Source: an uncultured Alphaproteobacteria bacterium
GTDB lineage: Bacteria; Pseudomonadota; Alphaproteobacteria; RF32; CAG-239
Direction of reading: 5' to 3'
DNA: 64,000 nucleotides
NCBI GenBank assembly: GCA_944393215.1
Contig: CALXZL010000001.1
Coordinates: 11,718 to 75,717, forward strand
Part shown: one piece after another, positions 1 to 64,000 of the stretch
How positions within the stretch are numbered: the first letter of the stretch is position 1
How the letters are laid out: each line of letters begins with the position of its first letter
Translations under genes and position numbers: made by a program
Notes under the pieces: model-generated
Told to the model about the DNA's origin: nothing
Databases searched by the model: none
Seen by the model: the letters and a program-made list of their open reading frames with translations, nothing else

Positions 1-316
1 CGATTTTTAAGATTGAATCGCCTCAAACCGTTAGAAAAAAAATCCCCTTGATTGCGATTCGCAAAATAATAAAATTTAAAATTCGTCTATTTATAAACCT
101 TGAGTCTAAAAAAGCAAGTAAATTTATCAAAAAAGAGTCAAGTTTTTTTATTTTTTTCACACAAAAAAATCTCTCTCAAAAGATTCGAAAGACTCATTTT
201 TTGTGTTATGTGAGAATTTATAATTTTGTAATTAAAAAATTTTCAAAGCCATGCTCCTTTTTTGTCAAAAAAAAGTGTATAAAGAAGCAAAATTCTTTAT
301 ACACCTTCTTACAAAC

Positions 317-862
317 TTATTCCAATTTGATGCTGAAGCACAACCGAGACGCATACCACCTGGCATCGTGACCGTAATTATCTTTAGTATCAGTCTTAAT
401 GCCACTGGCTCTAAGCAATATCTCGATAATATTTTTAAAGCAGAGCTTAACGGCATAAATTAAAGCCGTCTTACCTGAATCGTCTTGTGCATTGATATTA
501 ATATCTGACTTTTGCAACAGAGCCTTGACCACCACAATATTGCCTTTGATACAAGCCCAAATCAGAGCCGTATTCATTTGCAAATCAGAAAAGTTGTAAT
601 CCACCTTCGGAACGCTCAATAAATATAATGCCACGTCGGTACGATTTTTAAAAATTGCCCAGATAAGAGCTGTTTTTCCTCCGTTTCCGGAATAGTTAAC
701 ATCAAGTTCAGGAATATTTTCCACAAAATACTTAACTAACTCAAGCTCACCTTTTTTAACAGCATCAATAAAATGCTTGTGTAATTGATTCAATAATACT
801 TTTTCCATAACTAAATAATAAAAATGTAAAGGCATATGTACATATTTTAGCGTAAGAGTCAA
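317..862 (-). CDS. ankyrin repeat protein
   Basis: Three or more tandem ~33-aa repeats with the GKTALIWA / NTALIWAC / GKTALIYAV ... LL ankyrin signature. Confidence 0.7.
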   Translation of the reverse strand: MTLTLKYVHMPLHFYYLVMEKVLLNQLHKHFIDAVKKGELELVKYFVENIPELDVNYSGNGGKTALIWAIFKNRTDVALYLLSVPKVDYNFSDLQMNTALIWACIKGNIVVVKALLQKSDININAQDDSGKTALIYAVKLCFKNIIEILLRASGIKTDTKDNYGHDARWYASRLCFSIKLE

Positions 863-887
863 GTTCTTATTTTAACAAAAGAGCCAA

Positions 888-2195
888 TCAGCGCGTATTA
901 TTTTTTCGGGAAAGCAAATTTTTAACCGCTGTCAAATCACGCGTCTCATTTTTCACAACAAACTTTCGAGCAACTTTTTTAGAAACTTGACGTTTGGATA
1001 AAATCTTTAACAAATTAGATGCATCTTTCTTAGCATTTCCAGGCATTGCCTTCCCTAACTTCCGTGCAAATTCAGGCGTCATTCCGGTATAATGCAAAGC
1101 CATTTTTTCAGCTGCTTTTTGCACTTCATCAGATAAAGGCATTTTTTTCTCAGGCAAATATTTAGAAAAATTGTCAACCTCAACACCCAACCTCTTCAAA
1201 ACCGGATTATCTTTGATTCTGTCAAACATTCGTTTCAAGCGTTTATCAAATTCTTTTTCATTTCCAAAAGCCAAGCTGGCGGCATCATAACTTTCACATT
1301 TGGCTTTCATAGAAAAAATCACTTGATTTTCATATGTTTTTTGAAAATTTTTTTGCCAAGAATCATGAAGAGCAGCAAACAAAGCCCGATTATAATCAGC
1401 TTTACTCATATTCTCTTTTTTCAGAGCCAAATCTTTATAAAAAGCAAAACAAGAAAACTCCGGTCTATCAAAAATCTTCAATGCCTCAGCCAAAGGAACC
1501 CCGCCTTGCACTTGTTTTTGCACCCCAAAATCCAAAACCAAAAACTCCACCAATGTTGCCGAAACTTCGTCATATTGATTAAGCACTCCATATTGTTCTA
1601 CGGACAAACCCGGCGCATAGAGCCCGTTTTCATCATTAACCATATGCTGTAATTCATGAGCCAGAAGTGATAAATACTCAACAGAATATTTATTATTATA
1701 ACGCGCCAGCATGGAGCTGATATTCTGAGCTTTTTGATCTTGCTCTTCCAAAGACATATTCATATAATTTTGCTCAACATAATACAAAATATCATCTTTT
1801 TTGTTACCGTCGACATAATTCATGGTAACGTTTTTTTTGCCCAAATCATAATAAGCCAGTTGACGTTCAAAAGAAAAATCGTCAAACGAGATAGTATCTG
1901 TTTCCACAACCTGTTCTCTGTTTTCAAAACTTTCTTTTTGATCTTCATAATAATTTTCCAAATTTTCTTTGAGGTCGGAATAAACATTGGCATGAACCGG
2001 ATTTCCGTTAATAGACATATAAATCTGGTCGCCTTTGAGCACCTCTTGTATAACCACTTGCTCGGTTTTATCCTGTTTTGATTCTTCGACTTTAGGTTCA
2101 CTCTGAGCATAAGCAACCGGAGAAGACAAAGCGGCAACCATAACCGTTGCGCCGCTTTTTTCCTTAAAAAATTTTTTTAATTTGTTCCAAAACAT
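888..2195 (-). CDS. secreted hypothetical protein with HExxH (zincin-like) motif
   Basis: N-terminal signal peptide (…AALSSPVAYA|QSE); internal LLAHELQHMV motif; no recognisable family otherwise. Confidence 0.5.
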   Translation of the reverse strand: MFWNKLKKFFKEKSGATVMVAALSSPVAYAQSEPKVEESKQDKTEQVVIQEVLKGDQIYMSINGNPVHANVYSDLKENLENYYEDQKESFENREQVVETDTISFDDFSFERQLAYYDLGKKNVTMNYVDGNKKDDILYYVEQNYMNMSLEEQDQKAQNISSMLARYNNKYSVEYLSLLAHELQHMVNDENGLYAPGLSVEQYGVLNQYDEVSATLVEFLVLDFGVQKQVQGGVPLAEALKIFDRPEFSCFAFYKDLALKKENMSKADYNRALFAALHDSWQKNFQKTYENQVIFSMKAKCESYDAASLAFGNEKEFDKRLKRMFDRIKDNPVLKRLGVEVDNFSKYLPEKKMPLSDEVQKAAEKMALHYTGMTPEFARKLGKAMPGNAKKDASNLLKILSKRQVSKKVARKFVVKNETRDLTAVKNLLSRKNNTR

Positions 2196-2358
2196 ATTCT
2201 GTTTCCAATTTTCTTAACCTAAAATTTATCATAACATAAACTTCGTTTAAACTCAATAAAAGAAAACTCTGAATCTTAAGCTCCGCACTACTGTTAAGTC
2301 ATATAACTTTACCAACGACAATCTACCACAATTTTCTGATAAAAAACTTAAATAACAC

Positions 2359-2392
2359 AAAAAAGCCTGTCAGTTTTGACAGGCTTTTTTAA
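2359..2392 (-). terminator. rho-independent terminator after rplL (bidirectional hairpin)
   Basis: AAAAAAGCCTGTCAgttttGACAGGCTTTTTT, an 8-bp GC-containing stem flanked by A and T runs, 20 nt past the rplL stop. Confidence 0.7.
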
Positions 2393-2411
2393 TCTCATTT
2401 GAATAAAGAAA

Positions 2412-2786
2412 TTACTTCAATTCAACTTTAGCACCAGCGGCTTCAAGTTTCTTCTTAATTTCTTCAGCTTCAGCTTTAGGAGCACCTTCTTTAACAGTTT
2501 TCGGAGCACCGTCTACCAAATCTTTAGCTTCCTTCAAGCCCAATTGAGTAATAGCACGGATTTCTTTAATAACGTTAATTTTGTTAGCACCAGCTTCAGC
2601 CAAGATAACATCAAATTCATCTTTTTCTTCAGCAGCAGCGGCACCGGCAGCAGCACCACCGGCAGCAACGGCAACGGCGGCAGCGGCAGAAACGCCCCAT
2701 TTTTCTTCTAACATTTTAGACAAGTCAGCAGCTTCCATAACAGTCAAAGCTGACAATTCATCAACTAATTTGGCTAAATCGGCCAT
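2412..2786 (-). CDS. rplL: 50S ribosomal protein L7/L12
   Basis: Ala-rich hinge, C-terminal [12 protein letters not shown]…[10 protein letters not shown], length 124 aa. Confidence 0.95.
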
Positions 2787-2955
2787 ATTTTTTCTCCAAT
2801 AAAATAAATTAAATCAAATTAAAAAATCTTTTTACTCATATTCTATTTTTTATTTTTAGAACTGTTAATACGCCGTTAGTTTTGAGTGAAGTGTACAACA
2901 AAAGGTACACGAACGAAAAACTAACAAGTAATAACGGCATAAAAATAAAAAATAA

Positions 2956-3438
2956 TTAAGCAGCTTCTTTTTCGCTGTAAGCTTTTGTAACTCTTGCCAA
3001 CTGAGCAGCAGGAGCTTGCAACAAACCGATGATTTTGGCTCTGAGTTCGTCCATAGAAGGAATAGAAGCCAATTTCTTGATTTCATCGATAGAGATAACG
3101 CCGGTACCCATAGCGCCGCCAACGATGAGCAATTTTTCATTAGTTTTAGCAAATTCAACACAAGCTTTGCAGGCAGAGACCGGATCAGAGGCGAAAGCAA
3201 TAGCTGTCGGACCTTTGAACAAATCGATCAAACCTTCAAATTTTGTGCCTTTAAGAGCCAGACGAGTAATGCGATTTTTTGTAACTTTAAAGCCAGCGCC
3301 TGCTTTTCTGATATTGTCACGCAATTCAGAAACTTCGGCTACGGTTAAGCCTTTGTAGTGAGAAACAACTACAACTTCTGAATTATTGAACAATTCATTC
3401 AGTTCGCTGAGCAATTGTGCTTTTTCTTCGCGATTCAC
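2956..3438 (-). CDS. rplJ: 50S ribosomal protein L10
   Basis: 160 aa, typical L10 sequence, immediately upstream of rplL. Confidence 0.9.
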   Translation of the reverse strand: MNREEKAQLLSELNELFNNSEVVVVSHYKGLTVAEVSELRDNIRKAGAGFKVTKNRITRLALKGTKFEGLIDLFKGPTAIAFASDPVSACKACVEFAKTNEKLLIVGGAMGTGVISIDEIKKLASIPSMDELRAKIIGLLQAPAAQLARVTKAYSEKEAA

Positions 3439-3439
3439 T

Positions 3440-3866
3440 TATTGTCTCCAAAAAAACATCTTTTACTTAAAGATGTATTCAACACATTTCCGCAATTGAC
3501 ACTGTTTCAGGAAAAGCAACCGCTCTTCTCTTCAACCTTGCCCACCGCGGGACCTAATCTGTCCAGGAGAAAAAAGATATAAAATTTTTCTTACTCCCGT
3601 CTGCGTAGGATATTTAAGATTTCGGTTTTCAAATCAGCTGAGGCTACTTTTTTCAACATCACCCCCACCATTTAATCACCTCGACCACCTACGGTCTTGG
3701 ACAGTTTCCAAGGAAAACTTCGGTTTAAACATCCACGATTCGGCATCATCCCTTCTCGCTTCCGTTCTACCGCTCGCCCCTTGGAGAGCGGGTGATGATA
3801 AGTTCATCACCCAAAACTTTTCAAAAACTTCAAGCACCCAACTTATCGGTGCTCAAGTTTCGAGCA
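3440..3866 (-). promoter_or_regulatory. long structured rplJ (L10) 5' leader, candidate L10(L12)4 autoregulatory leader
   Basis: ~420-nt intergenic region between rplA and rplJ, clearly GC-richer than its surroundings, with several stem-loops (e.g. GGGTGATGAtaagtTCATCACCC); the L10 leader is a known long regulatory RNA in proteobacteria. Confidence 0.4.
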
Positions 3867-4547
3867 TTACAAAGCTGTTGTATCAACTTTAACGCCAACG
3901 CCCATGGTGCTGCTCAAAGAAATTTTCTTCAAGTATGTACCTTTAGCGCCAGCCGGTTTAGCTTTGATAATAGCATCGATAAAGGTTTTAGCATTATCAT
4001 AGATTTGATCTTCGCTGAAGGAAGCTTTAGCAATACCTGCATGAACAATACCGTTCTTTTCAACACGATATTGAACTTCACCAGCTTTAGCTTTTTTAAC
4101 AGCGTTAGTAACATCCATGGTAACGGTACCGAGTTTCGGGTTCGGCATCAAGCCTTTAGGTCCCAAAACGCGAGCAACTTTACCGGCGAGTCCCATCATA
4201 TCAGGCGTAGCAATACAGCGATCGAAATCAACTTTACCGGAAAGGATAGAGTCGATTAAGTTCTCAGCACCAACGATATCAGCACCGGCAGCTTTAGCTT
4301 CATCAGCTTTTTCGCCTTGAGCCAAAACGGCAACACGAACGGTTTTACCATTGCCGTGCGGCAAAGAGCAAACCCCGCGAACCATTTGGTCAGCGTATTT
4401 CGGGTCAACACCGAGGTTAATTGCAACATCGATGGTTTCGTCAAATTTAGCAGTAGCGTTTTCTTTAACGATTTTAACAGCATCTTTCAAGCCATAAGCC
4501 TGATCTTTATTAACTGTTTTATAAGCGTTTACGATTCTTTTTCCCAT
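3867..4547 (-). CDS. rplA: 50S ribosomal protein L1
   Basis: L1 family sequence; start moved to MGKRIV… (ATG at 4547) because GGAG sits 9 nt upstream and this avoids overlap with rplK. Confidence 0.9.
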
Positions 4548-4551
4548 CACA

Positions 4552-4989
4552 CTACTCCACAACCTTAATGCCCATAGAATAAGCCTGACCTTTAACCATG
4601 TTCATAGCTGCTTCAACGGTAGAGCAGTTAAGATCCGGCATTTTAGCTTCGGCAATTTCTTTAACTTGAGCCATTGTAATTTGACCGGCAACAACTTTAG
4701 TCGGTTCTTTAGAACCACTTTTAACGTTGGCAGCTTTTTTAATATAGTAGCTAACCGGCGGTAATTTTGTAATAAATGTGAAAGATTTATCTTCGTAAGC
4801 GGTAATAACAACCGGAACAGGAATACCCGGTTCCATTTTTTGGGTTGCAGCGTTAAATTGCTTACAAAAATCCATGATGTTCAAGCCTTTTTGACCGAGA
4901 GCCGGACCAACCGGAGGAGAAGGATTAGCTTTTCCTGCCGGAATTTGAAGCTTGATTAAACCTAAAATTTTCTTCTTAGACTTAGCCAT
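4552..4989 (-). CDS. rplK: 50S ribosomal protein L11
   Basis: [10 protein letters not shown]…PPVGPALG L11 signature; start at 4989 with a GAGGT RBS; the longer ORF to 5025 is a spurious N-extension. Confidence 0.9.
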
Positions 4990-5274
4990 TATATACCTCA
5001 ATTTTCGGGTTCGTGGTCGGACCATGGCTGGTCTCCCACGAAATTATGTTAAAACGATTCGCTCATAAAAGGACATAAAAATCCCTTTAAGAGTCGCTTT
5101 TGTATACCACACTCTTTTCAGATTGCAAGCTTTTTTTACATTTTTTTACACATAAGGGTTTGATTTGACTCGCAAAGAAATTTTTGTCTATTTTTTTCTT
5201 GTCTTACTCTTAAATATGTGTTAAAAAGAGATAGGAAATAAAATTAGTATGTATAACCCGTTAATATATATATT

Positions 5275-5760
5275 ATGAAGACAAAATCTTCTGACGGTAT
5301 GGATAAATGTTATTCAGCCGTTGTAACAAAAGTCAAAGATGACCGAGTGTTTTTTGAAATGGAATATTTCCGCTCCACCAAAAGCGGTATTGAAAATTCT
5401 AAAAAAACAGCGGCATTTTTTGTAAAACAAAAAAACTTCAACCCGCACACCTGCTTTAAATGCAGAGAAATTGTAGAGGTAAAAGTCATAAAGGTTTTCA
5501 AGCCTTCCGAAAACTTTTATCACCTCAATTATGAAGTAATTCCTTGTTCATTGCCTATTGACGAGTTTATCAAAGCTCATCCTATCGGCACCATGGTTCA
5601 AGGGAGCATTGAAGCTATTACCGGTGCAACAATGGTAATATGTTTGGCACCTAATGTTTATGCATTGACCAAACGTTGTAAACATGCCCATACCGGTCAG
5701 AAAGTTGATTGCAAAATTGATAAATATCGCAATCAAAAAATTTCATTGAGAGTTTTCTAA
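5275..5760 (+). CDS. hypothetical protein
   Basis: 161-aa ORF between rplK and anmK; no RBS at the annotated start and no family recognised. Confidence 0.35.
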   Translation: MKTKSSDGMDKCYSAVVTKVKDDRVFFEMEYFRSTKSGIENSKKTAAFFVKQKNFNPHTCFKCREIVEVKVIKVFKPSENFYHLNYEVIPCSLPIDEFIKAHPIGTMVQGSIEAITGATMVICLAPNVYALTKRCKHAHTGQKVDCKIDKYRNQKISLRVF

Positions 5761-5868
5761 AAAAATTACTAACCCAAGCCCCTGATTTATGTCACGGGGC
5801 TTTAATTTTGTAGACGAATAAAATTTCTTTTGCTATGCTTTCAAAAATAACCCCTTAGGGAGGCAGAG

Positions 5869-7197
5869 ATGAGCAAAAAAATTTATCGCTGTATCGGTAT
5901 CATGACCGGCAATTCGCTGGATGCCGTTGATGTCGTTTTAACTGAATTTAATGATGAACATATCAAAGACATTTGCGGTTTTTCATTAAATATTCCCACT
6001 TCCTTAAGCAATCGCTTCCGCCAACTCAAATTTATGCTTGCTCAAAATAATTGCAATATCAAAGCTTATGCCGACAAAGAAGAAAACCATTTTCAAGAAT
6101 TGCATGATGAATATATTCGCTTAGTGGCACAAACTGTCAACCATATGCTTCAAGAAAACAATATTTCAAAAGATAGCATAGATGCCATCGGTTTTCACGG
6201 TCAAACCTGCGGACACTGCCCGCCTTCCATTGCCCAAAGCAAAGATCCTCACCAAATTTACACCTTACAAATCGGTTCGGGACAAATGCTTGCTGATCTC
6301 ACCGGCATTCCGGTCGTCTATGATTTTCGCTCTGATGATATCATGAACTTAGGAGAAGGAGCGCCTTTAGCCCCAATTCACAATCAACATATTGCGCAAG
6401 ATTTGCTAAAGAAAAAAATTTTTCCGGTCGCTTTTTGTAACGGAGGTAACACCGGAAATTTCTCCATTATTTCCCGAAACAAAATTACCGGCAAAGAGAT
6501 TATACTTGGGTGGGATGTCGGACCGTTTAATCACTTTATTGATATGTTAATGCGCAACGAAAAACATCTTCCCTGTGATTTGAACGGAGAAACCGGCAAA
6601 CTCGGCAAAATCAACTATCGTTTGTTGCGAAAGCTGTTTGAAAATGCCGTATTAACAAACATCCGCGAAAATTTTATCACCATGCCTCCCCCAAAATCAT
6701 CTGATCCGGCATGGTATATTTTTATTCCGGAATTAAGCGATGAAGGAATTCCGTTCGAAGACCGATTACGCACGGTTGAATATTTCAGTGCTTACATCAT
6801 GGTCTATAATTTAAGTTTTATCCCACCGGAAGTAGAATTCCCGCACTATTTTTTATTCTTCGGCGGCGGATGGAAAAACCCGATTGTGTTAAATGACTTC
6901 AAAAATCTGTTAAACGGAGATATGGAAGTTTTACCCGAGCATCAAGAAATTTTTGACAAACTGCTAATTCCCGAAGCCACCGTAAAATGGTCAGATGATT
7001 ATGGTTATAACGGCAAATATATGGAAGCACGCATTTTTGCCGATATGGCTAAATGCTTTTTAACCAAAGAACCTTTTTCATATCCGGAAACAACCGGCTG
7101 CATCAAACCAACCGTCGGCGGCATTATGGCAAAACCCAACGGAAAAGATAAACGACTGTGGTCAAGGGCGGCACCGGGCTGGGCAACAAAAAAATAA
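5869..7197 (+). CDS. anmK: anhydro-N-acetylmuramic acid kinase
   Basis: N-terminal IGIMTGNSLDAVDVVL matches the AnmK sugar-kinase fold motif (GxMSGTSxDGxD); GGGAGG RBS; longer than typical (442 aa). Confidence 0.65.
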   Translation: MSKKIYRCIGIMTGNSLDAVDVVLTEFNDEHIKDICGFSLNIPTSLSNRFRQLKFMLAQNNCNIKAYADKEENHFQELHDEYIRLVAQTVNHMLQENNISKDSIDAIGFHGQTCGHCPPSIAQSKDPHQIYTLQIGSGQMLADLTGIPVVYDFRSDDIMNLGEGAPLAPIHNQHIAQDLLKKKIFPVAFCNGGNTGNFSIISRNKITGKEIILGWDVGPFNHFIDMLMRNEKHLPCDLNGETGKLGKINYRLLRKLFENAVLTNIRENFITMPPPKSSDPAWYIFIPELSDEGIPFEDRLRTVEYFSAYIMVYNLSFIPPEVEFPHYFLFFGGGWKNPIVLNDFKNLLNGDMEVLPEHQEIFDKLLIPEATVKWSDDYGYNGKYMEARIFADMAKCFLTKEPFSYPETTGCIKPTVGGIMAKPNGKDKRLWSRAAPGWATKK

Positions 7198-7208
7198 AGA
7201 TACAAAAA

Positions 7209-7237
7209 AAGCTCCGAAAATTCGGAGCTTTCTTCAT
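7209..7237. terminator. bidirectional rho-independent terminator (anmK / nusG convergent)
   Basis: AAAAAAAGCTCCGAAaatTTCGGAGCTTTCTT. Confidence 0.7.
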
Positions 7238-7248
7238 AATTAAAATCC

Positions 7249-7782
7249 TTATTTAACCTTTTCTACTTGAGAAAATTCCAGCTCTACCGGCGTAGAACGA
7301 CCAAAAATAGAAACCGAAACCTTCAAACGAGATTTTTCGGCATCAACTTCTTCCACCAAGCCGATAAAGGAAGCAAACGGACCGTCATTAACACGAACCT
7401 GCTCACCGACTTCATAGCTGACAATTGTTTGCGGACGTTCAATACCTTCCTGCATCTGAGTAATGATTCTCTGAGCTTCGGCTTCGGTAATCGGATAAGG
7501 TTTGTTACGACTGCCCAAAAAGTTGGTAACTTTAGGATTATTCTTAATCAAATGCCAAGCATCATCGGTCATAATCATTTTAACCAAGATATAACCGGGA
7601 AAGAACTTACGTTCAGAATTAACCTTAGCCCCTTTTCTGATTTCGACCACTTCTTCGGTCGGGACCATAACATCAAAAATTTTATCGTCCATTTTTTTGA
7701 GAACGGCTTGTTCTTTAATAGATTCGGCAACTTTTTTCTCCGAACCGGAATGAACATTTACAACATACCAACGAGCGTCCAT
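7249..7782 (-). CDS. nusG: transcription termination/antitermination factor NusG
   Basis: NGN domain ([14 protein letters not shown]) and KOW motif ([22 protein letters not shown]). Confidence 0.9.
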
Positions 7783-7785
7783 AAA

Positions 7786-7983
7786 TTAATCTCCAAGACC
7801 TAAAACTAACTGTACAGCCCAACCTAAAATTTGGTCAACAAAGAAAAAGAAAGTAGAAGCAATAGCCACTAAAACAATGACCACCAAAGAAGTTTTAAGC
7901 ACCTCATTTTTAGTAGGCCAAGTAACTTTTTTAACCTCTTGCTTAACTTGTCTAAAAAACTGAATCGGACTGATTTTTGCCAT
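7786..7983 (-). CDS. secE: preprotein translocase subunit SecE
   Basis: 65 aa, single TM helix, KKVTWPTKNEV motif, immediately upstream of nusG. Confidence 0.85.
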   Translation of the reverse strand: MAKISPIQFFRQVKQEVKKVTWPTKNEVLKTSLVVIVLVAIASTFFFFVDQILGWAVQLVLGLGD

Positions 7984-8151
7984 GGACTATATCCACCTTA
8001 ATAAAAAAATTAAACACTTCAGAGCCAATCATCCACGACAAACCGTTCGGACAACAAAGCTCCGACTAATGTGGCAAACATATTAAATAATTTCAGAGAT
8101 GTCAACAACTATATTGCCGCTATAAGCAAATAAAATAAGCAAAATATTCCT

Positions 8152-8358
8152 TCAGAGCTTAAACAACTTTTTAATAAGAGAAAAAAGGCTGATAGTTGTG
8201 CGATTATATATCCGATTATAAAGAGCTTTTTTAGGATTGGTCAACCACCCCCAGCCACGCGGTGCTTTCAAACCCAAATTATGCCGAATAATACGTTTGA
8301 CGGAAGTTCTTGCTCCGATCATCTTGTTTAAAGACGGCTTTCTGACACCAAATTTCAT
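8152..8358 (-). CDS. small basic hypothetical protein
   Basis: 68 aa, Lys/Arg-rich, good AGGAG RBS 8 nt upstream. Confidence 0.45.
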   Translation of the reverse strand: MKFGVRKPSLNKMIGARTSVKRIIRHNLGLKAPRGWGWLTNPKKALYNRIYNRTTISLFSLIKKLFKL

Positions 8359-8437
8359 ACATATAACTCCTAAAAAATTTTTGACATTTATAAAAATATT
8401 TATAATATCAAAGTTGCTAAATTAATAATTAACGCTC

Positions 8438-8474
8438 ATCCCCCACGAAAAAAAACTTTTCGTGGGGTTTTTCT
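8438..8474. terminator. rho-independent terminator
   Basis: CCCCACGAAAAaaaaCTTTTCGTGGGGTTTTT. Confidence 0.65.
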
Positions 8475-8495
8475 TTATTGTCAATTATATTGAAG

Positions 8496-9098
8496 TCAAT
8501 CGGGAAGCTGTCCGTCGTGTGCCTTCCACTGACAATCTAAAATTGCCATATTGGTAAATAAGGCTGTAAAAGAAGAGCCTTCCGGACTACAAGCATATAT
8601 TCCGAATTTTATCTTATTATCTGCTTTATTTAGATGACAAATTCGCATTTGTTTAAAATGCATTCCATCTACAGAATTTTCTATACAAAAATCATTATTC
8701 CGGCGGCTCAAACGATACCACATTGATTTTACATTTGCATCAATTTCGGTTGTTGCCCAATCAGAATAGCCTTCATTTGTAACCACACTGCCCAAATGTT
8801 GCATCACCTCATTTTCATATTCTATTGAGGCTTTAAGCCAATTTTCACTATCCAAATAAACCACAACACCACATTGGTCAAAGCGATGCTTACTGTTAAA
8901 TTCGGTTTTAACAACAAATGAAAAAAATTTTTCCTCCGTTTCCATTTGCAAAACCGGAGCATTATCATTTTGAAAATTGTAATAAGTTCTTTGCCATAAA
9001 TCTGTATGCGGGGTTGTTACGATCTCAATTTTTTCATCAGAAATAAGATATGCTTTCGGCTCCCTTGTCCAAACCAGTTGATTTGATGTGAATTTCAT
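8496..9098 (-). CDS. DUF1349-like (concanavalin-like fold) hypothetical protein
   Basis: N-terminal pattern WTREP…TDLWQRTYYNFQNDNAP resembles DUF1349; assignment from memory only. Confidence 0.45.
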   Translation of the reverse strand: MKFTSNQLVWTREPKAYLISDEKIEIVTTPHTDLWQRTYYNFQNDNAPVLQMETEEKFFSFVVKTEFNSKHRFDQCGVVVYLDSENWLKASIEYENEVMQHLGSVVTNEGYSDWATTEIDANVKSMWYRLSRRNNDFCIENSVDGMHFKQMRICHLNKADNKIKFGIYACSPEGSSFTALFTNMAILDCQWKAHDGQLPD

Positions 9099-9247
9099 AC
9101 CTTTGTCTCCTTATCGCAATTCTTTAAATGCCTACCGCAACATTCTTAATATTGTACTAATTACAAGCCCTTATCGAGCGGTTCTTTTATTTGCAGGAGA
9201 TATAGGATAATATACGAACTAATACAGATGACACTAACTAATAATTC

Positions 9248-9643
9248 TCATTTTTGCTCCTGCTTTTTCCATTTATAAAATGCCGCAATCAAAGAAACAA
9301 AAACCGCAAAGAACCACAAATCGGCTAAGTTTAAAATTATATTTAGGAATAAGCTTTCATCAAATCTAAAAGCAACAAAAGTAGCGCTAATAAAAACAAA
9401 CAAAATGATAACGGCATAAGGTATCCAACCGATAGAACACATATAAAAAGAAAACTTAGGATATTTATTTGAAATATAGGGAATAAATTTTGGAATCTTA
9501 TTAAAACAAAGCATTAATGCAAAAACAATAAACAATACAAACAAAATATCTGGAATAAAATCCAAAGGGAGTAAAGAAGAAAGAACATCTAAAACACTAT
9601 ACAAACCACCCAGCAAAAGGGCTTCCTTTGACCACAATTTCAT
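9248..9643 (-). CDS. integral membrane hypothetical protein
   Basis: 131 aa with 3-4 hydrophobic helices. Confidence 0.4.
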   Translation of the reverse strand: MKLWSKEALLLGGLYSVLDVLSSLLPLDFIPDILFVLFIVFALMLCFNKIPKFIPYISNKYPKFSFYMCSIGWIPYAVIILFVFISATFVAFRFDESLFLNIILNLADLWFFAVFVSLIAAFYKWKKQEQK

Positions 9644-9691
9644 TGTTCGTTCTCCTTTCGAATCAATACGAATAGAATAATCTTTATTTCT

Positions 9692-9979
9692 TTATTTTTT
9701 CTTACGGTTAATACAACTTTCTTTATAAGCATTAATACCATGAGCAATATAAGCCCCAACCATAGAACTTTGATTTAAACGTTTAACTATAGAACCTACA
9801 ACAGGTATTTTTGTTACTAATGATTTATCTGCAATGGAAGAACCAGAAGAAATTGGCTTAGAAACAGATGCATCTTTTTTTATTTTTATAAAGTTTTTAA
9901 CCACCCCTTTTACAGAACAATCACTATTATAACGAGATTTGGCTTTCATTGACAAAGAATTTTGTTTTGTGTAGTCCAT
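9692..9979 (-). CDS. hypothetical protein
   Basis: 95-aa Lys/Ser-rich ORF. Confidence 0.3.
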   Translation of the reverse strand: MDYTKQNSLSMKAKSRYNSDCSVKGVVKNFIKIKKDASVSKPISSGSSIADKSLVTKIPVVGSIVKRLNQSSMVGAYIAHGINAYKESCINRKKK

Positions 9980-10080
9980 ATAACAAGCGGGAACTGATGT
10001 CTATAACAACACCTTACACGGGCTCTATTAACTTATTGATTTATAATAAAAAAGACGCATTAAAGCGTCTTTATCTTGAG

Positions 10081-10156
10081 TGGCAGGGGCAGTAAGATTC
10101 GAACTCACGACATTCGGTTTTGGAGACCGACGCTCTACCAACTGAGCTATACCCCT
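10081..10156 (-). tRNA. trnW: tRNA-Trp (anticodon CCA)
   Basis: 76-nt cloverleaf AGGGGTATAGCTCAGTTGGTAGAGCGTCGGTCTCCAAAACC…CTGCCCCTGCCA; anticodon loop CT-CCA-AA; encoded CCA. Confidence 0.9.
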
Positions 10157-10162
10157 ATCAAA
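10116..10162. repeat. attL-type 47-bp direct repeat (tRNA-Trp 5' half plus 7 nt)
   Basis: GGTTTTGGAGACCGACGCTCTACCAACTGAGCTATACCCCTATCAAA, identical to 19267..19313. Confidence 0.85.
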
Positions 10163-10521
10163 ACTTTCTTACCTATAACGTATTCTAAAATATAAATCAA
10201 GTATTTTTTTCTATCCCTTGCAAACAATGGTGTTTTGGCTCTTTGCAAACAAAATATATCTACTTAATTCCAAAGAAAAAACTTTACATTTTCAGATATT
10301 AAAATTTTTAATTTTACCTATCTATAATTTTTTCCCTTTTTTATCCCTAAACCTCCTAAAAATACAAAATTCATATATTTTTTTTGTTTTTTAAAGAACC
10401 TCATTTGCATCATTAGCCTCATTAGCTTTCGGGCTTTTTCCGCCCCACACCCAATTTTCGCGCCCTTTCCCCAAAATGTCCACACTTATTAGGCTAACTA
10501 TTTGAAATTGTGGATAGTTTT

Positions 10522-11154
10522 TCAATGGAGATTATTATCACTCTGTTTCTTTTTTAATTCAAAATTAAATATTTTAATCTCTTCATAGTATGGCAATACA
10601 TATAATAAAATCATTATTAAAATTAAATAGAGGTGAATGTTATTTAAATTTAAGATCTCCAAAACATCTAATACAAATATAATTGATAAAACTTCTAATA
10701 AGATATTAATTTTCTTCTTAAATTCATCTACTGTTTCTACCTTTTTTGTTTTTATTATTTCTGTCTTTGCTGAACGACTACGAACAATTTGATCTTGGTA
10801 GTTTAAATCAAAATTATCTTTTTTTGTACTTTCAGTTTCCGGATTTATTATTTTAAAAAAAGGTGAATTATCATTAGGAAAAACTAAATACCCAATAACA
10901 TCAGCATTTAACTTGCGAGCCTCTTGTAAAAATTTGCTTAATTGTTGCCTTCCCATGTCGACATTTCTTTTATTATTATTAGACTTTAATTCAAATAACT
11001 GCATTGGGGAATTTGTTTCTATATCAATTACCACAAGATCTGCTCTATATTTTCCCAATTTATATTCTGCAATCATACTATTCTCAGGATATCCATGCCT
11101 AATTAAATATTGCTTCAAATTTTCAATCAAATTTTTTTCAACAAGAAGGCTCAT
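10522..11154 (-). CDS. restriction-endonuclease-fold (HsdR N-terminal-like PD-(D/E)xK) protein with C-terminal transmembrane helix
   Basis: N-terminal …GYPENSMIAEYKLGKYRADLVVIDIETNSPMQLFELK (D…E.K motif; resembles the type I HsdR N-terminal domain); C-terminal strongly hydrophobic segment IIFVLDVLEILNLNNIHLYLILIMILLYVL. Confidence 0.5.
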   Translation of the reverse strand: MSLLVEKNLIENLKQYLIRHGYPENSMIAEYKLGKYRADLVVIDIETNSPMQLFELKSNNNKRNVDMGRQQLSKFLQEARKLNADVIGYLVFPNDNSPFFKIINPETESTKKDNFDLNYQDQIVRSRSAKTEIIKTKKVETVDEFKKKINILLEVLSIIFVLDVLEILNLNNIHLYLILIMILLYVLPYYEEIKIFNFELKKKQSDNNLH

Positions 11155-11169
11155 TTTTATTTCCTTTAT

Positions 11170-13182
11170 CTAATTCAATCCAAGAATCCTGAAAAATACT
11201 TCATTTTTCTTTCTTGCGTCATTAAACATCTTTTCATACGTAATAATTTCTAATGAAACTATACATCCTTCTAAAGGATGGTATTTAAAAAAGCCATCAC
11301 CATCTGGAGACTTTTGATAACCAGCAACATCTATTAAATCTGCCTCTATCTTAGGGGTTATATCTGTTACAATATATCCATATAAACGCGTAGAACCATT
11401 AATTTTTATTGGTCGTCCTCTAGAATCAATAGCATTTCCTGAAATTATTTCTTTCATATTTCTAATAATCTCTCGATGAGGATTATAATCCTCCGAAAAA
11501 TTATTCAATCCAGGCTTTTTAAACTCCACTACAGTTATAGAATTTTTGTACTGAAAATCATCCGTATATTTTAATGGTTTATTAAAAATTGTAATATCTG
11601 GTCTTCTTGAAGATGAAGCTTGTAATTCTTTATAATTTTTTATAAGTTCGTCAGAATACAAGGCTTCATGAAAGACTAACTTTTCATCCAACAACCAAAG
11701 ATTATTAGCCTCAAATTCAACAGAATTTGAATTAATTTTCATCGGAATAATAAGCTCATGCAGATAAGCTTCATCTAAAAATTTATTTTCTTCCTTATTA
11801 AATGATATTAGCTGTTCAAACACATCCAATAAAGCTTTTCTATGACAAATATAATTTGACAATTCACAAGTATTAATTCCACTCGATTTTGCTATATATT
11901 TTTTCATAGCATCATCATAAGTTTGTTTAGTCTTTTCATTTAATTTAGTAGATTTTTTTAGCTTATTTCTTAATGCCAACAATTCTTTTTCTTCTTGAAA
12001 CTTTAGATTATGAAGAAATAGCTCCATAGTCTGCATATTAGGATTATTAGGAAGTTTATCAAAAGGAAATTTTTTAGATTTTATACGCTCTATAAAAATT
12101 CTATATCCAGGCTTGTAATTATTTACATATTCAATTAATTTTTCTTTTTTCTTATCTGTAGACTTCTCTAAATAATCAGATAATTCGTTTTTGACTACAT
12201 CTAGACATTTTGCACGTATTTGTGAAAAAGATGGATTCGCTGAATCAAAAAAATCACCATTTTCATCATAATCTTCGGGAATGCTAAATTCCATTTGATT
12301 CGGTTGAATATTTTCATCAAGGTACAAACTGCTTACTATTAAATTATAGTAATAACTATCCTTATCGTCTTTAATTTTTCCATTTAATGTCTCAATATTT
12401 TTTCCAATATTTTCACTAATTATTACTCTGCGATTAGAAGTGTATGCAATTATATTTCTTGTTTCAGTTTCATATAATCTAATACTAATAGTATTAAAGC
12501 TAAAATCTCCTATTGTAAAATTCGATACTTTTTTATCTGATGTGTAGTATTTTTGATACAAATCATTAAGATTTAAACTTTCTTTATTATCTGAAATAGT
12601 AATTGTTGGACAATTGCTTCCCATAAAAAACAACAAACAATGCTCTATAATTAAATGAGCAATTTTAGATAACTCTTGAGGAAAAACTGCTTTATAGGGA
12701 TCTTGGATATTGTGTAAAGATATTACTGTTTTATTTTCACCAAAATTTACATCCTGCACAACTTCATCTAATTCATCCTTTGTTCGTAAAAAATCAAAAG
12801 ATATTTCTTTCTTGCCATTGTTATATATACTATCAACAGACACATGATTAAATACTTTCAACCATGAAAATCTTCCTAACCCTTTGCATCCCTTCGATAT
12901 TTTATGCGTACTATCAAATTTTTTAAAAGAACCAAAATTTTCTTCATTAAACCCTATACCGTTATCAATAATTTTAATGTTTTGAATTTTGGAGACAAAA
13001 TCGTTATTAAGAACTTCTTCTCGCTCGATAATAATATGAATGTATGGAGATTTATTATTCTTCATATCTTCAAGAGATTGAAGGGAATTAACAACAGCCT
13101 CAAACAAAGCATATATCCCTTTTGTTTTGGGCAAATATGTATTTCTTAACTTACCAGCTATATCACCATTAAAAGCAGACAT
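11170..13182 (-). CDS. GHKL-superfamily ATPase (HATPase_c-like) with possible C-terminal PD-(D/E)xK-like region
   Basis: N-terminal Bergerat-fold motifs (ALFEAVVNSLQ…, IKIIDNGIGFNEENF, GCKGLGRFSWLKVF); C-terminal RRPDITIFNK…ITVVEFKKPG resembles a D…E.K nuclease motif; 16 nt upstream of 10522..11154 on the same strand. Confidence 0.55.
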   Translation of the reverse strand: MSAFNGDIAGKLRNTYLPKTKGIYALFEAVVNSLQSLEDMKNNKSPYIHIIIEREEVLNNDFVSKIQNIKIIDNGIGFNEENFGSFKKFDSTHKISKGCKGLGRFSWLKVFNHVSVDSIYNNGKKEISFDFLRTKDELDEVVQDVNFGENKTVISLHNIQDPYKAVFPQELSKIAHLIIEHCLLFFMGSNCPTITISDNKESLNLNDLYQKYYTSDKKVSNFTIGDFSFNTISIRLYETETRNIIAYTSNRRVIISENIGKNIETLNGKIKDDKDSYYYNLIVSSLYLDENIQPNQMEFSIPEDYDENGDFFDSANPSFSQIRAKCLDVVKNELSDYLEKSTDKKKEKLIEYVNNYKPGYRIFIERIKSKKFPFDKLPNNPNMQTMELFLHNLKFQEEKELLALRNKLKKSTKLNEKTKQTYDDAMKKYIAKSSGINTCELSNYICHRKALLDVFEQLISFNKEENKFLDEAYLHELIIPMKINSNSVEFEANNLWLLDEKLVFHEALYSDELIKNYKELQASSSRRPDITIFNKPLKYTDDFQYKNSITVVEFKKPGLNNFSEDYNPHREIIRNMKEIISGNAIDSRGRPIKINGSTRLYGYIVTDITPKIEADLIDVAGYQKSPDGDGFFKYHPLEGCIVSLEIITYEKMFNDARKKNEVFFRILGLN

Positions 13183-13296
13183 ATCTTCATCCTATAATAT
13201 TAAGCTACTTTTAGTTTTATCTTAAATTTTAGTCTTTGCAAATACAAAATATCTTTTCTAAGACATTTAGTTTTAACATCAAAAAATCAACTTTCT

Positions 13297-13644
13297 CTAA
13301 ACCAACTCTAAAAGAGCTTCAATTTGTTTTTGGATAACTTGTAGGGTTTTATTGTCCTGTTTTTTAAGAATTTGAAGAATCTCTAAAATATTGTTGGCTA
13401 CTTCGTCTTCTGTTGGATTCTCTTGAGATTCTGAAAAAAGTTCTTCAATAGAAGTATTAAGTGCATTTGAAATTGATACCAGAGTCGAAATTTTAGGATC
13501 ACTTAAACCACGTTCAATATTAGAAATCGTGTTTATCATTTTACCAGAAGCCTCCGCAAAATCTTCTTGGCTCATTCCTTGTTGTTTTCTTAAATAGGCT
13601 ATTCGTCTGCCTAAATTTTTTAGCATTTGAGTTGTTTCATCCAT
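13297..13644 (-). CDS. XRE-family HTH transcriptional regulator
   Basis: LRKQQGMSQEDFAEASGKMINTISNIERG helix-turn-helix. Confidence 0.75.
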   Translation of the reverse strand: MDETTQMLKNLGRRIAYLRKQQGMSQEDFAEASGKMINTISNIERGLSDPKISTLVSISNALNTSIEELFSESQENPTEDEVANNILEILQILKKQDNKTLQVIQKQIEALLELV

Positions 13645-13790
13645 TTTACACCTCTAATTATTATTTATTTTCACATTAGAGTGTGTAAAACGCCATGATA
13701 GTTAACTGTGTTTTTTGTACCTAAATTTAATTGACTCGCTACACAATACACATTAAAATGTGTGTAAATTTATTTTACTAACATTGAGGT

Positions 13791-14738
13791 GTGGCTATGG
13801 AACAACCTAACATATTTGATTTTGCAACTAGCGAATTATCACAAGATGCTTTTATTTGTTACTTATTAGAATTTGGAAAAGAGAAGTATAAAGACATTTT
13901 TCCAAATGAATATGCAATTGCTCATTTATTTTTCGAAAAAAGTGGACTTACTCAAACAGAAGAACTTTCAGAAATAAAACAACAATACCATGGTATAGAC
14001 GTTTTAGTCATTACATCCAATTCTCTATTAATTATTGAAGATAAAACAAATACTTCAGAACATTCAGATCAGATTATTAGGTATGTAAAAACATTAAAAA
14101 AAGATAATTTATCAAAAGGCAGAAAGATTAAAGTCTGTTATTTAAAAACAAGTAATTATGTACGTGGATATACATCTTCAGATATTACACTACTACCTCA
14201 AGAAGATTGTATTTCTATCAACAGACAAAAGTTTATGGAAATATTGAATTACAAAAAAACAAACAATTTAATATTCCAAAGTTTTTATCTTCGACTTAAG
14301 TCAATGAATGAACTTGCAAAATCTTGTGATACAAAAGACATTTTCAGTTGGAATAAAGAAAAATGGTTTGAATATCTCTTAAATCAATTTGCAGAATATC
14401 CAAAATACTATGACATTGCTTGGGTAAACAATCCCAAAGGTGGATTTTATGGTTGTTGGTTTGATTTTCTTAGTATTGGAAAAGTTGATATATATAAACA
14501 AATAGAAATTTATTTTTCAGAGAATAAAACATCAAACATAAAACTATGCAGAAAACTATTAAGCTCCAGTAGAGATGAGACCATAAAAAACAAAGAATTA
14601 ATAACAAAGTTACAAAACCAATTGCTAGACAAAGGATACACTCCTTCTAATAGAACCGGAAAGACAACAACATATGCTTATAAAAGAGCATCTTGTTTAG
14701 ATGATGTTTTACAGTTTATACAAGAAAATTTGGAATAA
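13791..14738 (+). CDS. PD-(D/E)xK nuclease family protein (PDDEXK_4-like)
   Basis: N-terminal NIFDF…SELSQDAFICYLL and HGIDVLVITSNSLLIIEDKTN…QIIRY match the pattern of the PF14281-type restriction-endonuclease-like family; transcribed divergently from the XRE gene. Confidence 0.5.
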   Translation: MAMEQPNIFDFATSELSQDAFICYLLEFGKEKYKDIFPNEYAIAHLFFEKSGLTQTEELSEIKQQYHGIDVLVITSNSLLIIEDKTNTSEHSDQIIRYVKTLKKDNLSKGRKIKVCYLKTSNYVRGYTSSDITLLPQEDCISINRQKFMEILNYKKTNNLIFQSFYLRLKSMNELAKSCDTKDIFSWNKEKWFEYLLNQFAEYPKYYDIAWVNNPKGGFYGCWFDFLSIGKVDIYKQIEIYFSENKTSNIKLCRKLLSSSRDETIKNKELITKLQNQLLDKGYTPSNRTGKTTTYAYKRASCLDDVLQFIQENLE

Positions 14739-14758
14739 CAATCAAGAAAGGACGGAAT

Positions 14759-15013
14759 ATGATATATAATTTATCTGATGCCTCTGGCAATATTCAAACT
14801 TACCCCCACATTATCCAAGGTACAGTAACTATTATCAGAGAACCCATTAAAGGAACTATGCTTTTTCCAACAGGTTCTTCGGGAATGGAATTATTAAAAT
14901 GTGATGAGAAATTTATTTATATGAGAGATCCTTATAATTCATCTAATGTAAATGTGTTTGACGAAGATGGATATAAGGTTAGAGATATTTCAATTAATGA
15001 ATTAAACTTTTAA
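14759..15013 (+). CDS. small hypothetical protein
   Basis: 84-aa ORF 20 nt downstream of 13791..14738. Confidence 0.35.
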   Translation: MIYNLSDASGNIQTYPHIIQGTVTIIREPIKGTMLFPTGSSGMELLKCDEKFIYMRDPYNSSNVNVFDEDGYKVRDISINELNF

Positions 15014-15059
15014 TATTGTATAAAGTAGGGCTAACAACAGTAGCCCTACTTTTTCTTTT

Positions 15060-17399
15060 CTACAAATTCTCTAAATTATAAACTTCAGGATTTACATAAT
15101 AAGTTTTACGCCTTCTACCCGCGGTTTTCCCTGCTCTTGAAGATCCGCAACTTAACCAACCTAAATCCATAAGTTTATTTGCAGCAATTTGAACTTGTTC
15201 TTTCCTTCGCAAGTTTGCAATATTTCCATTATTATATATATCTCGTAGGGTAAAGCTACATAGCTTATTTTCAATAATGTATCTTGCCAAAGAACGAGCC
15301 TCAATATTTTGAGATGGACTGTAATACATATTATATACCCGTTCACACATTGGCGTTATGTATGTATCATATAATTCAATTGCTGTTTTAATCGCCTCAA
15401 GACTTATCTCTGTTGGTTCGCTATATTCTGAACTTGCCCACCATAACATCTCAAACAGTAAAGCAAAACGCAATACATAACCTTGACCTTTACCAAGGAA
15501 ATATTTCAAAATACTTTCCTCACTCTGTGATTTATTTAAATGTGCTAGATACCAAGTATTAAAAAGCTGTTGAGCCTCAATACTTAACAACAAGCATTTC
15601 TTCTGTTTCTCAGCATTATCTACATATGGATTTAATAGAGAATCAAGTTTTTCGAATGCTGGCAATACTTTTTCCGGTAAAGCAATATCTTGAGGAATAG
15701 AAGCCGGTTTAGGCTCCGGATAGACCCATAGAAAGCGCGCAAGGAAGCCGTCCCCGCGGTCAGAAAGAACCGTGTCAATGAGCCTTTGAGGCTGTATAGT
15801 CCCGAAAACAGAAACAAGCAAATTTTGAATTTCTTGCCGTTCATCATCAAATTTAACACGATTACAAACAAATTTATTGCCATTAAACGCTTCAAGCCAA
15901 AACCCCTTTTCTGAACTACCACTATTATAGCGATTCATTCCACTAATCCAAGCGGATAATTCATCTCGAAAGAGTATTGCCCCTTTAATATTTCTTTCCA
16001 TATCTGAGGTTAATGCCTCTTGAGTGGTATCTCCATAAACAAAACGATATGTTTGAGGTTTTGGAGGCACAACAGCGGAAGCTGGAAATTTAGGTGCTAA
16101 ATCAGGAGCTTCTTTTACTTTATCCTCCCACTCTTTTCTTCTTTGTTTTGCAACTTCCTTTTCAGTCTTCCACTTTGCTAATTTATCAGAATAATCTTCC
16201 TTTCGAGCTTCCTCAATTTTGTTAAGAATTTTCCGAATTGGTGTTGTTGCTGGTGTTTTACCTGAACTTGGCTCTCCAATTACACCAATCCACAAACAAC
16301 ATTTTTCTTCCCAAGTTCCCCAAGGCGAGATACTTCGAGACAAACCAATAACACCTGCGGCACCAGCAAGCAAAGAAAATGCAACATAATCAATCGGAGC
16401 ATTCGTATTTTCTGCCGTTTGAACAACCCAATCTTCTAAATTTTTAAATATTTTTGTATTTAATATTGGAGCAGGTAAAAGGATTTTTGTTTTCAAAATA
16501 TCCATATCCGGCTCAATATCATCCCAATCGTTACAATGTTCTTCAACAAATTTTAAGGCGTTATCATAAGTTTTTAACGATTCTTCTTTTGATAAACCTG
16601 AACGAATAGCCGCACCAATAACACGCTCTTTTATATCTGTCATATTTGCTTTTTCATGTTTAGCACGCTTTATAAGGCTGATAGAACGCCTATAAAGCGT
16701 ATCGTTGCGTTGTCCTTGCGGTGCGTTTGAAATATCTTCCAGAAAGCCTGAAATAGGCAAAGTCTGTTTTTCCTCATTCGTAAGCAAAGAAAGCAACCAA
16801 CTTGGAGCCTGTGGGAAATCCTGATTTATATCAAAATTTTCCCAAGTATATTGATGTCCATTTTCATGAATGGAAGGAGGTGCAACGACATAACCACCAT
16901 TAGCTCTTATATCAATATGATCGGCAATTTTGCTAACACTCGACTTAATGTCTATATTTTCCGGCATTTTGAAATATAAATGTTTTCCCTTTCCTGTTAT
17001 AACAGTTGGTACATCTAATTTTCCATAAAGACGTTCTAAACACTCTAAAGATTGAAGACCTTGTTCGCCATCAACATCCAAAACAAAGATATTATTAAGC
17101 TGTCCGGTTGGAATACCGATATTACAATCAAAGAATTTTTTATTCCATTCTTGTAAAATGGCTGTATCAACAGTTGCCGACTTAAAGCCTCCTACGCAAA
17201 GAGGTGATTTTCCTTGCTTTTTTACAGGAAATACTTTAATATTTCTGCTTGTATAAAACATAGCAACATCATAGAAATTGCGAGTTTCCAAGATTTTGTT
17301 TATGTTTTGAGAAGATATTGCAGTATCTTCTCGTTTTGGGAGTGAAGAGGCTTGCGCCTCTCTCTCCTGTTTTTCAATCAAAATGTTTTTTAGTTTCAT
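15060..17399 (-). CDS. bifunctional primase-polymerase (Prim-Pol) / P-loop helicase-like replication protein
   Basis: N-terminal Prim-Pol motifs (VLDVDGEQG…, GKGKHLYF, IDIRANGGYVVAPPSIH); central P-loop GEPSSGKT (DUF3987/D5-like NTPase), 779 aa. Confidence 0.7.
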   Translation of the reverse strand: MKLKNILIEKQEREAQASSLPKREDTAISSQNINKILETRNFYDVAMFYTSRNIKVFPVKKQGKSPLCVGGFKSATVDTAILQEWNKKFFDCNIGIPTGQLNNIFVLDVDGEQGLQSLECLERLYGKLDVPTVITGKGKHLYFKMPENIDIKSSVSKIADHIDIRANGGYVVAPPSIHENGHQYTWENFDINQDFPQAPSWLLSLLTNEEKQTLPISGFLEDISNAPQGQRNDTLYRRSISLIKRAKHEKANMTDIKERVIGAAIRSGLSKEESLKTYDNALKFVEEHCNDWDDIEPDMDILKTKILLPAPILNTKIFKNLEDWVVQTAENTNAPIDYVAFSLLAGAAGVIGLSRSISPWGTWEEKCCLWIGVIGEPSSGKTPATTPIRKILNKIEEARKEDYSDKLAKWKTEKEVAKQRRKEWEDKVKEAPDLAPKFPASAVVPPKPQTYRFVYGDTTQEALTSDMERNIKGAILFRDELSAWISGMNRYNSGSSEKGFWLEAFNGNKFVCNRVKFDDERQEIQNLLVSVFGTIQPQRLIDTVLSDRGDGFLARFLWVYPEPKPASIPQDIALPEKVLPAFEKLDSLLNPYVDNAEKQKKCLLLSIEAQQLFNTWYLAHLNKSQSEESILKYFLGKGQGYVLRFALLFEMLWWASSEYSEPTEISLEAIKTAIELYDTYITPMCERVYNMYYSPSQNIEARSLARYIIENKLCSFTLRDIYNNGNIANLRRKEQVQIAANKLMDLGWLSCGSSRAGKTAGRRRKTYYVNPEVYNLENL

Positions 17400-17818
17400 T
17401 TTGTTTCTCCATTATTTTGTTTATAACTAAATCCTTTGGGATAAATTGAATTAGCTTGCTCTTTTTTCAGCTCCTCTAATTCATTTTGAGCTTTCTCAAT
17501 TTCTAGCCTTGGCTTATCGCAACAAACATACCGTAAAAATGCAATAGCCTCCTTCGTTTCATATAAGACTTGATTGTTAATAGGATTGTGAAAAGAATTT
17601 TTTATTCCCTCATTTCTTGAATCAAGATTTTTCAAAGTATGTGCATTGAGAGGTGTAATCTCACAAAGCTTTACTCGACTAATTAATGGAGCATAGGCTA
17701 TAATTTTCTGCTCATATTGCTTTAAAAATTTTTCCGGTAATGGTTGAGGTAATCTCTCAATTTTCGCAACCAATTTTGCTATTTTTTGCGCTGTCGTTTT
17801 TTGTCTAAAACTCGTCAT
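17396..17818 (-). CDS. hypothetical protein, possible AlpA/Xis-like DNA-binding protein
   Basis: 140 aa, lies between integrase and primase as in P4-type elements; weak HTH-like segment RVKLCEITPLNAHTLKNL. Confidence 0.35.
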   Translation of the reverse strand: MTSFRQKTTAQKIAKLVAKIERLPQPLPEKFLKQYEQKIIAYAPLISRVKLCEITPLNAHTLKNLDSRNEGIKNSFHNPINNQVLYETKEAIAFLRYVCCDKPRLEIEKAQNELEELKKEQANSIYPKGFSYKQNNGETK

Positions 17819-17960
17819 ACTTTTTCTCCTTTATGGCTTGTTAAAGACAATAAAGTCGATTCCGATTTCCAACTTTAACAACGCATTGTTTTTGCTTAAA
17901 AAAATCATCAAAGCAATAAACGCATAAAAATAGACAAAATAATATTTTATACAATAATAT

Positions 17961-19091
17961 TTAGCTGTTTAACTTAGAAACTGCTTCGCGTAATGTTTCA
18001 TTTGCCAAATGCGAGTAACGTTGTGTCATGGCAATATCAGAATGCCCTAACAATTCTTTCACTTCATAAAGGGAAACTCGTTTTTGAACTAAACGACTGG
18101 CAAAAGTATGCCGCAAAGAATGAAAAACTACCTTTTGTCGACGGTCGATAATACCATCATTTAAACCTAAAGTTTTAACTACTCTCTCAAAAGTTCTTGA
18201 AACATGCTCAATCTTTCCACCGTTTTTACTTTGGAATACAAATTCATTTCCCTCGCCCGGCTTTAATTTTGATATTTCCTCAAACACACGATTTGTCATA
18301 TAGGCAAAACGATTTTTGCCATTTTTGGTATCACGCAAAAATAACATTTTTTCTTCAAGGCTAACATCTGCCCAAGTTAACTTAAAAATCTCTCCAGCTC
18401 TTAATCCGCAATCTGCAGAAATTAATGCCATTAAATAAACGGAGTAGCTATGTTCCTTGAGTTTTTCAAAAAGATTATTTAACTCTTCTTCGGAAAGAAA
18501 TCTCATACGACGATTATCTTCTCTTTTTAACTCGTCGAATTTTGCTGCCGGATTATCGCCTGCAAAAAGCTCATTTCTTATAGCAAAATTAAAAACTTGC
18601 CGAATTAAAGCTATAGCATAAAATTTTGAACGATTAGATAAATGCTTTTTTTCCATAGGCTGTAGTAACCTTATGAGGCTAACGCGGCTAATGAGGTTTA
18701 ATCTAACACCACCTAAAAACGGCTTAATCCACTTTTTATATAAATGGACTTCCCTATCATAAGTTGATTTTTTATCTTTATTTTGAATATGAGGCTGATA
18801 ATATTCTTCAAATAATTCTGAAAATGTTATATTTGCTGCCTCATTAGCTATTTTTTCTTGTTCGCGTTGTTCGTTCTTTTCTCTCAAAGAAAAAGCCCTA
18901 CCAGCCTTTATATCTCTCTTAAGTTCGCCTAAAATTTCATATGCTTGAGCCGCTGTAAATCCTTCTGATTTATAGCCTATACTTTCTTCATATTGTTTAC
19001 CATTGCGAGTGTAGCGAACAGAAAAATAAACATCTTTTCTGCCATTGCGAATACATTCTTTAGAACGTACACCAGGAAAACTCTTTACCAT
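17961..19091 (-). CDS. int: tyrosine-type site-specific integrase
   Basis: C-terminal catalytic HSLRHTFASRL…LLGHSDIAMTQRYSHL (R-H-R-Y motifs), 376 aa, next to the attR repeat. Confidence 0.9.
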   Translation of the reverse strand: MVKSFPGVRSKECIRNGRKDVYFSVRYTRNGKQYEESIGYKSEGFTAAQAYEILGELKRDIKAGRAFSLREKNEQREQEKIANEAANITFSELFEEYYQPHIQNKDKKSTYDREVHLYKKWIKPFLGGVRLNLISRVSLIRLLQPMEKKHLSNRSKFYAIALIRQVFNFAIRNELFAGDNPAAKFDELKREDNRRMRFLSEEELNNLFEKLKEHSYSVYLMALISADCGLRAGEIFKLTWADVSLEEKMLFLRDTKNGKNRFAYMTNRVFEEISKLKPGEGNEFVFQSKNGGKIEHVSRTFERVVKTLGLNDGIIDRRQKVVFHSLRHTFASRLVQKRVSLYEVKELLGHSDIAMTQRYSHLANETLREAVSKLNS

Positions 19092-19266
19092 TTTACAAAA
19101 TTCCTTCTTATCGGTTTCTTTACCCTAATTATTACCTAAAGAGACGGAAAAAACGAGTACACCTAAGTACGCTAAGGTACGCCAAGCAAAAAAAACTTTT
19201 ACGCTTGAATGTATTGAAAACTAACTAAAATGTAGGGAAATTAAATACTTTGAAAAATTAATCTGG

Positions 19267-19313
19267 GGTTTTGGAGACCGACGCTCTACCAACTGAGCTA
19301 TACCCCTATCAAA
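19267..19313. repeat. attR-type 47-bp direct repeat (displaced tRNA-Trp 5' half)
   Basis: Identical to 10116..10162; lacks the tRNA 3' half. Confidence 0.85.
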
Positions 19314-19415
19314 TCTTGCGTAATATTAGATACACAACTATTCACTATAAATCAAGTCTTTTTTTATTATTCAGCAAAAAAGTTCATAAAAAAAGCGGAC
19401 TTTAATCCGCCTTTA

Positions 19416-20081
19416 TTAAAACGCCATAACAATTCTCGCAACCAATTTTTCATCTGTTTTTACGCAGAGCCCTTCAACAGCATAAGGAAAACCTATCGAA
19501 CGTTGCCTCCACTGATTGCTCTCTGTTGACGATACTACCCATCCTTTCAAAATCGGAGCTTTTATAGCCTTCAAAGAATTATTAATAATATCAAGATTTT
19601 TTGCAATTTTAATCAACTGATTGATTGCCGGAACAAATACCTTCTTCCCTGTCCTTTTAGTGTAATTTTTACACCATTCAAACAAAGGAAAAGAAATCCC
19701 TCTATTCAAAGAAACTTGCTCACATTTATCAGTGTTTTCTTCCCCATTATCACTATCGGAAATATTCGTTAAACATTTTTTTGTTTGCCATACTTCCTTC
19801 AATTCATCCCGCAAAAGTATCAAACCACGAGAACCTTTTAGTGCATTTTTATTTGGATTAATCCATGCAACTACACCTAATAAATCTGAATATGCATTTT
19901 TATCAGGAGAAAACTTTCCATTAACAAAAGCATACCAACCGACTTTCACATCGGGGAATGCCGTTTGAGAATAATTCTCAATAATTTTTTCTGTCACAGA
20001 AGATAATTCCGTAACCGTAATCTTCTTTTCTTTTAACAAATCAAGAAGATAATTTTCTAACTTTTCCACTTCTCCAGTCAT
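19416..20081 (-). CDS. hypothetical protein
   Basis: 221-aa ORF between tuf and the island boundary; no family recognised. Confidence 0.4.
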   Translation of the reverse strand: MTGEVEKLENYLLDLLKEKKITVTELSSVTEKIIENYSQTAFPDVKVGWYAFVNGKFSPDKNAYSDLLGVVAWINPNKNALKGSRGLILLRDELKEVWQTKKCLTNISDSDNGEENTDKCEQVSLNRGISFPLFEWCKNYTKRTGKKVFVPAINQLIKIAKNLDIINNSLKAIKAPILKGWVVSSTESNQWRQRSIGFPYAVEGLCVKTDEKLVARIVMAF

Positions 20082-20261
20082 AATTTTATAATAATTTTAT
20101 TTATATTCGATAATATAACATATTTATACAAAAATACAACTAAAAACATCTCAAAGACACGCGCTCGAAACTCTCCACAAGGCACTTATAGAAACTCGAT
20201 AATTGAGATGAGTAGAAGCGTTTTTTAACATACTTGAGTTTGGATAGCGTGTGTAAATAGA

Positions 20262-20495
20262 GTAATTTCTAGTGGCGAGAAAAATCCTAGTGTACAAACA
20301 GGTACATGAATTTTTCCCTTTTCGAAATTTTTGCTCTAGATGAGCTGTTATATGTGTTCTAAATCCTAAAAGCTCAAGATTTGGAGATTATAGCGTGAAA
20401 AACAAAGCGGTCGAAATTCTAGTGTACAAGTAGTACATGAATTTCGACCGTTCTGTAGTTTTTTGCGCTAGAAGCCCAAATACTGAGCTTTTAGA
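20262..20495. repeat. diverged ~130-bp tandem duplication downstream of tuf, each copy carrying a TGTACA-N-GTACA palindrome
   Basis: Copy 1 ctagTGTACAaacagGTACATGaattt at 20287..20313; copy 2 ctagTGTACAagtaGTACATGaattt at 20419..20444; flanks also align. Confidence 0.6.
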
Positions 20496-21686
20496 CTACT
20501 TCAAGATTTTTGATACCACACCTGCACCTACAGTGTGTCCACCTTCACGAATAGCAAAACGCAAACCTTCGTTCATGGCAATCGGGTGAATCAATTTTGC
20601 TGTCATGCGAATGTTATCGCCGGGCATTACCATTTCTGTACCTTCAGGCAATTCAATTGCACCGGTCACATCGGTGGTACGGAAATAGAATTGAGGACGA
20701 TAGTTAGAGAAGAACGGAGTATGACGTCCACCTTCTTCTTTGGTCAAAATGTAGCATTCGCAAGTGAAGTCTGTGTGCGGCGTAATGGTGCCGGGAGCTG
20801 CCAATACTTGTCCACGTTCAACTTCTTCTCTCTTGGTTCCGCGGAGCAATACACCGATGTTATCGCCGGCTTCACCTTCATCCAACAATTTGCGGAACAT
20901 TTCAATACCGGTACAGGTGGTTTTTTGTGTCGGACGGATACCTACGATTTCGATATCATCACCTACGTGCAATACACCTCTTTCTACACGACCAGTAACA
21001 ACTGTACCACGACCGGAGATTGAGAATACGTCTTCAATCGGCATCAAGAACGGTTGATCTTTCGGACGTTCCGGTTGCGGAATGTAGCTGTCTACGGCTT
21101 TCATCAATTCAACAATTGAATCGTGACCGATTTTCGGATCGCCGTTTTCCAATACTGCCAATGCAGAACCTTTGATGATTGGGATTTCGTCACCCGGGAA
21201 GTCATATGAGCTCAACAAGTCTCTGATTTCCATTTCAACCAAGTCCAACAATTCAGGATCGTCTACTTGGTCTACTTTGTTCATATATACAACCAATGCC
21301 GGAACGCCTACTTGACGAGCAAGCAAGATGTGTTCACGGGTTTGCGGCATCGGACCGTCTGCTGCGGATACGACCAAGATTGCTCCATCCATTTGCGCAG
21401 CACCGGTAATCATGTTTTTAACATAGTCAGCGTGGCCCGGGCAGTCTACGTGTGCATAGTGACGATTCGGAGTTTCATATTCTACGTGTGAAGTAGAAAT
21501 GGTAATTCCGCGAGCTTTCTCTTCAGGTGCTTTATCAATTTGATCATATGCTGTGAAGCTTGCACCGCCTTCTTCTGCCAATACTTTTGTAATGGCGGCG
21601 GTCAAAGTGGTTTTACCATGGTCTACGTGACCGATAGTTCCAATGTTGCAGTGAGGCTTTGTGCGCTCAAATTTCTCTTTTGCCAT
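20496..21686 (-). CDS. tuf: elongation factor Tu
   Basis: 396 aa; [21 protein letters not shown] GTPase motifs; near-complete EF-Tu. Confidence 0.98.
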
Positions 21687-21739
21687 ATTAACAGATCCTA
21701 ATTGTTTATGTTGTTAGAACGATTCGGTAAGAGAGAAAT

Positions 21740-21813
21740 TGGAGCGGGTGAGGGGAATCGAACCCCCGTCATAAGCTTGGAAGGCTTCTGCTCTACCATT
21801 GAGCTACACCCGC
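21740..21813 (-). tRNA. tRNA-Gly (anticodon UCC)
   Basis: GCGGGTGTAGCTCAATGGTAGAGCAGAAGCCTTCCAAGC…CACCCGCTCCA; anticodon loop CT-TCC-AA. Confidence 0.85.
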
Positions 21814-21846
21814 TTTATTCGCCTCTTATCGAGAGTTAACCTAAAA

Positions 21847-21932
21847 TGGTGGAGGGGGATGGATTCGAACCATCGTAGACGAAAGTCGACGGATTTACAG
21901 TCCGTTGCATTTGACCGCTCTGCCACCCCTCC
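21847..21932 (-). tRNA. tRNA-Tyr (anticodon GUA)
   Basis: GGAGGGGTGGCAGAGCGGTCAAATGCAACGGACTGTAAATCC… long variable arm …CCCCCTCCACCA. Confidence 0.85.
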
Positions 21933-22130
21933 ATTTTGATTAAAATTTCAGGTTGGGAGGAAAGTTTCCTCCGAGATAATCACTGATAGGCAAGTATCCT
22001 TATTTTAAGCCATTTGTCAACACCTTTTTTCACAAAACAAAAAAAATAATTTTTATCTGTGAATAATATTTGTTACCAACTGTTAACTGATTAAGGCTAA
22101 TATATGCAAAAACAGATAAGGAAACCGAAC

Positions 22131-23018
22131 ATGAAAGCAACGCCCTTAACCGAAAAAAGCAATCCGGACACAAAAGATATAGATTTAATGAGTGGATATG
22201 AAATTGCGAAAACAATCAATCAAGAAGACAAGAAGGTAGCCCTGGCGGTTGAAAAAGTATTACCCCAGATCGGAGAAGCCATTGAGTTGATAGCCTCAGC
22301 CTTCAGACAAGGGGGAAGATTGGCATATTTTGGTGCCGGCACCAGCGGACGCCTCGGAATTTTAGATGCATCGGAGTGTCCGCCAACCTTCGGCGTGGAT
22401 AAAAACATGGTTCAGGGTTTTATCGCCGGAGGAGAAAAAGCCATCCGCCAATCGGTAGAAAAAGCCGAAGACAGCTTGGAATTAGGAATGGAGGATTTAG
22501 CAAAATTTTCTCCGACACCACAAGACATAATTGTCGGCATCTCCGCCAGCGGAAATGCCAATTATATATTATCGGCAATGAAACAAGCTCAAACACTAGG
22601 CTGCAAAACCATTGGCATATCCTCAAATCCGGAAGCAAAAATCAAAACTGTGGCTAACATTTTTATAAACCCGATTGTTGAAGAAGAAGCCGTTACCGGC
22701 TCTTCCCGCATGAAATCGGGAACGGCACAAAAAATGATATTAAACATGCTTTCGACCGGAGCCATGATTCGCATCGGGAAAACATACCAAAATTATATGA
22801 TTGATGTACAAATTCTCAATGACAAATTATATGATCGCGGATGCCGTTTTATATCCGAAATATCAAAAATAAGCTATACGGAAGCGGAAAATTTCCTGAA
22901 ACAAAGTCATAACGAAGTCAGAACGGCATGCATAATGGCAACCCAAAAAGTTTCTTATGAAAAAGCCCATGAGTTATTAAAACAAAATGACGGGATTCTG
23001 CGAAAGATTCTCAAATAA
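22131..23018 (+). CDS. murQ: N-acetylmuramic acid 6-phosphate etherase
   Basis: SIS-domain sequence …RLAYFGAGTSGRLGILDASECPPTFGV…; start at 22131 chosen for its AGGAAA RBS (the ORF could begin at 22104). Confidence 0.75.
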   Translation: MKATPLTEKSNPDTKDIDLMSGYEIAKTINQEDKKVALAVEKVLPQIGEAIELIASAFRQGGRLAYFGAGTSGRLGILDASECPPTFGVDKNMVQGFIAGGEKAIRQSVEKAEDSLELGMEDLAKFSPTPQDIIVGISASGNANYILSAMKQAQTLGCKTIGISSNPEAKIKTVANIFINPIVEEEAVTGSSRMKSGTAQKMILNMLSTGAMIRIGKTYQNYMIDVQILNDKLYDRGCRFISEISKISYTEAENFLKQSHNEVRTACIMATQKVSYEKAHELLKQNDGILRKILK

Positions 23019-23124
23019 AAATCACCTCATGCAACAATTAAACGAAGATAAGTTTTCTTGTTGCTTTTTTGGTGTAATCCGAGTAGTCTGAGAACAATAA
23101 GAAATTAATTGTAAAGAAATCAAA

Positions 23125-23886
23125 ATGAACAAAAAAAATAATTCGGCAAACAAAACATCAGGGGGATCTGTTTTACTTTACGGAAGACACCCGGTTTTAG
23201 CGGCTGTCAACAACCCCAAACGCAAAATCGGCAAAATTTTTTGCACCAAAGAAAATGTTGAAGAACTAAAAAAATCTTTACAACAAACGCAAAGAAATAT
23301 TCCTCTGGAAATTATTGAACGCAAAGAATTAGACCGCATGCTGCCTCGAGATGCCGTTCATCAGGGGTTTGCCTTACAATGCAAAGAGCTTGAAAATTGC
23401 AGTTTGGAAGAAATTTGTCATCTGGCGGAAGCAGAAAAAAATTGCCATATTTTGCTGTTAGACCAAGTAACCGATCCGCAAAATATCGGCGCGATAATAC
23501 GTTCTTGCGTAGCGTTTGACACTTTGGCACTGATACTGCAAGATAAAAATTCTCCGACAGAAAGCGGATCAATGGCAAAGGCATCTGCCGGCATGATAGA
23601 ACAGCTTCCGATATGCCGTGTCACCAACTTGTCACGAGCCATAGAAAAGCTCAAAGATTCCGGTTTCTGGATAATCGGAATGGACGGATACGCCACAACC
23701 TACATTGACAGTGTCAATAAAACCGGGAAAATAGCCATAATCATGGGCTCGGAAGGCAAAGGCATGCGCCGTCTGGTTGAAGAAAATTGCGATACAACGG
23801 TAAAACTACCGATTGCACCGAGTGTAGAAAGCTTGAACGTTTCTACCGCTGCCGCCATTGCTTTATATGAAATAAATAAAAAATAG
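23125..23886 (+). CDS. TrmH/SpoU-family RNA 2'-O-methyltransferase (RlmB-like)
   Basis: SPOUT motifs (NIGAIIRS, IIMGSEGKGM, ESLNVSTAAAIALYE). Confidence 0.7.
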   Translation: MNKKNNSANKTSGGSVLLYGRHPVLAAVNNPKRKIGKIFCTKENVEELKKSLQQTQRNIPLEIIERKELDRMLPRDAVHQGFALQCKELENCSLEEICHLAEAEKNCHILLLDQVTDPQNIGAIIRSCVAFDTLALILQDKNSPTESGSMAKASAGMIEQLPICRVTNLSRAIEKLKDSGFWIIGMDGYATTYIDSVNKTGKIAIIMGSEGKGMRRLVEENCDTTVKLPIAPSVESLNVSTAAAIALYEINKK

Positions 23887-23897
23887 GATAAACAATC

Positions 23898-24860
23898 ATG
23901 TCCATTATGACCACCAGAACCAAAATCATCCTTTTAGCAATTGCCGTTATCACGGCTCTGGCAACCGTTTTTGCCGCCATGTACAAACCCAAAAGAAGCA
24001 ACACGATTGTCCGCCCGATAATCAAACTGACCGCGGTTTTACCTCTTTCGGGAGAAGAAAGTCATTTAGGCTTGGCAGCGCAACAAGCCATACAAAATTC
24101 TTTACGACAGGTTGACGGAGACACCGGATACAAATATGAAGTTTCATATATAGATCAATCTTCCGAAACACCTCTGCCGCCGGATACAAAAGCATTGATA
24201 AATTTTGAAATTTCACCCGCGCCCAAAGTTATCATAACCTTAAATAATGATGAAAAGAGCACCTTCAAGGTTCAAACACCTGAAGAAGAAACGCTGGCTT
24301 TGTTAAAGAGCGGATTAAAAGACAAAAATATCAAAAATATCGGATTATTAATCTTGGCAGAAGGAAATTATCGTCAAACGGCTCAAAATATTCATCAACA
24401 ACTCTCCGATTCTTACACTATTCGCGGTGCCGTTTTTCAAAAAGACCAAAAAGACTTTGACGCCATGCTGAATATGCTCATCAATAATGATACGGATTAT
24501 TATCTGATAATCGGTTCTCCGCAAGAAAGCGACAACTTAATGAAGGCACTGCATGATAAGGGAATCAACAACTACCGTATCAGCGCCCTGCACGCACCTG
24601 ACCTAACCACGCAGCCGCAACTTTATAATGACATGACCTATATCGGCTCTGCGGCAGGAACATATGACGGAGGCTTATCGGCAGCGGCAACTTTGGCAAT
24701 AATAAACAGTTATGAAAAAAATTTCAAAAAAGACCTGCTCCCCAATCTTAACCTGGTGGCACAAACCATACAAGAAAACAATGCCCCGAACAAAGTCATC
24801 AGCATCAAAGCAAATTGGAAAAAAATTTCCGAAGGAAAAATATCTGAATTGAAGGAGTAA
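23898..24860 (+). CDS. membrane-anchored hypothetical protein (first gene of the ABC cluster)
   Basis: N-terminal TM helix, 320 aa; stop 4 nt before the ABC ATPase gene. Confidence 0.4.
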   Translation: MSIMTTRTKIILLAIAVITALATVFAAMYKPKRSNTIVRPIIKLTAVLPLSGEESHLGLAAQQAIQNSLRQVDGDTGYKYEVSYIDQSSETPLPPDTKALINFEISPAPKVIITLNNDEKSTFKVQTPEEETLALLKSGLKDKNIKNIGLLILAEGNYRQTAQNIHQQLSDSYTIRGAVFQKDQKDFDAMLNMLINNDTDYYLIIGSPQESDNLMKALHDKGINNYRISALHAPDLTTQPQLYNDMTYIGSAAGTYDGGLSAAATLAIINSYEKNFKKDLLPNLNLVAQTIQENNAPNKVISIKANWKKISEGKISELKE

Positions 24861-24863
24861 ACA

Positions 24864-25595
24864 ATGACCTTCACCCTCAAGGTAGAAAACATAAGCAAAA
24901 CATACGGAGAAATCAAAGCCGTACAAGATATCAGTTTTAAAACACAAATCGGAGAAATTATTGCGATTCTCGGACCGAACGGCGCCGGAAAATCCACTCT
25001 GATGAATATGATAAGCGGATTCATTGCGCCGACATCGGGAAAAATCTTTGTTTTGGAACAAGATATCTCAAGCAACGCCATAGAAGGCAAAAAAAACATA
25101 GGTTTTTTACCGGAAGGTTCACCCTTGTATCCGGATTTGACCGTCAAAGAATTTTTGAATTACATGGCAGAATTAAGAGGGCTCTTGGGGACAGCGAAAA
25201 AAGAACGTCTGGAAGAAATTATCGAAACGGCAAAAATAAAAGAAGTTTACAATCAAAAAATAGAAACATTATCAAAAGGCTATCTTAGGCGTGTCGGCTT
25301 TGCCCAAAGCATAATTTCCGATCCTGAAATTTTGCTTCTGGACGAACCGACAGACGGATTGGATCCCAACCAAAAAGAACATATGCGCTCTTTGATAAAA
25401 CAACTCGGACAAAACAAAACCATTTTAATCTCCACCCACTTGCTGGATGAAGCCGAAAATATTGCCGGCAGAATTATTTTGCTGAATCAAGGAAAAATCA
25501 TAACCGACGGAACGCTGAAAGATATTTTATTCAAAGCCGACAGCTCTGATTTAGACACCGCATTTAAAAAACTGACCTTGGGAGTAAGTGCATGA
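24864..25595 (+). CDS. ABC transporter ATP-binding protein
   Basis: Walker A GPNGAGKST, signature LSKGYLRRV, Walker B LLLDEPTDGLD. Confidence 0.9.
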   Translation: MTFTLKVENISKTYGEIKAVQDISFKTQIGEIIAILGPNGAGKSTLMNMISGFIAPTSGKIFVLEQDISSNAIEGKKNIGFLPEGSPLYPDLTVKEFLNYMAELRGLLGTAKKERLEEIIETAKIKEVYNQKIETLSKGYLRRVGFAQSIISDPEILLLDEPTDGLDPNQKEHMRSLIKQLGQNKTILISTHLLDEAENIAGRIILLNQGKIITDGTLKDILFKADSSDLDTAFKKLTLGVSA

Positions 25596-28500
25596 AAAAT
25601 ACTTGGATAGTTTGCAAAAACGAGCTGATAAGATATTTCACCTCACCGCTTGCTTATGTCTACTTAATTGCCTTTCTGATTTTAAATGGTTCTTTTGCCC
25701 TTTATTTCGGACATTTTTTTGATCGAGGTCAGGCAAATTTAATATCTATGTTTTCTTACCAACCTTGGTTATATTTACTATTTCTGCCGGGAATTTCCAT
25801 GCGCTTATGGGCAGAAGAATTTCGCACCAAAACAATCATCCAAATCATGACCATGCCGGTCTCTACCAGCAATCTGGTTTTAGGCAAATTTTTTGCATCA
25901 TGGTTATTTTGCGGTGCGGCATTAATTTTGACATTTCCGTTTTGGATAACGGTAAATATTTTAGGCAATCCGGATAATGCCGTCATCTTAATCAGCTACA
26001 TCGGCAGCTTTTTAATTGCGGGTTGTATGTTATCAATATCTCAAACCATGTCGGCATTAAGCAAGAATCAGGTAACGGCACTGGTTTTGGCGGTTGTGGC
26101 AAACTTAATATTCATGCTTTGCGGATTGGAATATATCTTATCCTTTTTCCGACTTTTTGCTCCGGTCTACATTATTGATATGATTGCCTCTTTTAGCTTC
26201 GACACACATTTTTTCAACATCACGCAGGGGTTGTTTGAGTTAAGGGATATAATCTATTTCTTTTCCATAATATTCTTATTCAACTTAACCACACTCATCA
26301 TCATCAATTTTCGCACATCGGGCTCAGCCGGCATTTTTGCATCAACCAGTCGCGGATATTATATCTTAAGCTTTATCATCATGCTTCTTGGTTTTATCGG
26401 CATTAACTTACTGGCAAATAATTATACCCGATCTTGGCAATATGACTTTACGGAAGAAAAAGTTTTTGCCTTAACAAAAACAACCAAACAAATATTAAAA
26501 AATCTTCCCGAAGCGGTTACGGCAAAACTTTATTACAGCCCGGAATTAGGACGGCGCAATCCCGAATATCGATTGATGTTTGACAAAGTCAGGATGCTCT
26601 TAAAACAATATGCCGAGTTGTCAAACGGAAAATTCAACTACCAAATATACAATCCGCAAGCCTTCAGCAATGCGGAAGACCGTGCCATTACGCGCGGCTT
26701 AAAGGCTCTCCCGCTTATTGATAGTAATGAAGCGGCTTACTTTGGATTAACCTTAAGCAACAGCATAGATGAATATGCCGATATACCGTTTTTTGCTTTG
26801 GAGAGACAAAACTTTTTAGAGCAAGACATAACCGAAAATCTATATCGTCTGTATCATGACAAAAAGAACATCGGCATTTTAAGCACCCTACCGGTATTTG
26901 ATACGGTCATTGCCAACGTTGCCTCATCACGCTGGGAAATAATCAATCAGATAGAAAAATTTTATAACCTTAAATCCGTTTCAAAACCGGAAGAAATAAA
27001 TAATAAATTAGCCGCGCTTATATTGATTCATCCGCGAGATTTAAGCCCTGAAATGATATCTTCCATAAAAAAATATACCGATAACGGCGGCAAGGTATTG
27101 GCATTTTTAGACGTTGCCACGGATTCCACACGCATCTTTGCTCCCGTAACGGAAAAATTTGTATCTTCCGATTTAAGCGGACTGGATAAAGTTTGGGGTT
27201 TTCGCTTCAACGGAGATATGAGCATTGCCGATTTGGATAATTCCTTAACCGTACAAGTCAATCAAGACAATAACAACCCCAATTACACACAAGATCTTTT
27301 ACAATTTTATATTCCTGAAGACGGCATAAATCATGAAGTTCCGGAAACCTACAACCTAAAAAGGCTACTTGTCAGCTCGGTGGCTACCGTAAGCCCTCTC
27401 ACTGATGATAATGTTCTTTTCATACCATTGCTCAAATCAGGAGAAAACTCTGCGGCAGTTTCTGCCGATTGGGCACAAGAAGCGCATGATCCCAATGTTT
27501 TATTACGCAATTTCAAAAAAGATAATTATGCCAAAATTATTGCCGCACATATTATCAGTAAATCTCAGGAACATCCTTTTCAAATCATAGCCGTTGCCGA
27601 TACGGATTTACTCTACGATACATTTTGGTCTCGAACCATAAACACCAATGACGGAAACATTGTTGTCCCTATATTTGACAACGTCAATTTTGTACTTAAT
27701 GCCTTAGAAGTTTTAATCGGGGAAGAAAACCTGATTGAGCTGAGAGGAAAATCGGCAAAGACAAGAAAATTTGATACTATTGAAAAAATAAGAAAACAGG
27801 CGCGCCAAGACTTCACGGTCAAAGAACAAGAAATTATGCAAAAAATGGAAAAAGCCAAAGCCGGATTAAAAGAAATCTGGAGCAAAAAAGAATTTGAAGG
27901 AAGAGAAACATTTACGGCAGATGAACTTTCAATCATAGCCAACATCCGCAAAGAATTAGACGGTTTACGCCTTGATTTGCGCAACATCAGACTCAATCTC
28001 AATCAAAAAACAGACCAAATAGACCTTTATATAAAATTCATAAATATATATGCCATACCACTGCTCATATTGACAAGCTGGCTTATAATATATTTAAGAC
28101 GCCGTTACCAACAAAAAACAAATATGGGATATGGTTTTGCCGTAAACAAGGCTTTTATCCTTCTGTTAAGTTTTTCTCTGATTATGTTGATTGCCGGCTT
28201 ATATTCCGTACATCAAACCAATCAAGGAGAAATTGATGTTTATGAAAACAAACCGCTGTTTCCGAATTTAGCACAAGAAATTAATGATGTGACAACCGTC
28301 ACCCTGCAAAGTTACGGCAAACAACTGACTTTCCGCAAACAAGATAATGAGTGGGTATTGGAAGGTGAACCCAAACTGATGGTCATGCAAGATCGCATGC
28401 GCAGTTTTTTGAGTGCCCTGATTGAAGCTCGATATTATGAAAAGAAATCTGACCGCGCCGAAAACCTGTCTCATTTCGGACTGCAATCAATTCAAATAAA

Positions 28501-29068
28501 AGATTCTCCGAATATCCGCGTAGAATTAAGCAATCAACAAGGAGAAAAGATTCTCTCCTTTGAAGTCGGAAAATTTGACATTGAAATCGGTCGCGGCACC
28601 AGAGCCGCATATATCAAATTTGACAATAAATTCCAAGTCTGGTTGGCGGCAATCGAACTGATCGACTTATCTGCCGAGAAAAAAGACTGGACATTAAGTC
28701 GACTGTGGGATTTACGTTTCGGACGTTTGCTAAATTGCAATAACAATACCGATATAAACACATTGGCAAATCTCGCCAAATATTTACTTAACACTCAAAT
28801 TATAAACAGCACCGACAATCTTGACAATCCGGAACCTTTATTCACACTGAAATTGCAAGTTGAGGGAAATGAAAAAATTGATTTGTCTTTCTGGCAAAAA
28901 GAGAATAAATATTATGTTTCATATAAGTTTGTTACCATTCCGAAGGAAACAAATTTAAATCATTTTGCCAGCTATATGCAGGGTAATTACTACGAAATAA
29001 AACAAGAAAACATGGAACAAATAAGATATGTCTATGAAGAAAAAATATCTGACAACGGAACAAATTAA
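25592..29068 (+). CDS. fused ABC-2 type permease / GldG-like auxiliary (ABC_transp_aux) protein
   Basis: 1158 aa; N-terminal 6-TM ABC-2 permease; large extracytoplasmic middle region; two more TM helices; C-terminal soluble domain; ATGA overlap with the ATPase gene. Confidence 0.6.
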   Translation: MKNTWIVCKNELIRYFTSPLAYVYLIAFLILNGSFALYFGHFFDRGQANLISMFSYQPWLYLLFLPGISMRLWAEEFRTKTIIQIMTMPVSTSNLVLGKFFASWLFCGAALILTFPFWITVNILGNPDNAVILISYIGSFLIAGCMLSISQTMSALSKNQVTALVLAVVANLIFMLCGLEYILSFFRLFAPVYIIDMIASFSFDTHFFNITQGLFELRDIIYFFSIIFLFNLTTLIIINFRTSGSAGIFASTSRGYYILSFIIMLLGFIGINLLANNYTRSWQYDFTEEKVFALTKTTKQILKNLPEAVTAKLYYSPELGRRNPEYRLMFDKVRMLLKQYAELSNGKFNYQIYNPQAFSNAEDRAITRGLKALPLIDSNEAAYFGLTLSNSIDEYADIPFFALERQNFLEQDITENLYRLYHDKKNIGILSTLPVFDTVIANVASSRWEIINQIEKFYNLKSVSKPEEINNKLAALILIHPRDLSPEMISSIKKYTDNGGKVLAFLDVATDSTRIFAPVTEKFVSSDLSGLDKVWGFRFNGDMSIADLDNSLTVQVNQDNNNPNYTQDLLQFYIPEDGINHEVPETYNLKRLLVSSVATVSPLTDDNVLFIPLLKSGENSAAVSADWAQEAHDPNVLLRNFKKDNYAKIIAAHIISKSQEHPFQIIAVADTDLLYDTFWSRTINTNDGNIVVPIFDNVNFVLNALEVLIGEENLIELRGKSAKTRKFDTIEKIRKQARQDFTVKEQEIMQKMEKAKAGLKEIWSKKEFEGRETFTADELSIIANIRKELDGLRLDLRNIRLNLNQKTDQIDLYIKFINIYAIPLLILTSWLIIYLRRRYQQKTNMGYGFAVNKAFILLLSFSLIMLIAGLYSVHQTNQGEIDVYENKPLFPNLAQEINDVTTVTLQSYGKQLTFRKQDNEWVLEGEPKLMVMQDRMRSFLSALIEARYYEKKSDRAENLSHFGLQSIQIKDSPNIRVELSNQQGEKILSFEVGKFDIEIGRGTRAAYIKFDNKFQVWLAAIELIDLSAEKKDWTLSRLWDLRFGRLLNCNNNTDINTLANLAKYLLNTQIINSTDNLDNPEPLFTLKLQVEGNEKIDLSFWQKENKYYVSYKFVTIPKETNLNHFASYMQGNYYEIKQENMEQIRYVYEEKISDNGTN

Positions 29069-29981
29069 CCGTTTGAAAAAAACTGCCACGACTGCCAGCT
29101 TAACATTAGCAATAAGCCTGTGCTTATTAAAAACGTTCGGTGCTTTTTATACCGGATCATTAGCGGTTTTATCTTCAATGATTGATTCTTTAACCGACAT
29201 CGGCGCTTCGCTCATCTCCGTGATAGCCGTACGTTTTTCTTCCCAAGAAGAAAGCTACAGTTTTCGCTACGGTTACGGCAAAGCAGAATCCATATCGGCA
29301 CTGGTTCAAGCTGCCTTCATTGCCGGTTCCGGCATTTTTGTCATGTATGACGGAATCAACCGCTTAATCTATCCCCGCCCGATAGAACAAACTTTTGTAG
29401 GTATTCTGATTATGGTTATTGCTCTGATTTCCACTTTAGGGTTAATAGCCTTCCAGCGCTATGTTACCAAATTAACCGCTTCAAAAGCCATTGAGGCAGA
29501 CAGCGCACATTATATGGTTGATGTGATGACCAATCTTTCGATTATTCTTTCTTTGTGCATTGTTTCATGGTTTGGCATTTCTTGGTTTGATAGCTTAACC
29601 GCTATAGGTATCTCCGGATATTTACTCTATAATGCCCATAAAATAGCGGCAGAGTCGGTTTGCACGCTTATGGATGCCGAATTATCGCCCGAAATCCGAA
29701 AAGAAATAAAAAAAATTGTTCTGAGCTCTCCTTTTGCCAAAGGTATTCATGATTTAAGAACGCATGATTTGGGCGGCAAATATATGTTTGAATTTCATCT
29801 GGAATTAGACGGAGATTTACCGCTTTCGGCAGCACATGACATGACCGAAATGGTAGAAGAAAACCTCTGGGAAGCATACCCCAATGCCGTCATCATCATC
29901 CACCAAGATCCGGTCGGCATAAAAGAAGATAGATTAGATACAAAATTGAAAAAAGCTTCTAATAAAAAGAAAAAGTCTTAG
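29028..29981 (+). CDS. cation diffusion facilitator family transporter
   Basis: CDF pattern: 6 TM helices, GSLAVLSSMIDSLTD, C-terminal cytoplasmic domain; a GTCTTAGGGttgCCCTAAGAC hairpin overlaps the stop. Confidence 0.75.
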   Translation: MSMKKKYLTTEQINRLKKTATTASLTLAISLCLLKTFGAFYTGSLAVLSSMIDSLTDIGASLISVIAVRFSSQEESYSFRYGYGKAESISALVQAAFIAGSGIFVMYDGINRLIYPRPIEQTFVGILIMVIALISTLGLIAFQRYVTKLTASKAIEADSAHYMVDVMTNLSIILSLCIVSWFGISWFDSLTAIGISGYLLYNAHKIAAESVCTLMDAELSPEIRKEIKKIVLSSPFAKGIHDLRTHDLGGKYMFEFHLELDGDLPLSAAHDMTEMVEENLWEAYPNAVIIIHQDPVGIKEDRLDTKLKKASNKKKKS

Positions 29982-30006
29982 GGTTGCCCTAAGACTTTTT
30001 AAATAG

Positions 30007-30612
30007 TCAGAAAATAAAATGACATCTTTTATTCCCGATAATCTGAACATAATCAAAAATCAAATCTTTTCTTTTGTGAAAAAAATCTTCAACCAACAGA
30101 ATATGTTTTTTATCAAAAGAAAAAGTACAAAGCAACGCCATAACCAATTTATTCAACTCCGGCTCGGAGCTTTTAATGATTTTGTTTAACATCTCATTTT
30201 CCTGGTCCCAAACCGAAATATCAGGCATATCACACCGGCATCGCAGAATCTTAACATAAGCATACACGGCATCAAAAATATCCTTACAACCGACATCACT
30301 GTTTTCACGTCTGAAATCTAAATATCGCAAAACATTATCTAAAACTTCAATATAAATTCCGCGTAAAACACTAAAAACGTCTAATGAATTTAAAACATTA
30401 TTATATTTTTTAGTTACGTCGACAAGCCATGAAGGATTATCAAAATTTTTTTGAAGTTTTATATCCGGAAACCAATCTGTAGACATAGATATCAAAGCAC
30501 CAAGCTCGTCTTCGGAAAGTTCTTCTTTTATGGCATCCATGGTCTGAACAGATAAAATGCCGCCTTGTAACACATTAAGCATCTGAATTCGTAATTGATT
30601 TTTTGTAACCAT
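30007..30612 (-). CDS. hypothetical protein
   Basis: 201-aa ORF; no family recognised. Confidence 0.35.
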   Translation of the reverse strand: MVTKNQLRIQMLNVLQGGILSVQTMDAIKEELSEDELGALISMSTDWFPDIKLQKNFDNPSWLVDVTKKYNNVLNSLDVFSVLRGIYIEVLDNVLRYLDFRRENSDVGCKDIFDAVYAYVKILRCRCDMPDISVWDQENEMLNKIIKSSEPELNKLVMALLCTFSFDKKHILLVEDFFHKRKDLIFDYVQIIGNKRCHFIF

Positions 30613-30696
30613 AGCTAAATAATAAAATTAAATTAAACATCATAATTTTTAATCGAGGGTAAAATAAGGAAGACGGCATAATTTGTCAAGCAAAAA

Positions 30697-30729
30697 TAAA
30701 GGTCTCGGAGTTTATGGCTCCAAGACCTT
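30697..30729 (-). terminator. rho-independent terminator after hppA
   Basis: AAAGGTCTcggagtttatggctccAAGACCTTT followed by a U-rich tract on the minus strand. Confidence 0.55.
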
Positions 30730-30753
30730 TACTATATTCGGACTAAGATATAA

Positions 30754-33180
30754 TTAGTCTTTGGTAGATTCGATTCTCATACCATAGAAAGATTTCAAAA
30801 CAAAAATCAATCCGATGATAAAGAAGGCGATACCCAAGCCTAAAGAAACACAACGCGGCGCAGCCACAGCCATTTCAACGGCAAGTAAACCGAACAATGT
30901 TGTGAACTTAATAATCGGGTTCAAAGCAACCGAAGATGTATCTTTGTAAGGATCACCGACGGTATCACCAACCACGGTAGCGGCATGCAAATCCGTACCT
31001 TTTTCATGCAAATCAACCTCAACCACCTTTTTGGCGTTATCCCAAGCACCGCCGGCATTAGCCATAAAGAGAGCTTGGAACAAACCAAAGATGGCAATAG
31101 AGATGAGGTAGCTGGCAAAGAGGTTAGCATCAAAGCAAGCGAACGCAATCGTGAAAGAGAAAATCACGATAAAGATATTAAACATACCTTTTTGAGCATA
31201 TTGCGTGCAGATTTTAACCACTTTCTTGGTATCTTCTTCGGAAGCCGCGGTTTTACCGTCAAGCTTAATGTGCTTTTTAATGAAGTTTACGGCTCGATAA
31301 GCACCGGTAGAAACGGCTTGCATGGAAGCACCGGAGAACCAGTAAATAACCGCACCGCCCAAAATCATACCGAAGAGCACATTCGGATCAAGAAGCATCA
31401 ATTTGAGGTTCAACAATAAGATGATTGAGAAAATCATGGTCGTCGCCCCGATAACGGCAGTACCGATGAGCACCGGCTTTGCCGTAGCTTTAAAGGTATT
31501 ACCGGCAGAATCATTTTCTTCCAGAAGTTGTTTACCTTGTTCAAAGTCAGGTTTGAAACCATAATCTTTTTCAATTTCTTTTTTAATGCCTTTGATATCT
31601 TCGATTTGAGAAAGTTCAAAAACGGATTGAGCATTATCTGTTACCGGACCGTAGCTGTCCACGGCAATGGTAACAGGTCCCATACCGAGCATACCGAAAG
31701 CCACCAAACCAAAGGCGAATACGGTCGGATAAACCATATAAGCATCCAAACCGGAAACGGATGTAACATAAGCCACAGCCATTAAGCCAACGATAACCAA
31801 ACCGTTCCAAAAAGCGGAGAAGTTACCGGCGACAATACCGGAAATAATGTTCAAAGAAGCACCGGCTTCACGGCTGGCATTAACAATCTCTTGAACATGT
31901 TTGGATTTTGAAGAAGTGAAAGCTTTGGTAAATTCCGGAATCAAAGCGGCAGCCAAAGTACCGCAAGAAATGATAACGGAAAGTTTCCACCACAAATCTT
32001 CACCCATGTTACCAATCATCACATAAGAAACACCGAATGTAACCAAAATGGAGATAATGGAAGTAAACCAAACCAAAGAGGTAAGAGGTGTTTCAAAGTT
32101 AAAAGATTTTTTATCGCCGAAAATAGCTTTGCTGACTTTAGAATTCAACCAATAAGAAACCATAGAAGTCAAAATCATGAGTAAGCGCATGGCAAAAATC
32201 CACACGATAAGACGAGCTTGAATATCTACGCCGTTTTGCATCAAAGCAAGATCACCGTTAGGCAAATACATCATACCGGCACCCAGTACGATAAAGCTGA
32301 TAAGAGCCACGCCGGTCACGCCATAGGTTTCAAAACCATCAGCAGTAGGTCCAACGGAGTCGCCGGCATTATCACCGGTACAATCGGCAATCACACCGGG
32401 GTTACGGGCATCATCTTCATCAATTTTGAAAATAATTTTCATTAAATCGGCACCGATATCGGCAATTTTGGTAAAGATACCGCCGCAAATACGCAAAGCG
32501 GAAGCGCCCAAAGATTCACCGATGGCAAAACCGATAAAGCAAGCACCTGCACTATCACGCGGAACAAAGAGCAAAATAGCAATCATCATAACGAGTTCAA
32601 CGCAAATAAGCATAACACCGATAGACATACCGGAGCGAAGCGGCAAGCTCATAACGGAATAAGCTTTACCTTTAAGAGAGTCAAAAGCGGTACGAGAGTT
32701 GGCATAAGTATTGATTCGCATACCAAACCAAGCCACACAGAAGGAACCCAAAATACCCAAGATTGACCAACCTAAAATAGTAAAGACTTTAGGCAGCGGT
32801 GTTTCTTGCAGACCGTAGAAATAATAAAAGATACAAGCCGCAATAAAGATTTCCAAAACCACCAAAAGTTTAGCCTGTTGTTTCATATAGGTTTTGCAGG
32901 TAGAATAAATCAAATTAGAAACATCGAGCATAGATTTATGAGCCGGAAGTTTTTTAATTTTAATAAATTCATACAAACCGAATAAAAAGCCCAACAAACA
33001 GATTCCCAAGCCATAGAACAAAATCTGAGAACCGGTTAGAGCATAACCGAAAATATTATAGTCAACATCAAGCATCGGGATATTCAAATCAATTTCCGAA
33101 GCCTGAGCCTGACCGACAAATGCTGTCAGCAAGAAAGCTAAACCGGCAGCAAAAGTACCTATTTTTTTCAAACTCATCAT
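30754..33180 (-). CDS. hppA: K+-insensitive H+-translocating pyrophosphatase
   Basis: 808 aa, ~16 TM helices, conserved DVGADLxGK / GDNVGD-type motifs; GNTFKATAK (Lys at the position that makes H+-PPases K+-independent). Confidence 0.9.
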   Translation of the reverse strand: MMSLKKIGTFAAGLAFLLTAFVGQAQASEIDLNIPMLDVDYNIFGYALTGSQILFYGLGICLLGFLFGLYEFIKIKKLPAHKSMLDVSNLIYSTCKTYMKQQAKLLVVLEIFIAACIFYYFYGLQETPLPKVFTILGWSILGILGSFCVAWFGMRINTYANSRTAFDSLKGKAYSVMSLPLRSGMSIGVMLICVELVMMIAILLFVPRDSAGACFIGFAIGESLGASALRICGGIFTKIADIGADLMKIIFKIDEDDARNPGVIADCTGDNAGDSVGPTADGFETYGVTGVALISFIVLGAGMMYLPNGDLALMQNGVDIQARLIVWIFAMRLLMILTSMVSYWLNSKVSKAIFGDKKSFNFETPLTSLVWFTSIISILVTFGVSYVMIGNMGEDLWWKLSVIISCGTLAAALIPEFTKAFTSSKSKHVQEIVNASREAGASLNIISGIVAGNFSAFWNGLVIVGLMAVAYVTSVSGLDAYMVYPTVFAFGLVAFGMLGMGPVTIAVDSYGPVTDNAQSVFELSQIEDIKGIKKEIEKDYGFKPDFEQGKQLLEENDSAGNTFKATAKPVLIGTAVIGATTMIFSIILLLNLKLMLLDPNVLFGMILGGAVIYWFSGASMQAVSTGAYRAVNFIKKHIKLDGKTAASEEDTKKVVKICTQYAQKGMFNIFIVIFSFTIAFACFDANLFASYLISIAIFGLFQALFMANAGGAWDNAKKVVEVDLHEKGTDLHAATVVGDTVGDPYKDTSSVALNPIIKFTTLFGLLAVEMAVAAPRCVSLGLGIAFFIIGLIFVLKSFYGMRIESTKD

Positions 33181-33398
33181 ATAAATTGTCCTTATATAAT
33201 TAAAACATTTGCCATAACGAAATTTGCGTCAAAGCCTGACTCAGATTCGTTTTCGTTATGAAGGGATAATATAAAAAGATTCTAAAGATTCGATTAATGA
33301 CAATTTTAAGAAAATTTTAAAACGAAAAATATATCTATTCAAAAAGATAAAAATAGATTATAATAAAATTTGGGTTTGAGGAGGAGAGGAGAAAAGAA

Positions 33399-33665
33399 AT
33401 GAAGAAATTATTACTTTTGACAATGATAATATTAATTTCCGCGTGCAGTAGCACACAAGAAAAATATCCGTATGGGATGAGTGAAAAAGAGTGGAATGAA
33501 CTTTCAATCAAAGATAAAGCCGCCATCAGAAGAGACTTTTACTTTTATGAAAGAGGCAATATGAACTTTGTAAATCCTCAATTGCAAGTGGAAGGACAAA
33601 AGCACAACGGCAATGTTTTTATGAAGGAAAAAGACAGTCGCAAGACACCGGAACCACTGATATAA
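33399..33665 (+). CDS. small lipoprotein
   Basis: Lipobox LISAC|SST, 88 aa, strong GGAGGAGAGGAG RBS. Confidence 0.5.
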   Translation: MKKLLLLTMIILISACSSTQEKYPYGMSEKEWNELSIKDKAAIRRDFYFYERGNMNFVNPQLQVEGQKHNGNVFMKEKDSRKTPEPLI

Positions 33666-33689
33666 ATAAAAAAATTTATTTTAATTACT

Positions 33690-33722
33690 TAAAAGGCTTT
33701 GACTAAATTCAAAGCCTTTTTT
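33690..33722. terminator. rho-independent terminator
   Basis: AAGGCTTTGActaaatTCAAAGCCTTTTTT. Confidence 0.7.
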
Positions 33723-33756
33723 ATGATAAAAGAAACGATAGAAAAGGAAATTTCGG

Positions 33757-34107
33757 ATGAAAAAAAATTTACTAACACTCATACTAACGATTTTTATTTT
33801 AAGCAGTTGTGGCAACAAAGCGGAAATTTCAGATAAAAAGATATATTTTTTCTTTTATGACGGATGCCCCTATTGTCATTATGCCATGGAATATATCAAT
33901 AAAAAATATCCTGATTTAGACATGGTCAAAGTAGATGTATACCAAGCTCAAGGATACAAACTGTTTGAAGCATGCGGCAATAAGTTTAATTTAGGAGATA
34001 AAATAGGCACGCCACTGTTTTGCATGGGAGACAAATATATCATGGGCTGGTCCAAAAACAACGAACGCAAATTTGACCGCTTTGTCAAACCGTTTTTGAA
34101 GAAATAA
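33757..34107 (+). CDS. glutaredoxin/thioredoxin-fold lipoprotein (CPYC motif)
   Basis: Lipobox LSSC|GN; FFFYDGCPYCHYA redox CxxC motif. Confidence 0.55.
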   Translation: MKKNLLTLILTIFILSSCGNKAEISDKKIYFFFYDGCPYCHYAMEYINKKYPDLDMVKVDVYQAQGYKLFEACGNKFNLGDKIGTPLFCMGDKYIMGWSKNNERKFDRFVKPFLKK

Positions 34108-34112
34108 AGAAG

Positions 34113-34435
34113 AAATAAAATATTACAAGCCAGAACGAACCCGGGTTCTCTCCATCCGGGAAGTCATAACAAAAAAAGCCGTCCTCTACAGACGGCTTTT
34201 ATGGCGTACCCGAAGGGCTTGAGGAAGAAATAATCTCCGGTGGAGATTATTTCAACGAAAGGCGCAGATTTGTTAGCTTTGAGGCAAGCAACAGCGCCGC
34301 CGACAAAGCATTACAAATCAAGTGACCGCAGCGCAGTTAGTGAGCTTGCGAACTTACAAGCCAGAACGAACCCGGGTTCGACCATCCGGGAAGCCATGAC
34401 AAAAAAAGCCGTCTTAAACAGACGGCTTTTTATGG
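34113..34435. repeat. tandemly duplicated tRNA-Arg 3'-end/terminator region carrying a ~140-bp conserved noncoding element (copy 1 of 2 in the window)
   Basis: Degenerate tRNA 3' end TGGCGTACCCGAAGGG at 34202..34217 plus a terminator, repeating the real tRNA-Arg 3' end and terminator at 34405..34448; conserved element 34225..34366 with a perfect hairpin ATAATCTCCggtGGAGATTAT (34230..34250); homologous to 58843..58976. Confidence 0.7.
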
Positions 34436-34509
34436 CGTACCCGGAGGGATTCGAACCCACGACCCTCGGCGTCGGAGGCCGATACTCTATCCAACTGAGC
34501 TACGGGTAC
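34433..34509 (-). tRNA. tRNA-Arg (anticodon CCG)
   Basis: GTACCCGTAGCTCAGTTGGATAGAGTATCGGCCTCCGACGCCGA…GGGTACGCCA; anticodon loop CT-CCG-AC; 77 nt. Confidence 0.85.
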
Positions 34510-34682
34510 ATTATAAACAATCGATACATGAATACACCCATTTAAAACAGAATACCAGCAAAATTTCACCTTTTTTAGAGTTAAAAGCTCAATTTCACAA
34601 AATTTCACTTGACTATTTGTCCAATTATATGTATTAACAAGCAACAAGTTCTGTTTATAAGATAATTTTAAGGAAGATAACA

Positions 34683-34961
34683 ATGTCTAAAAAGTGTGAT
34701 ATTTCTGGCACCGGCGTAATGAGCGGCAACAATGTCAGCCACGCAAATAATAGAACACGCCGTCGTTTTTTGCCTAACTTACAAGTTGTTTCACTTTTGA
34801 GTGAAAAACTGAATCGAATTTTTAAATTGAAAGTTTGCTCAAAAACCTTGCGTTCCATTGAACACAACGGTGGTTTGGATGCTTATTTGGAATCCACATC
34901 CAACAGCAAATTGAGTGATGAAGCAATCAAAATCAAAAAAACAATCGCAAAAGCAAAATAA
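34683..34961 (+). CDS. rpmB: 50S ribosomal protein L28
   Basis: MSKKCDISGTGVMSGNNVSHANNRTRRRFLPNLQ is the classic L28 N-terminus; AGGAAG RBS. Confidence 0.8.
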   Translation: MSKKCDISGTGVMSGNNVSHANNRTRRRFLPNLQVVSLLSEKLNRIFKLKVCSKTLRSIEHNGGLDAYLESTSNSKLSDEAIKIKKTIAKAK

Positions 34962-35112
34962 GAAAAAGGCTTCAAAACAATATGAAATACCTTCTCTTGA
35001 GAGAAGGTATTTTTTTATCCCCGATATCCACAAGCCGATATATCTAATTTAGATTGTCATTAACTTTTTTTTTGTTTATAAACAACAACAATAACAAAAA
35101 AAGAGAAAAAAG

Positions 35113-36594
35113 ATGGATACGACAATAGACGCCAGCAAATTACCGCAAAACATTGAAGCGGAGCAAGCTCTGTTAGGAGCAATATTAGCCAATAACAAAG
35201 CCTTTGAGAAGGTATCGGAATTTTTAAAACCGCAACATTTTGCCGATTCGACTCATGCCAAAATTTTTGAAGTCATATCAAAATTAATCACGCGCGGGCA
35301 TATTGCGGATGTTATCACTTTAAAGAACTATTTTGAACAAGAAGGAACGTTAAGTGAAGTCGGCGGGCATCAATATCTGGTCAAATTGGCAGACAGTGCC
35401 ACACCGTTAACCAATGCCGAATACTATGCCCAGTTTATTTATGACAAATATCTACGCCGCGAGCTGATTGCCACCGGTTTTGACATTGTTAATGATGCCA
35501 GCAAAGAAGACATCGATTCGGACGCCATGGAACAAATTGAGTCGGCAGAAAAAAAATTATTTGAACTTGCCAACCAGGGAGAACATCAAGGCGGTTTTGT
35601 AGATTTTGGCGAAGCTTTGGGAATTTCATTAAGCAATATAGAACAAGCTTATCAGAAGGAAGGAAAAATCTCGGGTTTGCCGACAGCATTAGATGCTCTG
35701 GACAACAAGACCGGCGGGCTGAACAATTCCGACTTAATTATTATTGCTGCCCGCCCGGCAATGGGAAAAACGGCATTAGCAACCAACATTGCTTACAACG
35801 TGGCAGATTATATGTATCATAACAAAAACATGGATCCGAGCAAAAAAGGCGTTGCCTTTTTCTCTTTGGAAATGTCTGCCGACCAATTAGCCAGCCGTAT
35901 CCTTTCCACCGTAACTCAAACCAATGCCCACAAAATGCGCACCGGAGAACTGGATAATGCCGAGTTCACACGCATTGCCGCTGCCGTACGTGAGCTGGAA
36001 AATATTCCGCTTTACATTGATGATACACCGGGCTTAAACATCAACTCCATCCGTACGCGCGCCCGTAGATTGAAAAGAAATAAAGGTTTGGGTTTAATTA
36101 TCATTGACTATATTCAACTGATTATGGGAAGCGGTAGTAAAAAAACCGAAGGTAACCGCGTTCAAGAATTGTCCGAAATCTCGCGTGGCTTAAAAATTTT
36201 AGCCAAAGAATTAAATTTGCCGGTAATTGCTCTGTCCCAATTAAACCGTGGCGTTGAGCAAAGAGATGATAAACGTCCGTTAATGTCAGACTTGCGTGAA
36301 TCCGGTTCAATCGAGCAAGATGCCGATAGTGTCATGTTCATCTACCGTGAAAACTACTATCTGCAAAACGAAGAGCCGCAACAAAAAGCCTCAGAAACAC
36401 CGGAACACTTGCAAAAGCGCCATGAAGAATGGGAAGCCAGAGTCAGAGCCACACAAAACTTATCCGAAGTTATTATCGGCAAAAACCGTCACGGTTCAAC
36501 CGGAACGATTCAGCTTTTCTGGAACGGTGAATTTACACAATTCGGCAACTTGGCAAAAGAAGAATATTTACCGGACCAAATCGGGGCGGAATAA
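35113..36594 (+). CDS. dnaB: replicative DNA helicase
   Basis: DnaB N-terminal domain, Walker A ARPAMGKT, LSQLNR…, 493 aa. Confidence 0.92.
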   Translation: MDTTIDASKLPQNIEAEQALLGAILANNKAFEKVSEFLKPQHFADSTHAKIFEVISKLITRGHIADVITLKNYFEQEGTLSEVGGHQYLVKLADSATPLTNAEYYAQFIYDKYLRRELIATGFDIVNDASKEDIDSDAMEQIESAEKKLFELANQGEHQGGFVDFGEALGISLSNIEQAYQKEGKISGLPTALDALDNKTGGLNNSDLIIIAARPAMGKTALATNIAYNVADYMYHNKNMDPSKKGVAFFSLEMSADQLASRILSTVTQTNAHKMRTGELDNAEFTRIAAAVRELENIPLYIDDTPGLNINSIRTRARRLKRNKGLGLIIIDYIQLIMGSGSKKTEGNRVQELSEISRGLKILAKELNLPVIALSQLNRGVEQRDDKRPLMSDLRESGSIEQDADSVMFIYRENYYLQNEEPQQKASETPEHLQKRHEEWEARVRATQNLSEVIIGKNRHGSTGTIQLFWNGEFTQFGNLAKEEYLPDQIGAE

Positions 36595-37028
36595 TGACAA
36601 AAGATTTTTGGCAACATAAAAAATTATCCGAGTTTTCGGAAACCGAATGGGAAAGCATATGCTGCCGTTGCGGTCGTTGTTGCCTAATAAAGTTGCAAGA
36701 TGAAGACAGTGATGAGGTTTATTACACTGACTTAGTTTGCCGCTATTTTAATCATGAAAACTGCACCTGCACGGAGTATCAAAACCGCTGCAAATTGGTA
36801 CCCGAGTGTTTAAAACTTGATAAAGATAATGTTGATAAAATCAGCTGGATGCCAAAGAACTGCGCCTATCGTTGGTTATCAGAAAAAGGCATTTTACCGC
36901 CATGGCATCCGTTAGTTACGGGCAAACCTTTGGAAGAAAAACACAGCATTAAAAATCGTTGCATTTCCGAAACTCTTGTCCCCGAGGAGGAATGGGAAGA
37001 CCATATTTTAGAGGACGGTGAATTATGA
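36594..37028 (+). CDS. YcgN/UPF0260-family Cys-cluster protein (paralog 1)
   Basis: CCRCGRCCL motif, …CAYRWLSEKGILPPWHPLVTG…; ATG overlaps the dnaB stop. Confidence 0.7.
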   Translation: MTKDFWQHKKLSEFSETEWESICCRCGRCCLIKLQDEDSDEVYYTDLVCRYFNHENCTCTEYQNRCKLVPECLKLDKDNVDKISWMPKNCAYRWLSEKGILPPWHPLVTGKPLEEKHSIKNRCISETLVPEEEWEDHILEDGEL

Positions 37029-37534
37029 GTTCAACCGACAAAAATTTTGCCGCCGAAGAATATGATCCGCAAAGCCGCTTTGAACATCTTGACCGATTCG
37101 AGCCTGAATTTTGGAAAAAGAAAAAGCTGGAAGAAATGAGCAAAGAAGAATGGGAATTACTTTGTGACGGTTGCGGTAAATGTTGCTTGAACAAAATCGA
37201 AATTAAAGGCAAAATAAAATTCACCAACACGCGTTGTCGATTTTTAGATTGTCAGAGTTGTTTGTGTCGCATATATGAGCATCGCTTTGAAAAAGTTTCA
37301 GATTGTCGCGACATTGACTTGGCAGCCATTAGAGAAAAACCGCGTTGGTTGCCGAAAACCTGCGCATATTGGCTCTTAGACAACGGCTATGATTTGCCCG
37401 ATTGGCATCCGCTCATCACCGGAAAAGCCGAAAGCGTACATCAAGCAAAAATGTCTTTACGCGGGCGCAAAACCGTATCTGAAACGGGAATAGAAGACTA
37501 TGAAAATTACATTATTGACTGGCAAGACCTTTGA
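37025..37534 (+). CDS. YcgN/UPF0260-family Cys-cluster protein (paralog 2)
   Basis: CDGCGKCCL motif, …CAYWLLDNGYDLPDWHPLITG…; ATGA overlap with paralog 1. Confidence 0.7.
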   Translation: MSSTDKNFAAEEYDPQSRFEHLDRFEPEFWKKKKLEEMSKEEWELLCDGCGKCCLNKIEIKGKIKFTNTRCRFLDCQSCLCRIYEHRFEKVSDCRDIDLAAIREKPRWLPKTCAYWLLDNGYDLPDWHPLITGKAESVHQAKMSLRGRKTVSETGIEDYENYIIDWQDL

Positions 37535-37553
37535 TATTCAAGCCGCATTGAAT

Positions 37554-38210
37554 ATGGATATCAAAATCATCAAATCTCCCAAGGCCAAACGTCTGACCTT
37601 GCGAATTGATGCCAAAGAGCGTTTGCCGATTTTAACGATTCCCAGCCGTTGCAGCGCCAAAAGAGCCGTTGAATTTGTAGAAATGCATCGAGCATGGCTA
37701 GAAGAAAATCTACAAAAAATTCCCGCCATAAAACATTTTGAAAACGGAGAAAAAATCTCACTAATGGGCAAAGAATACATCATCAACCACTGCCCCCAAA
37801 AAAGATGCGGTGTCATGATAGAAGAAGACAACATAATTGTTTCGGGCTCAAAAGAATTTTTACACCGCCGCATATGTGATTTCATTAAGAAAAAAGCGCA
37901 AGAACAACTATTAAAAAAATCTCAAACCTTAGCAAACAAAATCGGATGTCATGTCAACCATGTCAGCATCAAAGACACCAAATCTCGTTGGGGAAGCTGC
38001 TCTTCACTGGAAAACATCAATTATAATTGGCGCATATGTATGGCACCCAAATATGTCATAAACTATTTGGTAGCACATGAAGTCTCACACTTATTACATC
38101 AAGATCACTCACGAGAATTTTGGCAATGCGTCAAAAAACTCTGCCCGGACGCCGCCAAAGGGAGATTGTGGCTCAAGAACTACGGCAAAGAATTATACCG
38201 TTACGAATAG
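37554..38210 (+). CDS. YgjP-like metal-dependent hydrolase (DUF45/WLM-type HExxH)
   Basis: VAHEVSHLLHQDHS zinc-binding motif and the family-typical start MDIKIIKSPKAKRLTLRID; the ORF may begin at 37500 inside the ycgN paralog. Confidence 0.6.
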   Translation: MDIKIIKSPKAKRLTLRIDAKERLPILTIPSRCSAKRAVEFVEMHRAWLEENLQKIPAIKHFENGEKISLMGKEYIINHCPQKRCGVMIEEDNIIVSGSKEFLHRRICDFIKKKAQEQLLKKSQTLANKIGCHVNHVSIKDTKSRWGSCSSLENINYNWRICMAPKYVINYLVAHEVSHLLHQDHSREFWQCVKKLCPDAAKGRLWLKNYGKELYRYE

Positions 38211-38283
38211 CTTGGTTGATTTTTACAAAAATAAACTCTATATATAAAGAAGAACAATTTTAATAAACAGGAGAAAAAAACAC

Positions 38284-39000
38284 ATGGAAACCAAAGTAAA
38301 TGCACAAGCCAAAACTTATGTTGATGAAGGTTTGCGTCAGTATATGCTCAAAATTTACAACTATATGACCGGAGGTCTCTGCCTAACCGCATTAGCCGCT
38401 TATATTGTTGCCAACACATCATTGATTCGCTTATTTTTCAACATAACACCGCAAGGAGCCACGATGAGCGGCTTAGGCTGGCTGTTTTTGTTTGCCCCTC
38501 TGATTATGGTATTTGCCTTTGGCTGGGTTTTGCAGAAGGGAACGTTGCAACAAGTACAAGCCATGTTCTGGGGATTCTCTGCCGTTATGGGTATTTCATT
38601 AACCCCGATTTTAATGGCTTATACCGGCGCCAGTGTCACCAGAGTATTTTTAATCACGGCAGCCATGTTTGGCGGGATGAGCTTGTACGGATACACCACT
38701 AAAAAAGATTTAAGCGCAATGGGCTCTTTTCTGATTATGGGCGTATGGGGTTTAATTATTGCTTCATTAATCAATATATTTTTCCAAAGTCCGGGCTTAA
38801 GCTACGCCGTATCGATTATCGGTGTTTTAATTTTCACCGGTTTAACCGCCTATGACACACAAGCAGTCCGTCGTATATATTACAGTGCCGACAGTGAAGA
38901 TACCATGTCACGCAAAGCGATAGTCGGTGCCCTGAATTTATATATGGATTTCATTAACATGTTCATCTATCTTTTAAGATTAATGGGAGACCGCCGTTAA
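38284..39000 (+). CDS. Bax inhibitor-1/YccA family membrane protein
   Basis: 7-TM protein with the family-typical start (MLKIYNYMTGGLCLTA) and C-terminus (…LNLYMDFINMFIYLLRL). Confidence 0.75.
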   Translation: METKVNAQAKTYVDEGLRQYMLKIYNYMTGGLCLTALAAYIVANTSLIRLFFNITPQGATMSGLGWLFLFAPLIMVFAFGWVLQKGTLQQVQAMFWGFSAVMGISLTPILMAYTGASVTRVFLITAAMFGGMSLYGYTTKKDLSAMGSFLIMGVWGLIIASLINIFFQSPGLSYAVSIIGVLIFTGLTAYDTQAVRRIYYSADSEDTMSRKAIVGALNLYMDFINMFIYLLRLMGDRR

Positions 39001-39024
39001 TAAAAGCAAGATAAGATAAAATAA

Positions 39025-39064
39025 AAAACAAGGGCTTAAATCAAAAATTTAAGTCCTTTTTTTG
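39025..39064 (+). terminator. rho-independent terminator
   Basis: GGGCTTAAATcaaaaATTTAAGTCCTTTTTTT. Confidence 0.65.
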
Positions 39065-39207
39065 TTGACTTTGAACAGATTTAACTTTATAAAACGATTG
39101 TCCGATGAAATCAGGACATAAATTCCGAGAGGTTCTGCAAGATAAAAAGAACCTTTAAATAATAAATAACAATCGGCGGAACAATCCGCCTCAACCGGAG
39201 AAAAAAA

Positions 39208-39342
39208 ATGAAACGTACATATCAACCGAGTAAATTGGTTAGAGCTCGCCGTCATGGCTTCCGCACACGCATGGAGACCAAAGGTGGACGCAAAGTCTTG
39301 GCAGCACGTCGTGCAAGAGGTCGTAAAAGACTTTCAGCCTAG
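39208..39342 (+). CDS. rpmH: 50S ribosomal protein L34
   Basis: [44 protein letters not shown] (44 aa, below the ORF-track cutoff), GGAG RBS, directly upstream of rnpA. Confidence 0.95.
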
Positions 39343-39354
39343 TCTGGAACCATT

Positions 39355-39723
39355 ATGGTAGAAGTTTTTATCTTAAAAAAGAGAAAAGATTTCGTTAGAG
39401 TCGCCTCAAAGGGTTTAAAAGCGGTAACTTCCGGCTTAATCCTACAGGCGGCTCTCAGTTTATCCGAACAAGAAAACAGTTGCCACATCGGCTATACCGC
39501 CACCAAAAAATTAGGCAAAGCCCATATCCGAAACCGCACCAAAAGAAGATTGCGCGCTGCCGTCCGGGAAGTTTTTCCGCAAGCGGCATTAAGCGGCGTC
39601 GATTATGTCTTAATCGGACGTTACAACACCGCTACTTGCGATTTTCAAAAGCTCAAAGCAAATATGCAAAATGCTCTTGAACAAATCAATATTCAATTAA
39701 AAACCAAGAAAGCCTCAAAATGA
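39355..39723 (+). CDS. rnpA: ribonuclease P protein component
   Basis: 122 aa basic protein in the rpmH-rnpA-yidD-yidC context; K/R-rich RNR-like motif [10 protein letters not shown]. Confidence 0.8.
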
Positions 39724-39977
39724 CCAAAATCATCAAACAAATTTTGATTTTGCTGGTTCGGTTTTATCAAAAATTTCTCTCTCCGTTATGCCCCGGAGTT
39801 TGTCGCTATCAACCCACCTGTTCGCAATATATGATAGAAGCGATAGAAAAACACGGAATTTTTAAGGGATTATGGCTTGGTTTTAAACGGCTGATGCGCT
39901 GTCATCCGTGGGGCGGCAGCGGCTACGATCCCGTTCCACCGGTAGATAACAAGAAAAGCCGGCATAACCAAAGATAA
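39720..39977 (+). CDS. yidD: membrane protein insertion efficiency factor YidD
   Basis: FYQKFLSPL…[19 protein letters not shown] conserved YidD motif. Confidence 0.9.
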
Positions 39978-40161
39978 ACTCTTGCTTTACGCAAACAAAT
40001 CCACTAAATTATGGGAAATTAAATAGGAATATGTAAGAAAATAAATTTACATACAAAATTGCTCGCCGCGCGTCGGTTAAACTTTCTTTAATTGACGTGC
40101 TGCGCCGGAAGTTTTTGACGACGTGTACATTTAAAGGTACACGAGGAGAAAATTTCCAAGC

Positions 40162-41868
40162 ATGACGTTAATTAAAGGAAGTTTAAAAAAAATGAAAGAT
40201 GATGTAAAAGGCCTATACCTTGCCGTGATTGCGTCCATTATCGTAATTTTCGCGACCAATATGCTATTTCCCAAAAAAGAAATAAAAAATACACCGCCGA
40301 CACCACAAATAGAAGAAATTGCCAATGCGGAAGGAAATAACCTCGACACAACCGTAATTTATGATGAAACACCGATAAGCAAAGCGGAAGCCTTGTCTCA
40401 AGACAAACGTATTCAAATCAAAACATCGGCATTACTCGGCAGCATTCGCGTTAAAGGCGGAAGATTTGATGAACTTTATCTGGATAAATACAAACAAACT
40501 TTAGCAACCGACAGTGAGGATGTTGAATTATTTACTCCGGCAAAAACCGATAATGCCTATTATGCCGATTTTGGGTGGATTTCCATGGATAAGAACATCC
40601 GCCTTCCCGACAGCAATACAATCTGGAGTGTTAAAGGAAAGGATTTAACACCTGAAACACCGATTGTTCTGGAGTGGAACAACGGACAAGGGATTCGTTT
40701 TATCAGAAAAATTTCCGTAGATAAAGATTATATGTTCACCTTGGAACAAGCCGTAGAAAACAATTCCGGCAAACAAATCAGTTTATATCCCTTCGGCTTA
40801 ATCAAACGTGCGCATGATCCGAAAACGGCAAACCGAGCCATTATCCATGAAGGAATGACCGGCGTTGTGGATTCGGCTTTAGAAGAAATTAAATATACTG
40901 ATTTGAAGGAAGGAGAAAAAGAAGAATATAAGACCGACGGCGGCTGGGCAGGCTTTTCGGATCACTATTGGTTCTCTGCTTTTATTTTGGATAAAAACAG
41001 CGAAAGCAAAGTCAAATTCAGCAACATCGGCAAAAACAGCTATCAGGTAGACTATGTCGGCGCGGAGCAAAAAATTGACAACGGTTCTGTCGGCATTGTT
41101 AATTTAAAACTGTTTGCCGGCGCTAAAGAAATCAAATTATTAGATAAATATACCAAACAATATAACATAGAAAAATTTGATTTAGCCGTTGATTTTGGTT
41201 GGTACTATTTCTTAACCAAGCCGTTCTTCTACATTTTAGATTTTCTCTATCACATAATCGGCAACATGGGCTGGGCAATTTTACTCTTTGCCGCATTGCT
41301 CCGCTTGGTAATGTATCCTATTGCAAGCAAATCTTTCGACAGCATGTCCAAAATGAAAAAATTGCAACCCAAAATCAAAGAACTGCAAGAACGCTACGGC
41401 AATGACAAAATGAAATTGCAACAAGAAACCATGTTGCTTTATCGCAAAGAAAAAATCAATCCGGCAGCCGGTTGCTTACCGATGTTGATTCAAATTCCGG
41501 TATTTTTCTCTTTGTACAAAGTTTTGAATATCTCAATAGAGATTCGCCATGCTCCGTTCATCGGCTGGATAAAAGACTTATCCGCACCGGATCCGTTGAC
41601 CATTTCTAAGATTATTCATTTCCCCGTTCCCGGCTTTTTGGATATTGGTGTTTGGCCGATTATCATGGGTATCACCATGTATATTCAGCAAAAGCTCAAT
41701 CCGGCACCTACAAATAAAGATCAGGCACGCATGTTTATGCTCCTGCCGCTCATCTTCACCTTTATGCTCGGACATTTTGCCGCCGGTTTGGTGATTTATT
41801 GGAGCTTTAGTAACATTTTATCCATCATTCAACAAAAAGCCATTATGCGCAAAAACGGAGTAGAATAA
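40162..41868 (+). CDS. yidC: membrane protein insertase YidC
   Basis: 568 aa; periplasmic domain plus 5-TM C-terminal 60-kDa inner-membrane-protein core; start may be MKDDV at 40192. Confidence 0.9.
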
Positions 41869-42512
41869 TGGAGTTTGCCACCCCCGAGTACAATCAGGAA
41901 GCTCTGAAAGAAGCAGAAAACTTCTTCAAACAGCCATGCAATTTTGTTCTCGGGGTAGCAAAATTAGAACAGCTGCCATTAACTGACATACCGGAAGTTG
42001 CCTTTGCCGGACGTTCTAATGTCGGAAAATCAAGTATAATAAATGCCTTAACGGGACAAAAAGGTCTGGCTAAAACCTCTAACACACCGGGGCGCACCCA
42101 ACAGTTAAATTATTTTAATTTGGCAAACAAGATTCACATTGTTGATCTCCCGGGCTATGGTTATGCGCAGGCGCCAGAAGGCATGGTCAAGCAATGGCAA
42201 CAACTCATTTTTTCCTATCTGCAAGGACGAGTAAACTTAAAAAGAGTTTTTGTTTTAATCGATTCGCGCCATGGTATTAAAAAAGTTGATTTAGAAATTA
42301 TGGAAATGCTGGATAAAGCCGCCGTTACCTACCAAATTGTTCTGACCAAAACCGATAAAATCAGCACCAAAGCCCTAGAAAAAGTTTTGGCAGAAACCCA
42401 AAAGACAATCAAAGATCATGCCGCCGCGTATGTCACAGTTTTAGCCACCAGCTCGGAAAAGAAAACCGGCTTAAATGAACTTCGTTATGAAATAAAATCT
42501 TTGTCCATGTAA
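41868..42512 (+). CDS. engB: ribosome biogenesis GTP-binding protein YihA/EngB
   Basis: G1 [10 protein letters not shown]3 DLPGYG, G4 TKTD. Confidence 0.85.
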
Positions 42513-42600
42513 CCAAAACTTCACATTTAAATGCTTGCCATATAAAAAATTAAGAAATAATATTTTGCATACAAGAAATATTATTAATCTTTAAATATAT

Positions 42601-42786
42601 GTGATCATGAAAAAATTAGTATCAATTCTTTTGTGCTTAGGCATTTTAGCCGGCGGAGCAAGCGTTGTTTACGGTTTGATTAACGAAATGTCAAGACCGT
42701 ATGTAATTACATTTATAATTATAAGCTGGGCTCTAACCTTATGGGGAATCAAACAGGCTCCGATAGAAAAGACACCTACCCCGTAA
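42601..42786 (+). CDS. small membrane protein
   Basis: 61 aa with two hydrophobic helices. Confidence 0.35.
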   Translation: MIMKKLVSILLCLGILAGGASVVYGLINEMSRPYVITFIIISWALTLWGIKQAPIEKTPTP

Positions 42787-42792
42787 TCAAGC

Positions 42793-42838
42793 AAAAATCC
42801 GTACCGAAAAGATAAAAAACTTTTCCGTACGGATTTTT
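42793..42838. terminator. bidirectional rho-independent terminator
   Basis: AAAAATCCGTACcGAAAAGataaaaaaCTTTTCcGTACGGATTTTTTT. Confidence 0.7.
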
Positions 42839-42844
42839 TTCTAT

Positions 42845-43543
42845 TTAAGCAAATTTTTTAAAGAAATCTTTTCGGGCTCGACGTCCCATACTCCAAAGAT
42901 TACCGATACCGTTAATCGGCTGAACTTTATACAAAGATTTAAAATCAAAATTTCTGGAAAAGAAAATAGAAGTTGTTTTGGTATAATTATTCATTGGGCA
43001 AAAACCGTAAAAATCCACTTGCAAAAGATTAGCTTGTTTTAAAATTTCCACCGCATGCACATATTCCAAACTGGTATTAATGCGGTCACTGTCATCCAGA
43101 ATAATCATACCGCCTTCGGCTAATTTTTGCACTGCGGCTTCGGCACATTTTTCACGGCACTTGCCGTCAATCACAATCACATCATACTTGGTTTCATCTT
43201 CAAAAATGGCATTTTCATAAATTTCGCCTTCATCACGCCAGCGAATATCCAAATTTTGCATTTTAAACTCATCACACCAGCGCTTAAAATATTCTTGATT
43301 ATCTTCAACGGAGACAACTTTTTCGGCACGTTCTGCCCAAAAAGCCGAAGAATAGCCACAGCCGAATTCAAAAACTTTTTTATGCTGATAATCAAATTGC
43401 ACCAAATATTCAATAGCAGGATAAGTATACCACGGCAACGGATTTCCGTCTTTATCGGCGCAAACTTTTTCATCTATACTTTTTTCTTGAGCATATTCAT
43501 GAGCCCAAACATCGATAAATTTTTGAAATTTTTCACTATACAT
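42845..43543 (-). CDS. class I SAM-dependent methyltransferase
   Basis: VFEFGCGYSSAFWA glycine-rich SAM motif I, 232 aa. Confidence 0.6.
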   Translation of the reverse strand: MYSEKFQKFIDVWAHEYAQEKSIDEKVCADKDGNPLPWYTYPAIEYLVQFDYQHKKVFEFGCGYSSAFWAERAEKVVSVEDNQEYFKRWCDEFKMQNLDIRWRDEGEIYENAIFEDETKYDVIVIDGKCREKCAEAAVQKLAEGGMIILDDSDRINTSLEYVHAVEILKQANLLQVDFYGFCPMNNYTKTTSIFFSRNFDFKSLYKVQPINGIGNLWSMGRRARKDFFKKFA

Positions 43544-43626
43544 TTTTTATCCCATTGAAAATCACATATTTATACATATATCAAAAATGTTACAAACAAC
43601 AAACCTTTTTTTACAAGGAAAAAAAC

Positions 43627-43812
43627 ATGAAAATAATCAGAAAAATTGCTTATATTTTAACCCTAATCGGAGCTTTAAACTGGGGCTTGGTCGGTGTTGC
43701 TGGATTTGACCTTGTTGCTGCAATTTTCGGTATTGGTCTGATCGCCAATATTATTTATACTCTGGTTGGTATTTCCGCTCTATGGCTGATTTTTGCGCCT
43801 AAGGGAGAGTAA
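43627..43812 (+). CDS. DUF378-family small membrane protein
   Basis: MKIIRKIAYILTLIGALNWGLVGVAGFDLVAAIFG matches the DUF378 pattern; the ORF-track N-extension from 43555 is rejected. Confidence 0.6.
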   Translation: MKIIRKIAYILTLIGALNWGLVGVAGFDLVAAIFGIGLIANIIYTLVGISALWLIFAPKGE

Positions 43813-43834
43813 TCTTAGTCAAGATTTATAAAAT

Positions 43835-43857
43835 AAAAAGGGCTTATGCCCTTTTTA
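43835..43857. terminator. bidirectional rho-independent terminator
   Basis: AAAAAGGGCTTATGCCCTTTTT. Confidence 0.7.
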
Positions 43858-43859
43858 TT

Positions 43860-44894
43860 TTAAGCAATTTTAGCCAATTTGGCGGCAGCGGAAGCAATTT
43901 GCATAATGGTATAAGAAACAATTTCTTCCACCGGCATATTTGTAGTTTTACAATCCTTTTCTGCCTTAAACAACAACTCCAAAACCGAGAGAATACGTTC
44001 ACGTGTCCAAATGGAAACTTGACGTTTAAAACTTGATTCACGAAAGAAAATAATCTTTGGCACCAGCTTAAAAACAGCTTTATCAAGCGTATCACCTTTT
44101 TCCACAAAAGACTTAACGGTCAATATTTTATTAAAATGATAAGACAAAGCACGCAAAACGGAAATGGGTTCATTTCCCTCATTAATCAACTTTTGAAAAG
44201 CCTTCAAAGCTCTATCGGTTTGTCCGTTTGCAGCAAAATAACAAACATCATCGCCGCTGGTCCCGGATTGATCACTGATACAAATTTGAATATCGTCCGT
44301 TGTCACATTTTTTTTATCACCCATATAAGTAATAAGCTTTTCAATCTCGCCCAAATTTGTTTTTCTGTCGGGAGAAAGGCGGGAGCAAAGCAGTTGAAGG
44401 GCTTCATTATTAATGGTCAACCCGTTTTCAATAAATAAAGTACGTGCCGTAGAAAAAATATCCTCATCCCGATCTTCATAACAAGCAATCAAAGCCATAT
44501 CGTCACGTTCTTCAGCCAAAGACACCAAAGAAGATTTTTTGTTCAAAGATGTTGAGGGAAAGACCAATAAAGTATCGGAAGGTGTTCCGTCAAACATAGT
44601 TTTAAGATGCTTAGTTAAATTATTATCGGCATCTTTAACCACAATCACACGTCTACCCCCCATTAGAGACTGACTGGTATATTCGGCAAACAAAGTTCCG
44701 ATATCAGCCAAAACATCGGCACAATTAAAATAAACAACCGAAAACGGATCATACAAATCTTTGGAAACGGTTTGAACCAATTTTTTAACATATTCGTTAA
44801 TCAAACCGTCATTAGAACCGTAGATGACAAAAGCTTTAACTGAAAGATCAGGCTTTTTTAAATATTTATCGATTTGTGCCTGTTTATAAATCAC
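43860..44894 (-). CDS. holA: DNA polymerase III subunit delta
   Basis: 344 aa, delta N-terminal pattern (…AFVIYGSNDGLI…), conserved leuS-lptE-holA synteny. Confidence 0.65.
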   Translation of the reverse strand: MIYKQAQIDKYLKKPDLSVKAFVIYGSNDGLINEYVKKLVQTVSKDLYDPFSVVYFNCADVLADIGTLFAEYTSQSLMGGRRVIVVKDADNNLTKHLKTMFDGTPSDTLLVFPSTSLNKKSSLVSLAEERDDMALIACYEDRDEDIFSTARTLFIENGLTINNEALQLLCSRLSPDRKTNLGEIEKLITYMGDKKNVTTDDIQICISDQSGTSGDDVCYFAANGQTDRALKAFQKLINEGNEPISVLRALSYHFNKILTVKSFVEKGDTLDKAVFKLVPKIIFFRESSFKRQVSIWTRERILSVLELLFKAEKDCKTTNMPVEEIVSYTIMQIASAAAKLAKIA

Positions 44895-45436
44895 TGAACA
44901 TTTCCTTTAGAAAAACGAGCATGGAAATAAGCCCCGATACGTAAAGCTATATCATTGGCAATAATTTTAGCGGCATCGGTTTGTGTTTTTTTCTTAGCAA
45001 AAGTGGTAGAATAAGGATTAGCCAAAATATCATAACTGACATAAGCAATACTGTCTCCGGAGACCAAAACTTCAGAAGATTCGGCACTAAGCAGACGATA
45101 ATTAACTTTATATCTGACACGTTCACGCGTCGCGGTAATATCATCACGCATGGCTTGTTGAGTAATTTCAATCGGTTCAACATCAACCACCAAGCGATAA
45201 GTTGGTCTTGCAGGAACACCGAGCGGCGTAATCATATCCAGCAAATCATTTCTAAGCTCTTGTCCGAAACGATCGGCAATGGTTTGTACCTTAATTTTAG
45301 CCATCTCTGTAGAAATGGAAGTATCAAATTCGCCACCGAAATACCACAAACTTTCTTGTTTTTTTTGCACATAAAGAGGCTCAAACCCACAAGCTGTCAG
45401 CGAAAACAAAAGCAATAAAGCCGAAAAAATTTTCAT
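44891..45436 (-). CDS. lptE: LPS-assembly lipoprotein LptE
   Basis: Lipobox LTAC|G, ~180 aa, position between leuS and holA. Confidence 0.6.
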   Translation of the reverse strand: MKIFSALLLLFSLTACGFEPLYVQKKQESLWYFGGEFDTSISTEMAKIKVQTIADRFGQELRNDLLDMITPLGVPARPTYRLVVDVEPIEITQQAMRDDITATRERVRYKVNYRLLSAESSEVLVSGDSIAYVSYDILANPYSTTFAKKKTQTDAAKIIANDIALRIGAYFHARFSKGNVQ

Positions 45437-45587
45437 AGAATAAAACCCTCAAAATAAAACTTAAAGCAACTTTAGCATAAATACACGTAAAGGCAATGTT
45501 TTTTTCTTGCCAAAACACAATTTTTTGTCTATATTTGAAAGGTAAAAAAATTATATTGAATATATTAACTTAAAATAACATATCATT

Positions 45588-46394
45588 ATGAAAACAAAAA
45601 AAGACATTCTAGACATGCTACAAGCAAAGGGCTTAACTGCCGTTAGTATGGAACCGCTTCAGCAAGGAACATGGGTATTTAGAACCGAAAATCCACCGCT
45701 TCCGGATCAGAACATTGATACGCGTACGGAAATAGGTGACAAACTTGAATTGCTGGCAGTATGGTACAAAAATTGGTTGACGGCTTATACCGAAATTCCG
45801 CAAGATTGCCTGTCAAAGTTTAGAGATGTGCTGGACAACGTTTGTCCGGATGAAAAAATCAATTTCAAATTGCCGATTATGGTTCGCACGCAAGAGAATT
45901 TGTCCGCCAAACAAATTCTGGTCAGAGTAAGATTCGACAGACCGGCACAAAAAAGGATTCTTAATAAAATCTGCTGGTTATTGCAAATGAAGCATAATAT
46001 TTATTGCAGCAACATCTCTAAAAATGAATTCATCATTGATTATGATGTTCCGGTGAACAAAGCAAAAATCAGAAAGCTTTGGGAGCAGGAAAAAAAGAAA
46101 CGACAATATGCACGCATATGCGGCAGACTTTCCAAAAAATATGAAATCCCGTTTTGCAATGTCATTACTCTGGGCACAGATGAGACTTTGCTTGAAAAAC
46201 ATAAGGTAAGCATGAGACGCGCCGCCGGTTTAATTGCAGCACAAGAAAAAAGCGAAAAGACTTTGCTCTATTTTCAAATTTTCAGAGGAAACAAAGAAAA
46301 CAAAGAAAAAGCCATTAAAAGTCTTGGAATAGAAATCGGAGATGCCGATATCATGAAAATAGATTTTTTTGAGCTTGAATCTGCGTTCGACTAA
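45588..46394 (+). CDS. hypothetical protein
   Basis: 268-aa ORF; no family recognised. Confidence 0.35.
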   Translation: MKTKKDILDMLQAKGLTAVSMEPLQQGTWVFRTENPPLPDQNIDTRTEIGDKLELLAVWYKNWLTAYTEIPQDCLSKFRDVLDNVCPDEKINFKLPIMVRTQENLSAKQILVRVRFDRPAQKRILNKICWLLQMKHNIYCSNISKNEFIIDYDVPVNKAKIRKLWEQEKKKRQYARICGRLSKKYEIPFCNVITLGTDETLLEKHKVSMRRAAGLIAAQEKSEKTLLYFQIFRGNKENKEKAIKSLGIEIGDADIMKIDFFELESAFD

Positions 46395-46404
46395 GCTTTC
46401 ATAC

Positions 46405-46447
46405 ACAAAAAAACACGCTGAATATAAAAATTCAGCGTGTTTTTTTA
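46405..46447. terminator. bidirectional rho-independent terminator
   Basis: AAAAAAACACGCTGAATataaaaATTCAGCGTGTTTTTTT, perfect 11-bp stem. Confidence 0.8.
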
Positions 46448-46455
46448 ATTTTGCT

Positions 46456-48933
46456 TTAAGCAACAATATTGCAGATTTTGTTCGGCACAACAATAATCTT
46501 CTTAATTTCTTTGCCTTCGAGTTGACGTTTCACATTTTCAACCGACAAAGCTGCTGCCTCAACATCAGTACGCGATGCATCTTTCGGCATGGTGATTGTG
46601 CCGCGAACCTTACCGCAAATTTGCACGGCAATGGTCACTTCATTATCTTGCGCGAGTTTTGCATCACCTTTGGGCCAAGATTCGGCAACGATTAGAGTTG
46701 TCTTACCCATACGCGCCCACATTTCTTCCGATAAGTGCGGTGTAAACGGAGAAAGCAGTTTGAGCAAAGTCAAATACATTTCCTCAGGAATTTTCTCCAT
46801 CGAGCTCATATAATTGACATATTCCATCAAAGAAGAAACGGCAGTATTGAATTTCATTTGGTCAATACGTTCGGTAACTTCCAAAATGCACTTATGCATA
46901 GCGCGCAAATCTTTTTCATTTGGCTGAATGTTAGCCACTTTCTTGAACAAACCATAAACTTTGTTCACAAAACGATAAACACCCGTCAAGCTTTCTTCCG
47001 ACCACATAGCCACTTGGTCAAAAGGTCCGATGAACATTTCATACAAACGGAAGGTATCGGCACCATAAGCATCGACAATATCATCCGGATTAATGACGTT
47101 GCCGCGGGATTTAGACATTTTCTCGCCGTTTTCAGCCAAAATCATACCATGAGAGGTACGTTTGTTATAAGGTTCATTGGTTGGAACCAAACCGCAATCA
47201 TAGAGGAACTTGTGCCAGAAACGAGAATAAAGTAAGTGCAAAGTGGTGTGTTCCATACCACCGTTGTACCAATCCACGTTCATCCAATAGTCAAGAGCCT
47301 CTTTAGATGCAAATTCTTTTGTATTATGCGGATCGCAATAACGCAAAAAATACCAAGAAGAGCCTGCCCAATTCGGCATGGTATCGGTTTCTCTGCGGGC
47401 AGGTCCGCCACATTTCGGACATTTTGTATTGAGCCAAGCACCGGCTTTAGAAAGCGGAGATTCACCTTCATCATTAGGATGAAAATCCGGAACTTCGGGC
47501 AGAGTGAGCGGCAGTTCGGATTCGGGAATTGGCTGCCAGCCACATTTTTCACAATACACCATCGGAATAGGTTCACCCCAATAGCGTTGACGAGAGAATA
47601 CCCAGTCACGTAGTTTGAAGTTAACTTTTGCCTGTCCGAAACCGTTTTTAACCGCATAATCGGTCGCAGCCTTCATAGCATCGGTTTTATTCATACCGTC
47701 TAAGAAACCGGAGTTAATATGTGGACCGTCTTCTTCAAAAGCCTTTTCGGAAATATCGCCACCGTCCAAGACTTGAATAATCGGCAAATTAAAAGCTTTG
47801 GCAAAGTCATAGTCACGTTGGTCATGCGCCGGAACCGCCATAATGGCGCCGGTACCATAGCCGGTTAAGACATAATCGGAAATAAAGACCGGGATCAAAT
47901 CACCGGTATAAGGATTTTTAGCCTTAATACCTTTGAGTTCCACACCGGTTTTGCTGTCGGTCATTGTGCGTTGTAAGTCAGACTTTTTCGCAGTTTCATC
48001 AACATAAGCTTGAACTTCGGCGGCATTTTCAAACTTATCCATAAGTTCGGCAACAAATTGATGTTCGGGAGCCATAACCATATAGGTCACACCAAAAGCC
48101 GTATCCGGACGCGTGGTGAATACGGTTAATTTACGATCTAAAGATTCGCCGTTGTTATCGGTTAAGCCAAAATCAAGCTCGGCACCTTCGGAACGACCGA
48201 TCCAGTTAATTTGTTGTGATTTAACACGGTCAATAAAGTCCACATCCTTCAAATCATTAATCAATCTGTCGGCATATTTGGTAATGGCAATCATCCATTG
48301 TTCTTTGTTTTTACGAACAACTTGTGCGCCGCAGCGTTCGCAACAACCGTTAACCACTTCTTCGTTAGCCAAACCCACCTTACAGCTCGGACACCAGTTA
48401 ATGGCAATTTTATCTTTATATGCCAAACCTTTTTCAAAGAATTTGATGAACATCCATTGTGTCCATTTATAATATTCGGGATCACAAGTGGAAATGCATC
48501 TATCCCAATCAAAACTAAAGCCCAAAGACTTCAACTGACGGGTAAAGTTTTCAATATTGGCTTTGGTTGAAACAGCAGGATGCACCCCGGTTTTAATGGC
48601 ATAGTTTTCAGCAGGCAAACCGAAAGCATCAAACCCCATCGGATACAAAACATTAAAGCCCTGCATACGTTTTTTACGAGAAATCACATCCAATGCGGTA
48701 TAAGAACGCGGGTGTCCGACGTGCAACCCGGCACCGGACGGATAAGGAAATTCCACCAGCGCATAAAATTTTTCTTTATTTTTATCAATTTCCACTTTAT
48801 AGGCTTTTTCTTTTTCCCAAATGGATTGCCATTTTTTTTCAATCGCTTTGAAATTATAACGGTCTTCCAGTTTCCATTCTTTAGACCAGTCATCAAAGCT
48901 TTTACCGTTAAATCTGTCACAATTTTCACACAT
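46456..48933 (-). CDS. leuS: leucine--tRNA ligase
   Basis: 825 aa; PYPSGAGLHVGH (HIGH) and KMSKS motifs; start codon not firmly placed (the ~20-aa N-extension is Cys-rich). Confidence 0.95.
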   Translation of the reverse strand: MCENCDRFNGKSFDDWSKEWKLEDRYNFKAIEKKWQSIWEKEKAYKVEIDKNKEKFYALVEFPYPSGAGLHVGHPRSYTALDVISRKKRMQGFNVLYPMGFDAFGLPAENYAIKTGVHPAVSTKANIENFTRQLKSLGFSFDWDRCISTCDPEYYKWTQWMFIKFFEKGLAYKDKIAINWCPSCKVGLANEEVVNGCCERCGAQVVRKNKEQWMIAITKYADRLINDLKDVDFIDRVKSQQINWIGRSEGAELDFGLTDNNGESLDRKLTVFTTRPDTAFGVTYMVMAPEHQFVAELMDKFENAAEVQAYVDETAKKSDLQRTMTDSKTGVELKGIKAKNPYTGDLIPVFISDYVLTGYGTGAIMAVPAHDQRDYDFAKAFNLPIIQVLDGGDISEKAFEEDGPHINSGFLDGMNKTDAMKAATDYAVKNGFGQAKVNFKLRDWVFSRQRYWGEPIPMVYCEKCGWQPIPESELPLTLPEVPDFHPNDEGESPLSKAGAWLNTKCPKCGGPARRETDTMPNWAGSSWYFLRYCDPHNTKEFASKEALDYWMNVDWYNGGMEHTTLHLLYSRFWHKFLYDCGLVPTNEPYNKRTSHGMILAENGEKMSKSRGNVINPDDIVDAYGADTFRLYEMFIGPFDQVAMWSEESLTGVYRFVNKVYGLFKKVANIQPNEKDLRAMHKCILEVTERIDQMKFNTAVSSLMEYVNYMSSMEKIPEEMYLTLLKLLSPFTPHLSEEMWARMGKTTLIVAESWPKGDAKLAQDNEVTIAVQICGKVRGTITMPKDASRTDVEAAALSVENVKRQLEGKEIKKIIVVPNKICNIVA

Positions 48934-48956
48934 ATTTATTTTACCTTGTCTTAAAT

Positions 48957-49406
48957 TTATTGATTAAAACTTTTCTGATATAAAACTCGGGCTCTTTTCA
49001 AAATAGAGAGTTCAATAATTTGTTCTGTCTGCACGGACATTTCGCTGACCTGCCACTTTCCGTTAACTTTTTTACGAGACTGTCCTTTGACCTGAACCCC
49101 GTCCGTACGCAATTCTTTAGAAAGGATACGAACTTCGAGTTTGAATTGCTCCTTAGCATTAGAAGATTCCCGATACCAATCGGTAATAATGATACCTTTG
49201 GCAAAATTTTTTTCACTAATGGGCATAAAGCCCAATTTATCAAGCGAGGCTTGCCACAAGAACAAGTTTACATTTGCTTCTTGAACTTTTGCTTCCAATT
49301 CATCCTCTGCCCACGGATTCCATTTTTGAACATAGGAACAACCGTTAAGCAACAACATTGAAATTATCACCAAAGGAAAAAACTTTTTCATCACCAAAAA
49401 CCTCAT
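48957..49406 (-). CDS. lipoprotein
   Basis: Lipobox LLLNGC|S, 149 aa. Confidence 0.5.
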   Translation of the reverse strand: MRFLVMKKFFPLVIISMLLLNGCSYVQKWNPWAEDELEAKVQEANVNLFLWQASLDKLGFMPISEKNFAKGIIITDWYRESSNAKEQFKLEVRILSKELRTDGVQVKGQSRKKVNGKWQVSEMSVQTEQIIELSILKRARVLYQKSFNQ

Positions 49407-49519
49407 TTTTTTACAAAATTAATTAAACGTATAATAATTTTGTTGAAAACACAATAGACTTAATGCAAAACTTCCACTAGAATAACACAAAAAATTGATT
49501 AAAATATTTGGAAGCAAAA

Positions 49520-50806
49520 ATGGTTGATATACGCCGTGCAGCGGTAGAAATGTTAAAAGACGTACTGGAAAACAAAAACTTTTTCAGTGATGTAAAAATA
49601 AGGCAAAATCAGTACAACGCTCAAGATTCTGCCTTTATTAACATGTTGATATTAACAACATTTCGTCATCTGGTTTTCATCAAAAAAACATTAAAAAAAT
49701 TTGTAAAAAAGAAATTTCCGGCAACGGCAGTTAACGGACAATATGCCCTTTTCTTAGGAGTATGCGAAGTTTTATATTTAGACACCCCTGATTATGCCGT
49801 CATCAATTCTTATGTTGAAATCACCAAACAAATGGCAGATAAGTATGTTGCCGGATTCGTAAATGCCGTATTAAGAAACATATGCAAGCAAAAAGAAGAA
49901 TTAAAAAAAGAAGACAGCGGAGAATTTTTTCCTCCTGAATTTTTTCACATTCTAAATCAAGATTATGGCAAAAAAACGATTCAGAAAATTCAAAAATCCG
50001 CCATGCAAGAACCCAAGCTTGATATTTCGGTCAAAAAAGATGCCAAACATTGGGCAGAAATTTTACAAGGGCAACTTTTACCCTCAGGGACGATTCGTTT
50101 AAACAACAATGGCAAAATTTCCGACTTAGCAGGCTATCAAAACGGAGAGTGGTGGGTACAAGATTTTGCGGCAGCTTTAGCCGTTAAAGCTCTTCCTGAC
50201 ATCAAAAATAAAAAAGTTTTGGATATGTGTGCCGCCCCGGGCGGAAAAACGGCACAACTTCTTAATAAAGAAGCAACAGTAACGGCACTGGACATTTCCG
50301 AAACACGTTTAGCAAAATTAAAAGAAAATATGGATCGTTTGCATTTCAAAGCCCAGATTATCTGTGCCGATGCTTTGGAATACATCAAAAATTTTCATGA
50401 AGAAGGTTATGACGCCGTTTTGCTGGATGCCCCCTGCTCTGCCACCGGCACGATTCGCCGTCATCCGGAACTGGTACATATTAAACGGCTGAAAGATGTA
50501 GATAAACAGGTTGAACTCCAACAACAAATTTTATCTCAAACCCCAAAACTAATAAAAAAAGGCGGCATATTTATTTACTGCACTTGCTCCATTGCCCACG
50601 CCGAAGGAGAAAAACAGATAAGAGCTTTTTTAGAAAAGAACACAAATTTTAAAATCATTCCGATTACCTCGGAAGAACTTTGCGACAACGCCGAACTTTC
50701 AGAAATCATAACCCCGGAAGGCTTCATCCGCACCTTACCTTATCATCTGCAAAATTACGGTGGTACCGATTCGTTTTTTGTTGCTCGACTACAAAAGGAG
50801 TCCTAA
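49520..50806 (+). CDS. rsmB: 16S rRNA (cytosine967-C5)-methyltransferase RsmB/Sun family
   Basis: NusB-like N-terminal domain, SAM motif DMCAAPGGKT, catalytic …LLDAPCSATG…, TCS; GGAAG RBS favours the start at 49520. Confidence 0.8.
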   Translation: MVDIRRAAVEMLKDVLENKNFFSDVKIRQNQYNAQDSAFINMLILTTFRHLVFIKKTLKKFVKKKFPATAVNGQYALFLGVCEVLYLDTPDYAVINSYVEITKQMADKYVAGFVNAVLRNICKQKEELKKEDSGEFFPPEFFHILNQDYGKKTIQKIQKSAMQEPKLDISVKKDAKHWAEILQGQLLPSGTIRLNNNGKISDLAGYQNGEWWVQDFAAALAVKALPDIKNKKVLDMCAAPGGKTAQLLNKEATVTALDISETRLAKLKENMDRLHFKAQIICADALEYIKNFHEEGYDAVLLDAPCSATGTIRRHPELVHIKRLKDVDKQVELQQQILSQTPKLIKKGGIFIYCTCSIAHAEGEKQIRAFLEKNTNFKIIPITSEELCDNAELSEIITPEGFIRTLPYHLQNYGGTDSFFVARLQKES

Positions 50807-51760
50807 ATGTTTTTTAAAAAAGCCTCACATAATCATTCTTCCGAATTAGATGATCCGCAACCGGAACAAGGCATTATCTATGTTCTCGGAGATGATGAAT
50901 TGGCATTCTTTTTAACGGCAAAAATCCAAGAGAGCGGTCAAAAAAGCATCCTTTTGACACCATCAGCGCCTTCCTTCGGCAGTAAAGAAATCAAAATCAC
51001 CTTAAAGGAAGAATATAATCTGCAAAAAAAAGATTTAAGCCTCAAAGCCGGCGCACACATAATCCTTCCGCCACAAATGATAATCATCAGCTGCCGAAGC
51101 AACAGTCTGCGCGCACATATGACACTTTTACCCAGTCTTCGTTATCCCGAACTTCCCATAATAAGCTTCAACCGCCATACAGACATGGAATCAATACACT
51201 CTTTACTCGGCATCAATTTTTATCAAGCTTATTTTAAGGGATATTTAACCCAAAACGGCTCAAACCTTACGGCATGCGGGCAACTTCCGGAAATTATAAT
51301 ATCCTCCGCCACTAAAGAAGACGAAAAACTAACCTTGCTAGCGGATAAATTAAAACAAACCGGATTAAAACTCAAAGTTGAAGAAAAAGATATTGCCAAT
51401 TTCTGGCATAACAATGCCTCCCGAATAATCGGTTATTTATTTTCATCTCCCAAACAACATATTATAGAGTTCATGAATATAAAAGAAAACAAAGAAGCTT
51501 TGATAAATGCAATTCATGAGATTTGCCGTTTGGCAAAATATGAAAAAGTCAAATTATCGGAAGAAGAAATCATGAGAGAATTGATAGACACCCCTCGTAA
51601 TTTTTATTATAAAAACAGCAACCTTTCCAAAATAGAAAATGCATCGCAACTTGAAAAGTTATACAGCATGCTGAGTGAAAAAGCCCGCGCTTATAAATGT
51701 AAAATTCCGCAGCTCAACGGCATGATAAAAGAAAATTACAAATATCTGCTGAAAAAATAA
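50807..51760 (+). CDS. hypothetical protein (weak ApbA/PanE-like Rossmann resemblance)
   Basis: AAGGAG RBS; N-terminal IYVLGDDELAFFLTAKIQESG. Confidence 0.35.
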   Translation: MFFKKASHNHSSELDDPQPEQGIIYVLGDDELAFFLTAKIQESGQKSILLTPSAPSFGSKEIKITLKEEYNLQKKDLSLKAGAHIILPPQMIIISCRSNSLRAHMTLLPSLRYPELPIISFNRHTDMESIHSLLGINFYQAYFKGYLTQNGSNLTACGQLPEIIISSATKEDEKLTLLADKLKQTGLKLKVEEKDIANFWHNNASRIIGYLFSSPKQHIIEFMNIKENKEALINAIHEICRLAKYEKVKLSEEEIMRELIDTPRNFYYKNSNLSKIENASQLEKLYSMLSEKARAYKCKIPQLNGMIKENYKYLLKK

Positions 51761-51832
51761 GAGCAAAACTTGAAGAAACGACAAAAACATTTTATAAAAA
51801 ACAAAGATAAGAAGGTATAATAAGGTGTCAAC

Positions 51833-52909
51833 ATGGGGTATGAGATAATTAAAGCAATCATAATCTTGATTACGGGTTTGGCATTAAGTTTTGTCAGCTT
51901 TTATATTTATGCCGAAAAAGCCAAGACCATAATATCATCCTCATTAAAAAAAGAGCTGGCTTTTGCGCCGCTATACGTCAGCAGCATCATATTACTGACA
52001 TTGACTTATTTCATAATTCCGACAGATAATGATTTTATTCACACTTTTTCCCCTCTGGAATTGTTTGTTCCGCTCATTTTAACCGGCATATGTTATGCCG
52101 TAAGTCTTTTCCCGCAAACCGCAAAATTTTTAGATGTGGCAATAATATTGTCCGCGAGTATTGCAAGCATATTTTTACCTACAGATTTTTTGATGTTTAA
52201 CGGATATCTGCCGCTGTGGGCAGATCGTTTGGCAATCATAATGCTATGGTCAATTTTTTCCTGCTTTTATTATGTATTAAACGGCATAGACGGCATTTTA
52301 CCGATTTTCAATTCATCATACTTTGCCATGCTGATATTATTATCCGTCTTTGACGCCGCTCCGTTACTTTATGGTATGATTGGCTTAAGCCTCTTCACGG
52401 TTAACACCGGTTTCATGGTTGTGAATTGGTTTCCGGCAAAAATAAGTTTAAGCAACAATTCCTGCAAAATATTTGGTTTTATGATAGGAAGCATAATTGT
52501 TTTTTGCAGTACGGAAAATTTAGCACCGTGTTTTGCCGTTATATTGACAATATTTGTCTTAGAGTTATTACAAAGTCTGATAAAGAAATTTTCACTAAGA
52601 GAAAGATATGCCGATTTGGAAACAAACACAATATGCTATCAGGCACATATTAAAGGGCTCACTCCGGAACAAGTATGTTTCAGCATCAGCAAAATAGAAA
52701 TCATCTTTATAATAATGGGGTGTTTTCAAGCCTATTTACCAAACGCATATTCTTTACCGATTGTATCGATTATACTCGCGGCATGGTTTTTAGAGCGCCT
52801 TAAAAACTGGAATGAGCCAAAGCAAAATCTCAAAGAAATCAACCAAGAATTTATGGATGATTTACGTCAAAACATTAACGAAATTAAAAATAAAATAAAT
52901 CGAGAATAA
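51833..52909 (+). CDS. polytopic membrane protein
   Basis: 358 aa, ~9 predicted TM helices. Confidence 0.45.
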   Translation: MGYEIIKAIIILITGLALSFVSFYIYAEKAKTIISSSLKKELAFAPLYVSSIILLTLTYFIIPTDNDFIHTFSPLELFVPLILTGICYAVSLFPQTAKFLDVAIILSASIASIFLPTDFLMFNGYLPLWADRLAIIMLWSIFSCFYYVLNGIDGILPIFNSSYFAMLILLSVFDAAPLLYGMIGLSLFTVNTGFMVVNWFPAKISLSNNSCKIFGFMIGSIIVFCSTENLAPCFAVILTIFVLELLQSLIKKFSLRERYADLETNTICYQAHIKGLTPEQVCFSISKIEIIFIIMGCFQAYLPNAYSLPIVSIILAAWFLERLKNWNEPKQNLKEINQEFMDDLRQNINEIKNKINRE

Positions 52910-52911
52910 AC

Positions 52912-54282
52912 ATGCAACTGTTAACAAAAATCAAGCAACTGTTTTTCTCATCCGGTCAGAAGGAAGAACCGGAATTTATTTTTGATATAAAGGATTTAAT
53001 AAATTTCAAAGTCGTTGTTGTTGAATTTTCCGATAACGTAGAAAGTCGCAGCGGAGAAATAATTGCTAAAAAGCTAAAAACGCAAGAAGGCTTAGAAGTT
53101 TCATATTTTGATGATCCTTTTCCCAAAAGCTTTCTGAATTTAGACAGTCGAACCTTATTTGATATGATAGATCAAGGTCTAAGCATAATAGATAAAACAA
53201 AAGCCGATGTCTTAATCTGGGGCTATCGGGAAGGAGACAAAATACGCATTAATTTTCAAAATGCCAAACAATATGAAAAAGAGGACAACGCGTTTATATC
53301 TTTAATGGATTGTTTTTATATTCCGGCGGATATCAATACATCGGAAGAAAACTTTCCGACGGCATTAAGCAATCTAATCTACGGAGGCGTTATCAGTGCC
53401 ATCAATCCGCACAATAAAGAGACACAGATTCAAAAGAAATTTCTTTTAAAGAAAATCATAAACAGCTTATCCAAAGATAATACGGCAAAATCATTATCAA
53501 TAGAATATATGCCCTATATTATGAATCTGCTAGGCATCATATATTTAAGCTATGCCTATGACCGCGGCGATGGAAAAGACTACAAGATTGTCAAAAATTT
53601 ATTTGATACGGCATTAAATCATCAAGATTTAATCAAGAACCCAATTCATCTGGGTTGCATATATAATCATCTCGGGCAACTTTACGATGCCTCAAGCGAA
53701 TATTCCCCCAAACGCCCGATAAATCATTTGCGCAACGCCATCAGTTATTTTCGCCAAGCCCAAAAATATCTAAGCAAATACAATTACCCCTATGATTATG
53801 GCTATATATCTTATCGTTTATCACAGCTTTTTTATACTTATTGGAAACAAAAGGAAGATATTCAAGCCTTAAGAGATGCCGTTTTTCAACTTCGAGAAGC
53901 CGAAAAAATATATACTTACGCTCTTTTTCCCGAATTTTGGGCAAACATACAAGGAGAATTGGCGCATATGCTTTCTCTACTCGGTAGTTTCAGCAACAGT
54001 GAAGAAATTTCGGAATTAGCCATTGCCTGCTATAAAAACCGCCAAAAAGTTATAACTGAAAAAAGAGATCCTTTAGAATGGGCACATATCCAGGCACATA
54101 TAGGAGAAATTTACTATCGTTTAGGCAAAAACAGCGAAGATAAATCTTTACTTGAAGAAGCCTTAGAATATTTTCACGATTCGTTATACATATATGAAAA
54201 CATGAACCTTGGAGATGAAGCCAAAAAAATCTCAACCGAAATCGCCAAAGCCAGCCATAGTCTGAATTTCTTGCAAGGATAA
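52912..54282 (+). CDS. hypothetical protein (TPR-like helical repeats)
   Basis: 456 aa; C-terminal half has repeated YxxALxxxxxA-type helical pairs. Confidence 0.4.
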   Translation: MQLLTKIKQLFFSSGQKEEPEFIFDIKDLINFKVVVVEFSDNVESRSGEIIAKKLKTQEGLEVSYFDDPFPKSFLNLDSRTLFDMIDQGLSIIDKTKADVLIWGYREGDKIRINFQNAKQYEKEDNAFISLMDCFYIPADINTSEENFPTALSNLIYGGVISAINPHNKETQIQKKFLLKKIINSLSKDNTAKSLSIEYMPYIMNLLGIIYLSYAYDRGDGKDYKIVKNLFDTALNHQDLIKNPIHLGCIYNHLGQLYDASSEYSPKRPINHLRNAISYFRQAQKYLSKYNYPYDYGYISYRLSQLFYTYWKQKEDIQALRDAVFQLREAEKIYTYALFPEFWANIQGELAHMLSLLGSFSNSEEISELAIACYKNRQKVITEKRDPLEWAHIQAHIGEIYYRLGKNSEDKSLLEEALEYFHDSLYIYENMNLGDEAKKISTEIAKASHSLNFLQG

Positions 54283-54286
54283 AATT

Positions 54287-54745
54287 ATGGATTCTCAGCT
54301 GATTATGGAGAGCAAATTGGGAAGAATATTGCTGGAAGCCAAAGAAAATAAGCTGACTGGATGTCATTTTACCAAAGAAAAAGCAACTTCTAAACAAGCA
54401 GATTTATTTTTATTCAAAGTAAAAGAAGAGCTTGAAGAATATTTTTCGGGACAAAGAAAAGAATTTGATATTCCGCTGGCACCTCAGGGAACCGATTTTC
54501 AAAAAAAAGTATGGAAGGCTTTACAAAACATAAATTACGGAACAACGGCAAGTTATAAAGAAATAGCGCAAAAAATCAATAATCCCAAAGCAGTCCGTGC
54601 TGTTGGTATGGCAAACAACCAAAACCCCATAGCCATAATCATTCCTTGCCACAGAGTCATCGGAAGTAACGGTAAATTAGTCGGCTATGCCGGAGGTCTG
54701 GAATTAAAACAAAAACTTTTAGAGCTGGAAAAAAATAATCAATAA
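54287..54745 (+). CDS. ogt: methylated-DNA--protein-cysteine methyltransferase
   Basis: Active-site IPCHRVIGSNG and DNA-binding helix TASYKEIAQKI. Confidence 0.85.
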   Translation: MDSQLIMESKLGRILLEAKENKLTGCHFTKEKATSKQADLFLFKVKEELEEYFSGQRKEFDIPLAPQGTDFQKKVWKALQNINYGTTASYKEIAQKINNPKAVRAVGMANNQNPIAIIIPCHRVIGSNGKLVGYAGGLELKQKLLELEKNNQ

Positions 54746-54755
54746 GAGAAAGACA

Positions 54756-55098
54756 ATGAGACAATTTTATCCAATAATTCTTTTAACAATATCAAACATA
54801 TTCATGACATTTGCCTGGTACGGACATTTAAAATTCAAATCGACCGCTCTGTGGATAGTCATATTGGCAAGCTGGGGAATTGCTTTTTTTGAATATATAT
54901 TTCAAGTCCCCGCCAATCGCATAGGGCACGAATTTTTTTAGCGCGGCGCAATTAAAAATCTTGCAGGAAGCCATCACCATCACAATCTTTTGCATATTTT
55001 CCATACTGTATTTAAAAGAAGATTTAAAATGGAATTACCTGGTTGGCTTTGCCTTAATTTTATTGGCAGTATTTTTTGTATTTAAGAAATGGGATTAA
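54756..55098 (+). pseudogene. DMT-superfamily DUF486 membrane protein interrupted by a +1 frameshift at a T7 homopolymer
   Basis: N-terminal part MRQFYPIILLTISNIFMTFAWYGHLKF…QVPANRIGHEFF stops at a TAG immediately after TTTTTTT (54933..54939); in the +1 frame the sequence continues as SAAQLKILQEAITITIFCIFSILYLKEDLKWNYLVGFALILLAVFFVFKKWD, the expected second half of a ~114-aa DUF486 protein. Confidence 0.55.
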
Positions 55099-55102
55099 AA
55101 AG

Positions 55103-56056
55103 ATGCTAAAAAACAGAAGTCTGTCCGAAAAATTTTTTAAGACATTAAACGAAGAAAAATATAAAGAAATCAAGAATATTGTTAACAATGATGATGATCT
55201 GATAATGTGCCTTCGCGGAAATTATGTCACCATATATTATAAAAGCATGCGCATATTAGAAATATCTCAACAAGGAAAATTTAACATTGATAAACATTAT
55301 GGCATTTCCGTCCCTTGCGATAATACCGATTGGGTAGAATATTTTAAAAATGCCAAATATGCGATAGATATATACGGCAAAGAAAAAAACATCAGCAAAT
55401 TTGAAAAGGAAGTCCAACAAGCCATAGTAAAAGAAAATAATATCGGAACCATATGCAATGAAACCGATTATTTTATAATAGACATAGAATACACCCAACC
55501 CCATTTTAACGGAAGATTTGATGCCTTAGCCGTACACTGGCCTAAGAACAAACGCAAAAACGGCAACAACCTGCAATTAGCCTTTATTGAAATAAAAGCC
55601 GGAAGCAATGCGGTTCGCGGCAATTCCGGTGTTTCAAAACATTACAATTCGGTCATAGAATTTTTAAAAAATTTAAATCAAGGAGATAATAAAGAAAAAT
55701 TTATTCAAGACTTGGAACAAATGATACAACAGCAACGAGATTTAGGTTTGTGGAATATTCCGCATAATCAAAACAAAATAACGCTTTCTCGAACAATCAA
55801 ACCGCAATTAATTTTCGTTCTTGCAGATTATAATCCCAAATCAAAATCTCTTGTGGAAGAATTTGAAGAAATTTCCGCAACAAATAATAATGACCTCCCG
55901 TTTGAATTAACATTTGCCACGTCATCTTTTGTCGGATACGGATTATATGATGATTGTATGTTAACCATAGATGAAGTCAAAGAAAAACTATCAGGAAATA
56001 AAAATGAAGGCATGCATCAGAAGAGGCTCGAATCAAATCGGAGGATCAGCGGTTGA
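55103..56056 (+). CDS. hypothetical protein (possible PD-(D/E)xK-like motif)
   Basis: 318 aa; FDALAVHW…LAFIEIKAG resembles a D…E.K core; overlaps the next gene by ~50 nt. Confidence 0.4.
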   Translation: MLKNRSLSEKFFKTLNEEKYKEIKNIVNNDDDLIMCLRGNYVTIYYKSMRILEISQQGKFNIDKHYGISVPCDNTDWVEYFKNAKYAIDIYGKEKNISKFEKEVQQAIVKENNIGTICNETDYFIIDIEYTQPHFNGRFDALAVHWPKNKRKNGNNLQLAFIEIKAGSNAVRGNSGVSKHYNSVIEFLKNLNQGDNKEKFIQDLEQMIQQQRDLGLWNIPHNQNKITLSRTIKPQLIFVLADYNPKSKSLVEEFEEISATNNNDLPFELTFATSSFVGYGLYDDCMLTIDEVKEKLSGNKNEGMHQKRLESNRRISG

Positions 56057-57200
56057 GATTATAGCAGATAATCAACAAAGATTGATTATAGATATAGGCT
56101 TACCTCTTGATGCTGAGGAAAATACGGCAGATTTATTACCTCAAATAAAAGGATTAAAAGAGAAATCCTCGGATTTATTGGGAATTTTGATTTCACATGC
56201 GCATCAAGATCATTACGCCTTAGGATTACATATAGATAAACATATCCCTGTTTATATGGGAAGAATCTCAGCCAAAATACTGGAAGTTTCCGCTCAACAT
56301 AATCTTCCGCAAGCATTTTGTTTTAAAAATATAATGACATTTAACAATCAACAAAGTTTCCAAGTCGGAGCTTTCAAAATCACCCCTTATTTAACTGACC
56401 ACTCTGCATATGATTCTTATTCTTTTTTGATAGAAGCGGACGGCAAACGATTATTCTACAGCGGAGACTTTCGAGCCCACGGCAGAAAATCCAAACTATT
56501 TGAAAGTTTAATAAAAAATCCGCCGCAAGATATTGATATTCTTCTGCTGGAAGGTTCATGTTTAGGACGAAAACAATCAGGAAAATATGAAACAGAAACA
56601 GCACTTGAAGCAAAATTTTTAAATACCTTAAAGTGTAGCAAAGGTCTTTGCTTGGTTCAAACCTCATCTCAAAATATAGATAGAATTGTCACAATCTATC
56701 GCGCCTGCAAAAAAAGCAATAGAAGCTTGGTAATATCCGGTTATACGGGACATATTTTACAATGTTTAGGAAATTCGAAAATACCCAATTTTACCTGGTC
56801 AGATGTCAAAAAATTATCCGTAAAGGCAGCCAAAAAACACGAAATCACCATAAAGACAATAGAAAAAGAACCGGAAAAATATACCATATTATTATGCGGA
56901 TATATTTTCAAAATGCTAAAAGAAAGTCCAATCTTAAATCCTAAAACAACGTTCATCTATTCCATGTGGGAAGGTTATAAAGAAGAGTATCAAGAAAAGT
57001 TAAACTTAATGAAAGATAAAGGGATAAAGATGATAGATATTCACACCTCGGGACATGCCGATATTCCGAGTTTGAAAAGATTTGCCTCGGCACTAAATCC
57101 TAAACATTTAGTTCCGATACATACTTTCTATCCGCAAGAATTTAAAGAATTATTTGATAATGTTGTCATTTACAAAGACAATCAAATTTTTGCAATTTAA
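56004..57200 (+). CDS. MBL-fold metallo-hydrolase (beta-CASP / RNase J-like)
   Basis: HxHxDH motif ISHAHQDHY, later …SGDFR…, C-terminal HTSGHAD. Confidence 0.7.
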   Translation: MKACIRRGSNQIGGSAVEIIADNQQRLIIDIGLPLDAEENTADLLPQIKGLKEKSSDLLGILISHAHQDHYALGLHIDKHIPVYMGRISAKILEVSAQHNLPQAFCFKNIMTFNNQQSFQVGAFKITPYLTDHSAYDSYSFLIEADGKRLFYSGDFRAHGRKSKLFESLIKNPPQDIDILLLEGSCLGRKQSGKYETETALEAKFLNTLKCSKGLCLVQTSSQNIDRIVTIYRACKKSNRSLVISGYTGHILQCLGNSKIPNFTWSDVKKLSVKAAKKHEITIKTIEKEPEKYTILLCGYIFKMLKESPILNPKTTFIYSMWEGYKEEYQEKLNLMKDKGIKMIDIHTSGHADIPSLKRFASALNPKHLVPIHTFYPQEFKELFDNVVIYKDNQIFAI

Positions 57201-57250
57201 ACCCTGGGCACTCAAGGATACCTAGGCTTCAAATCCTACTCTTCTCAACA

Positions 57251-57279
57251 AAAAAAGCCCGCTTTGCAGGCTTTTCTTA
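57251..57279. terminator. weak bidirectional hairpin between the MBL gene and tRNA-Ser
   Basis: AAAAAAGCCcgctttgcaGGCTTTTCTT. Confidence 0.35.
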
Positions 57280-57371
57280 TGGCGGAGAGATAGGGATTCG
57301 AACCCTAGGTACCCGTTACCGAGCACAATTGATTTCGAGTCAACCGCATTCGACCACTCTGCCATCTCTCC
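57280..57371 (-). tRNA. tRNA-Ser (anticodon CGA)
   Basis: GGAGAGATGGCAGAGTGGTCGAATGCGGTTGACTCGAAATCAA… long variable arm …CTCTCCGCCA; 92 nt. Confidence 0.85.
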
Positions 57372-57444
57372 GTTATTTCTGATACTAATAAATTTTATTA
57401 TCCTTTTTGGCAAGAACTATTTTAAACTTCCGCAATAAATCTGA

Positions 57445-58026
57445 CTATTCGCGACCATCATCTTCCAAACCGCATCGACGCAATCTCTCAATTTGAGCAG
57501 CTTTTTTCTTTTCATCAATACCCTCCTCTTCACTATGAACAATATTTTGACTGACTGGCTGCCAATTTTTTTCCTCTCGCAACATTTGCTTTGCTTCCGA
57601 AAATGTTTGTTTAAACGGATGCATTTTTTCTCGTTGAGAATCTCGACCTTCTTCAATATGCTCATCAGATATGCCTCTGACCACTTCAGATACATGCAGG
57701 GGCATAATCAAAATCCCCACCACATGATTAATCAGTTGCTCTTCAAAATTAAAGCGCCGATTCAAACGAATACGCACTTCTTCTTTGTTATCATATCCAA
57801 AAATTTTTGACGGAAGCAATGCAACCAAATCATCACAACGCTCAAAGACTAAAATTCCGCGGACCAAACACAATACAGATTCCCCCGTATCATGACATAC
57901 AAATTCAATAACATCGTTAAGCTTAATTTTCTGATGCTCGGCATCAAACAACCTAACCTCAACACGTTTTGTTCCGTTAACAATTTTATCAAAAGAAAAA
58001 CGCATCAGACACATTGTGTGTTTCAT
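57445..58026 (-). CDS. ASCH-domain protein with acidic C-terminal tail
   Basis: N-terminal MRFSFDKIVNGTKRVEVRLFD…IKLNDVIEF resembles the ASCH/PUA-like fold; 193 aa. Confidence 0.45.
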   Translation of the reverse strand: MKHTMCLMRFSFDKIVNGTKRVEVRLFDAEHQKIKLNDVIEFVCHDTGESVLCLVRGILVFERCDDLVALLPSKIFGYDNKEEVRIRLNRRFNFEEQLINHVVGILIMPLHVSEVVRGISDEHIEEGRDSQREKMHPFKQTFSEAKQMLREEKNWQPVSQNIVHSEEEGIDEKKKAAQIERLRRCGLEDDGRE

Positions 58027-58150
58027 ATTTATCGCTCCTAAAATCTATAAACTAAGAATAAACCGGAAAAAAACAACTTTCAAACAATTAGTGAGTCGAC
58101 AATTAAAAAATATAATGTTATATGTAAATACATATAAGAAAGAGAAATAT

Positions 58151-58672
58151 ATGAAAAAATTTTGGGCAATATTTGTTTTAGGAAGCATCCTATTCACATC
58201 AACACCGGGACGAGCAGACCTTGTACTCGGTGCTGATGTATATAAAGCATTTATTGATACCAGCCAAGAATTTGATAGTTACTCCGAAGACAATTATGAT
58301 ATGATTGCCGCTGTTTTGGGGTTTGACTTTAAAGGAGTAGGCATTGAAGGTTTTTATCAAATGTCTCAAGATATGACAAACAACAATGATCGAGATTCAA
58401 AGCTAACCTCCTATGGTGTTGATTTTGTTTTAAGACTTCCGACATCAGACTATTTAGATTTTGTCAGCTCTCTTGGATACATAAAATACAAACTTGAAAC
58501 AGATTTAAGAGATTTAGAAAGTGACGGTCTAAGAATTGGATTTGGTTTTCAGTTTAATTTCAACAAATATATAGCCTTGCGCACTATGTACCACTATTCA
58601 GCCCTAACCAAAGAAATTGATCACCTAAAAAGCATCAATGAAATAAGCGCCGGAATAAGAATCAAATTTTAG
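58151..58672 (+). CDS. outer-membrane beta-barrel protein (OmpW/opacity-like)
   Basis: Signal peptide MKKFWAIFVLGSILFTSTPGRA|DL, alternating amphipathic beta-strands, C-terminal …GIRIKF; the ORF-track start at 58016 is a spurious extension. Confidence 0.6.
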   Translation: MKKFWAIFVLGSILFTSTPGRADLVLGADVYKAFIDTSQEFDSYSEDNYDMIAAVLGFDFKGVGIEGFYQMSQDMTNNNDRDSKLTSYGVDFVLRLPTSDYLDFVSSLGYIKYKLETDLRDLESDGLRIGFGFQFNFNKYIALRTMYHYSALTKEIDHLKSINEISAGIRIKF

Positions 58673-58681
58673 TCAAAAAAA

Positions 58682-59075
58682 GCAAATAATCCTTACAAAT
58701 CAAGTGACCGCAGCGCGGTTAGTGAGCTAAAGCGAACTTACAAGCCAGACAGGGATTTCAATCCCTTCGCCCGGATACAAAAAAACCTCCGCAACGGGAG
58801 GTTAAGAATTGGAGCGGGCTGAAGGAGAAAATAATCTCCGGTGGAGATTATTTTAACGACAGGCGAAGATTTGTTAGCTTTGAGGCAAGCGACAGCGCCG
58901 ACGATAAAGCCTTACAAATCAAGTGACCGCAGCGCGGTTAGTGAGCTAAAGCGAACTTACAAGCCAGACAGGGATTTCAATCCCTTCACCCGGATACAAA
59001 AAAACCTCCGCAACGGGAGGTTAAGAATTGGAGCGGGTGAAGGGATTCGAACCCTCGACATCAACCTTGGCAAAA
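58682..59075. repeat. tandem repeat region ending in an orphan tRNA-Gly(GCC) 3' fragment; contains copy 2 of the ~140-bp conserved element
   Basis: Partial element 58682..58739; degenerate tRNA 3' end TGGAGCGGGCTGAAGG 58809..58824; full element 58843..58976 with hairpin ATAATCTCCggtGGAGATTAT 58848..58868; tRNA-Gly(GCC) 3' fragment TGGAGCGGGTGAAGGGATTCGAACCCTCGACATCAACCTTGGCAA 59029..59073 (T-arm, acceptor 3' strand and anticodon loop only). Confidence 0.7.
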
Positions 59076-59296
59076 TTTTTAGATTCTCCCTATCCCCTGA
59101 AAATCTGCCATACAGAAGACTCATTAGGTATAAGACCTTGCTATTTTATACACAGAGAAGACATCATCACATCAAACACATACTTCTCTCTAAGATGTCA
59201 AAATCAATGATTTCAAACATCAAAAATGATGAATAAAAATATTGACATTTCCAATTATACCTTAGTTATTTTGTGTAAACACACACTAAATTAGGT

Positions 59297-59375
59297 CATA
59301 AAATGTGAATAGAACCACTTTTTTCCCTCATAAAATGTGATTGGAAACAAAAATTTCCTTTACAAAATGTGATTG
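59297..59375 (+). promoter_or_regulatory. three direct repeats (cA(t/c)AAAATGTGAtT) at exact 32-bp spacing upstream of the AAA+ ATPase gene
   Basis: AAAATGTGA cores begin at 59300, 59332 and 59364; the last ends 39 nt before the ATG at 59414. Confidence 0.5.
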
Positions 59376-59413
59376 CAAGCATATGTTAATATCAAATATG
59401 AAAGGATGACACA

Positions 59414-60724
59414 ATGAAAAGACTTGCTTTTGAACAATTATTAGAATGGAAGAACAAACAAAACAGAAAACCTTTAATTGTCCAAGGAGCAAGACAGGTT
59501 GGCAAAACTTGGTTAATGAAAGAATTTGGAAGACAACATTATTCCAAAGTTGCATACATCAGCTTTGATGCCAACAAAACAGCTAATGATATTTTTGAAG
59601 CTGATTATAATATTTCAAATATCATACAAGCATTAAATATTTTATCAGGAGTTGATATTACTCCTCAGGATACCTTAATTATATTTGATGAAATCCAAGA
59701 GTCAGAAAGAGCTTTGAATTCCTTAAAATTCTTCAAAGAAAATGCTCCTGAATATCACATTATGGCAGCAGGAAGTTTATTAGGTGTGGCTGTTAAACAA
59801 AAAAATATGTCTTTTCCTGTTGGGCAAGTGGAATTTCTAAATCTTTATCCTTTAAGTTTTATAGAATTTCTATCTGCTATTGGAGAAGATAAACTTTGTA
59901 ACATTATATGTGAAAGGAACATACTACTCAGTAAAGCATTTAAAGATACATTCATATCTTTATTAAAATTATATATGTTTATTGGAGGAATGCCTGAAGT
60001 TGTATATAGTTATACTCAAAACAAAAATCTTGATATTGTCAGAGAAATACAAAATCAAATACTTTTAGGCTATCAAAATGATTTTTCCAAATACACTGAA
60101 AGTTTTAATGTTGCCAGAATCAATGCTGTTTGGCATTCTCTACCCTCCCAATTAGCAAAAGAAAATAAAAAATTTGCTTATAATCAAATAGCCCCAAGTG
60201 CAAGAGCAAGGGAATATGAAATGGCAATTGAATGGCTAATTCTTTGTGGTTTGGTATATAAAATAAATAGAATTTCTAAACCTGATGTGCCTTTGTCTGC
60301 TTATGCAGATTCTTCAGCATTTAAACTTTATATGATAGATACTGGATTATTAGGAGCTCTATCTTCTTTAGATGCCAAAGCAATTATTGAGGGTAATAAA
60401 ATTTTTGAAGAGTTCAAGGGGGCTTTAACAGAACAATTTGTATTACAAGAACTTATTTTGCAAAAAAACTTACCCATTGCTTATTGGAGCTCAGAAAGTA
60501 GTCAGAATGAAATAGATTTTGTAATTCAATATAATAATCAAATCATTCCTATTGAAGTAAAATCATCTATAAATTTAAAAGCAAAAAGTTTAAGTGCATA
60601 CAGAGAAAAATATAAACAAGAAATAGCTATTAGGACATCCTTAGCTGACTTTGAAATTAATCAAGGTCTGCATAATATCCCCTTATATTTGGTAGATAAT
60701 CTTCTAAATTTTATTGAAGAGTAA
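59414..60724 (+). CDS. AAA+ ATPase, DUF4143 family
   Basis: Walker A GARQVGKT, Walker B IIFDEIQ, 436 aa with the family-typical C-terminal DUF4143 region. Confidence 0.65.
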   Translation: MKRLAFEQLLEWKNKQNRKPLIVQGARQVGKTWLMKEFGRQHYSKVAYISFDANKTANDIFEADYNISNIIQALNILSGVDITPQDTLIIFDEIQESERALNSLKFFKENAPEYHIMAAGSLLGVAVKQKNMSFPVGQVEFLNLYPLSFIEFLSAIGEDKLCNIICERNILLSKAFKDTFISLLKLYMFIGGMPEVVYSYTQNKNLDIVREIQNQILLGYQNDFSKYTESFNVARINAVWHSLPSQLAKENKKFAYNQIAPSARAREYEMAIEWLILCGLVYKINRISKPDVPLSAYADSSAFKLYMIDTGLLGALSSLDAKAIIEGNKIFEEFKGALTEQFVLQELILQKNLPIAYWSSESSQNEIDFVIQYNNQIIPIEVKSSINLKAKSLSAYREKYKQEIAIRTSLADFEINQGLHNIPLYLVDNLLNFIEE

Positions 60725-60962
60725 AACTATATATTTTTAGATAAGGTGGAAAGGTATAAAAACCAACTCCACCTCACCTAATATACGGCTTCTATACATC
60801 CATAAAAAATGTATCATACAAAAAATCTAAAGGGAGCCCTCTTTTTTTATTTTCTTGAAAAAAATTTATTAAAACTAGGCTTTTTGATAAATATATGTGA
60901 ATGAGTTTCAATAAGTATATAATAATCCATTAATATCTCCAACATTGATAGGATGTTGGAGT

Positions 60963-61514
60963 TTAATTTTTCAGATATGAATACAAAGTAGGTCTGGATA
61001 TGTGATACTTTCTTGCCAGTTCAGAGAGGGAAACTTTTTGAGATTTTGCCAATTCTTTCAACTCAGCAATCTCTTGGGGGGACAATTTATGTTTTCCACC
61101 CTTATATTTGCCTTTCATTTTAGCCAAAGCAATTCCTTCTCTTTGTCTTTCAAGAATTAAACTTCTCTCAAGCTCAGCAACTGCCCCAAGCATTGTCATC
61201 ATCAATTTTTGATATGGGTCATTTTTACCTGCTTCAAAAGTCAGATTTTCCTTATGGAATTTTATAGTGACTCCTTGGGATGTGATTTCCTCTACCAAAT
61301 TCAGTAAATCTCTAGTATTCCTAGCTAATCTATCCATAGAATGCACATTGATGATGTCTCCAGCTCTGATAATAGAGAGCAATAATTCCAGTTGAGGCCT
61401 ATTTCTGTCCTTACCTGACAATTTATCCTCAAACTCCCTATCACATTTTATGTTGAGTAATTGTCTTTCTGTGCTTTGGTCTATTGTTGAAACTCTCTTG
61501 TAATTGAAAATCAT
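60963..61514 (-). CDS. serine recombinase (resolvase/invertase family)
   Basis: N-terminal catalytic YKRVSTIDQSTERQL with Ser nucleophile, …DRLARN…, C-terminal HTH LSELARKYHISRPTLYSYL; 183 aa. Confidence 0.85.
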   Translation of the reverse strand: MIFNYKRVSTIDQSTERQLLNIKCDREFEDKLSGKDRNRPQLELLLSIIRAGDIINVHSMDRLARNTRDLLNLVEEITSQGVTIKFHKENLTFEAGKNDPYQKLMMTMLGAVAELERSLILERQREGIALAKMKGKYKGGKHKLSPQEIAELKELAKSQKVSLSELARKYHISRPTLYSYLKN

Positions 61515-61523
61515 ATTGCCACC

Positions 61524-61620
61524 TGTAAAGTTAAAATCTTAAACATAACTTTACAATAAATAAAAACTGTAAAATTGTCAAGTATTTTGATTTCAACTTT
61601 ACAGTTTTAAAATTGTCAAA
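61524..61620. promoter_or_regulatory. inverted-repeat sites upstream of the serine recombinase (candidate res / crossover sites)
   Basis: TGTAAAGTT-N14-AACTTTACA (61524..61555); TGTAAAaTTG-N16-CAAcTTTACA (61568..61603); direct repeat AAAATTGTCAA at 61571 and 61609. Confidence 0.5.
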
Positions 61621-61685
61621 TCAGCCTCTACTCTAAATTTACAGCAAATAAAGCTACAAAAGGTATATTTTGTTGCATTTTTGCA

Positions 61686-62084
61686 TCAATATTCATCAGC
61701 AAGCATCACAGTCATCACTCTTCTAGTCTTGATGCTATCATATGGTGCTGGTGAGTGATATTTCAATTCAGTATCATAATAGTCAATTTTCCATATGATT
61801 TTGTAATTTTTGAAATTAATAATGCCAAAATCTTTCTCCCCATAGGGGTTGTTGTCATCATTAAAATCATCATAAAAGCTGATAGTTCTCATTATTTGGA
61901 ATAAGTCATAATTAGAAAACATTGACATTCCTGAAGAATACACAATTTCTCCATTTCTATGGAAAATTCTCAGCATATCATTGAGATTTTGCATTCTTTT
62001 TAATTGTTCTTGATTATACATAAAAAAATCTCCCTTACTAGTAAGAGAGATTTTAACCAGAAATTTTAGCTCTGTCAGGTCCAT
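61686..62084 (-). CDS. hypothetical protein
   Basis: 132-aa ORF between the recombinase and hsdR. Confidence 0.35.
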   Translation of the reverse strand: MDLTELKFLVKISLTSKGDFFMYNQEQLKRMQNLNDMLRIFHRNGEIVYSSGMSMFSNYDLFQIMRTISFYDDFNDDNNPYGEKDFGIINFKNYKIIWKIDYYDTELKYHSPAPYDSIKTRRVMTVMLADEY

Positions 62085-62095
62085 AAATAGATTAT

Positions 62096-64000
62096 TTAAA
62101 TGTAATCACTGACAATATCCCTAAATCTATTAAAGAAATTAATTATTTTTTCTAATACTGTTGTCCTCTTAATTCCTCTATCATTATTTTTGGTAAATAA
62201 AGAAACTGGGGGTAAAATTTTATTAATTGCTGTACCTGTTGTGGGTACAAAACCATCTCTAAAGGCATTTTCAATAAATTTATAGGTTTCCTCTTTATTT
62301 AATTTTTCCTCTTCTATAATTTTATCCAATTCAACTAATTTCTGTTGTCCCACATAGGTTTTCCAATCTTTATCAACATCTGAGCTTGGAGTTAGAGATG
62401 CTATAAAATTCATAATCAAATCTTTTTTACTTCTCAATTCCATACTAGAATCAACAGATTTCTCAATATTCACAATGATTTCTTTATCTTTTTGCTCACC
62501 AGATTGATATTTTTTAATAAGCATCAAAATATAGTCAATATTGATTTCAACTTGTTTTATTAATTCCATTTCAAAAACAATATCATCATTAATATTATCT
62601 TTGTCCTTTTTAGTTTTGTTTCTCCATTCTTCATATAATGAAATATACATACTATGGTAATCCTGAACATCTCTATCAGTTAAGATGCCTTTCCCCATAA
62701 ATTCATCAAATGAAGATAAAATATTTTTAACTCTTAAAATTCCACCATATAGTTTGATAAAGTCTTTTTGGGCTTGCTCACTCACTATCACTTCACCAAT
62801 AGGGTATTGTTGTTGCAATTCTTCTATTAATTGAGTGTATGGTCTAACAAACTTTCCTTTTTCATCATAATAACCATCACTATAATATTCCTTAAATGTT
62901 TTCAGTAAAACAATTCCACCTGCTTCTTTATTTCCAAACAGGGCTATGCTTTTATTGGTGGCATCTTCCAAATTTCTAAAGCAAACAATATTTCCATATG
63001 TTTTTACAGAATTAAGGATTCTGTTTGTTCTTGAATATGCCTGCAACAAACCTTGTGATTGGAGATTTTTATCCACCCATAATGTATTCAATGTTGTTGC
63101 ATCAAACCCTGTCAGGAACATATTAACCACAATAAGCAGGTCAATTTCCCTATTTTTCATCCTTAATGATACATCTTTATAATAATTTTGGAACTTATCA
63201 CTTGATGTATCATAGGTTGTTCCAAACATTTTATTATAGTCAGCAATAGCTTTTTCCAAAAACTCTCTGCTACTTGCATCTAAACTGTCAGTATTTTCAG
63301 GATTTTCATCATCAAAGCAATCAACACTGTTATCATCCCCATTGGGAGCATAGCTATAGATAGTAGCAATTTTTAATTTCTTTTCTGGATGTTCCTTCAT
63401 TTGTTTTTGGAATTCTGTATAATATAGCTTTGCCATATCAATACTAGCAACACAGAATATAGAATTAAAACCTGTTAATCTAACTTTTGCCTTAATTTCA
63501 TCCAAGGCTTTTTGATTTTTAGCAGATGCCATTTCTTTAATATTCTGGAGTTTGCTAAATTCATAAGACCTATCATTTCTTTTTGTTTTTTGATTAAAGT
63601 GCTCCAAAATATATTCAACCACTCTGGAAATTCTCTCTGGAGCTTGCAGAGCTTTTTCTCTATCTATATTCCAAACTTTGCTGTCAGCAATATTTTCTTG
63701 CTCCTTCATTGTACTGATATAATCAATTCTAAAAGGAAGAACATTTTTGTCAGCAATTGCATCCACAATAGTGTAAGTATGTAATTTTTCTCCAAAGGCT
63801 TGCTCTGTTGTTTTCAGCTTTGGATTTCCTCCCTGATAAGCATTTTCTGCAAATATGGGAGTTCCTGTAAACCCAAATAAATGATATTTCTTAAATGCTT
63901 TGGTAATATAGATATGTTGCTCACCAAATTGGCTTCTGTGGCATTCATCAAAAATCAATACCAAATGTTGCTTATATATAGGATGTTCTTTATTTTTTTT
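62096..64000 (-). CDS. hsdR: type I restriction enzyme R subunit, C-terminal part (N-terminus lies beyond the window edge)
   Basis: Helicase motif II DECHR, motif III GFTGTP, motif VI QAYSRTNR; the ORF is open to the window end. Confidence 0.8.
   Translation of the reverse strand, partial: KKNKEHPIYKQHLVLIFDECHRSQFGEQHIYITKAFKKYHLFGFTGTPIFAENAYQGGNPKLKTTEQAFGEKLHTYTIVDAIADKNVLPFRIDYISTMKEQENIADSKVWNIDREKALQAPERISRVVEYILEHFNQKTKRNDRSYEFSKLQNIKEMASAKNQKALDEIKAKVRLTGFNSIFCVASIDMAKLYYTEFQKQMKEHPEKKLKIATIYSYAPNGDDNSVDCFDDENPENTDSLDASSREFLEKAIADYNKMFGTTYDTSSDKFQNYYKDVSLRMKNREIDLLIVVNMFLTGFDATTLNTLWVDKNLQSQGLLQAYSRTNRILNSVKTYGNIVCFRNLEDATNKSIALFGNKEAGGIVLLKTFKEYYSDGYYDEKGKFVRPYTQLIEELQQQYPIGEVIVSEQAQKDFIKLYGGILRVKNILSSFDEFMGKGILTDRDVQDYHSMYISLYEEWRNKTKKDKDNINDDIVFEMELIKQVEINIDYILMLIKKYQSGEQKDKEIIVNIEKSVDSSMELRSKKDLIMNFIASLTPSSDVDKDWKTYVGQQKLVELDKIIEEEKLNKEETYKFIENAFRDGFVPTTGTAINKILPPVSLFTKNNDRGIKRTTVLEKIINFFNRFRDIVSDYI

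Follow-up and report, generated by a model that had tools for sequence, protein, structure and literature searches.

A 64,000-nucleotide stretch of DNA from an uncultured, gut-associated alphaproteobacterium (hereafter, the window) was analysed, in which an intact tRNA-Trp gene and a second copy of its 5′ half, lying beside a tyrosine integrase gene, enclose some 9 kb of DNA. The question raised by this locus is what kind of insertion could duplicate the 5′ side of a tRNA gene while leaving a complete gene behind, and whether such an insertion is still mobile. The copies of the tRNA gene and of the repeat are the following:

10081-10156, minus strand: intact tRNA-Trp(CCA), found by ARAGORN (Rfam tRNA, 70.3 bits)
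10081-10115, minus strand: chromosomal 3′ part of the intact tRNA-Trp
10116-10156, minus strand: tRNA-Trp positions 1-41, within the repeat copy that came with the element (attR)
10116-10162, minus strand: attR copy of the 47-nt identity block (6 leader nt and tRNA positions 1-41)
19267-19313, minus strand: attL copy of the 47-nt identity block, formed by the displaced chromosomal tRNA-Trp 5′ half (19267-19307) and 6 leader nt

To begin with, a repeat search returned one outstanding family (10116-10171 and 19267-19322), exact over its first 47 nt; since the runner-up repeats across the 14-kb region were only 19-37 nt long and 67-84% identical, the 47-mer lies far beyond chance. When read directly, the perfect 47-bp direct repeats described in an earlier reading of the sequence alone (the sequence-only reading) were indeed exact, but the flanking nucleotides they include were six (TTTGAT) rather than seven. 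Read on the tRNA strand, the repeat continues after these six nucleotides through the 5′ half and the complete anticodon loop and stops 3 nt (ACC) into the 3′ arm of the anticodon stem. The insert thus spans 10163-19313, that is, 9,151 bp made up of 9,104 unique bp and one 47-nt repeat. The intact tRNA was placed by ARAGORN and Rfam at the secE-proximal end, and the orphan 5′ half lies 176 nt from the start of the integrase gene, identified by its Phage_integrase match, just as had been proposed. Moreover, the attL hybrid containing the orphan half scored 32.1 bits, above Rfam's own tRNA threshold. As for the surroundings, the insertion in tRNA-Trp was confirmed, while the canonical tuf/tRNA-Trp/secE cluster that it was said to split is not a clean one, as a 221-aa ORF lies between tuf and tRNA-Trp in all strains compared and about 1.7 kb of strain-variable DNA separates tRNA-Trp from secE in the window. 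This variable DNA was considered as a further island with a 3′ tRNA fragment at its boundary, and this was ruled out, no further tRNA-Trp 3′ fragment being present within the window.

The arrangement agrees with that of the tRNA and tmRNA islands catalogued by Islander, in which the island is bracketed by a complete tDNA and a fragment of one of its ends, both pointing the same way, the target gene is restored and a tyrosine-recombinase gene lies inside; a 5′ fragment upstream of the intact tDNA on the tRNA strand, as found here, is one of the configurations that Islander allows, the other being a 3′ fragment downstream. However, most islands carry the other end of the gene, 3,760 with a 3′ fragment against 159 with a 5′ fragment (159/3,919, 4%; PMC4383910), and the norm is a common core of 30-45 bp including the tRNA 3′ half (PMC10865867). 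The element therefore belongs to a small minority, as the sequence-only reading had noted in calling the duplicated 5′ half unusual.

Occupied and empty alleles were then compared among conspecific metagenome contigs. A total of four contigs (L001, L002, L004 and L006) had an uninterrupted tRNA-Trp at the same spot, next to an identical 221-aa flanking gene and within flanks of 98-99.5% identity, which is the comparison with genomes lacking the insert that had been suggested earlier. Another contig (L008) had the identical 221-aa gene and an intact tRNA-Trp without this element, and a different integrase right after the tRNA 3′ end. The alignment, including L002, L006 and L001 as attB, resolved attL as host promoter, tRNA positions 1-41 and element, and attR as element, tRNA positions 1-41 and host 3′ half, the intact tRNA-Trp of the window having the same sequence as the tRNA in the empty-site contigs. 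Furthermore, other contigs contained the same element, L003/L009 and L010 at 100% identity, L007 and L011 at 97.5%, and it was polymorphic in presence and absence among contigs whose flanks were 98-99.96% identical.

Two less favourable readings of the insert were weighed against these data. An origin of the repeats and the insert in faulty or chimeric assembly might be argued from the metagenomic source and from the contigs that break at the repeat (L005, L010 and L184), but both junctions were recovered in independent assemblies of other samples (L003/L009, L007, L011 and L005), for which different assemblers were used in the case of L003/L009, L007 and L011, so the repeats do not come from the assembly, and the breaks fit k-mer scaffold ends. 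In particular, L184 was taken as a possible circular form, its ends sharing 18 nt; as they sit exactly 30 nt (k−1, with k=31) inside the repeat, a de Bruijn break was concluded and no circle. Similarly, the break between L005 and L010, from one sample, was examined as a case of mixed alleles, and the two contigs were found to share 55 nt over the attL junction, both being of the attL type. The chance of an artefact is thus considered negligible. On the other hand, a remnant, that is, an old insertion that became fixed in the lineage and is now decaying and immobile, would agree with the exact 67-nt attP junction pattern having no match in the viral_contigs and metagenome_contigs collections, both of which leave out the element-bearing ENA samples. 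Against it stand the polymorphism among almost identical flanks, the exactness of the repeats, the backbone ORFs, all of them intact and kept across relatives with integrases of 58-88% identity, and the exchange of cargo between backbones 97.5% identical, which together make a remnant very improbable. Neither a fixed insertion with diverged repeats nor an artefact, the two outcomes named beforehand as contradicting a recent insertion, was found. Given the conspecific empty sites and the element in independent assemblies, the insert is a genuine, polymorphic and recently mobile integrative element.

A 5′ fragment in this geometry implies that the element must also bring transcription signals for the gene that it rebuilds. 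Two promoter-like regions are of interest here:

10172-10210, minus strand: element-borne promoter-like region of the rebuilt tRNA-Trp, conserved across species
19327-19365, minus strand: native tRNA-Trp promoter-like region, identical in the empty-site contigs

The element-borne region has an A-tract (seen on the plus strand as a T-run at 10203-10209), a −35 TTGATT (10195-10200), a 17-nt spacer and a −10-like TATAGG (10172-10177), and the native region likewise has an A-tract, a −35 TTGATT (19350-19355) and a −10-like TATCTA (19327-19332). The combination of an A-tract, (C)TTGATT, 16-17 nt and TATnnn was present upstream of five out of five native and three out of three element-borne tRNA-Trp copies, covering five species. 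As a generic sigma-70 scan called neither the element-borne nor the native promoter, the reading of these regions as promoters rests on cross-species conservation. The element supplies both a conserved promoter-like motif, presumably active, and the 5′ half of tRNA-Trp. After insertion, the native promoter-like region faces the orphan half and then the integrase gene; between these two, no terminator was called in the window, where the RNA fold of the P arm was not better than that of shuffled sequences (z 0.26), and a canonical terminator was found at this place in L095.

The integrase and the arms of the deduced attP comprise the following features:

17961-19091, minus strand: tyrosine integrase, 376 aa (Pfam Phage_integrase, E 1.1e−31, and SAM_3; phrog_1, E 8e−71)
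19155-19185, minus strand: three GYGTAC units of the int-proximal arm, set at intervals of 10 bp; candidates for arm-type sites or operators
10163-10521, minus strand: int-distal arm (P′ arm), conserved
10397-10428, minus strand: three 9-bp units in the int-distal arm, GCTAATGAG GCTAATGAT GCAAATGAG
18667-18698, plus strand: inverted copy of the three 9-bp units inside the integrase ORF (codons about 131-141, NLISRVSLIR)

Only generic, sub-threshold Xer-like matches were obtained for the integrase in the NCBIfam scan. The int-distal arm was 97.8% identical in L007 despite the swap of its cargo, and blocks of it were conserved in L013 and L095. The GYGTAC motif also appeared in L181, L183, L013 and L186; no counterpart of it was found in the int-distal arm, which has the different, threefold 9-bp motif, while distant relatives present the same tandem motif on both arms, the pattern expected of a heterobivalent (lambda-type) integrase system. 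Regarding the core, the identity block ended at tRNA position 41 (...CTCCAAAACC) in all five Trp-type elements, whose integrases are 74-88% identical to each other, and its left end took in from one to six leader nucleotides; in the His-type relatives, the block ended at the anticodon loop. Williams is said to have distinguished, in 2002, several classes of att sites, including an anticodon-centred one ('A'), and in islands of this kind the anticodon loop marks the end of the identity block, to which the block of the window would correspond. From the boundary of the conserved block and this analogy, the crossover most probably takes place within the 7-nt anticodon loop, with the arms of the anticodon stem as inverted core sites.

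How the 5′ geometry may have arisen was approached through the relatives, which are present in several host species. For the sister integrases (58-69% identical), the target is tRNA-His and the arrangement is the classical 3′-half one, with the tRNA antisense to the integrase gene, and the Trp clade is sister to the tRNA-His 3′-type elements L092 and L185 in a neighbour-joining tree. Upstream of the integrase gene, an antisense tRNA T-arm (3′ part) was found in 31 out of 72 relatives and a sense D-arm in the Trp clade only. On the integrase strand, the core reads YCGGT-CTCCAAA-ACC followed by CMARAT in the Trp type and CCGGT-ACCACAA-ACC followed by CAAAAT in the His type (L092), with CCGGT-N7-ACC-CAAAAT common to both. 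From this comparison, the Trp clade appears to read the near-palindromic anticodon stem in the opposite sense to its tRNA-His relatives, and the 5′-half arrangement seems to go back to an ancestor of the classical 3′-half type that targeted tRNA-His. Moreover, L098 represents another, independent 5′-type solution, at tRNA-His. A stronger proposal, that the integrase clade is a natural series of re-targeting in which the core was kept while the stem came to be read in the opposite sense and the target passed from tRNA-His to tRNA-Trp, is rather doubtful. If it were true, promoters would be exchanged: in the circle, the tRNA-type promoter of the element would face the integrase gene, while after insertion it would drive the host tRNA-Trp and the host tRNA promoter would face the integrase gene. 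Integrase expression and tRNA supply would then each depend on the promoter of the other partner, and the conserved threefold 9-bp motif could take part in this control or belong to the replication origin.

Besides the integrase, the gene set of the element consists of a winged-helix-like protein, a PrimPol-DUF3987 protein, a PD-(D/E)XK protein, an XRE repressor and two cargo genes, together with a small ORF on the opposite strand:

17396-17818, minus strand: 140-aa protein; AF2 model (pLDDT 79) with a strand-helix-helix-wing core flanked by long helices
15060-17399, minus strand: Prim-Pol (AEP primase-polymerase) fused to a DUF3987/YfjI helicase-like domain, 779 aa (Pfam, E 9.5e−39 and 4.6e−60)
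14759-15013, plus strand: 84-aa ORF of the opposite-strand backbone, conserved in most relatives
13791-14738, plus strand: PD-(D/E)XK_4 protein, 315 aa, of the opposite-strand backbone (PDDEXK_4, E 1.6e−6), conserved in most relatives
13297-13644, minus strand: XRE-family HTH regulator, 115 aa (HTH_3, E 1.4e−16; phrog_8; synteny)
10522-13182, minus strand: cargo module, with Pfam matches below the cut-off
11170-13182, minus strand: GHKL-type ATPase-like protein, 670 aa (weak Pfam match, below the cut-off)
10522-11154, minus strand: 210-aa protein with a weak restriction-endonuclease-fold match (Pfam, below the cut-off) and a hydrophobic tail

A small HTH-like gene followed by a Prim-Pol/helicase in the P4 order had been described at this place. 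The order and the 779-aa Prim-Pol with DUF3987 were upheld, while the fold assignment of the 140-aa protein did not reach significance: its best Foldseek matches were MarR-type winged-helix proteins, all with E>0.1, no Pfam, PHROG or NCBIfam match was obtained, and nothing significant appeared in a PDB sequence search. Judging by its model, this protein may be a regulator that binds DNA or a recombination directionality factor. From the gene content, the Prim-Pol/DUF3987 protein is likely to be the replicase of the excised circle; no phage record covered at least 80% of it. The XRE regulator was conserved in most family members examined.

The cargo lies in a slot running from 10522 to the stop codon of the XRE gene at 13297. 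The backbone of L007 matched that of the window as far as this stop codon and once more in the final 362 nt, whereas the two genes in between differed, the cargo of the window being replaced by PDC-M19A/B, a candidate defence pair (E 4e−105 and 7e−101). In other relatives, the slot held a type IIG restriction-modification (RM) system (L092), CTD9, MC5 and AAA_23 (L181) or GIY-YIG and AAA_21 (L183). This slot, bounded by the XRE gene and the int-distal arm, accommodates interchangeable cargo, which probably consists of genes for defence against phages. Neither the 670-aa nor the 210-aa protein of the window had a PADLOC match, and no significant match to the former was found in a PDB sequence search; its homologues appeared in an operon with a type I RM system and a reverse transcriptase (RT), and beside an RT-trypsin gene. 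As the slot holds known and candidate defence systems within the family, the pair formed by the GHKL-ATPase and the nuclease-like protein can reasonably be put forward as a candidate new defence system.

The way in which the element travels was considered in the light of this gene content, in which no relaxase, packaging gene or capsid gene was present. The sequence-only reading had called it P4-like, and the order of integrase, small DNA-binding gene and replicase bears this out, but the content does not: no P4-type DUF4102 arm domain was found in the integrase with Pfam at E≤0.01, the replicase is of the AEP Prim-Pol and DUF3987/YfjI type and not of the P4 alpha type, and no psu, sid, delta, epsilon or other helper-exploitation gene appeared in the Pfam and PHROG scans of the element proteins. 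The P4 integrase carries DUF4102 as its N-terminal arm-binding domain and integrates P4 at the 3′ end of leuX, unlike the probable crossover of the present element at the anticodon loop, with restoration from the 5′ side. The features shared with P4 and P4-like islands, which use tRNA or tmRNA genes and include E. coli CP4-57 (intA-alpA-yfjI), where YfjI is located, are the small size, the insertion in a tRNA gene, DUF3987/YfjI and a variable defence slot. PICIs are likewise comparable in size (about 10 kb), in their integrase, repressor and primase/replicase module, and in carrying accessory genes as cargo; however, the repressor gene of the element is not next to the integrase gene, and no PICI packaging or capsid-redirecting gene (terS, ppi, cpm or capsid) nor any other capsid-morphogenesis or packaging-interference gene was matched in PHROG or Pfam.

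A true satellite of the P4 or PICI kind, excised and replicated upon infection by a helper phage, packaged in helper capsids and defending its host through its cargo in the manner of the P4 defence hotspots, would account for the size of about 9 kb, for the layout from integrase and small DNA-binding gene to primase-helicase, repressor and variable defence cargo, for the annotation of DUF3987 as YfjI family, and even for a very weak match of the 140-aa protein to a small terminase chain (6hn7_B, E 0.34). Yet that match is not significant and the fold search favours winged helices, the PHROG matches of all eight element proteins were limited to integrase, HTH regulator and primase/helicase families, with nothing resembling terS, capsid, scaffold, psu, sid or delta, and IMG/VR held no close relative (none of the Prim-Pol/DUF3987 protein, and at most 44% identity for the integrase, on contigs of about 40 kb); a satellite is therefore unlikely. 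A comparably low probability is given to an integrative mobilizable element, a minimal hitcher contributing only an oriT and borrowing relaxase and pilus from a co-resident conjugative element. Many islands reportedly move in this manner, as argued in a 2026 preprint, and the element has no self-transfer genes despite its relatives in several host species and its copies of 97.5-100% identity in several samples, with a non-coding, repeat-bearing int-distal arm that is well conserved; but no relaxase was found, and a Prim-Pol/helicase replicase of its own would be expected more of a satellite or of a small plasmid-like island.

The preferred reading is a 9,151-bp site-specific integrative element that integrates on the 5′ side of tRNA-Trp, replicates, carries exchangeable and probably defensive cargo and descends from a tRNA-His-type element, and this account, taken jointly, is considered highly probable. 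The insertion, its exact junctions, the empty site, the polymorphism, the gene content, the modularity of the cargo and the family-wide att geometry are its observed basis. In the proposed mechanism, the tyrosine integrase would recombine the circular element with the chromosomal tRNA-Trp gene. The attP would hold the upstream side of the gene (promoter-like sequence, leader and tRNA positions 1-41), so that the functional tRNA-Trp consists of the element promoter, the element 5′ half and the chromosomal 3′ half, while the original promoter and 5′ half now lie 9.15 kb away, beside the integrase gene. The element would remain able to excise, the excised circle would be replicated by the Prim-Pol/DUF3987 protein, and the switch and excision may be controlled by the XRE protein together with the 140-aa winged-helix-like protein.

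The element is of a familiar kind, and its insertion geometry is uncommon but documented. Tycheposons, described in Prochlorococcus and other marine bacteria (bioRxiv 10.1101/2020.12.28.424599), share with it a tRNA-specific tyrosine recombinase, a primase/helicase, regulators and exchangeable cargo; they have a xis module and leave partial tRNAs at the island edge, and their integrase clades track tRNA targets, likewise in the family studied here. Compared by description, they differ in host lineage, in integrase family and in cargo, which serves nutrient acquisition in tycheposons and looks defensive in the element. Actinobacteriophages with tRNA-dependent lysogeny (PMC10865867) likewise break with the usual restoration of the tRNA by a 3′ half present on attP, but they carry a whole replacement tRNA gene and rebuild nothing, whereas the element rebuilds the gene precisely from its 5′ side. 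No description of a promoter-bearing attP arm, or of how the 5′ geometry arises, was found in the literature searched.

Overall, current understanding is not overturned by this element, which offers a clean, fully bracketed case of rare 5′-side integration in a tRNA gene, with attB, attL, attR and the deduced attP all defined and with occupied and empty alleles within one species. It is of use for the prediction of att sites, where most tools expect 3′ fragments, and for annotation, because the orphan half passes as a tRNA by its Rfam score. An element inserting on the 5′ side must carry promoter-like sequence besides the 5′ half, and the relatives suggest a simple route by which integrases may switch tRNA target and orientation. 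Finally, the element defines a family of small, presumably replicative islands in uncultured gut Alphaproteobacteria, with a precise slot for known and candidate defence systems.

A single outstanding direct repeat was detected by repeat search between positions 8000 and 22000 (10116-10171 and 19267-19322), the first 47 nt of which were read from the sequence as exact (10116-10162 and 19267-19313); the remaining repeat families in this interval were 19-37 nt long, with 67-84% identity. The tRNA-Trp(CCA) gene was placed by ARAGORN at 10081-10156 on the minus strand and, on the tRNA strand, the 47-mer comprised TTTGAT and tRNA positions 1-41, that is, the entire 5′ half, the anticodon loop CTCCAAA and the ACC of the 3′ stem arm. 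A sequence-only reading had described the repeat as the tRNA-Trp 5′ half plus seven flanking nucleotides, a description that was exact save for the flank, which is 6 nt long. Moreover, a 376-aa tyrosine integrase starts 176 nt downstream of the orphan tRNA half.

Related contigs from other metagenomes were found through an exact match to the 221-aa protein whose gene separates tuf from the orphan half. The site was empty in L001, L002, L004 and L006, where the 221-aa gene is followed by an intact tRNA-Trp and then by the DNA lying downstream of the window's intact tRNA, and none of the 9 kb of the element was found in these contigs, whose flanks matched the window at 98-99.5% identity over 6-9 kb. 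Among the carriers, the element in L003/L009 was 100% identical to that of the window, as was L010 over 5.7 kb, and L007 and L011 showed 97.5% identity. The proposal of an active-looking integrative element was borne out. In the alignment with the empty-site contigs, attL (the junction on the integrase side) read as the host promoter, tRNA 1-41 and the element, and attR (the junction at the rebuilt tRNA) as the element, tRNA 1-41 and host tRNA 42-76, the rebuilt tRNA-Trp having the same sequence as the uninterrupted one. Since attL, attR and the empty site attB were all read directly in empty and occupied contigs, an ancient fixed insert was ruled out by the empty-site contigs, and an assembly artefact by the contigs from other metagenomes. 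The crossover point would most probably fall within the anticodon loop of the tRNA, and the element presumably excises. The deduced circle junction joins the reverse complement of 10163-10215, the 47-mer and the reverse complement of 19266-19220. An exact 67-nt pattern of the circle junction (attP) had no match in viral and metagenome contig collections lacking the element-bearing ENA samples. Contig breaks at the repeat were considered as a sign of circles or mixed alleles and discarded, as k-mer effects account for them.

The G+C content was 0.25-0.38 within the element versus 0.34-0.47 in the flanks, and its genes were as follows.

Genes of the element (window coordinates; direction relative to the tRNA)
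17961-19091, tRNA direction: Int, tyrosine integrase, 376 aa
17396-17818, tRNA direction: 140-aa protein, no family match
15060-17399, tRNA direction: Prim-Pol + DUF3987 protein, 779 aa
13791-15013, opposite strand: 84-aa ORF and PD-(D/E)XK_4 protein
13297-13644, tRNA direction: XRE HTH protein
11170-13182, tRNA direction: 670-aa protein, sub-threshold GHKL ATPase match
10522-11154, tRNA direction: 210-aa protein with hydrophobic tail, sub-threshold restriction-endonuclease-fold match

The model of the 140-aa protein (pLDDT 79) showed long helices around a strand-helix-helix-wing core, and its nearest structural neighbours were MarR-type winged-helix proteins, none of them significant. The element may replicate. 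Its description as P4-like was not sustained, as only the coarse gene order is common to both: Int is without the DUF4102 arm domain, the replicase consists of AEP Prim-Pol and DUF3987/YfjI, and no match to psu, sid, delta, terS or capsid was obtained in a PHROG search of the element proteins. Likewise, no phage record covered most of the replicase, and no close relative of the element was found in IMG/VR. Transfer as a satellite is considered unlikely, and transfer as a mobilizable island is held to be just as improbable.

More than 2,000 homologues of the integrase were found, the nearest ones in gut and rumen MAGs labelled Alphaproteobacteria. Among the relatives, the backbone of int, small ORF, PrimPol-DUF3987, (opposite-strand PD-(D/E)XK) and XRE was largely kept, with integrases 61-88% identical to that of the window. 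The window and L007 share the backbone as far as the XRE stop codon and also in the final 362 nt (10163-10521), and in place of the two genes at 10522-13297 L007 has proteins that match the PADLOC candidate system PDC-M19A/B (E-values of 4e-105 and 7e-101). In L092 this slot is occupied by a type IIG restriction-modification enzyme, in L181 by CTD9, MC5 and AAA_23 proteins, and in L183 by GIY-YIG and AAA_21 proteins. No PADLOC match was obtained for the window's cargo proteins. The family of the 670-aa protein is widespread, uniform in length and annotated merely as ATP-binding protein; its homologue in Chryseobacterium (region 3218-14025 of L187) lies between hsdS and a 978-aa reverse transcriptase in a type I RM operon, and those in Rhizobium (region 6001-13267 of L188/L189) are followed by two unknown ORFs and then an RT-trypsin gene. 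This GHKL-like family is an unannotated, defence-island-associated one. Position and association, as seen in the slot-mates and in the neighbours of the homologues, suggest a candidate defence role for the window's cargo.

Upstream of the rebuilt tRNA, the element carries AAAAAAATACTTGATT-17 nt-TATAGG-15 nt-tRNA, and the native tRNA-Trp is preceded by AAAAAAAGACTTGATT-17 nt-TATCTA-19 nt-tRNA. In the window, TATAGG occupies 10172-10177 and the native promoter-like region 19327-19355. The arrangement A-tract, (C)TTGATT, 16-17 nt and TATnnn precedes every tRNA-Trp copy examined, five native and three element-borne, from five host species; the element supplies the tRNA-Trp 5′ half plus a promoter-like region. 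A generic sigma-70 scan made no call for either the native or the element-borne version, because the final T is absent from the -10, so that both regions are taken as putative promoters on account of their conservation. The element-borne upstream region of L013 (~19365-19417) is nearly that of the native gene in a different host species, L012 (~9735-9786), which suggests that the elements pick up or exchange promoter DNA with their hosts. Because the Trp-type elements (the window, L181, L183, L013 and L095) have the tRNA and int in the same orientation, the native tRNA promoter is now directed at int. In L095, the displaced tRNA-Trp 5′ half is separated from int by a canonical hairpin and T9 terminator (9876-9898), at a place where transcripts running on from the native promoter would enter int; no terminator was called at the equivalent position of the window, between the orphan half and int. 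Furthermore, a terminator-like hairpin lies directly 3′ of tRNA-Trp (10051-10072, minus strand) and is present in the empty-site contigs too, which makes it probable that the tRNA is transcribed as a unit of its own, apart from secE.

Two repeated motifs were observed in the arms. A 30-nt motif of three 9-bp GCTAATGAG-like units in the int-distal arm, beside the rebuilt tRNA (10397-10428), recurs inverted inside the int ORF (18667-18698, codons ~131-141), where it encodes a tripeptide-repeat-like xIS-RxS-LIx, and is also present in L013, L095, L181, L183, L092 and L185. In eight of ten family members, this pair gave the best inverted match between int and the distal arm, with 24-29 of 30 nt agreeing where the background reached maxima of 21-24. 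The window's own pair (24/30) compares with a background maximum of 23, and hence the case rests on positional conservation. Both copies in L013 share the variant middle unit GCTTTTGAG, with Int reading SLKS and not SRVS; such co-variation was not seen in L183. The motif may serve as protein-binding iterons or an origin or as arm sites, or it may reflect antisense RNA pairing or gene conversion. Moreover, three GYGTAC units with exact 10-bp spacing lie just upstream of int (19155-19185), ~90-120 nt from the core, and are kept in the int-proximal arms of L181, L183, L013 and L186, the last targeting tRNA-His; in the window's element, no such units were found on the distal arm.

The attL hybrid of orphan 5′ half and element DNA (19233-19307, minus strand) scored 32.1 bits with the Rfam tRNA model, above the gathering threshold of 29, so annotation pipelines could call a spurious second tRNA-Trp; that of L181 (9784-9859) scored 30.5 bits. 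The score is aided by a partial acceptor-stem complement (UUUCCCU), and ARAGORN did not call the window's hybrid as a tRNA. On the other side of the gene, some strains differ in the sequence that directly follows the tRNA-Trp CCA end (L008, 4573-5897; L007, 9447-9469), and in L008 the N-terminus of a DUF6538 + SAM_3 integrase begins just past the tRNA 3′ end. It appears that different elements use this gene from either side, perhaps simultaneously in L007. The ~1.7 kb between tRNA-Trp and secE (~8234-9960; 95-aa, 131-aa membrane and 200-aa DUF1349-like ORFs) is strain-variable: L002 and L006 lack it, L001 and L004 have part of it replaced by 531-aa dsrm-like and 149-aa DUF1349 proteins, and no tRNA fragment borders it.

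Duplication of the tRNA 5′ half had been called unusual, and this agrees with the Islander survey, in which 3,760 islands carry a 3′ tDNA fragment and 159 a 5′ fragment (PMC4383910), and with the norm in a recent phage paper, a common core of 30-45 bp including the tRNA 3′ half (PMC10865867). The 5′-side att geometry is uncommon yet documented, and is well resolved in this element. In all five Trp-type elements, the displaced 5′ half adjoins int and the identity block stops at tRNA position 41. The sister group of this clade, L092 and L185 (integrases 62-69% identical to those of the Trp clade), and the deeper-branching L186 target tRNA-His classically, with the tRNA antisense to int and, beside int, a displaced 48-57-nt 3′ part that extends from the CCA end as far as the anticodon loop. 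Among 72 more distant loci, 31 had an antisense T-arm ≤450 nt upstream of int; a sense D-arm there was found in the Trp clade only. On the int strand, the core is YCGGT-CTCCAAA-ACC, then CMARAT, in the Trp type and CCGGT-ACCACAA-ACC, then CAAAAT, in the His type (L092); the stem arms CGGT/ACCG are identical on either strand, and the int-proximal half-site is common to both cores. The simplest reading of these sequences is that the Trp clade would have retained its core and the orientation of its arms and taken up a tRNA lying in the reverse direction, by which 5′-side restoration would be forced. In L098 (integrase 62% identical; 9632-9716 and 17269-17315), tRNA-His is still antisense, its 5′ half is displaced and the intact tRNA adjoins int, an arm layout opposite to the Trp type. 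There, the int-proximal arm carries the tRNA-His 5′ half and a promoter-like TTGACT-17-GAAAAT, and at the far end lie the displaced native 5′ half and its TTGACA-17-TAAAAT promoter. L098 is a second, independent 5′-side solution in the same integrase family.

What the first reader, a model, noticed from the sequence alone, without database searches (positions are those of the whole stretch)
10522..13182. Candidate undescribed two-gene defence module on the tRNA-Trp island: GHKL ATPase (with nuclease-like C-terminus) plus membrane-anchored HsdR-N-like PD-(D/E)xK protein
Two co-directional genes, 16 nt apart, occupy the cargo end of a P4-like integrative element. The 670-aa product opens with a clear Bergerat-fold ATPase (IIDNGIGFNEENF, GLGRFSWLKVF) and ends with RRPDITIFNK…VVEFKKPG, which reads as a D…E.K nuclease core. 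The 210-aa partner has an HsdR-N-terminal-type restriction-endonuclease fold (RADLVVIDIETNSPMQLFELK) followed by a single strongly hydrophobic helix. GHKL ATPases paired with nucleases occur in several anti-phage and anti-plasmid systems (prokaryotic MORC-like, Paris-like, others), and P4-type satellites are known defence hotspots. I do not recognise this particular ATPase plus TM-anchored nuclease pairing as a described system.
Basis: partly seen in the sequence, partly recalled or inferred. Interest (0 to 1): 0.85.

Follow-up and report, generated by a model that had tools for sequence, protein, structure and literature searches.

The report
Known Shedu-type nuclease on tRNA island
The large gene is a new member of an already validated single-gene anti-phage system (the GHKL-ATPase form of Shedu, like Vibrio cholerae VcSduA), while the small gene next to it is a fixed end gene of the mobile island and not a dedicated partner, so this is not an undescribed two-gene system.

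Summary
Both ORFs exist as described: 670 aa at 11170..13182(-) and 210 aa at 10522..11154(-), 15 nt apart.

**No conserved partner.** In 79 of 80 diverse loci that encode a relative, the 210-aa protein is absent and no other neighbour is conserved.

**The 210-aa protein.** It is the last gene of a 9.15-kb integrase/PrimPol island. The same gene follows different cargo (DUF488 + 273 aa) in sister islands, and it occurs alone elsewhere. It belongs to an uncharacterised family of membrane-anchored, PD-(D/E)xK-like proteins.

**Verdict.** The defence reading is supported. "Undescribed" and "two-gene module" are not. It is a new member of a known kind, of low interest.

The parts
11170..13182 (-). 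SduA-like protein of 670 aa (Shedu type I-D / paraMORC3). Domains: GHKL ATPase about aa 1-165, Hsp90/MORC-like middle domain about aa 166-310, helical linker about aa 315-470, PD-(D/E)xK nuclease about aa 470-670.
10522..11154 (-). P210: a 210-aa protein with an N-terminal PD-(D/E)xK-like domain (D39, E55, K57), two C-terminal hydrophobic segments and a conserved tail (P188...E191-I-K194...E199). It is the terminal backbone gene of the island and is co-transcribed with the SduA-like gene.
   Evidence: It holds the same position in sister islands that carry either cargo.
13297..13644 (-). HTH_3 (Cro/C1-type) protein of 115 aa, conserved upstream boundary of the cargo slot. Probable transcriptional regulator of the cargo operon.
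   Evidence: Pfam HTH_3 E 1.4e-16. PADLOC HTH_VI, capH and R-M control-protein models. Present in every sister island.
10116..10171 (.). att direct-repeat copy that overlaps the 5' half of the intact tRNA-Trp (island end distal to int).
   Evidence: 56 nt, 95% identical to 19267-19322. tRNA-Trp lies at 10081..10156(-).
19267..19322 (.). Second att direct-repeat copy, next to int. It is part of a degenerate tRNA-like remnant at 19233-19307.
   Evidence: Rfam tRNA 32.1 bits at 19233-19307(-).
10300..10521 (-). Conserved non-coding segment after the P210 stop, with adjacent copies of CTAATGAGGC at 10407-10425. Probable integrase arm-type sites of attP.
   Evidence: Conserved in 6 islands. The motif is present in 8 island loci. 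5 of the 9 window matches lie at the two island ends, and 0 of 100 shuffles reach 9.
17961..19091 (-). Tyrosine integrase of the island.
   Evidence: Pfam Phage_integrase E 1.1e-31.
15060..17399 (-). Prim-Pol / DUF3987 replication protein of the island backbone.
   Evidence: Pfam Prim-Pol E 9.5e-39 and DUF3987 E 4.6e-60.
13791..15013 (+). Second variable slot, on the opposite strand: a PDDEXK_4 protein of 315 aa plus an 84-aa ORF.
   Evidence: Pfam PDDEXK_4 E 1.6e-6. PADLOC PDC-S26 E 2.4e-6. Present in L091/L100 but replaced in L001, L081 and L092.

Best explanation
**The 670-aa gene.** It is a stand-alone anti-phage nuclease of the GHKL-ATPase class of Shedu (type I-D, earlier called paraMORC3), the family of V. 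cholerae VcSduA.

*Proposed mechanism, inferred from the family.* The N-terminal GHKL domains bind ATP and dimerise. Together with the Hsp90/MORC-like middle domains they form a clamp. ATP binding and hydrolysis, with E28 as catalytic base, gate the C-terminal PD-(D/E)xK nuclease (E500, D529, E553, K555). The nuclease cuts invading DNA. Immunity is direct rather than abortive.

**Its location.** The gene occupies an exchangeable cargo slot of a 9.15-kb island built from an integrase and a PrimPol/DUF3987 gene and inserted in tRNA-Trp. The slot lies between a conserved HTH regulator gene and a conserved terminal gene.

**The 210-aa gene.** That terminal gene is P210, a membrane-anchored PD-(D/E)xK-like protein. 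It belongs to the island backbone, next to the attP arm. It is co-transcribed with whatever cargo lies upstream. It is not a specific partner of the ATPase, and its own role is unknown.
For: **Homology to VcSduA (shown here).**
- BLASTP against P0308 gives 31% identity over 660 aa, E 3e-95.
- P0308 is VcSduA. It lies directly after two GmrSD_N genes (GrwAB) and before a transposase, an integrase and rpoD/dnaG, which is the VSP-II WASA layout.
- Read from the upstream ATG, P0308 has E27 and K557 exactly as published (PMC12137116). These align with E28 and K555 here.

**Architecture.**
- Bergerat and E-D-ExK residues are invariant in 23 relatives.
- The N-terminal and middle domains match Hsp90/TRAP1/SMCHD1/MORC3/MLH1 at E 1e-12 to 1e-10.

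**Stand-alone gene.**
- At least 556 candidate stretches in the species-representative genome collection (bacteria and archaea among the 80 kept loci) encode a relative.
- No neighbour is conserved in 80 loci.
- Neighbours include Type I/ISP R-M, AAA_21, DUF3800 and UvrD genes.
- This agrees with Iyer et al. 2008.

**From the literature.** VcSduA alone protects E. coli and V. cholerae, and E27A and K557A abolish protection.

**P210 as island backbone.**
- HTH-SduA-P210 occurs in the window, L001, L091, L092, L102 and L104.
- HTH-DUF488-273aa-P210 occurs in L081, L100 and L101, including islands at tRNA-His.
- The conserved attP-arm-like DNA starts right after the P210 stop.
Against: - No experiment was done on this protein.
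- Identity to VcSduA is only 31%.
- Pfam DUF4263 and the PADLOC v2 models do not hit it. They do not hit VcSduA either.
- The AF2 model of the nuclease domain is of middling confidence: pLDDT 72, with the stretch holding D529 below 50.
- Foldseek on that domain gave only a weak McrC hit.
- The 15-nt gap and the adjacency, conserved down to 48% P210 identity, leave open a lineage-specific functional link between the two genes.
- The clamp-and-gate mechanism is inferred. It has not been demonstrated even for VcSduA.
Confidence: 0.82

Rival explanations
1. One reading: a genuine two-gene system. The GHKL-nuclease is sensor or motor, and the membrane-anchored P210 nuclease is an obligatory partner or effector.
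For: The two genes are co-directional, 15 nt apart, with no terminator-like site in the gap. Adjacency is kept in at least 6 island variants, with ATPase identity down to 70% and P210 identity down to 48%.
Against: - P210 is absent from 79 of 80 loci that encode a relative, by BLASTP and by a family HMM at E<=10.
- It is absent beside a 49%-identical ATPase.
- It is retained behind DUF488+273aa cargo in the same island family.
- It is solitary elsewhere.
- VcSduA works alone (PMC12137116).
Confidence: 0.08
2. P210 is itself an independent, undescribed single-gene function of the island. It could be a membrane-anchored nuclease that excludes incoming DNA, or a toxin-like stabiliser. It would merely share a transcript with the hotspot cargo.
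For: - The family is wide: 367 clusters at E<=1e-3, all about 200-225 aa, with D39, D44, F54 and E55 near-invariant and a conserved two-segment hydrophobic tail.
- Distant members sit among transposases or next to a DpnII-MboI-like gene.
- It is always kept at the island end.
Against: - No model of a defence system hits it consistently.
- A close chromosomal subgroup has lost the ExK motif.
- Some members sit in ordinary housekeeping neighbourhoods (TolB, PBP1, MutS).
- No relative was found in viral contigs.
- No structure was predicted.
Confidence: 0.3
3. The 670-aa protein is an accessory of a restriction-modification system or a MutL-like repair factor, not an autonomous defence gene. This is the older paraMORC reading.
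For: Relatives are often embedded in Type I R-M operons, with HsdM/S upstream and HsdR adjacent, for example L041, L063 and L077. Iyer et al. 2008 proposed R-M-linked roles.
Against: No methylase or helicase lies in this 9-kb island. Most relatives have no R-M neighbour. VcSduA defends alone.
Confidence: 0.04

Closest known systems
VcSduA of Vibrio cholerae WASA lineage (Shedu type I-D; Adams et al., Nat Microbiol 2025, PMC12137116)
   Same: It is collinear over the full length, with a GHKL ATPase, middle domain, helical linker and PD-(D/E)xK nuclease. Identity is 31% over 660 aa, E 3e-95. The catalytic Glu and Lys align (E27/E28, K557/K555). It is a stand-alone gene on a mobile island.
   Different: The sequence is divergent and comes from an uncultured, low-GC gut alphaproteobacterium. 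It is carried in a PrimPol/integrase island at tRNA-Trp rather than in VSP-II. It is followed by a co-transcribed 210-aa membrane protein that VcSduA lacks. Its activity is untested.
paraMORC3 family (Iyer, Abhiman and Aravind 2008, PMC2292703)
   Same: It has GHKL plus an S5-like module plus a C-terminal restriction-endonuclease-fold domain with E-D-ExK. It is sporadically distributed, often stand-alone, and sometimes sits in R-M operons.
   Different: Nothing substantive. This is the same family under its older, purely computational name.
Canonical Shedu SduA (B. cereus 8ti8/8ti9; E. coli 8ps4)
   Different: The N-terminal sensor is a GHKL ATPase with a middle domain instead of the Shedu clamp domain. 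There is no detectable sequence similarity to DUF4263 by HMMER. A dimer rather than a tetramer is predicted for VcSduA (PMC12137116).
Prokaryotic MORC / other paraMORC systems with SF-II helicases, and Tiamat (TmtA)
   Same: They have a GHKL ATPase core and a defence-island context.
   Different: There is no linked helicase, methylase or HNH gene. The TmtA model gives no hit to this protein, and only one weak hit (E 0.0064) in 1 of 23 relatives.
Type IIG/IIS restriction enzyme N-terminal nuclease domains (BpuSI 3s1s), Tox-REase-9 and PDDEXK_9. This row concerns the 210-aa protein.
   Same: The motif register (R/E)AD(L/F)V(V/I)...(F/V)E(L/V)K is shared with BpuSI. Pfam hits are weak.
   Different: All hits are below curated thresholds. 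P210 is a 210-aa protein with a membrane anchor and a conserved C-terminal tail, which none of these families have.

Membership tests
Shedu type I-D / VcSduA-like (paraMORC3) | Full-length sequence homology to the validated VcSduA | tested here: met
   31% identity over 660 aa, E 3e-95. P0308 was identified as VcSduA by its GrwAB/VSP-II context and its E27/K557 numbering.
Shedu type I-D / VcSduA-like (paraMORC3) | N-terminal GHKL ATPase with intact Bergerat motifs, including the catalytic Glu | tested here: met
   E28, N32, D73xGxG77 and G101xG103 are invariant. HATPase_c or HATPase_c_3 hits in 19 and 13 of 23 relatives. Foldseek matches Hsp90/MORC3/MLH1 at E<=1e-10.
Shedu type I-D / VcSduA-like (paraMORC3) | GHKL-associated middle (S5/transducer-like) domain | tested here: met
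   Foldseek alignments of 370-480 columns span the N and middle domains of Hsp90/TRAP1, SMCHD1 and MORC3.
Shedu type I-D / VcSduA-like (paraMORC3) | C-terminal PD-(D/E)xK nuclease with E-D-ExK | tested here: met
   E500, D529, E553 and K555 are invariant.
Shedu type I-D / VcSduA-like (paraMORC3) | The nuclease domain is of the Shedu (DUF4263) type | tested here: inconclusive
Shedu type I-D / VcSduA-like (paraMORC3) | Acts as a single gene, with no conserved partner | tested here: met
   No conserved neighbour in 80 loci. P210 is found only in the sister island L001.
Shedu type I-D / VcSduA-like (paraMORC3) | Confers phage resistance that depends on the ATPase Glu and the nuclease Lys | not testable with these tools
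   Shown only for VcSduA (PMC12137116).
   They co-occur in 1 of 80 diverse loci and not beside the 49%-identical P0005. P210 also appears with other cargo or alone.
PD-(D/E)xK nuclease superfamily (for the 210-aa protein) | Core D...(D/E)xK motif in the right secondary-structure register, and a significant profile match | tested here: inconclusive
   D39 and E55 are at least 90% conserved and K57 is present in most members. The motif is lost in the subgroup P0140-P0148. Pfam and PDB profile hits are all below threshold: Tox-REase-9 E 4e-4, PDDEXK_9 best E 8.7e-4 (in 6 of 19 family members), BpuSI E 0.086. No structure was predicted.
P4-like satellite | Integrase plus alpha-type primase-helicase, and capsid-hijacking genes (psu, delta, sid), epsilon and cos | tested here: inconclusive
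   Integrase and Prim-Pol/DUF3987 are present. None of the remaining small ORFs gave a Pfam or PHROG match to satellite functions. Not every ORF was scanned against PHROGs, and 9.15 kb leaves little room for such genes.

The most novel reading that the evidence does not exclude
P210 defines an undescribed family of small membrane-anchored PD-(D/E)xK proteins (367 clusters). On this island family it would act as a generic downstream module for whatever defence cargo is inserted upstream (Shedu-type or DUF488-type). It might work as a membrane-tethered nuclease effector or exclusion factor, or as a defence gene in its own right.
Probability: 0.12. Interest if true: 0.5.

Novelty: new member of a known kind. 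Interest (0 to 1): 0.2.

Why it matters
The result removes a false "new system" from the list. The GHKL-nuclease is the known VcSduA/paraMORC3 class of Shedu.

It also shows that current HMM libraries (Pfam DUF4263, PADLOC v2, NCBIfam) miss this class entirely, including the validated VcSduA. Genome scans will therefore keep re-flagging it as novel.

Modest positive value remains:
- A divergent member sits in a clear exchangeable hotspot of a small integrase/PrimPol island in uncultured gut Alphaproteobacteria.
- An alternative cargo (DUF488 + 273 aa) and an uncharacterised, widespread 210-aa membrane nuclease-like family could both be tested cheaply.

Tried and rejected
**Family libraries.**
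- PADLOC v2, NCBIfam and PHROGs on both proteins gave nothing useful.
- PADLOC and Pfam on 23 ATPase relatives gave only HATPase hits and one weak TmtA hit.
- PADLOC on 34 P210 relatives gave only scattered weak nuclease-domain hits.

**Solved structures.**
- Sequence and profile searches of PDB for the ATPase gave no meaningful hit.

**Getting the VcSduA sequence.**
- Supplementary Table 7 of PMC12137116 is truncated in the held copy.
- No supplements are held for the Shedu preprint.
- The Iyer 2008 supplement is only a stub.
- I solved this by finding a family member with E27/K557 numbering (L049) and searching from it.

**Wider contexts for P210.**
- The search for related loci with the wide P210 alignments failed because no stretch was conserved enough.
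- With the narrow alignment it found only 5 metagenome loci and no viral ones.

**Readings rejected.**
- Tiamat, MORC+helicase R-M and MutL-like repair were rejected for lack of matching models or neighbours.
- A paralogue of P210 near the window's tRNA-Ser was looked for and not found.
Full report
**1. Observation**

The two ORFs are as described: 11170..13182(-) of 670 aa and 10522..11154(-) of 210 aa. They are separated by 15 nt that contain an AAGGAA ribosome-binding site. No terminator-like site lies in that gap.

Both lie inside a 9.15-kb element. The element is bracketed by a 56-nt direct repeat (10116-10171 and 19267-19322, 95% identical). The repeat covers the 5' half of tRNA-Trp (10081..10156, minus strand) plus its upstream flank. 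Rfam also sees the degenerate tRNA remnant at 19233-19307.

In transcription order on the minus strand, the element carries:
- a tyrosine integrase (17961..19091)
- a 140-aa ORF
- a Prim-Pol/DUF3987 protein (15060..17399)
- on the opposite strand, a PDDEXK_4 protein and an 84-aa ORF
- an HTH_3 protein (13297..13644)
- the two genes of the finding

**2. The 670-aa protein: architecture**

Curated libraries say almost nothing. Pfam gives sub-threshold HATPase_c_3 (E 2e-4), and PADLOC v2, NCBIfam and PHROGs give no useful hit.

The protein nevertheless belongs to a large family that is conserved over its full length.
- A word-indexed search found 281 relatives of 659-717 aa. Their only names are "ATP-binding protein" or "hypothetical".
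- A scan of one genome per species found at least 556 candidate stretches that encode a relative, with bacteria and archaea among the 80 loci kept.

In a 23-sequence alignment reaching 29% identity, two sets of residues are invariant:
- Bergerat residues: E28, N32, D73, G75, G77, G101, G103, R104.
- A complete E-D-ExK nuclease signature: D499/E500, D529, E553, K555.

The AF2 model (pLDDT 76) matches Hsp90/TRAP1, SMCHD1, MORC3 and MLH1 over 370-480 columns. This corresponds to a GHKL domain plus its middle domain.

**3. The 670-aa protein: identity**

The literature already describes this architecture.
- Iyer, Abhiman and Aravind (2008, PMC2292703) defined paraMORC3 as GHKL+S5 with a C-terminal restriction-endonuclease-fold domain bearing E-D-ExK. 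They noted that it often stands alone.
- Gu et al. (bioRxiv 10.1101/2023.08.10.552793) placed GHKL-containing proteins in Shedu type 1D.
- Adams et al. (2025, PMC12137116) showed that V. cholerae VcSduA alone protects E. coli and V. cholerae. They also showed that E27A and K557A abolish protection.

To test homology directly I needed the VcSduA sequence, which the held supplement lacks. I recovered it in four steps.
- Among my 80 loci, the Aliagarivorans protein (L049) has exactly the E27/K557 numbering.
- Searching from it returned a V. cholerae protein, P0308. It is 91% identical to L049, and UniRef names it a DUF4263 domain-containing protein.
- The P0308 locus reads: two GmrSD_N genes of 603 and 821 aa (GrwAB), then P0308, then a transposase, an integrase and rpoD/dnaG. 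That is the WASA variant of VSP-II.
- Read from the in-frame upstream ATG, P0308 has E27 and K557.

BLASTP of the window protein against P0308 gives 31% identity over 660 aa, E 3e-95. E28 aligns with E27 and K555 with K557. VcSduA itself gets no DUF4263 or PADLOC hit. The silence of those libraries on the window protein is therefore uninformative.

**4. Is there a partner?**

*Around the ATPase family.* I clustered all ORFs of the 80 loci.
- No neighbour family is shared by more than 8 loci.
- Adjacent genes include Type I and ISP restriction-modification subunits, AAA_21, DUF3800, UvrD-like helicases and transposases. This is a defence-island setting with no fixed partner.
- The 210-aa protein is found only in L001, a sister island with an 84%-identical ATPase. 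This holds by BLASTP and by an HMM of the whole P210 family at E<=10.
- A 49%-identical ATPase (P0005) has no such neighbour.

*Around P210.* Its relatives show three patterns.
- HTH-SduA-P210 recurs in islands of the same family: L001, L091, L092, L102, L104.
- In L081, L100 and L101 the same backbone (PrimPol, HTH, P210) carries DUF488 plus a 273-aa gene in place of the ATPase. L100 and L101 sit next to tRNA-His instead of tRNA-Trp.
- More distant P210 relatives (38-50% identity) are solitary. They lie beside tRNA-His and an HNH gene, between TolB/DUF308 and a HAD gene, next to PBP1, or next to tRNA-Ser and MutS.

*The island end.* The roughly 200 nt after the P210 stop are more conserved than the genes themselves. 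They hold adjacent copies of CTAATGAGGC, and the motif recurs inside the 5' part of int. This is what integrase arm-type sites look like.

P210 is therefore the terminal backbone gene of the island, next to attP. The ATPase sits in an exchangeable slot between the HTH gene and P210.

**5. What P210 is**

A full HMMER search of 1.84 billion representatives with the family profile gives 367 clusters at E<=1e-3, and 200 at E<=1e-10. Nearly all are 200-225 aa and match end to end.

Across 34 diverse members:
- D39, D44, F54 and E55 are at least 90% conserved.
- K57 is present in most members.
- Two hydrophobic segments and a tail motif P-[FY]-x3-I-K-x2-G-x-E-[FY]-E are conserved.

The closest chromosomal subgroup (P0140-P0148) has lost the ExK motif.

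Profile hits are weak but point one way: Tox-REase-9, PDDEXK_9 and the BpuSI nuclease domain, with the motif in register. No defence model hits the family consistently. Its function remains open.

**6. Mechanism**

*Shown here:* homology to VcSduA, intact catalytic residues, the domain order, and the stand-alone distribution.

*Taken from the literature:* the single gene suffices for defence, both activities are needed, and protection holds at all tested multiplicities of infection (direct immunity).

*Inferred:*
- ATP-driven dimerisation of the GHKL domains forms a clamp with the middle domains.
- That clamp gates the Shedu-type nuclease against invading DNA.
- The upstream HTH protein, which resembles CapH and R-M control proteins in PADLOC, regulates the cargo operon.

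**7. Verdict**

The defence interpretation of the large gene is right. The system is neither undescribed nor a two-gene module. It is a new, divergent member of a known kind, in an exchangeable slot of a mobile island. The residual novelty lies in the uncharacterised P210 family and in the alternative cargo of the island slots.

Noticed in passing
window 13791-15013 (+): The second variable slot of the island holds a PDDEXK_4 protein of 315 aa (weak PADLOC PDC-S26 hits, E 2.4e-6) plus an 84-aa ORF. The pair recurs in L091 and L100 together with an RNase_T gene, and is replaced by other genes in L001, L081 and L092. It may be a second defence cargo.
   Followed up: partly
L081 4260-5960; L100 5260-6960: In sister islands the slot that holds the Shedu-type gene here is filled by a DUF488 protein (292 aa) plus an unannotated 273-aa protein. 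This is a candidate alternative defence cargo.
   Followed up: no
window 10300-10521 and 18670-18847: About 200 nt after the P210 stop are conserved across all sister islands and contain adjacent copies of CTAATGAGGC. The same motif occurs three times inside the 5' part of the integrase gene. These are probably arm-type integrase-binding sites of attP. A G+C-rich patch (10430-10490) stands out in this A+T-rich DNA.
   Followed up: partly
window 19233-19307 (-): This is a degenerate tRNA (Rfam 32 bits). Its 5' half is identical to tRNA-Trp. The island duplicates the 5' half and upstream flank of the tRNA, not the usual 3' end. As a result, int lies next to the remnant and the intact tRNA lies at the far end.
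   Followed up: partly
L100/L101 7978-8054; L094 2979-3054: The same island backbone (PrimPol, HTH, P210, conserved arm DNA) is also found beside tRNA-His. In L094 a 50%-identical P210 relative sits beside tRNA-His with an HNH gene upstream. The element family uses more than one tRNA site.
   Followed up: partly
proteins P0140-P0148 (e.g. L084, L086, L097): A chromosomal subgroup of the P210 family (38-40% identity) has replaced the ExK motif (FELK becomes FAYQ, FVYH or FSYL). It keeps D39 and the membrane tail, which suggests a non-catalytic role there.
   Followed up: partly
proteins P0348-P0402: V. cholerae, V. parahaemolyticus, V. alginolyticus, Aeromonas, Proteus and Morganella carry a second, 672-aa SduA-like group that is 65% identical to the L049 query (Aliagarivorans; 91% identical to VcSduA). 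It is often on contigs of about 90-100 kb. This could be a mobile element such as an ICE.
   Followed up: no
window 62096-63964 (-) and 59414-60724 (+): An ORF that reads like the C-terminal two thirds of a Type I restriction R subunit, and a 436-aa ATPase-like ORF, lie near a resolvase-like gene (60963-61514). They may form another defence or mobile region at the window's end.
   Followed up: no
The experimentally validated VcSduA gets no hit from Pfam DUF4263, Pfam HATPase models or PADLOC v2. Standard annotation therefore cannot currently recognise this class of Shedu.
   Followed up: yes

Follow-up and report, generated by a model that had tools for sequence, protein, structure and literature searches.

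A folded core of about 150 nt at tRNA genes of gut Alphaproteobacteria: a candidate non-autonomous mobile element in an integrase-less cassette

Attachment sites in tRNA genes reportedly fall into two classic classes, distinguished by Williams in 2002, in which the repeated segment runs to the 3′ end of the gene from either the T loop or the anticodon loop. In tRNA-targeting elements, including those of the CIME type, the insert lies between direct repeats of the 3′ part of the tRNA, which extend from the T or anticodon loop to CCA, and brings with it a functional 3′ end together with a terminator; elements accumulate by tandem accretion. Fragments of tRNA genes act as the attR of integrative elements (PMC9897764), and phage Ms6 provides an example of an att site in the T loop (PMC1762012). 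Small sequences that depend on an enzyme supplied in trans form a separate group: the PATEs, which are non-autonomous derivatives of IS200/IS605 elements, and the REP/REPIN sequences linked to HUH Y1 enzymes are non-coding, strand-specific and structured as single strands, and PATEs are inserted directly 3′ of a short motif without terminal inverted repeats (TIR) or target-site duplication (TSD). Rickettsia palindromic elements (RPEs), ERIC sequences and Correia elements are likewise folded, multi-copy sequences of 100-150 bp whose route of mobilization is obscure or acts in trans; RPEs are alphaproteobacterial and insert in frame into protein genes, and Correia elements are bounded by terminal inverted repeats with duplication of TA. 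To our knowledge, an association with tRNA loops or a module derived from tRNA is found in none of these three. Group I introns, finally, occur as structured RNA inserts in the anticodon loops of bacterial tRNA genes.

The sequence described here adjoins tRNA genes at two sites of the window, by which we mean the whole 64-kb stretch of DNA that was analyzed, and its features are collected in Table 1. At both sites the arrangement is that of a cassette consisting of a core, a segment named X (an inverted, decayed copy of the T arm), the terminator of the tRNA and its 3′-terminal 9-16 nt. The cassette adjoins the tRNA 3′ end and completes the gene with its own copy of that end and its own terminator, the displaced end being found on the far side. 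The two cores, of 148 and 150 bp, are 91% identical, and a repeat search aligned 34215-34346 with 58816-58947 at the same identity (91%); the two elements of about 90% identity described in a sequence-only reading of this DNA are thus recovered, with slightly shifted coordinates. That reading had also described locus-specific flanks duplicated around a shared element, and these correspond to tandem periods of 230 at locus 1 (34152-34200 vs 34382-34430, 90% identical) and 219 at locus 2 (58688-58818 vs 58907-59037, 98% identical). The covariance model detected no further core in the 64 kb beyond the two full copies and one truncated copy.

Table 1. Features of the two core-bearing loci of the window, with coordinates on the plus strand
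Locus	Feature	Coordinates	Strand	Basis or remark
1	116-aa gene, stop codon	34107		Start of the locus 1 plan, read on the plus strand
1	12-nt remnant TTACAAGCCAGA, 3′ end of an older core copy	34123..34134	+	Equals the last 12 nt of the core
1	X(old), decayed inverted tRNA-Arg T arm and 3′ end	34135..34170	+	Sequence reading; older tandem-unit copy
1	Terminator hairpin, older copy	34171..34200	.	Inverted-repeat and terminator analysis
1	Displaced 3′-terminal 16 nt of tRNA-Arg (T-stem 3′ strand to CCA)	34202..34217	-	
1	Core copy 1	34218..34365	+	Covariance model, 160 bits; fold; covariation
1	Core 1, closing helix P0	nt 1-3 of core		CTT paired with AAG
1	Core 1, hairpin H1	34227-34253		Perfect 12 bp, arms 34227-34238/34242-34253, 3-nt loop
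1	Core 1, long hairpin H2	34267-34319		
1	Core 1, invariant linker TGACCGCAGCG	34323-34333		
1	Core 1, hairpin H3	about 34335-34360		Core 3′ end AGCCAGA
1	X(new), inverted decayed tRNA-Arg T arm and 3′ end	34366..34400	+	Opens with palindrome CGAACCC/GGGTTCG
1	Terminator of the tRNA-Arg gene, cassette-supplied, bidirectional	34401..34431	.	Inverted repeat and sequence
1	tRNA-Arg(CCG), intact	34433..34509	-	
2	5′-truncated core, 3′ 63 nt remaining	58687..58749	+	Covariance model; found in all strains at locus 2
2	X copy A, inverted tRNA-Gly T arm	58750..58778	+	
2	Terminator copy A	58779..58803	-	T-run on minus strand only
2	Displaced 3′-terminal 9 nt of tRNA-Gly, TGGAGCGGG on plus strand	58810..58818	-	
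2	Core copy 2	58819..58968	+	Covariance model, 158 bits
2	Core 2, closing helix P0			CTG paired with CAG
2	Core 2, hairpin H1	58828-58854		Perfect 12 bp, arms 58828-58839/58843-58854, 3-nt loop
2	X copy B, inverted tRNA-Gly T arm	58969..58997	+	
2	Terminator copy B	58998..59022	-	Minus strand only
2	tRNA-Gly(GCC) 3′ half, anticodon loop to CCA	59029..59073	-	

At locus 1, the displaced end and the end of the intact gene (34202-34217 and 34433-34448) form an att-like direct repeat, and the displaced copy carries a G-to-A change in most alleles, which is consistent with a copy freed from constraint. At locus 2, the displaced 9 nt repeat the 3′ end of tRNA-Gly (59029-59037); the 5′ half of this tRNA-Gly(GCC) is replaced by an island, and the gene is whole in other strains. 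The direct repeats of the cassettes correspond to both the T loop-to-3′ end and the anticodon loop-to-3′ end classes and, judged by its layout, the arrangement is that left by tRNA-targeting integrative elements, with the integrase absent: the insert of 219-230 bp contains no integrase and no ORF. The att-like layout of the degenerate tRNA end, the nature of X as an inverted T-arm copy and the conserved one-strand fold reported below are features that the sequence-only reading does not mention.

At both loci X is complementary to the tRNA 3′ region across the terminator, and X, terminator and tRNA 3′ end together form a long hairpin (z = -7.9 and about 40 bp at locus 1; z = -6.0 at locus 2). 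The segment opens with a short palindrome built from T loop and T stem, and the arm of X copy B, 21 nt in length, is 86% complementary to 59034-59054. The same construction is found at other tRNAs, each with its own sequence. The decay of the X copies in comparison with the tRNA suggests that X is a relic of how the structure arose and not a functional part of it.

The window cores are crossed by two ORFs (34240-34545 and 58841-59236), which to judge from their sequences are not genes. Both start at a GTG located within the hairpin loop, where the triplet is not conserved (loops read GGT, GAT, GGC, AGC and others), no conserved ORF exists in the core, and the lengths of copies differ by numbers that are not multiples of three. 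The view that the ORFs are spurious and that conservation acts at the nucleotide level had been expressed before and is borne out by these data.

To define the distribution of the core, a one-genome-per-species collection was scanned with the hairpin pattern, giving 34 loci, 11 of which contain the whole core; all 11 belong to uncultured Alphaproteobacteria or to proteobacterial metagenome-assembled genomes. Pattern loci from Oscillospiraceae and Desulfosporosinus were rejected, only the 21-bp hairpin being common to them and the covariance model giving no match. A metagenome scan with TTACAANNNNAGTGACCGCAGCG returned 46 loci, many of them in assemblies labelled as human gut, and the covariance model recovered 79 copies (61 distinct) from gut Alphaproteobacteria, all on the same model strand; the family resides in the chromosomes of these uncultured bacteria. 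The tRNA genes adjoining cores number at least 11, namely Arg-CCG, Arg-ACG, Gly-GCC, Lys-CTT, Ala-GGC, Ala-CGC, Val-TAC, Val-GAC, His-GTG, Pro-TGG and Asp-GTC. Because related copies occur in many genomes and at many tRNAs, the core represents a family rather than a local duplication. The sequence-only reading had suggested a count of copies and contexts, now 79 copies at no fewer than 11 tRNA species, and had named restriction to the two window loci as the contrary case, which the presence of the family in many genomes contradicts. A literature search found no published account of such an element, and the family as far as found is apparently undescribed.

The core is a discrete unit. Every full copy begins with 5′-CTNGAGG and ends with AGCNAGA-3′, and copies measure 147-156 nt. 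Immediately before the core stands a G, and before that a G or an A. Of 13 independent contexts, 12 have a left flank that terminates in GG or GGG, and the remaining one has a flank terminating in GAG. Two motifs containing TTACAA are conserved in the family, GTTACAAA, which is invariant, and CTTAC(G/A)AG; the earlier description of a TTACAA-flanked core is accordingly right about the motifs, which are nevertheless not the borders of the element. As a recombination breakpoint, TTACAA was rejected on the evidence of the truncated copy at locus 2, which extends about 10 nt to the left of it. A GGCGC...GCGCC pair, also described earlier for both copies, does not hold up, as locus 2 reads GGCGA and the consensus fold leaves both segments unpaired.

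Any of the D, anticodon, variable and T loops can hold an insertion, and both orientations relative to the tRNA gene occur. The core lies within an antisense copy of the T-loop region at the Arg, Val, His, Gly and Ala(GGC) loci and at most Lys loci, and within a sense copy at tRNA-Pro, where it enters the anticodon loop after TTTGGG. At Ala(CGC) it follows the D-loop sequence GTTGGG and is succeeded by a fresh promoter-like stretch and a complete gene, and at Val(GAC) it occupies the variable region. Insertion at tRNA 3′ ends, as first described, applies to both window loci; D, anticodon and variable loops are also used elsewhere. Insertion into tRNA loops is accompanied by the loss of 1-4 target bases. 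Outside tRNA sequence, a diverged core in L051 is nested within a second small element, here called type B, whose uninterrupted copies (L025, L022 and L049) read ..GGAGAG|GC|AGACGG.. at the site, the GC being lost on insertion of the core. Cores are also repeated head to tail, in two or three copies, without any tRNA part, with three copies in L068 and further tandems in L056, L098, L094, L027, L030 and L022; the junction AGA|GGAGGAA, seen in L030 and L027, looks like an insertion at GG| beside a resident copy whose first two bases were lost.

No terminal inverted repeats were found beyond about 4 nt (CTGG/CCAG), and position 3 of the core covaries with an internal base. The search for target-site duplications that had been proposed earlier yielded none, with a loss of 1-4 bases in their place (2 nt for L051 against L025); the 9-16-nt tRNA repeat flanks the cassette and not the core. 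The earlier proposal of a small, non-autonomous, tRNA-associated mobile element is in its essentials upheld, but its comparison with MITEs is not, as the core has no TIR beyond these few nucleotides and no TSD. Among the sequences compared, no strict empty/filled pair for a core-only insertion occurs within one species, and neither a circular nor an excised form was seen.

Nineteen diverse copies, which align at 73% mean identity, share a consensus fold of three hairpins and a closing helix on one strand. In this fold, nucleotides 1-3 (CUN) pair with NAG about 43 nt downstream to form the closing helix, followed by H1, a long H2 with a conserved apical loop, the invariant single-stranded 11-mer UGACCGCAGCG and H3, with a further 2-bp contact to the 3′ end of the core. 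The perfect hairpin seen by the earlier reading in both window copies is H1, with 12 bp and a loop of 3 nt. Among the 19 representatives, 92% of cells are paired and 26 of 40 pairs show compensatory changes; in the 61 distinct copies, whose alignment was fitted to the model and is biased towards that structure, the values are 94.5% and 32 of 40. For both sets, no shuffle among 500 equalled the observed values, and slid controls were paired at 31-45%. Compensatory differences are found between the two window copies in P0 (CTT/AAG vs CTG/CAG) and between the tandem copies of L054 in H1 (CTCC..GGAG vs CTTC..GAAG). Conserved secondary structure with compensatory changes, the generic mark of a structured non-coding RNA, is thus present. 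The fold appears to be kept by purifying selection even between tandem copies, which would be just as compatible with a function that benefits the host.

Folding energies and counts of G-U pairs are the basis on which we argue for a single strand. The consensus folds at -24.9 kcal/mol on the plus strand and at -12.6 kcal/mol on the minus strand, for 17 of 19 copies the plus strand gives the lower RNA energy when sequences are folded singly, and G-U pairs are numerous in the 61-copy set. With DNA parameters, both window copies fold about equally well on either strand, so these data do not separate an RNA form from an ssDNA form.

Strain variation was defined from contigs encoding exactly the neighboring proteins. 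A 229-bp unit is present at locus 1 in the window, L001, L004, L007 and L008 and absent from L003, L005 and L006. The short allele keeps the 12-nt remnant TTACAAGCCAGA, which thus also occurs in strains without the full unit, followed by X(old), which in the window matches this "single-copy" allele, and the terminator; the X and terminator of the added unit are variants unlike the resident copy. At locus 2, single and double states exist, two terminator alleles are combined in all ways (a/a, b/b and b/a), and most strains carry an intact tRNA-Gly(GCC) without the island. Other species with the same X variant match the locus 1 added unit at 94-95% identity in X and terminator, and for the cassette as a whole (core and X-plus-terminator) identity across species is 92-95%. 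The corresponding values are 80-88% for adjacent intergenic DNA, with about 80% in the species that have the same X variant, and 81-85% for two neighboring genes. As the cassette is more alike across species than the DNA next to it, the comparison points to horizontal acquisition of the unit and spread of the cassette; its presence or absence can also be obtained by deletion between its direct repeats of 105-131 bp.

With CIME-type and other tRNA-targeting elements, the cassette shares the flanking direct repeat, the supplied 3′ end and terminator, and tandem accretion. It differs in that the insert spans only 219-245 bp without an integrase, in that one and the same core is found at 11 or more tRNA specificities, in either orientation, and also moves without a tRNA part, and in that its conservation is that of a single-strand fold and not of protein-binding arms. 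With PATEs and REP/REPIN sequences, the core has in common its small size, its non-coding and strand-specific character and its single-strand structure; like PATEs, it is inserted directly 3′ of a short motif (GG or GGG) without TIR or TSD, and it would likewise need an enzyme in trans. In contrast to PATEs, however, no copy shows any sequence in common between its end hairpins H1 and H3, each of which also differs from copy to copy, the target is GG(G), 1-4 bases are lost, and the apparent copy number is low and tied to tRNA genes. A target loss of this size fits no standard recombinase chemistry. With group I introns of anticodon loops it shares the nature of a structured, RNA-like insert in a tRNA loop; unlike them, it reaches only half the length of the smallest example known, lies mostly antisense to the tRNA, is hosted by fragments and has no match in Rfam. 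Set against the features that define MITEs, PATEs, integrase elements and known RNAs, the core falls short in each case. On this comparison, its behavior appears closest to that of a non-autonomous transposon of the single-strand type joined to a miniature integrative cassette.

Alternative explanations differ in what they make of these data. A plus-strand sRNA gene of the host or of an island, located at tRNA att recombination hot spots and copied by recombination rather than transposition, is unlikely, though well short of negligible. In its favor are the strong, strand-biased conserved fold with its invariant single-stranded 11-mer, maintained between tandem copies, and the terminator on the strand of the core that follows within 30-70 nt at many loci (L063, L081, the tRNA-Pro loci and locus 1). 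Upstream of the core, however, no sigma-70-like promoter was found on the plus strand at either window locus, and the left neighbor is a terminator plus tRNA fragment that leaves no space for a conserved promoter. The locus 2 terminators serve the tRNA strand only, their T-runs lying on the minus strand, opposite to the core. Sites hold 0 to 3 copies, among them truncated, nested and core-only tandem ones, and the constant GG| junction at 11 sites or more is unexplained by simple recombination. The sRNA gene, an option already raised by the sequence-only reading, is accordingly retained here as a rival, weakened by the missing promoter and the opposite-strand terminators. A reading of the cores as scars is improbable; according to it, they are the attP-proximal arm of larger integrase elements left between attL and attR after deletion or accretion, in the manner of the CIMEs of streptococci. 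The flanking repeats match both classic tRNA att classes, a genuine tyrosine-integrase island occupies tRNA-Trp in the same window, and arrays lie beside islands or prophages: an island enters the anticodon loop of tRNA-Gly from 59074 onward, and in L101, L102 and L055 a prophage with a large serine recombinase lies behind a core at the pseudo 3′ half of tRNA-Pro. In L107, by contrast, the prophage sits directly at the real tRNA-Pro without any core; the two positions indicate that partial tRNA copies serve as extra attachment sites. Scars would not be expected to have identical borders at all sites and tRNAs, to nest in non-tRNA sequence or to form core-only tandems, nor would hairpin covariation be expected of double-stranded protein-binding arms. 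The covariance model found no core in the tRNA-Trp island, the examined part of the locus 2 island or the L102 prophage, and in phage and plasmid collections and viral contigs, matches were confined to host DNA flanking prophages and to a single bacterial contig that had been mislabelled. Absence from these elements, together with movement without tRNA parts, argues that the core is not the mere scar of a larger element.

Still less probable is an intron-like or ribozyme RNA, self-splicing, self-cleaving or RNA-mobilized, that enters tRNA loops as RNA and is fixed by reverse transcription. The core does sit in exposed loops of the cloverleaf, L092 presents a promoter, the 5′ half of tRNA-Pro, the core in the anticodon loop and the 3′ half in succession, conserved junctions with variable helices are typical of catalytic RNAs, and tandem multimers are what rolling-circle copying gives. 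Yet the core is antisense to the tRNA in most loci, the interrupted tRNA copies are fragmentary or degenerate (in the D arm in L092 and L081), and the first base of the core is C and the last exon base G, unlike group I or group II introns. Rfam, suggested earlier as a check, gave no family match for the core at gathering thresholds on the window, and searches relaxed to E<=10 for locus 1 and to E<=5 for L025 and L058 likewise yielded no family of relevance, the hits being only tRNA and terminator-like hairpins; group I introns, group II introns and known ribozymes were without a match even at E<=10, and retron msr, Y RNA-like RNAs and tmRNA were also among the families without one. No transposase or reverse transcriptase was found among the ORFs of the 64-kb window. 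Coincidental resemblance, or a plain segmental duplication confined to this genome, has nothing in its favor beyond both copies sharing one window and can be set aside almost entirely in view of 79 copies spread over many genomes and tRNA species and of covariation far above shuffled controls.

We think it somewhat likelier to be right than wrong that the core is a non-autonomous mobile element, active as a folded single strand (ssDNA or RNA) and borne by a miniature cassette that lacks an integrase and restores the 3′ end of the tRNA. The core would be a selfish element moved in trans by a putative enzyme encoded elsewhere. Within the 64-kb window no gene for TnpA, RAYT or a Y1 HUH transposase is present, and the only recombinases found there are a small resolvase, encoded by the island next to locus 2, and the tyrosine integrase of the tRNA-Trp island, which is unrelated. 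The substrate for movement would be a folded single strand, either ssDNA, as in IS200/IS605-type elements and integron attC sites, or RNA, and G-rich positions in the hairpin loops of tRNA genes would be the preferred targets. Insertion into an essential tRNA gene would survive only in a partial duplicate or where the cassette restores the gene. Read along the tRNA strand, the order is tRNA, terminator, inverted copy and direct copy carrying the core, an order that may reflect two template switches, at the terminator and at the T-arm palindromes, in a tandem-inversion duplication. The cassette may then spread and multiply by recombination across the tRNA 3′-end repeat, site-specific in trans or homologous. 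Bolder, and rather doubtful although a little less so than the sRNA gene, is the proposal of a new class of mobile element, in which a folded strand of about 150 nt (RNA or ssDNA) targets tRNA loops 3′ of GG with machinery unrelated to transposase, integrase or intron systems. Such an element might be ribozyme-assisted or copied by a rolling circle, its insertion provoking inverted or tandem partial duplications of the tRNA that spare the host.

If mobile, the core would be among the smallest elements with a defined conserved fold, and it would target the most conserved genes of the cell yet carry a repair kit in the form of a spare tRNA 3′ end and terminator. It would also account for part of the tRNA-fragment clutter at tRNA genes of the sampled genomes, and the difference between L102 and L107 suggests that it makes extra attachment sites that prophages use. 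With its length of about 150 nt, strong covariation and GG| junction, it would offer a testable system for a new mechanism of single-strand recombination or RNA-mediated insertion. Should it be an sRNA instead, an uncultured gut lineage would possess a class of structured RNA that is both new and widespread.

Several further candidates were considered and rejected. Matches or complements of at least 7 nt between core and flanks, as a guide RNA in the style of bridge RNA or omega-RNA would use, gave no consistent pattern. Group I intron, hammerhead, HDV-like, hatchet, integron attC and sso-like motifs received no support by eye or from permissive Rfam searches. Priming of reverse transcription by tRNA was set aside because the flank length varies over 9-17 nt, although the 16-nt copy of the tRNA end resembles a primer-binding site, and because sense insertions in D and anticodon loops could not act as such a site. 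Retron-like a1/a2 stems were dismissed as no reverse transcriptase lies nearby, and the flanks of the core pair because X is an inverted tRNA copy. Truncation at the 5′ end was likewise not taken as a sign of reverse transcription, given the simpler explanation that deletions extending towards the tRNA would remove the terminator; one deletion, seen on comparing L072 with L071, shows plain microhomology.

Two larger insertions, an integrative and a defence-type island, also lie in tRNA genes of this stretch; their features are listed in the table. The tRNA-Trp(CCA) gene is the site of an integrative island whose cargo further includes a PD-(D/E)XK nuclease and a HATPase protein. Unusually, the island doubles the 5′ half of tRNA-Trp together with its promoter (10116-10171 versus 19267-19322, 95%), and in the tRNA-Trp copy at 19233-19307 the 5′ half is fused with island DNA at the anticodon loop. 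Beside the second copy of the core, the folded non-coding element inserted at tRNA genes, a defence-type island stands in place of the tRNA-Gly(GCC) 5′ half; most strains of the same species (retrieved loci L011-L014) do not carry it.

Coordinates of island features (in the window) and of the type B/C element (in a retrieved locus)
Feature	Position	Strand	Context
Integrative island	10157-19232		tRNA-Trp(CCA)
PrimPol + DUF3987	15060-17399		tRNA-Trp(CCA) island
Tyrosine integrase	17961-19091	minus	tRNA-Trp(CCA) island
Defence-type island with DUF4143 AAA ATPase, small resolvase, DUF3768, type I restriction R subunit	59074-64000		replaces the tRNA-Gly(GCC) 5′ half
32-bp tandem repeat, 2.5 copies, TCATAAAATGTGATTGGAAAC...	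59296-59375		tRNA-Gly(GCC) island border, directly upstream of DUF4143 ATPase gene
Type B/C element	L025:5366-5460		further in L022, L049, L051, L058, L085

In four retrieved loci (L101, L102, L055, L107), the 3′ end of tRNA-Pro(TGG) serves as integration site for a prophage that carries DUF2924 and a large serine recombinase. Its position varies: some strains have it behind the core array, at the pseudo 3′ half, and L107 has it at the real tRNA-Pro gene. The record labelled 'UNVERIFIED: Bacteriophage sp.' (L103; GenBank MT837050.1) is a bacterial chromosomal fragment with the gene order radC, tRNA-Pro, core and tRNA-Pro 3′ half.

The T-loop position that the core takes up in partial tRNA copies is also a site for a second family of small elements, termed type B/C. 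The element is ~85 nt long, its reverse complement starts with CTAGGAGGAGAGGC or CTACAAGCGAGAGGC, and it is accompanied by its own inverted T-arm copy and its own terminator; no match for it was found in Rfam.

In unrelated genomes outside the Alphaproteobacteria, identical copies of the 21-bp hairpin ATAATCTCCNNNGGAGATTAT occur repeatedly, at 12 loci in the Oscillospiraceae MAG SIG505 and at 8 loci in Desulfosporosinus spp. (both sets within L023-L053). A covariance-model search of these loci for the core fold returned no match, their flanks show no relation to the core, and the hairpin there probably represents an independent repeat family. Within the window, a 58-nt repeat containing a GTGTAC...GTACAC hairpin occurs in two copies (2871-2928 versus 40103-40160, 71% identical), one directly downstream of rplJ and one directly upstream of yidC, and may constitute a conserved regulatory or terminator element.

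Follow-up and report, generated by a model that had tools for sequence, protein, structure and literature searches.

The window analysed here, a 64,000-nt stretch of a contig from an uncultured alphaproteobacterium, raises a simple question near its right end: why is a tRNA-Gly(GCC) gene represented there by its 3' part only, and what is the DNA that lies beyond it? The minus-strand sequence of 59029-59073, TTGCCAAGGTTGATGTCGAGGGTTCGAATCCCTTCACCCGCTCCA, comprises the anticodon loop (GCC), the 3' anticodon stem, the variable loop, the T arm, the acceptor 3' strand and CCA. This is precisely the gene's 3'-terminal 45 nt, and a sequence-only reading of this locus had placed the fragment at these positions. 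The fragment is on the minus strand, which corrects that reading. Neither ARAGORN nor Rfam calls a tRNA at these positions, so the 5' half is truly absent, and related strains have, at the same position and in the same orientation, an intact tRNA-Gly(GCC) whose 3' part matches the 45 nt at 100% identity, which excludes chance. An intron-bearing or missed tRNA was rejected, as both searches were negative and the bases upstream are unable to form an anticodon stem. We conclude that the fragment is very probably the attR of a ~14.3-kb integrative element that entered the tRNA gene by recombination at the anticodon loop.

The insertion site and its four att sites

Seven contigs (L007-L011, L014 and L016), 96-99.6% identical to the core of the window, carry a complete tRNA-Gly(GCC) and no island at the same spot. 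Their gene order is OMP gene, E repeats (described below), intact tRNA-Gly(GCC), GT2, TM2 and GroEL, and homology of the window to them stops exactly at 59073, the island boundary falling between 59073 and 59074. The region to the right of the fragment had been taken for accessory DNA, and this holds up: it is absent from near-identical strains and has a GC content of 0.30, against 0.38 in the core. A complete tRNA-Gly at this spot had been named as the observation that would speak against an insertion; it is found in the island-free strains only, which is the opposite result.

The far end of the island is visible in homologues. In L017 and L018 (NCBI GCA_949299085.1) GroEL is followed by a full tRNA-Gly(GCC) and the integrase, then by Rep-like, DUF6626 and Ank genes and onward to the resolvase, KAP NTPase and DUF4143 genes; intact tDNA at this other end is present in L017, L018 and L019. 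One further relative, the contig L038 (13,742 nt), has ends that overlap exactly over 30 nt, as expected of a circular molecule. In it the DUF4143 and integrase arms meet via TTGCCAAGGTTGATGTCGTGGGTTCAAATCCCATTGCCCGCTCCA to give attP, although tandem copies, and not an episome, might account for the circle. When the four sites are aligned, the 3' half is of the element type in attL and of the native type in attR, and the sole block common to attB, attP, attL and attR is TTGCCAAGGTTGATGTCG, whose start coincides with the anticodon loop's first base. Since only this block is common to all four, the crossover is placed at the anticodon loop, and probably within its 7 nt.

In the mechanism that we propose, the native tRNA-Gly 3' part would have been displaced as the ~14.3-kb element recombined into the anticodon loop, with the element's own tyrosine integrase as the presumed catalyst. 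A second tRNA 3' half, brought by the element, would restore tRNA-Gly, and an intact hybrid tRNA-Gly would therefore be expected at attL, outside the window at ~14.3 kb rightward of 59074. Contigs L003 and L004 are identical to the window from about 59500 to past 64000 (100% identity for L003 over 59534-64000). L003 ends 75 nt upstream of the Rep-like gene. The attL of this island, with its integrase and hybrid tRNA, would lie beyond the visible sequence; contig arithmetic (another 1876 bases) points to an integrase and a tRNA half in this island too, and its attL probably resembles that of its relatives. The right arm of the island (Table 1) is ~95% conserved in L038, where its arm-type motifs also occur on both attP arms, and these candidate repeats may be integrase-binding sites.

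All comparison sequences are metagenome assemblies, and it should be considered that the split tRNA might be an assembly or binning artefact, two contigs having been misjoined at a common tRNA sequence. Contigs do often break at the junction (L015 ends at 59073+8 and L001 starts at 59056), and in L005, which could be a chimera formed via the shared 45 nt, the same island end is joined to a different flank of higher GC. Such breaks are, however, expected where island-bearing and island-free strains coexist. The junction was moreover assembled independently in the window and in L012, a 25-kb contig 100% identical to the window over 48151-59537 and hence across the junction, and the set of attR, attL, attP and attB is internally consistent. 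We regard an artefact as exceedingly unlikely.

An att-site remnant of an integrated or decayed element had been suggested, and the empty sites and the att set bear out the first of these two possibilities. That the fragment is left over from an ancient insertion that can no longer move, a decayed island fixed in the lineage, appears very improbable. It would fit with the presence of one end only in the window and with the lack of a recognised excisionase (a 69-aa ORF beside int is without a family match). Against this, strains with 99% core identity differ in whether they carry the insertion, several samples share the island at 100% identity, every backbone ORF is intact, and the assembly of a close relative is circular, with a clean attP. 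Homologues have the integrase, an attL with the full tRNA and the circular attP junction, and the element that we propose looks intact rather than decayed.

Table 1. Features at the right end of the window, by position.
Feature	Position	Strand	Evidence or remark
Distal truncated E copy (E positions 1-62), abutting the OMP gene end	58688..58749	-	Present in all strains
R2, tRNA-Gly 3'-end remnant (CCTTCAGCCCGCTCCA) closing the full E unit	58810..58825	-	Sequence
E-core, full copy, 147 nt, chromosomal, outside island	58822..58968	-	Covariance model 173 bits; covariation
Segment V, imperfect inverted copy of tRNA-Gly T arm and acceptor 3' strand	58969..58997	-	Second copy 58750-58778
Intrinsic terminator T1 of the tRNA-Gly gene, native chromosome	58998..59022	-	Second copy 58779-58803
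attR core: displaced native tRNA-Gly(GCC) 3' part, anticodon loop to CCA	59029..59073	-	Sequence, empty-site strains, four-site alignment
Island right arm (P' arm of attP) and DUF4143 promoter region	59074..59413	.	Motif coordinates, arm conservation in L038
Candidate arm-type repeat AGAGAAGACATCATCA	59154-59169		Within right arm
Candidate arm-type repeat TTTGTGTAAA	59270-59279		Within right arm
Three AAAATGTGA-containing repeats	59300-59372		Within right arm, inside island
AAA_14/DUF4143 ATPase	59414-60724	+	Pfam 4e-41 and 2.5e-26; PADLOC PDC-S01 1.4e-179
Small serine recombinase, resolvase/invertase type, 183 aa	60963-61514	-	Resolvase 8.5e-35, C-terminal HTH
Res-like region upstream of resolvase gene	61515..61685	.	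Palindromes; putative function by analogy with res sites
DUF3768 protein, 132 aa	61686-62084	-	7.6e-28
Type I restriction subunit HsdR, C-terminal 634 codons	62096-64000, runs off window	-	EcoR124_C, T1R_D3-like, SWI2_SNF2

Backbone and defence cargo

Across the variants of the island a conserved backbone can be followed, consisting of the integrase, a small ORF, an HUH-like Rep, DUF6626, an ankyrin protein, DUF3768, the resolvase with its res-like site and the DUF4143 ATPase, and among these genes lie slots for exchangeable defence cargo. We found no published description of the combination of HUH-like Rep, resolvase/res-like site, DUF6626, Ank and DUF4143. The integrase, known here from homologues as the window's own copy is beyond view, is a 412-aa protein in L019 and L038, adjoining attL or attP; it scores 37.6 bits on Pfam Phage_integrase (cut-off 27.1), has only weak Xer-type matches in NCBIfam and is very divergent. 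The Rep-like protein has a weak PF23343 match, and as its family is tiny (26 clusters only, all at least 64% identical) no function can be transferred to it beyond that match. A viral origin was rejected, the Rep-like protein and the E motif being without matches in IMG/VR. The DUF4143 ATPase, a match to the PADLOC candidate defence family PDC-S01, is a conserved gene that every island variant (including L017-L020 and L038) has at its attR end, and the DUF3768 gene beside the resolvase is kept in L003, L038 and L023.

Domain matches recover all three of the proteins previously predicted downstream of the fragment, namely the AAA+ ATPase, the resolvase and the type I R subunit. The hsdR gene had been described as truncated; it is merely cut by the window end, and its full-length product in L003 has 1040 aa. 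Extension beyond the window also located hsdM and hsdS in L003, where hsdR is preceded by genes for PrrC, HsdS, a 216-aa ORF, HsdM, Ank, DUF6626 and the Rep-like protein. The cargo here is thus a complete type I R-M system (hsdM, one hsdS and hsdR) with PrrC, DUF3768 and the DUF4143 ATPase; islands of relatives carry a methylase/S pair, a KAP NTPase or other R-M genes. The PrrC homologue (L003 5218-6294; PADLOC PrrC 8.4e-97, with a Pfam AAA_13 match also) is flanked by hsdS and hsdR and is a predicted anticodon nuclease of the prr type. In the E. coli prr locus the type Ic R-M system EcoprrI is associated with the PrrC anticodon nuclease, and there too prrC lies between hsdS and hsdR. The present locus differs in having the extra 216-aa ORF between hsdM and hsdS and in being on an integrative element, with its nuclease activity a prediction.

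What does the serine recombinase do? It had been suggested that it inverts hsdS segments and so makes restriction specificity phase-variable. Its gene is ~600 bp from hsdR, and the variant L023 has two oppositely oriented hsdS genes beside a small tyrosine recombinase and a resolvase. The island itself, however, has a single hsdS (388 aa, two target-recognition domains); tblastn found no other hsdS-like stretch, and hence no silent cassette, in L003, L004 or the window (E<1; best 5.8), and long or significant inverted repeats are absent from the 12 kb. The resolvase gene also lies beyond hsdR and DUF3768 and not beside hsdS, and the same resolvase is present in variants without any type I system. 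With no sign of hsdS inversion the phase-variation idea is unsupported, and we consider it highly improbable. The resolvase is instead a conserved backbone gene, kept in variants with quite different cargo, and is 62% identical to the resolvase of the L034 island, whose integrase is unrelated. The res-like region contains the palindrome TGTAAAGTTA-N12-TAACTTTACA at 61524-61555 and further CTGTAAA/TTTACAG repeats, and its TGTAAA/TTTACA palindromes are conserved in the window, L017 and L038. By analogy with known res sites, the enzyme may resolve multimers of a replicating circular form.

Structured repeats behind tRNA genes

The iteron-like repeats that had been reported here turn out to be two different things. 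Inside the island arm are the three AAAATGTGA repeats; the 131-nt direct repeat (58688-58818 and 58907-59037, 98% identical, period 219) lies outside the island. The latter reflects 219-nt repeat units built around a ~147-nt element, E. In a unit of ~220 nt, the 147-nt core E is combined with a copy of the local tRNA 3' end (running from the 3' strand of the T stem to CCA), with a terminator and with segment V, which repeats the local T arm and acceptor imperfectly and in inverted form. Tandem units are found downstream of genes for tRNA-Gly(GCC), -Arg(CCG), -Lys(CUU) and -His(GUG), and remnants analogous to R2 occur at the Arg, Lys and His loci. E lies between tRNA 3'-end copies, downstream of tRNA genes, in uncultured gut-type Alphaproteobacteria, and the number of units differs among near-identical strains. 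It has strong covariation and a conserved four-domain fold. Three scans with Rfam 15 gave only noise over E or F at E<=1, F being a second, unrelated mini-element into which a divergent copy, E2, is inserted.

The two segment V copies are 86% and 81% complementary to 59034-59054, and MFE folds show V paired to the 3' remnant of the tRNA. V:R duplex energies are not clearly better than those of shuffles (fraction of shuffles at least as good: 0.01 to 0.71). For E's own promoter we saw no convincing sigma-70-like site.

Several identities were considered and rejected. Nhmmer and a covariance model found no E-like sequence in L003, L017, L019, L034 or L038, so E is not part of the island. A group I intron is precluded as E is too small, has no Rfam match and lies outside any functional tRNA, and a pseudo-tRNA (X/E) by the lack of a drawable cloverleaf or covariance-model match. 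Segment V is not a primer-binding site, complementarity to the tRNA 3' terminus being lost in the His and Lys units, nor an acceptor-minihelix mimic, as the acceptor part pairs in some units only and the T-stem part alone is kept. An integron attC was rejected by eye, the TCGAACC-NN-GGTTCGT hairpin misfitting both the R''(RYYYAAC)...R'(GTTRRRY) consensus and the L-box layout.

We tentatively raise the possibility, itself rather doubtful, that the E repeats are an undescribed tRNA-linked mini-element, being either a gene-less, structure-dependent mobile class targeting tRNA 3' ends or a tRNA-tailed small RNA family. If mobile, E could act as folded single-stranded DNA or RNA, and its target-derived inverted repeat would be used for targeting, somewhat like the folded att sites of CTX-type IMEX or integron cassettes. 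The closest parallel is with CIMEs (cis-mobilizable elements) and tandem accretion at ICE att sites (PMC5704250), as E units are short, gene-less, bounded by att-like tRNA 3'-end direct repeats and arranged in tandem beside the tRNA, in L034 beside an island. Unlike CIMEs, they are just ~220 nt and have a covarying structured core and an inverted tRNA T-arm copy.

Relation to known islands and significance

A sublocation scheme for integration in tRNA genes was reportedly set out by Williams in 2002, and the anticodon-loop attachment site is class A of Islander. Among Islander islands, anticodon-centred attP sites account for 2083/3919, and a regenerated tDNA with a displaced fragment marking the island ends is the textbook pattern (PMC4383910). 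The present island is a new example of this known tRNA-integrated tyrosine-integrase kind (Islander class A). It shares the displaced 3' tDNA fragment in direct orientation, the identity block from the anticodon loop on, the empty sites in close relatives and, as seen in homologous islands, the tRNA restored by the island and the integrase beside the intact tDNA; its very divergent integrase and its uncultured alphaproteobacterial host set it apart. Prochlorococcus tycheposons are likewise small tyrosine-recombinase elements at tRNA genes between partial tRNAs, with replication genes and exchangeable cargo, and tandem or serial integrations, degenerate remnants, partial tRNAs and circular intermediates have been detected for them (bioRxiv 10.1101/2020.12.28.424599). 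Host and gene families differ, and the cargo of the present island is defence systems.

Island insertion in a tRNA gene is a well-known kind of event and unsurprising. What is gained here is an example, clean and with its limits fully defined, of a small integrative element in an uncultured alphaproteobacterial lineage. Its defence cargo is modular and includes type I R-M with PrrC, the candidate family PDC-S01 (DUF4143) and a KAP NTPase, among others. Recovery of attB, attP, attL and attR, all from metagenomes, is of use for island catalogues and for integrase/att prospecting. The same tRNA-Gly gene hosts two island families at two different sublocations, with a common resolvase and Rep-like gene, and illustrates the exchange of integration modules. 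The E element, if real, would be a structured repeat family tied to tRNA 3' ends, with some mobility or RNA function, and would matter more than the island.

An island integrated at tRNA-Gly(GCC)

Window positions 59073 to 59029, taken on the minus strand, have the sequence TTGCCAAGGTTGATGTCGAGGGTTCGAATCCCTTCACCCGCTCCA, which covers a glycine tRNA from the anticodon loop (anticodon GCC) through the 3' anticodon stem, variable loop, T arm and 3' strand of the acceptor to the discriminator U and CCA. The stretch in the place of the 5' anticodon stem (…CTAAAAATT) is unable to pair with GGTTG, ARAGORN calls five other tRNAs in the window and none here, and Rfam returns only a 10-bit tmRNA T-arm match at the fragment. 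The orphan 3' fragment of tRNA-Gly(GCC) described by the sequence-only reading is therefore real.

An exact-protein look-up with the product of the outer-membrane protein (OMP) gene left of the fragment retrieved ten contigs from this species with 96-99.6% identity across some 10 kb. In seven of these the OMP gene is followed by a spacer of 360-630 bp, within which ARAGORN places an intact tRNA-Gly(GCC), and then by genes for a glycosyltransferase, a TM2 protein and GroEL/ES. The window aligns collinearly with the island-free contigs up to …CCTTGGCAA (59073) and is unrelated to them from 59074, a break that falls where the anticodon loop begins. The window junction is reproduced at 100% identity in L012, and two contigs carrying the same island (L003 and L004) match the window without a difference between about 59500 and 64000, then extend further. 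The same island end, including the tRNA fragment, is also seen in L005, 99.8% identical to window 59026-61561, on another flank of about 50% GC that holds a terminator, a TM2 protein and GroEL; this contig represents either the island in a second species or a chimeric low-coverage assembly.

The far end is found in L017 and L018 (NCBI GCA_949299085.1), whose order is GroES, GroEL, a full tRNA-Gly(GCC), a tyrosine integrase, a Rep-like protein, DUF6626, Ank, methylase, S subunit, resolvase, KAP NTPase and DUF4143. The integrase, as seen in L019, has 412 aa and matches Pfam Phage_integrase at 37.6 bits against a cut-off of 27.1. The 3' half of this tRNA (…GTCGTGGGTTCAAATCCCATTGCCCGCTCCA) differs at seven positions from the native remnant in the window, as expected if that half comes from the element. 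Contig L038 (13,742 nt) has the same 30 nt at both of its ends, as a circular molecule does when assembled with k=31; its DUF4143 arm directly joins TTGCCAAGG…CCCGCTCCA and then the integrase arm, and this junction is the predicted attP. When the empty site (attB), attP, the full-tRNA end (attL) and the window fragment (attR) are aligned, the sole common block is TTGCCAAGGTTGATGTCG, and the distal part is element-type in attL and native in attR, which puts the crossover within the anticodon loop or directly after it. The site belongs to the anticodon-centred class, which accounts for about half of Islander islands (PMC4383910). The empty sites, the far end and the four att sites bear out the earlier view of the fragment as an att remnant, although the element behind it is intact and not decayed, which had been offered as one option. 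From contig arithmetic (L003 position p equals window 71515-p, with 1876 further bases in the contig, and a reference Rep-to-tRNA distance of 1901 nt in L038) we infer an island of about 14.3 kb in this genome. Elsewhere, window 10000-15000 is low in GC (0.26-0.29 vs about 0.38), starts beside tRNA-Trp (10081-10156, minus strand) and may be another tRNA-associated accessory region.

Island genes and the serine recombinase

The genes to the right of the fragment (AAA ATPase, resolvase, type I R subunit) are as first described, except that hsdR is not truncated: L003 carries the rest beyond the window, giving 1040 aa overall. In the E. coli prr locus PrrC is placed between hsdS and hsdR, and the PrrC-type gene of the island occupies the same interval. 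The family of the Rep-like protein is tiny, at 26 clusters, and contigs encoding its members share the same backbone with differing cargo. The island is a new example of a very well-known kind of element.

Features of the island, the E repeats and related loci
Feature	Location	Strand	Remarks
AAA_14/DUF4143 ATPase	window 59414-60724	+	PADLOC candidate family PDC-S01, 1.4e-179
Small serine recombinase	window 60963-61514	-	
DUF3768 protein	window 61686-62084	-	
Type I HsdR	runs off window end		C-terminal 634 codons
PrrC-type anticodon nuclease	L003 5218-6294 (about window 65221-66297, extrapolated)		PADLOC 8.4e-97; between hsdS and hsdR
hsdS	L003		single copy, 388 aa, two TRDs
216-aa ORF	L003		between hsdM and hsdS
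hsdM, ankyrin protein, DUF6626	L003		beyond 216-aa ORF
Rep-like protein	L003		224 aa; HUH-like motif; weak match to replication protein family PF23343
Same island end, other flank	L005 2537-3712		
Variant cargo	L023 3500-12455		
E-bearing stretches	window 58688-59037; 34122-34432		further loci among L026-L041
E core behind tRNA-Arg(CCG)	window 34222-34365		
ORFs called by gene finders	window 58841-59236; 59028-59210		131 and 60 aa
F core	L026 5730-5950; L028 5290-5535 (-); L032; L036		behind tRNA-Arg(CCG)
E2 within F	L036 5472-5623	-	inverse orientation
Different island	L034 335-6840		6.2 kb
~105-nt tandem unit	L035 3620-3900		downstream of Gly E unit

The suggestion that the recombinase drives phase variation of hsdS finds no support, since hsdS is single, tblastn with it gives no other match at E<1 (best further 5.8) and the island holds no long inverted repeats. 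The resolvase is kept in every island variant, whether or not a type I system is present, and recurs at 62% identity in the different island family of L034. Its upstream region is conserved (TGTAAAGTTA-N12-TAACTTTACA and further CTGTAAA/TTTACAG dyads) in a layout resembling a res site, and by this analogy the enzyme would probably resolve multimers of a circular, possibly replicating form. One variant cargo, in L023, has two opposed hsdS genes, a 193-aa tyrosine recombinase, a 207-aa resolvase, hsdM and hsdR, and is plausibly an hsdS shufflon, unlike the island of the window.

The E repeats behind tRNA genes

The repeats taken for iterons of the accessory region do exist, as a 131-nt direct repeat left of the fragment, but they are chromosomal and outside the island; island-free strains have one or two copies. 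Read in the tRNA direction, the locus consists of the tRNA, a terminator (T1), V (which repeats the T arm and acceptor strand imperfectly and in inverted orientation), the 147-nt E core, R2 (left over from the tRNA 3' end), T1 and V again, a truncated E (positions 1-62) and the end of the OMP gene. The two ORFs called across the E repeat and tRNA fragment in some assemblies are almost certainly spurious. Two unrelated terminator cassettes, A (AACCTCCCGTTGCGGAGGTT) and B (GACCTCAACACTTTTCGTGGAGGTC), occupy the OMP-to-tRNA-Gly spacer of L007-L016 in all the combinations A, B, AA, AB and BB, which indicates recombination or serial integration of differing unit alleles. Downstream of the Gly E unit, L035 carries three or more tandem copies of a ~105-nt unit (…GCGGCGCGTTTAATCGCAAGACTTAGCTGTTTGGGTTCGGTTGCCCTGACGTCGCGATGC…), and L031 and L034 each have a single related copy.

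A core 90% identical to E stands behind tRNA-Arg(CCG) in the window, with Arg-specific forms of T1, V and R on its flanks, and this locus shows a 229-nt presence/absence polymorphism. Across species-representative genomes E is confined to uncultured Alphaproteobacteria MAGs. It invariably follows a tRNA gene (Arg-CCG, Lys-CUU, His-GUG or Gly-GCC) at a distance of 100-250 nt and in the same orientation, often as two tandem units. Strains differ in the number of units. Three more divergent loci came from a metagenome scan and all fit the pattern, the tRNA being visible in two. No Rfam family matches E, no protein gene travels with it, and neither a sequence profile nor a covariance model finds it in the islands.

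The fold of E covaries strongly. A divergent copy, E2, scores 68 bits with the covariance model vs 24 bits with a sequence-only profile, and among 15 copies 97.5% of cells pair, with double changes in 23 of 43 pairs as against 7.6±1.8 in shuffled and at most 6 in slid controls, with the caveat that the alignment had been fitted to the model. G:U pairs are confined to the tRNA-sense strand, an indication of single-stranded RNA or DNA of that polarity.

Other observations bear on movement. A second core, F, unrelated to E (GC-rich, ~75 nt, GGAGGAGAGGCAGACG…GGAGCCC; without an Rfam match), occupies the same frame at Arg loci, namely terminator, inverted T arm, GGTTCGA, core and tRNA 3' end. It is uninterrupted in L026, L028 and L032, and in L036 it contains E2, which is direct evidence for movement of the E core itself. 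The L034 island lies in the same tRNA-Gly(GCC) gene with its crossover at the 3' end, and encodes a 607-aa DUF6538-type integrase, a Rep-like protein, an Mrr-Ank protein and a resolvase; both of its ends bear TGTGTAGTAG arm repeats. The att core of this island, CCCTTCACCCGCTCCA (16 nt), spans the T-stem-to-CCA segment by which E units are also bounded at the Arg, Lys and His loci, and R2 in the window retains this segment with a one-base insertion. The E repeats, unlike the island, remain the strange part of this region. Our best guess, offered tentatively, is that E units may be elements without genes that have integrated one after another at tRNA 3' ends and are mobilised in trans; they may instead form a family of small RNA genes that is linked to tRNAs and has spread through duplication, or be an element that folds as a single strand.
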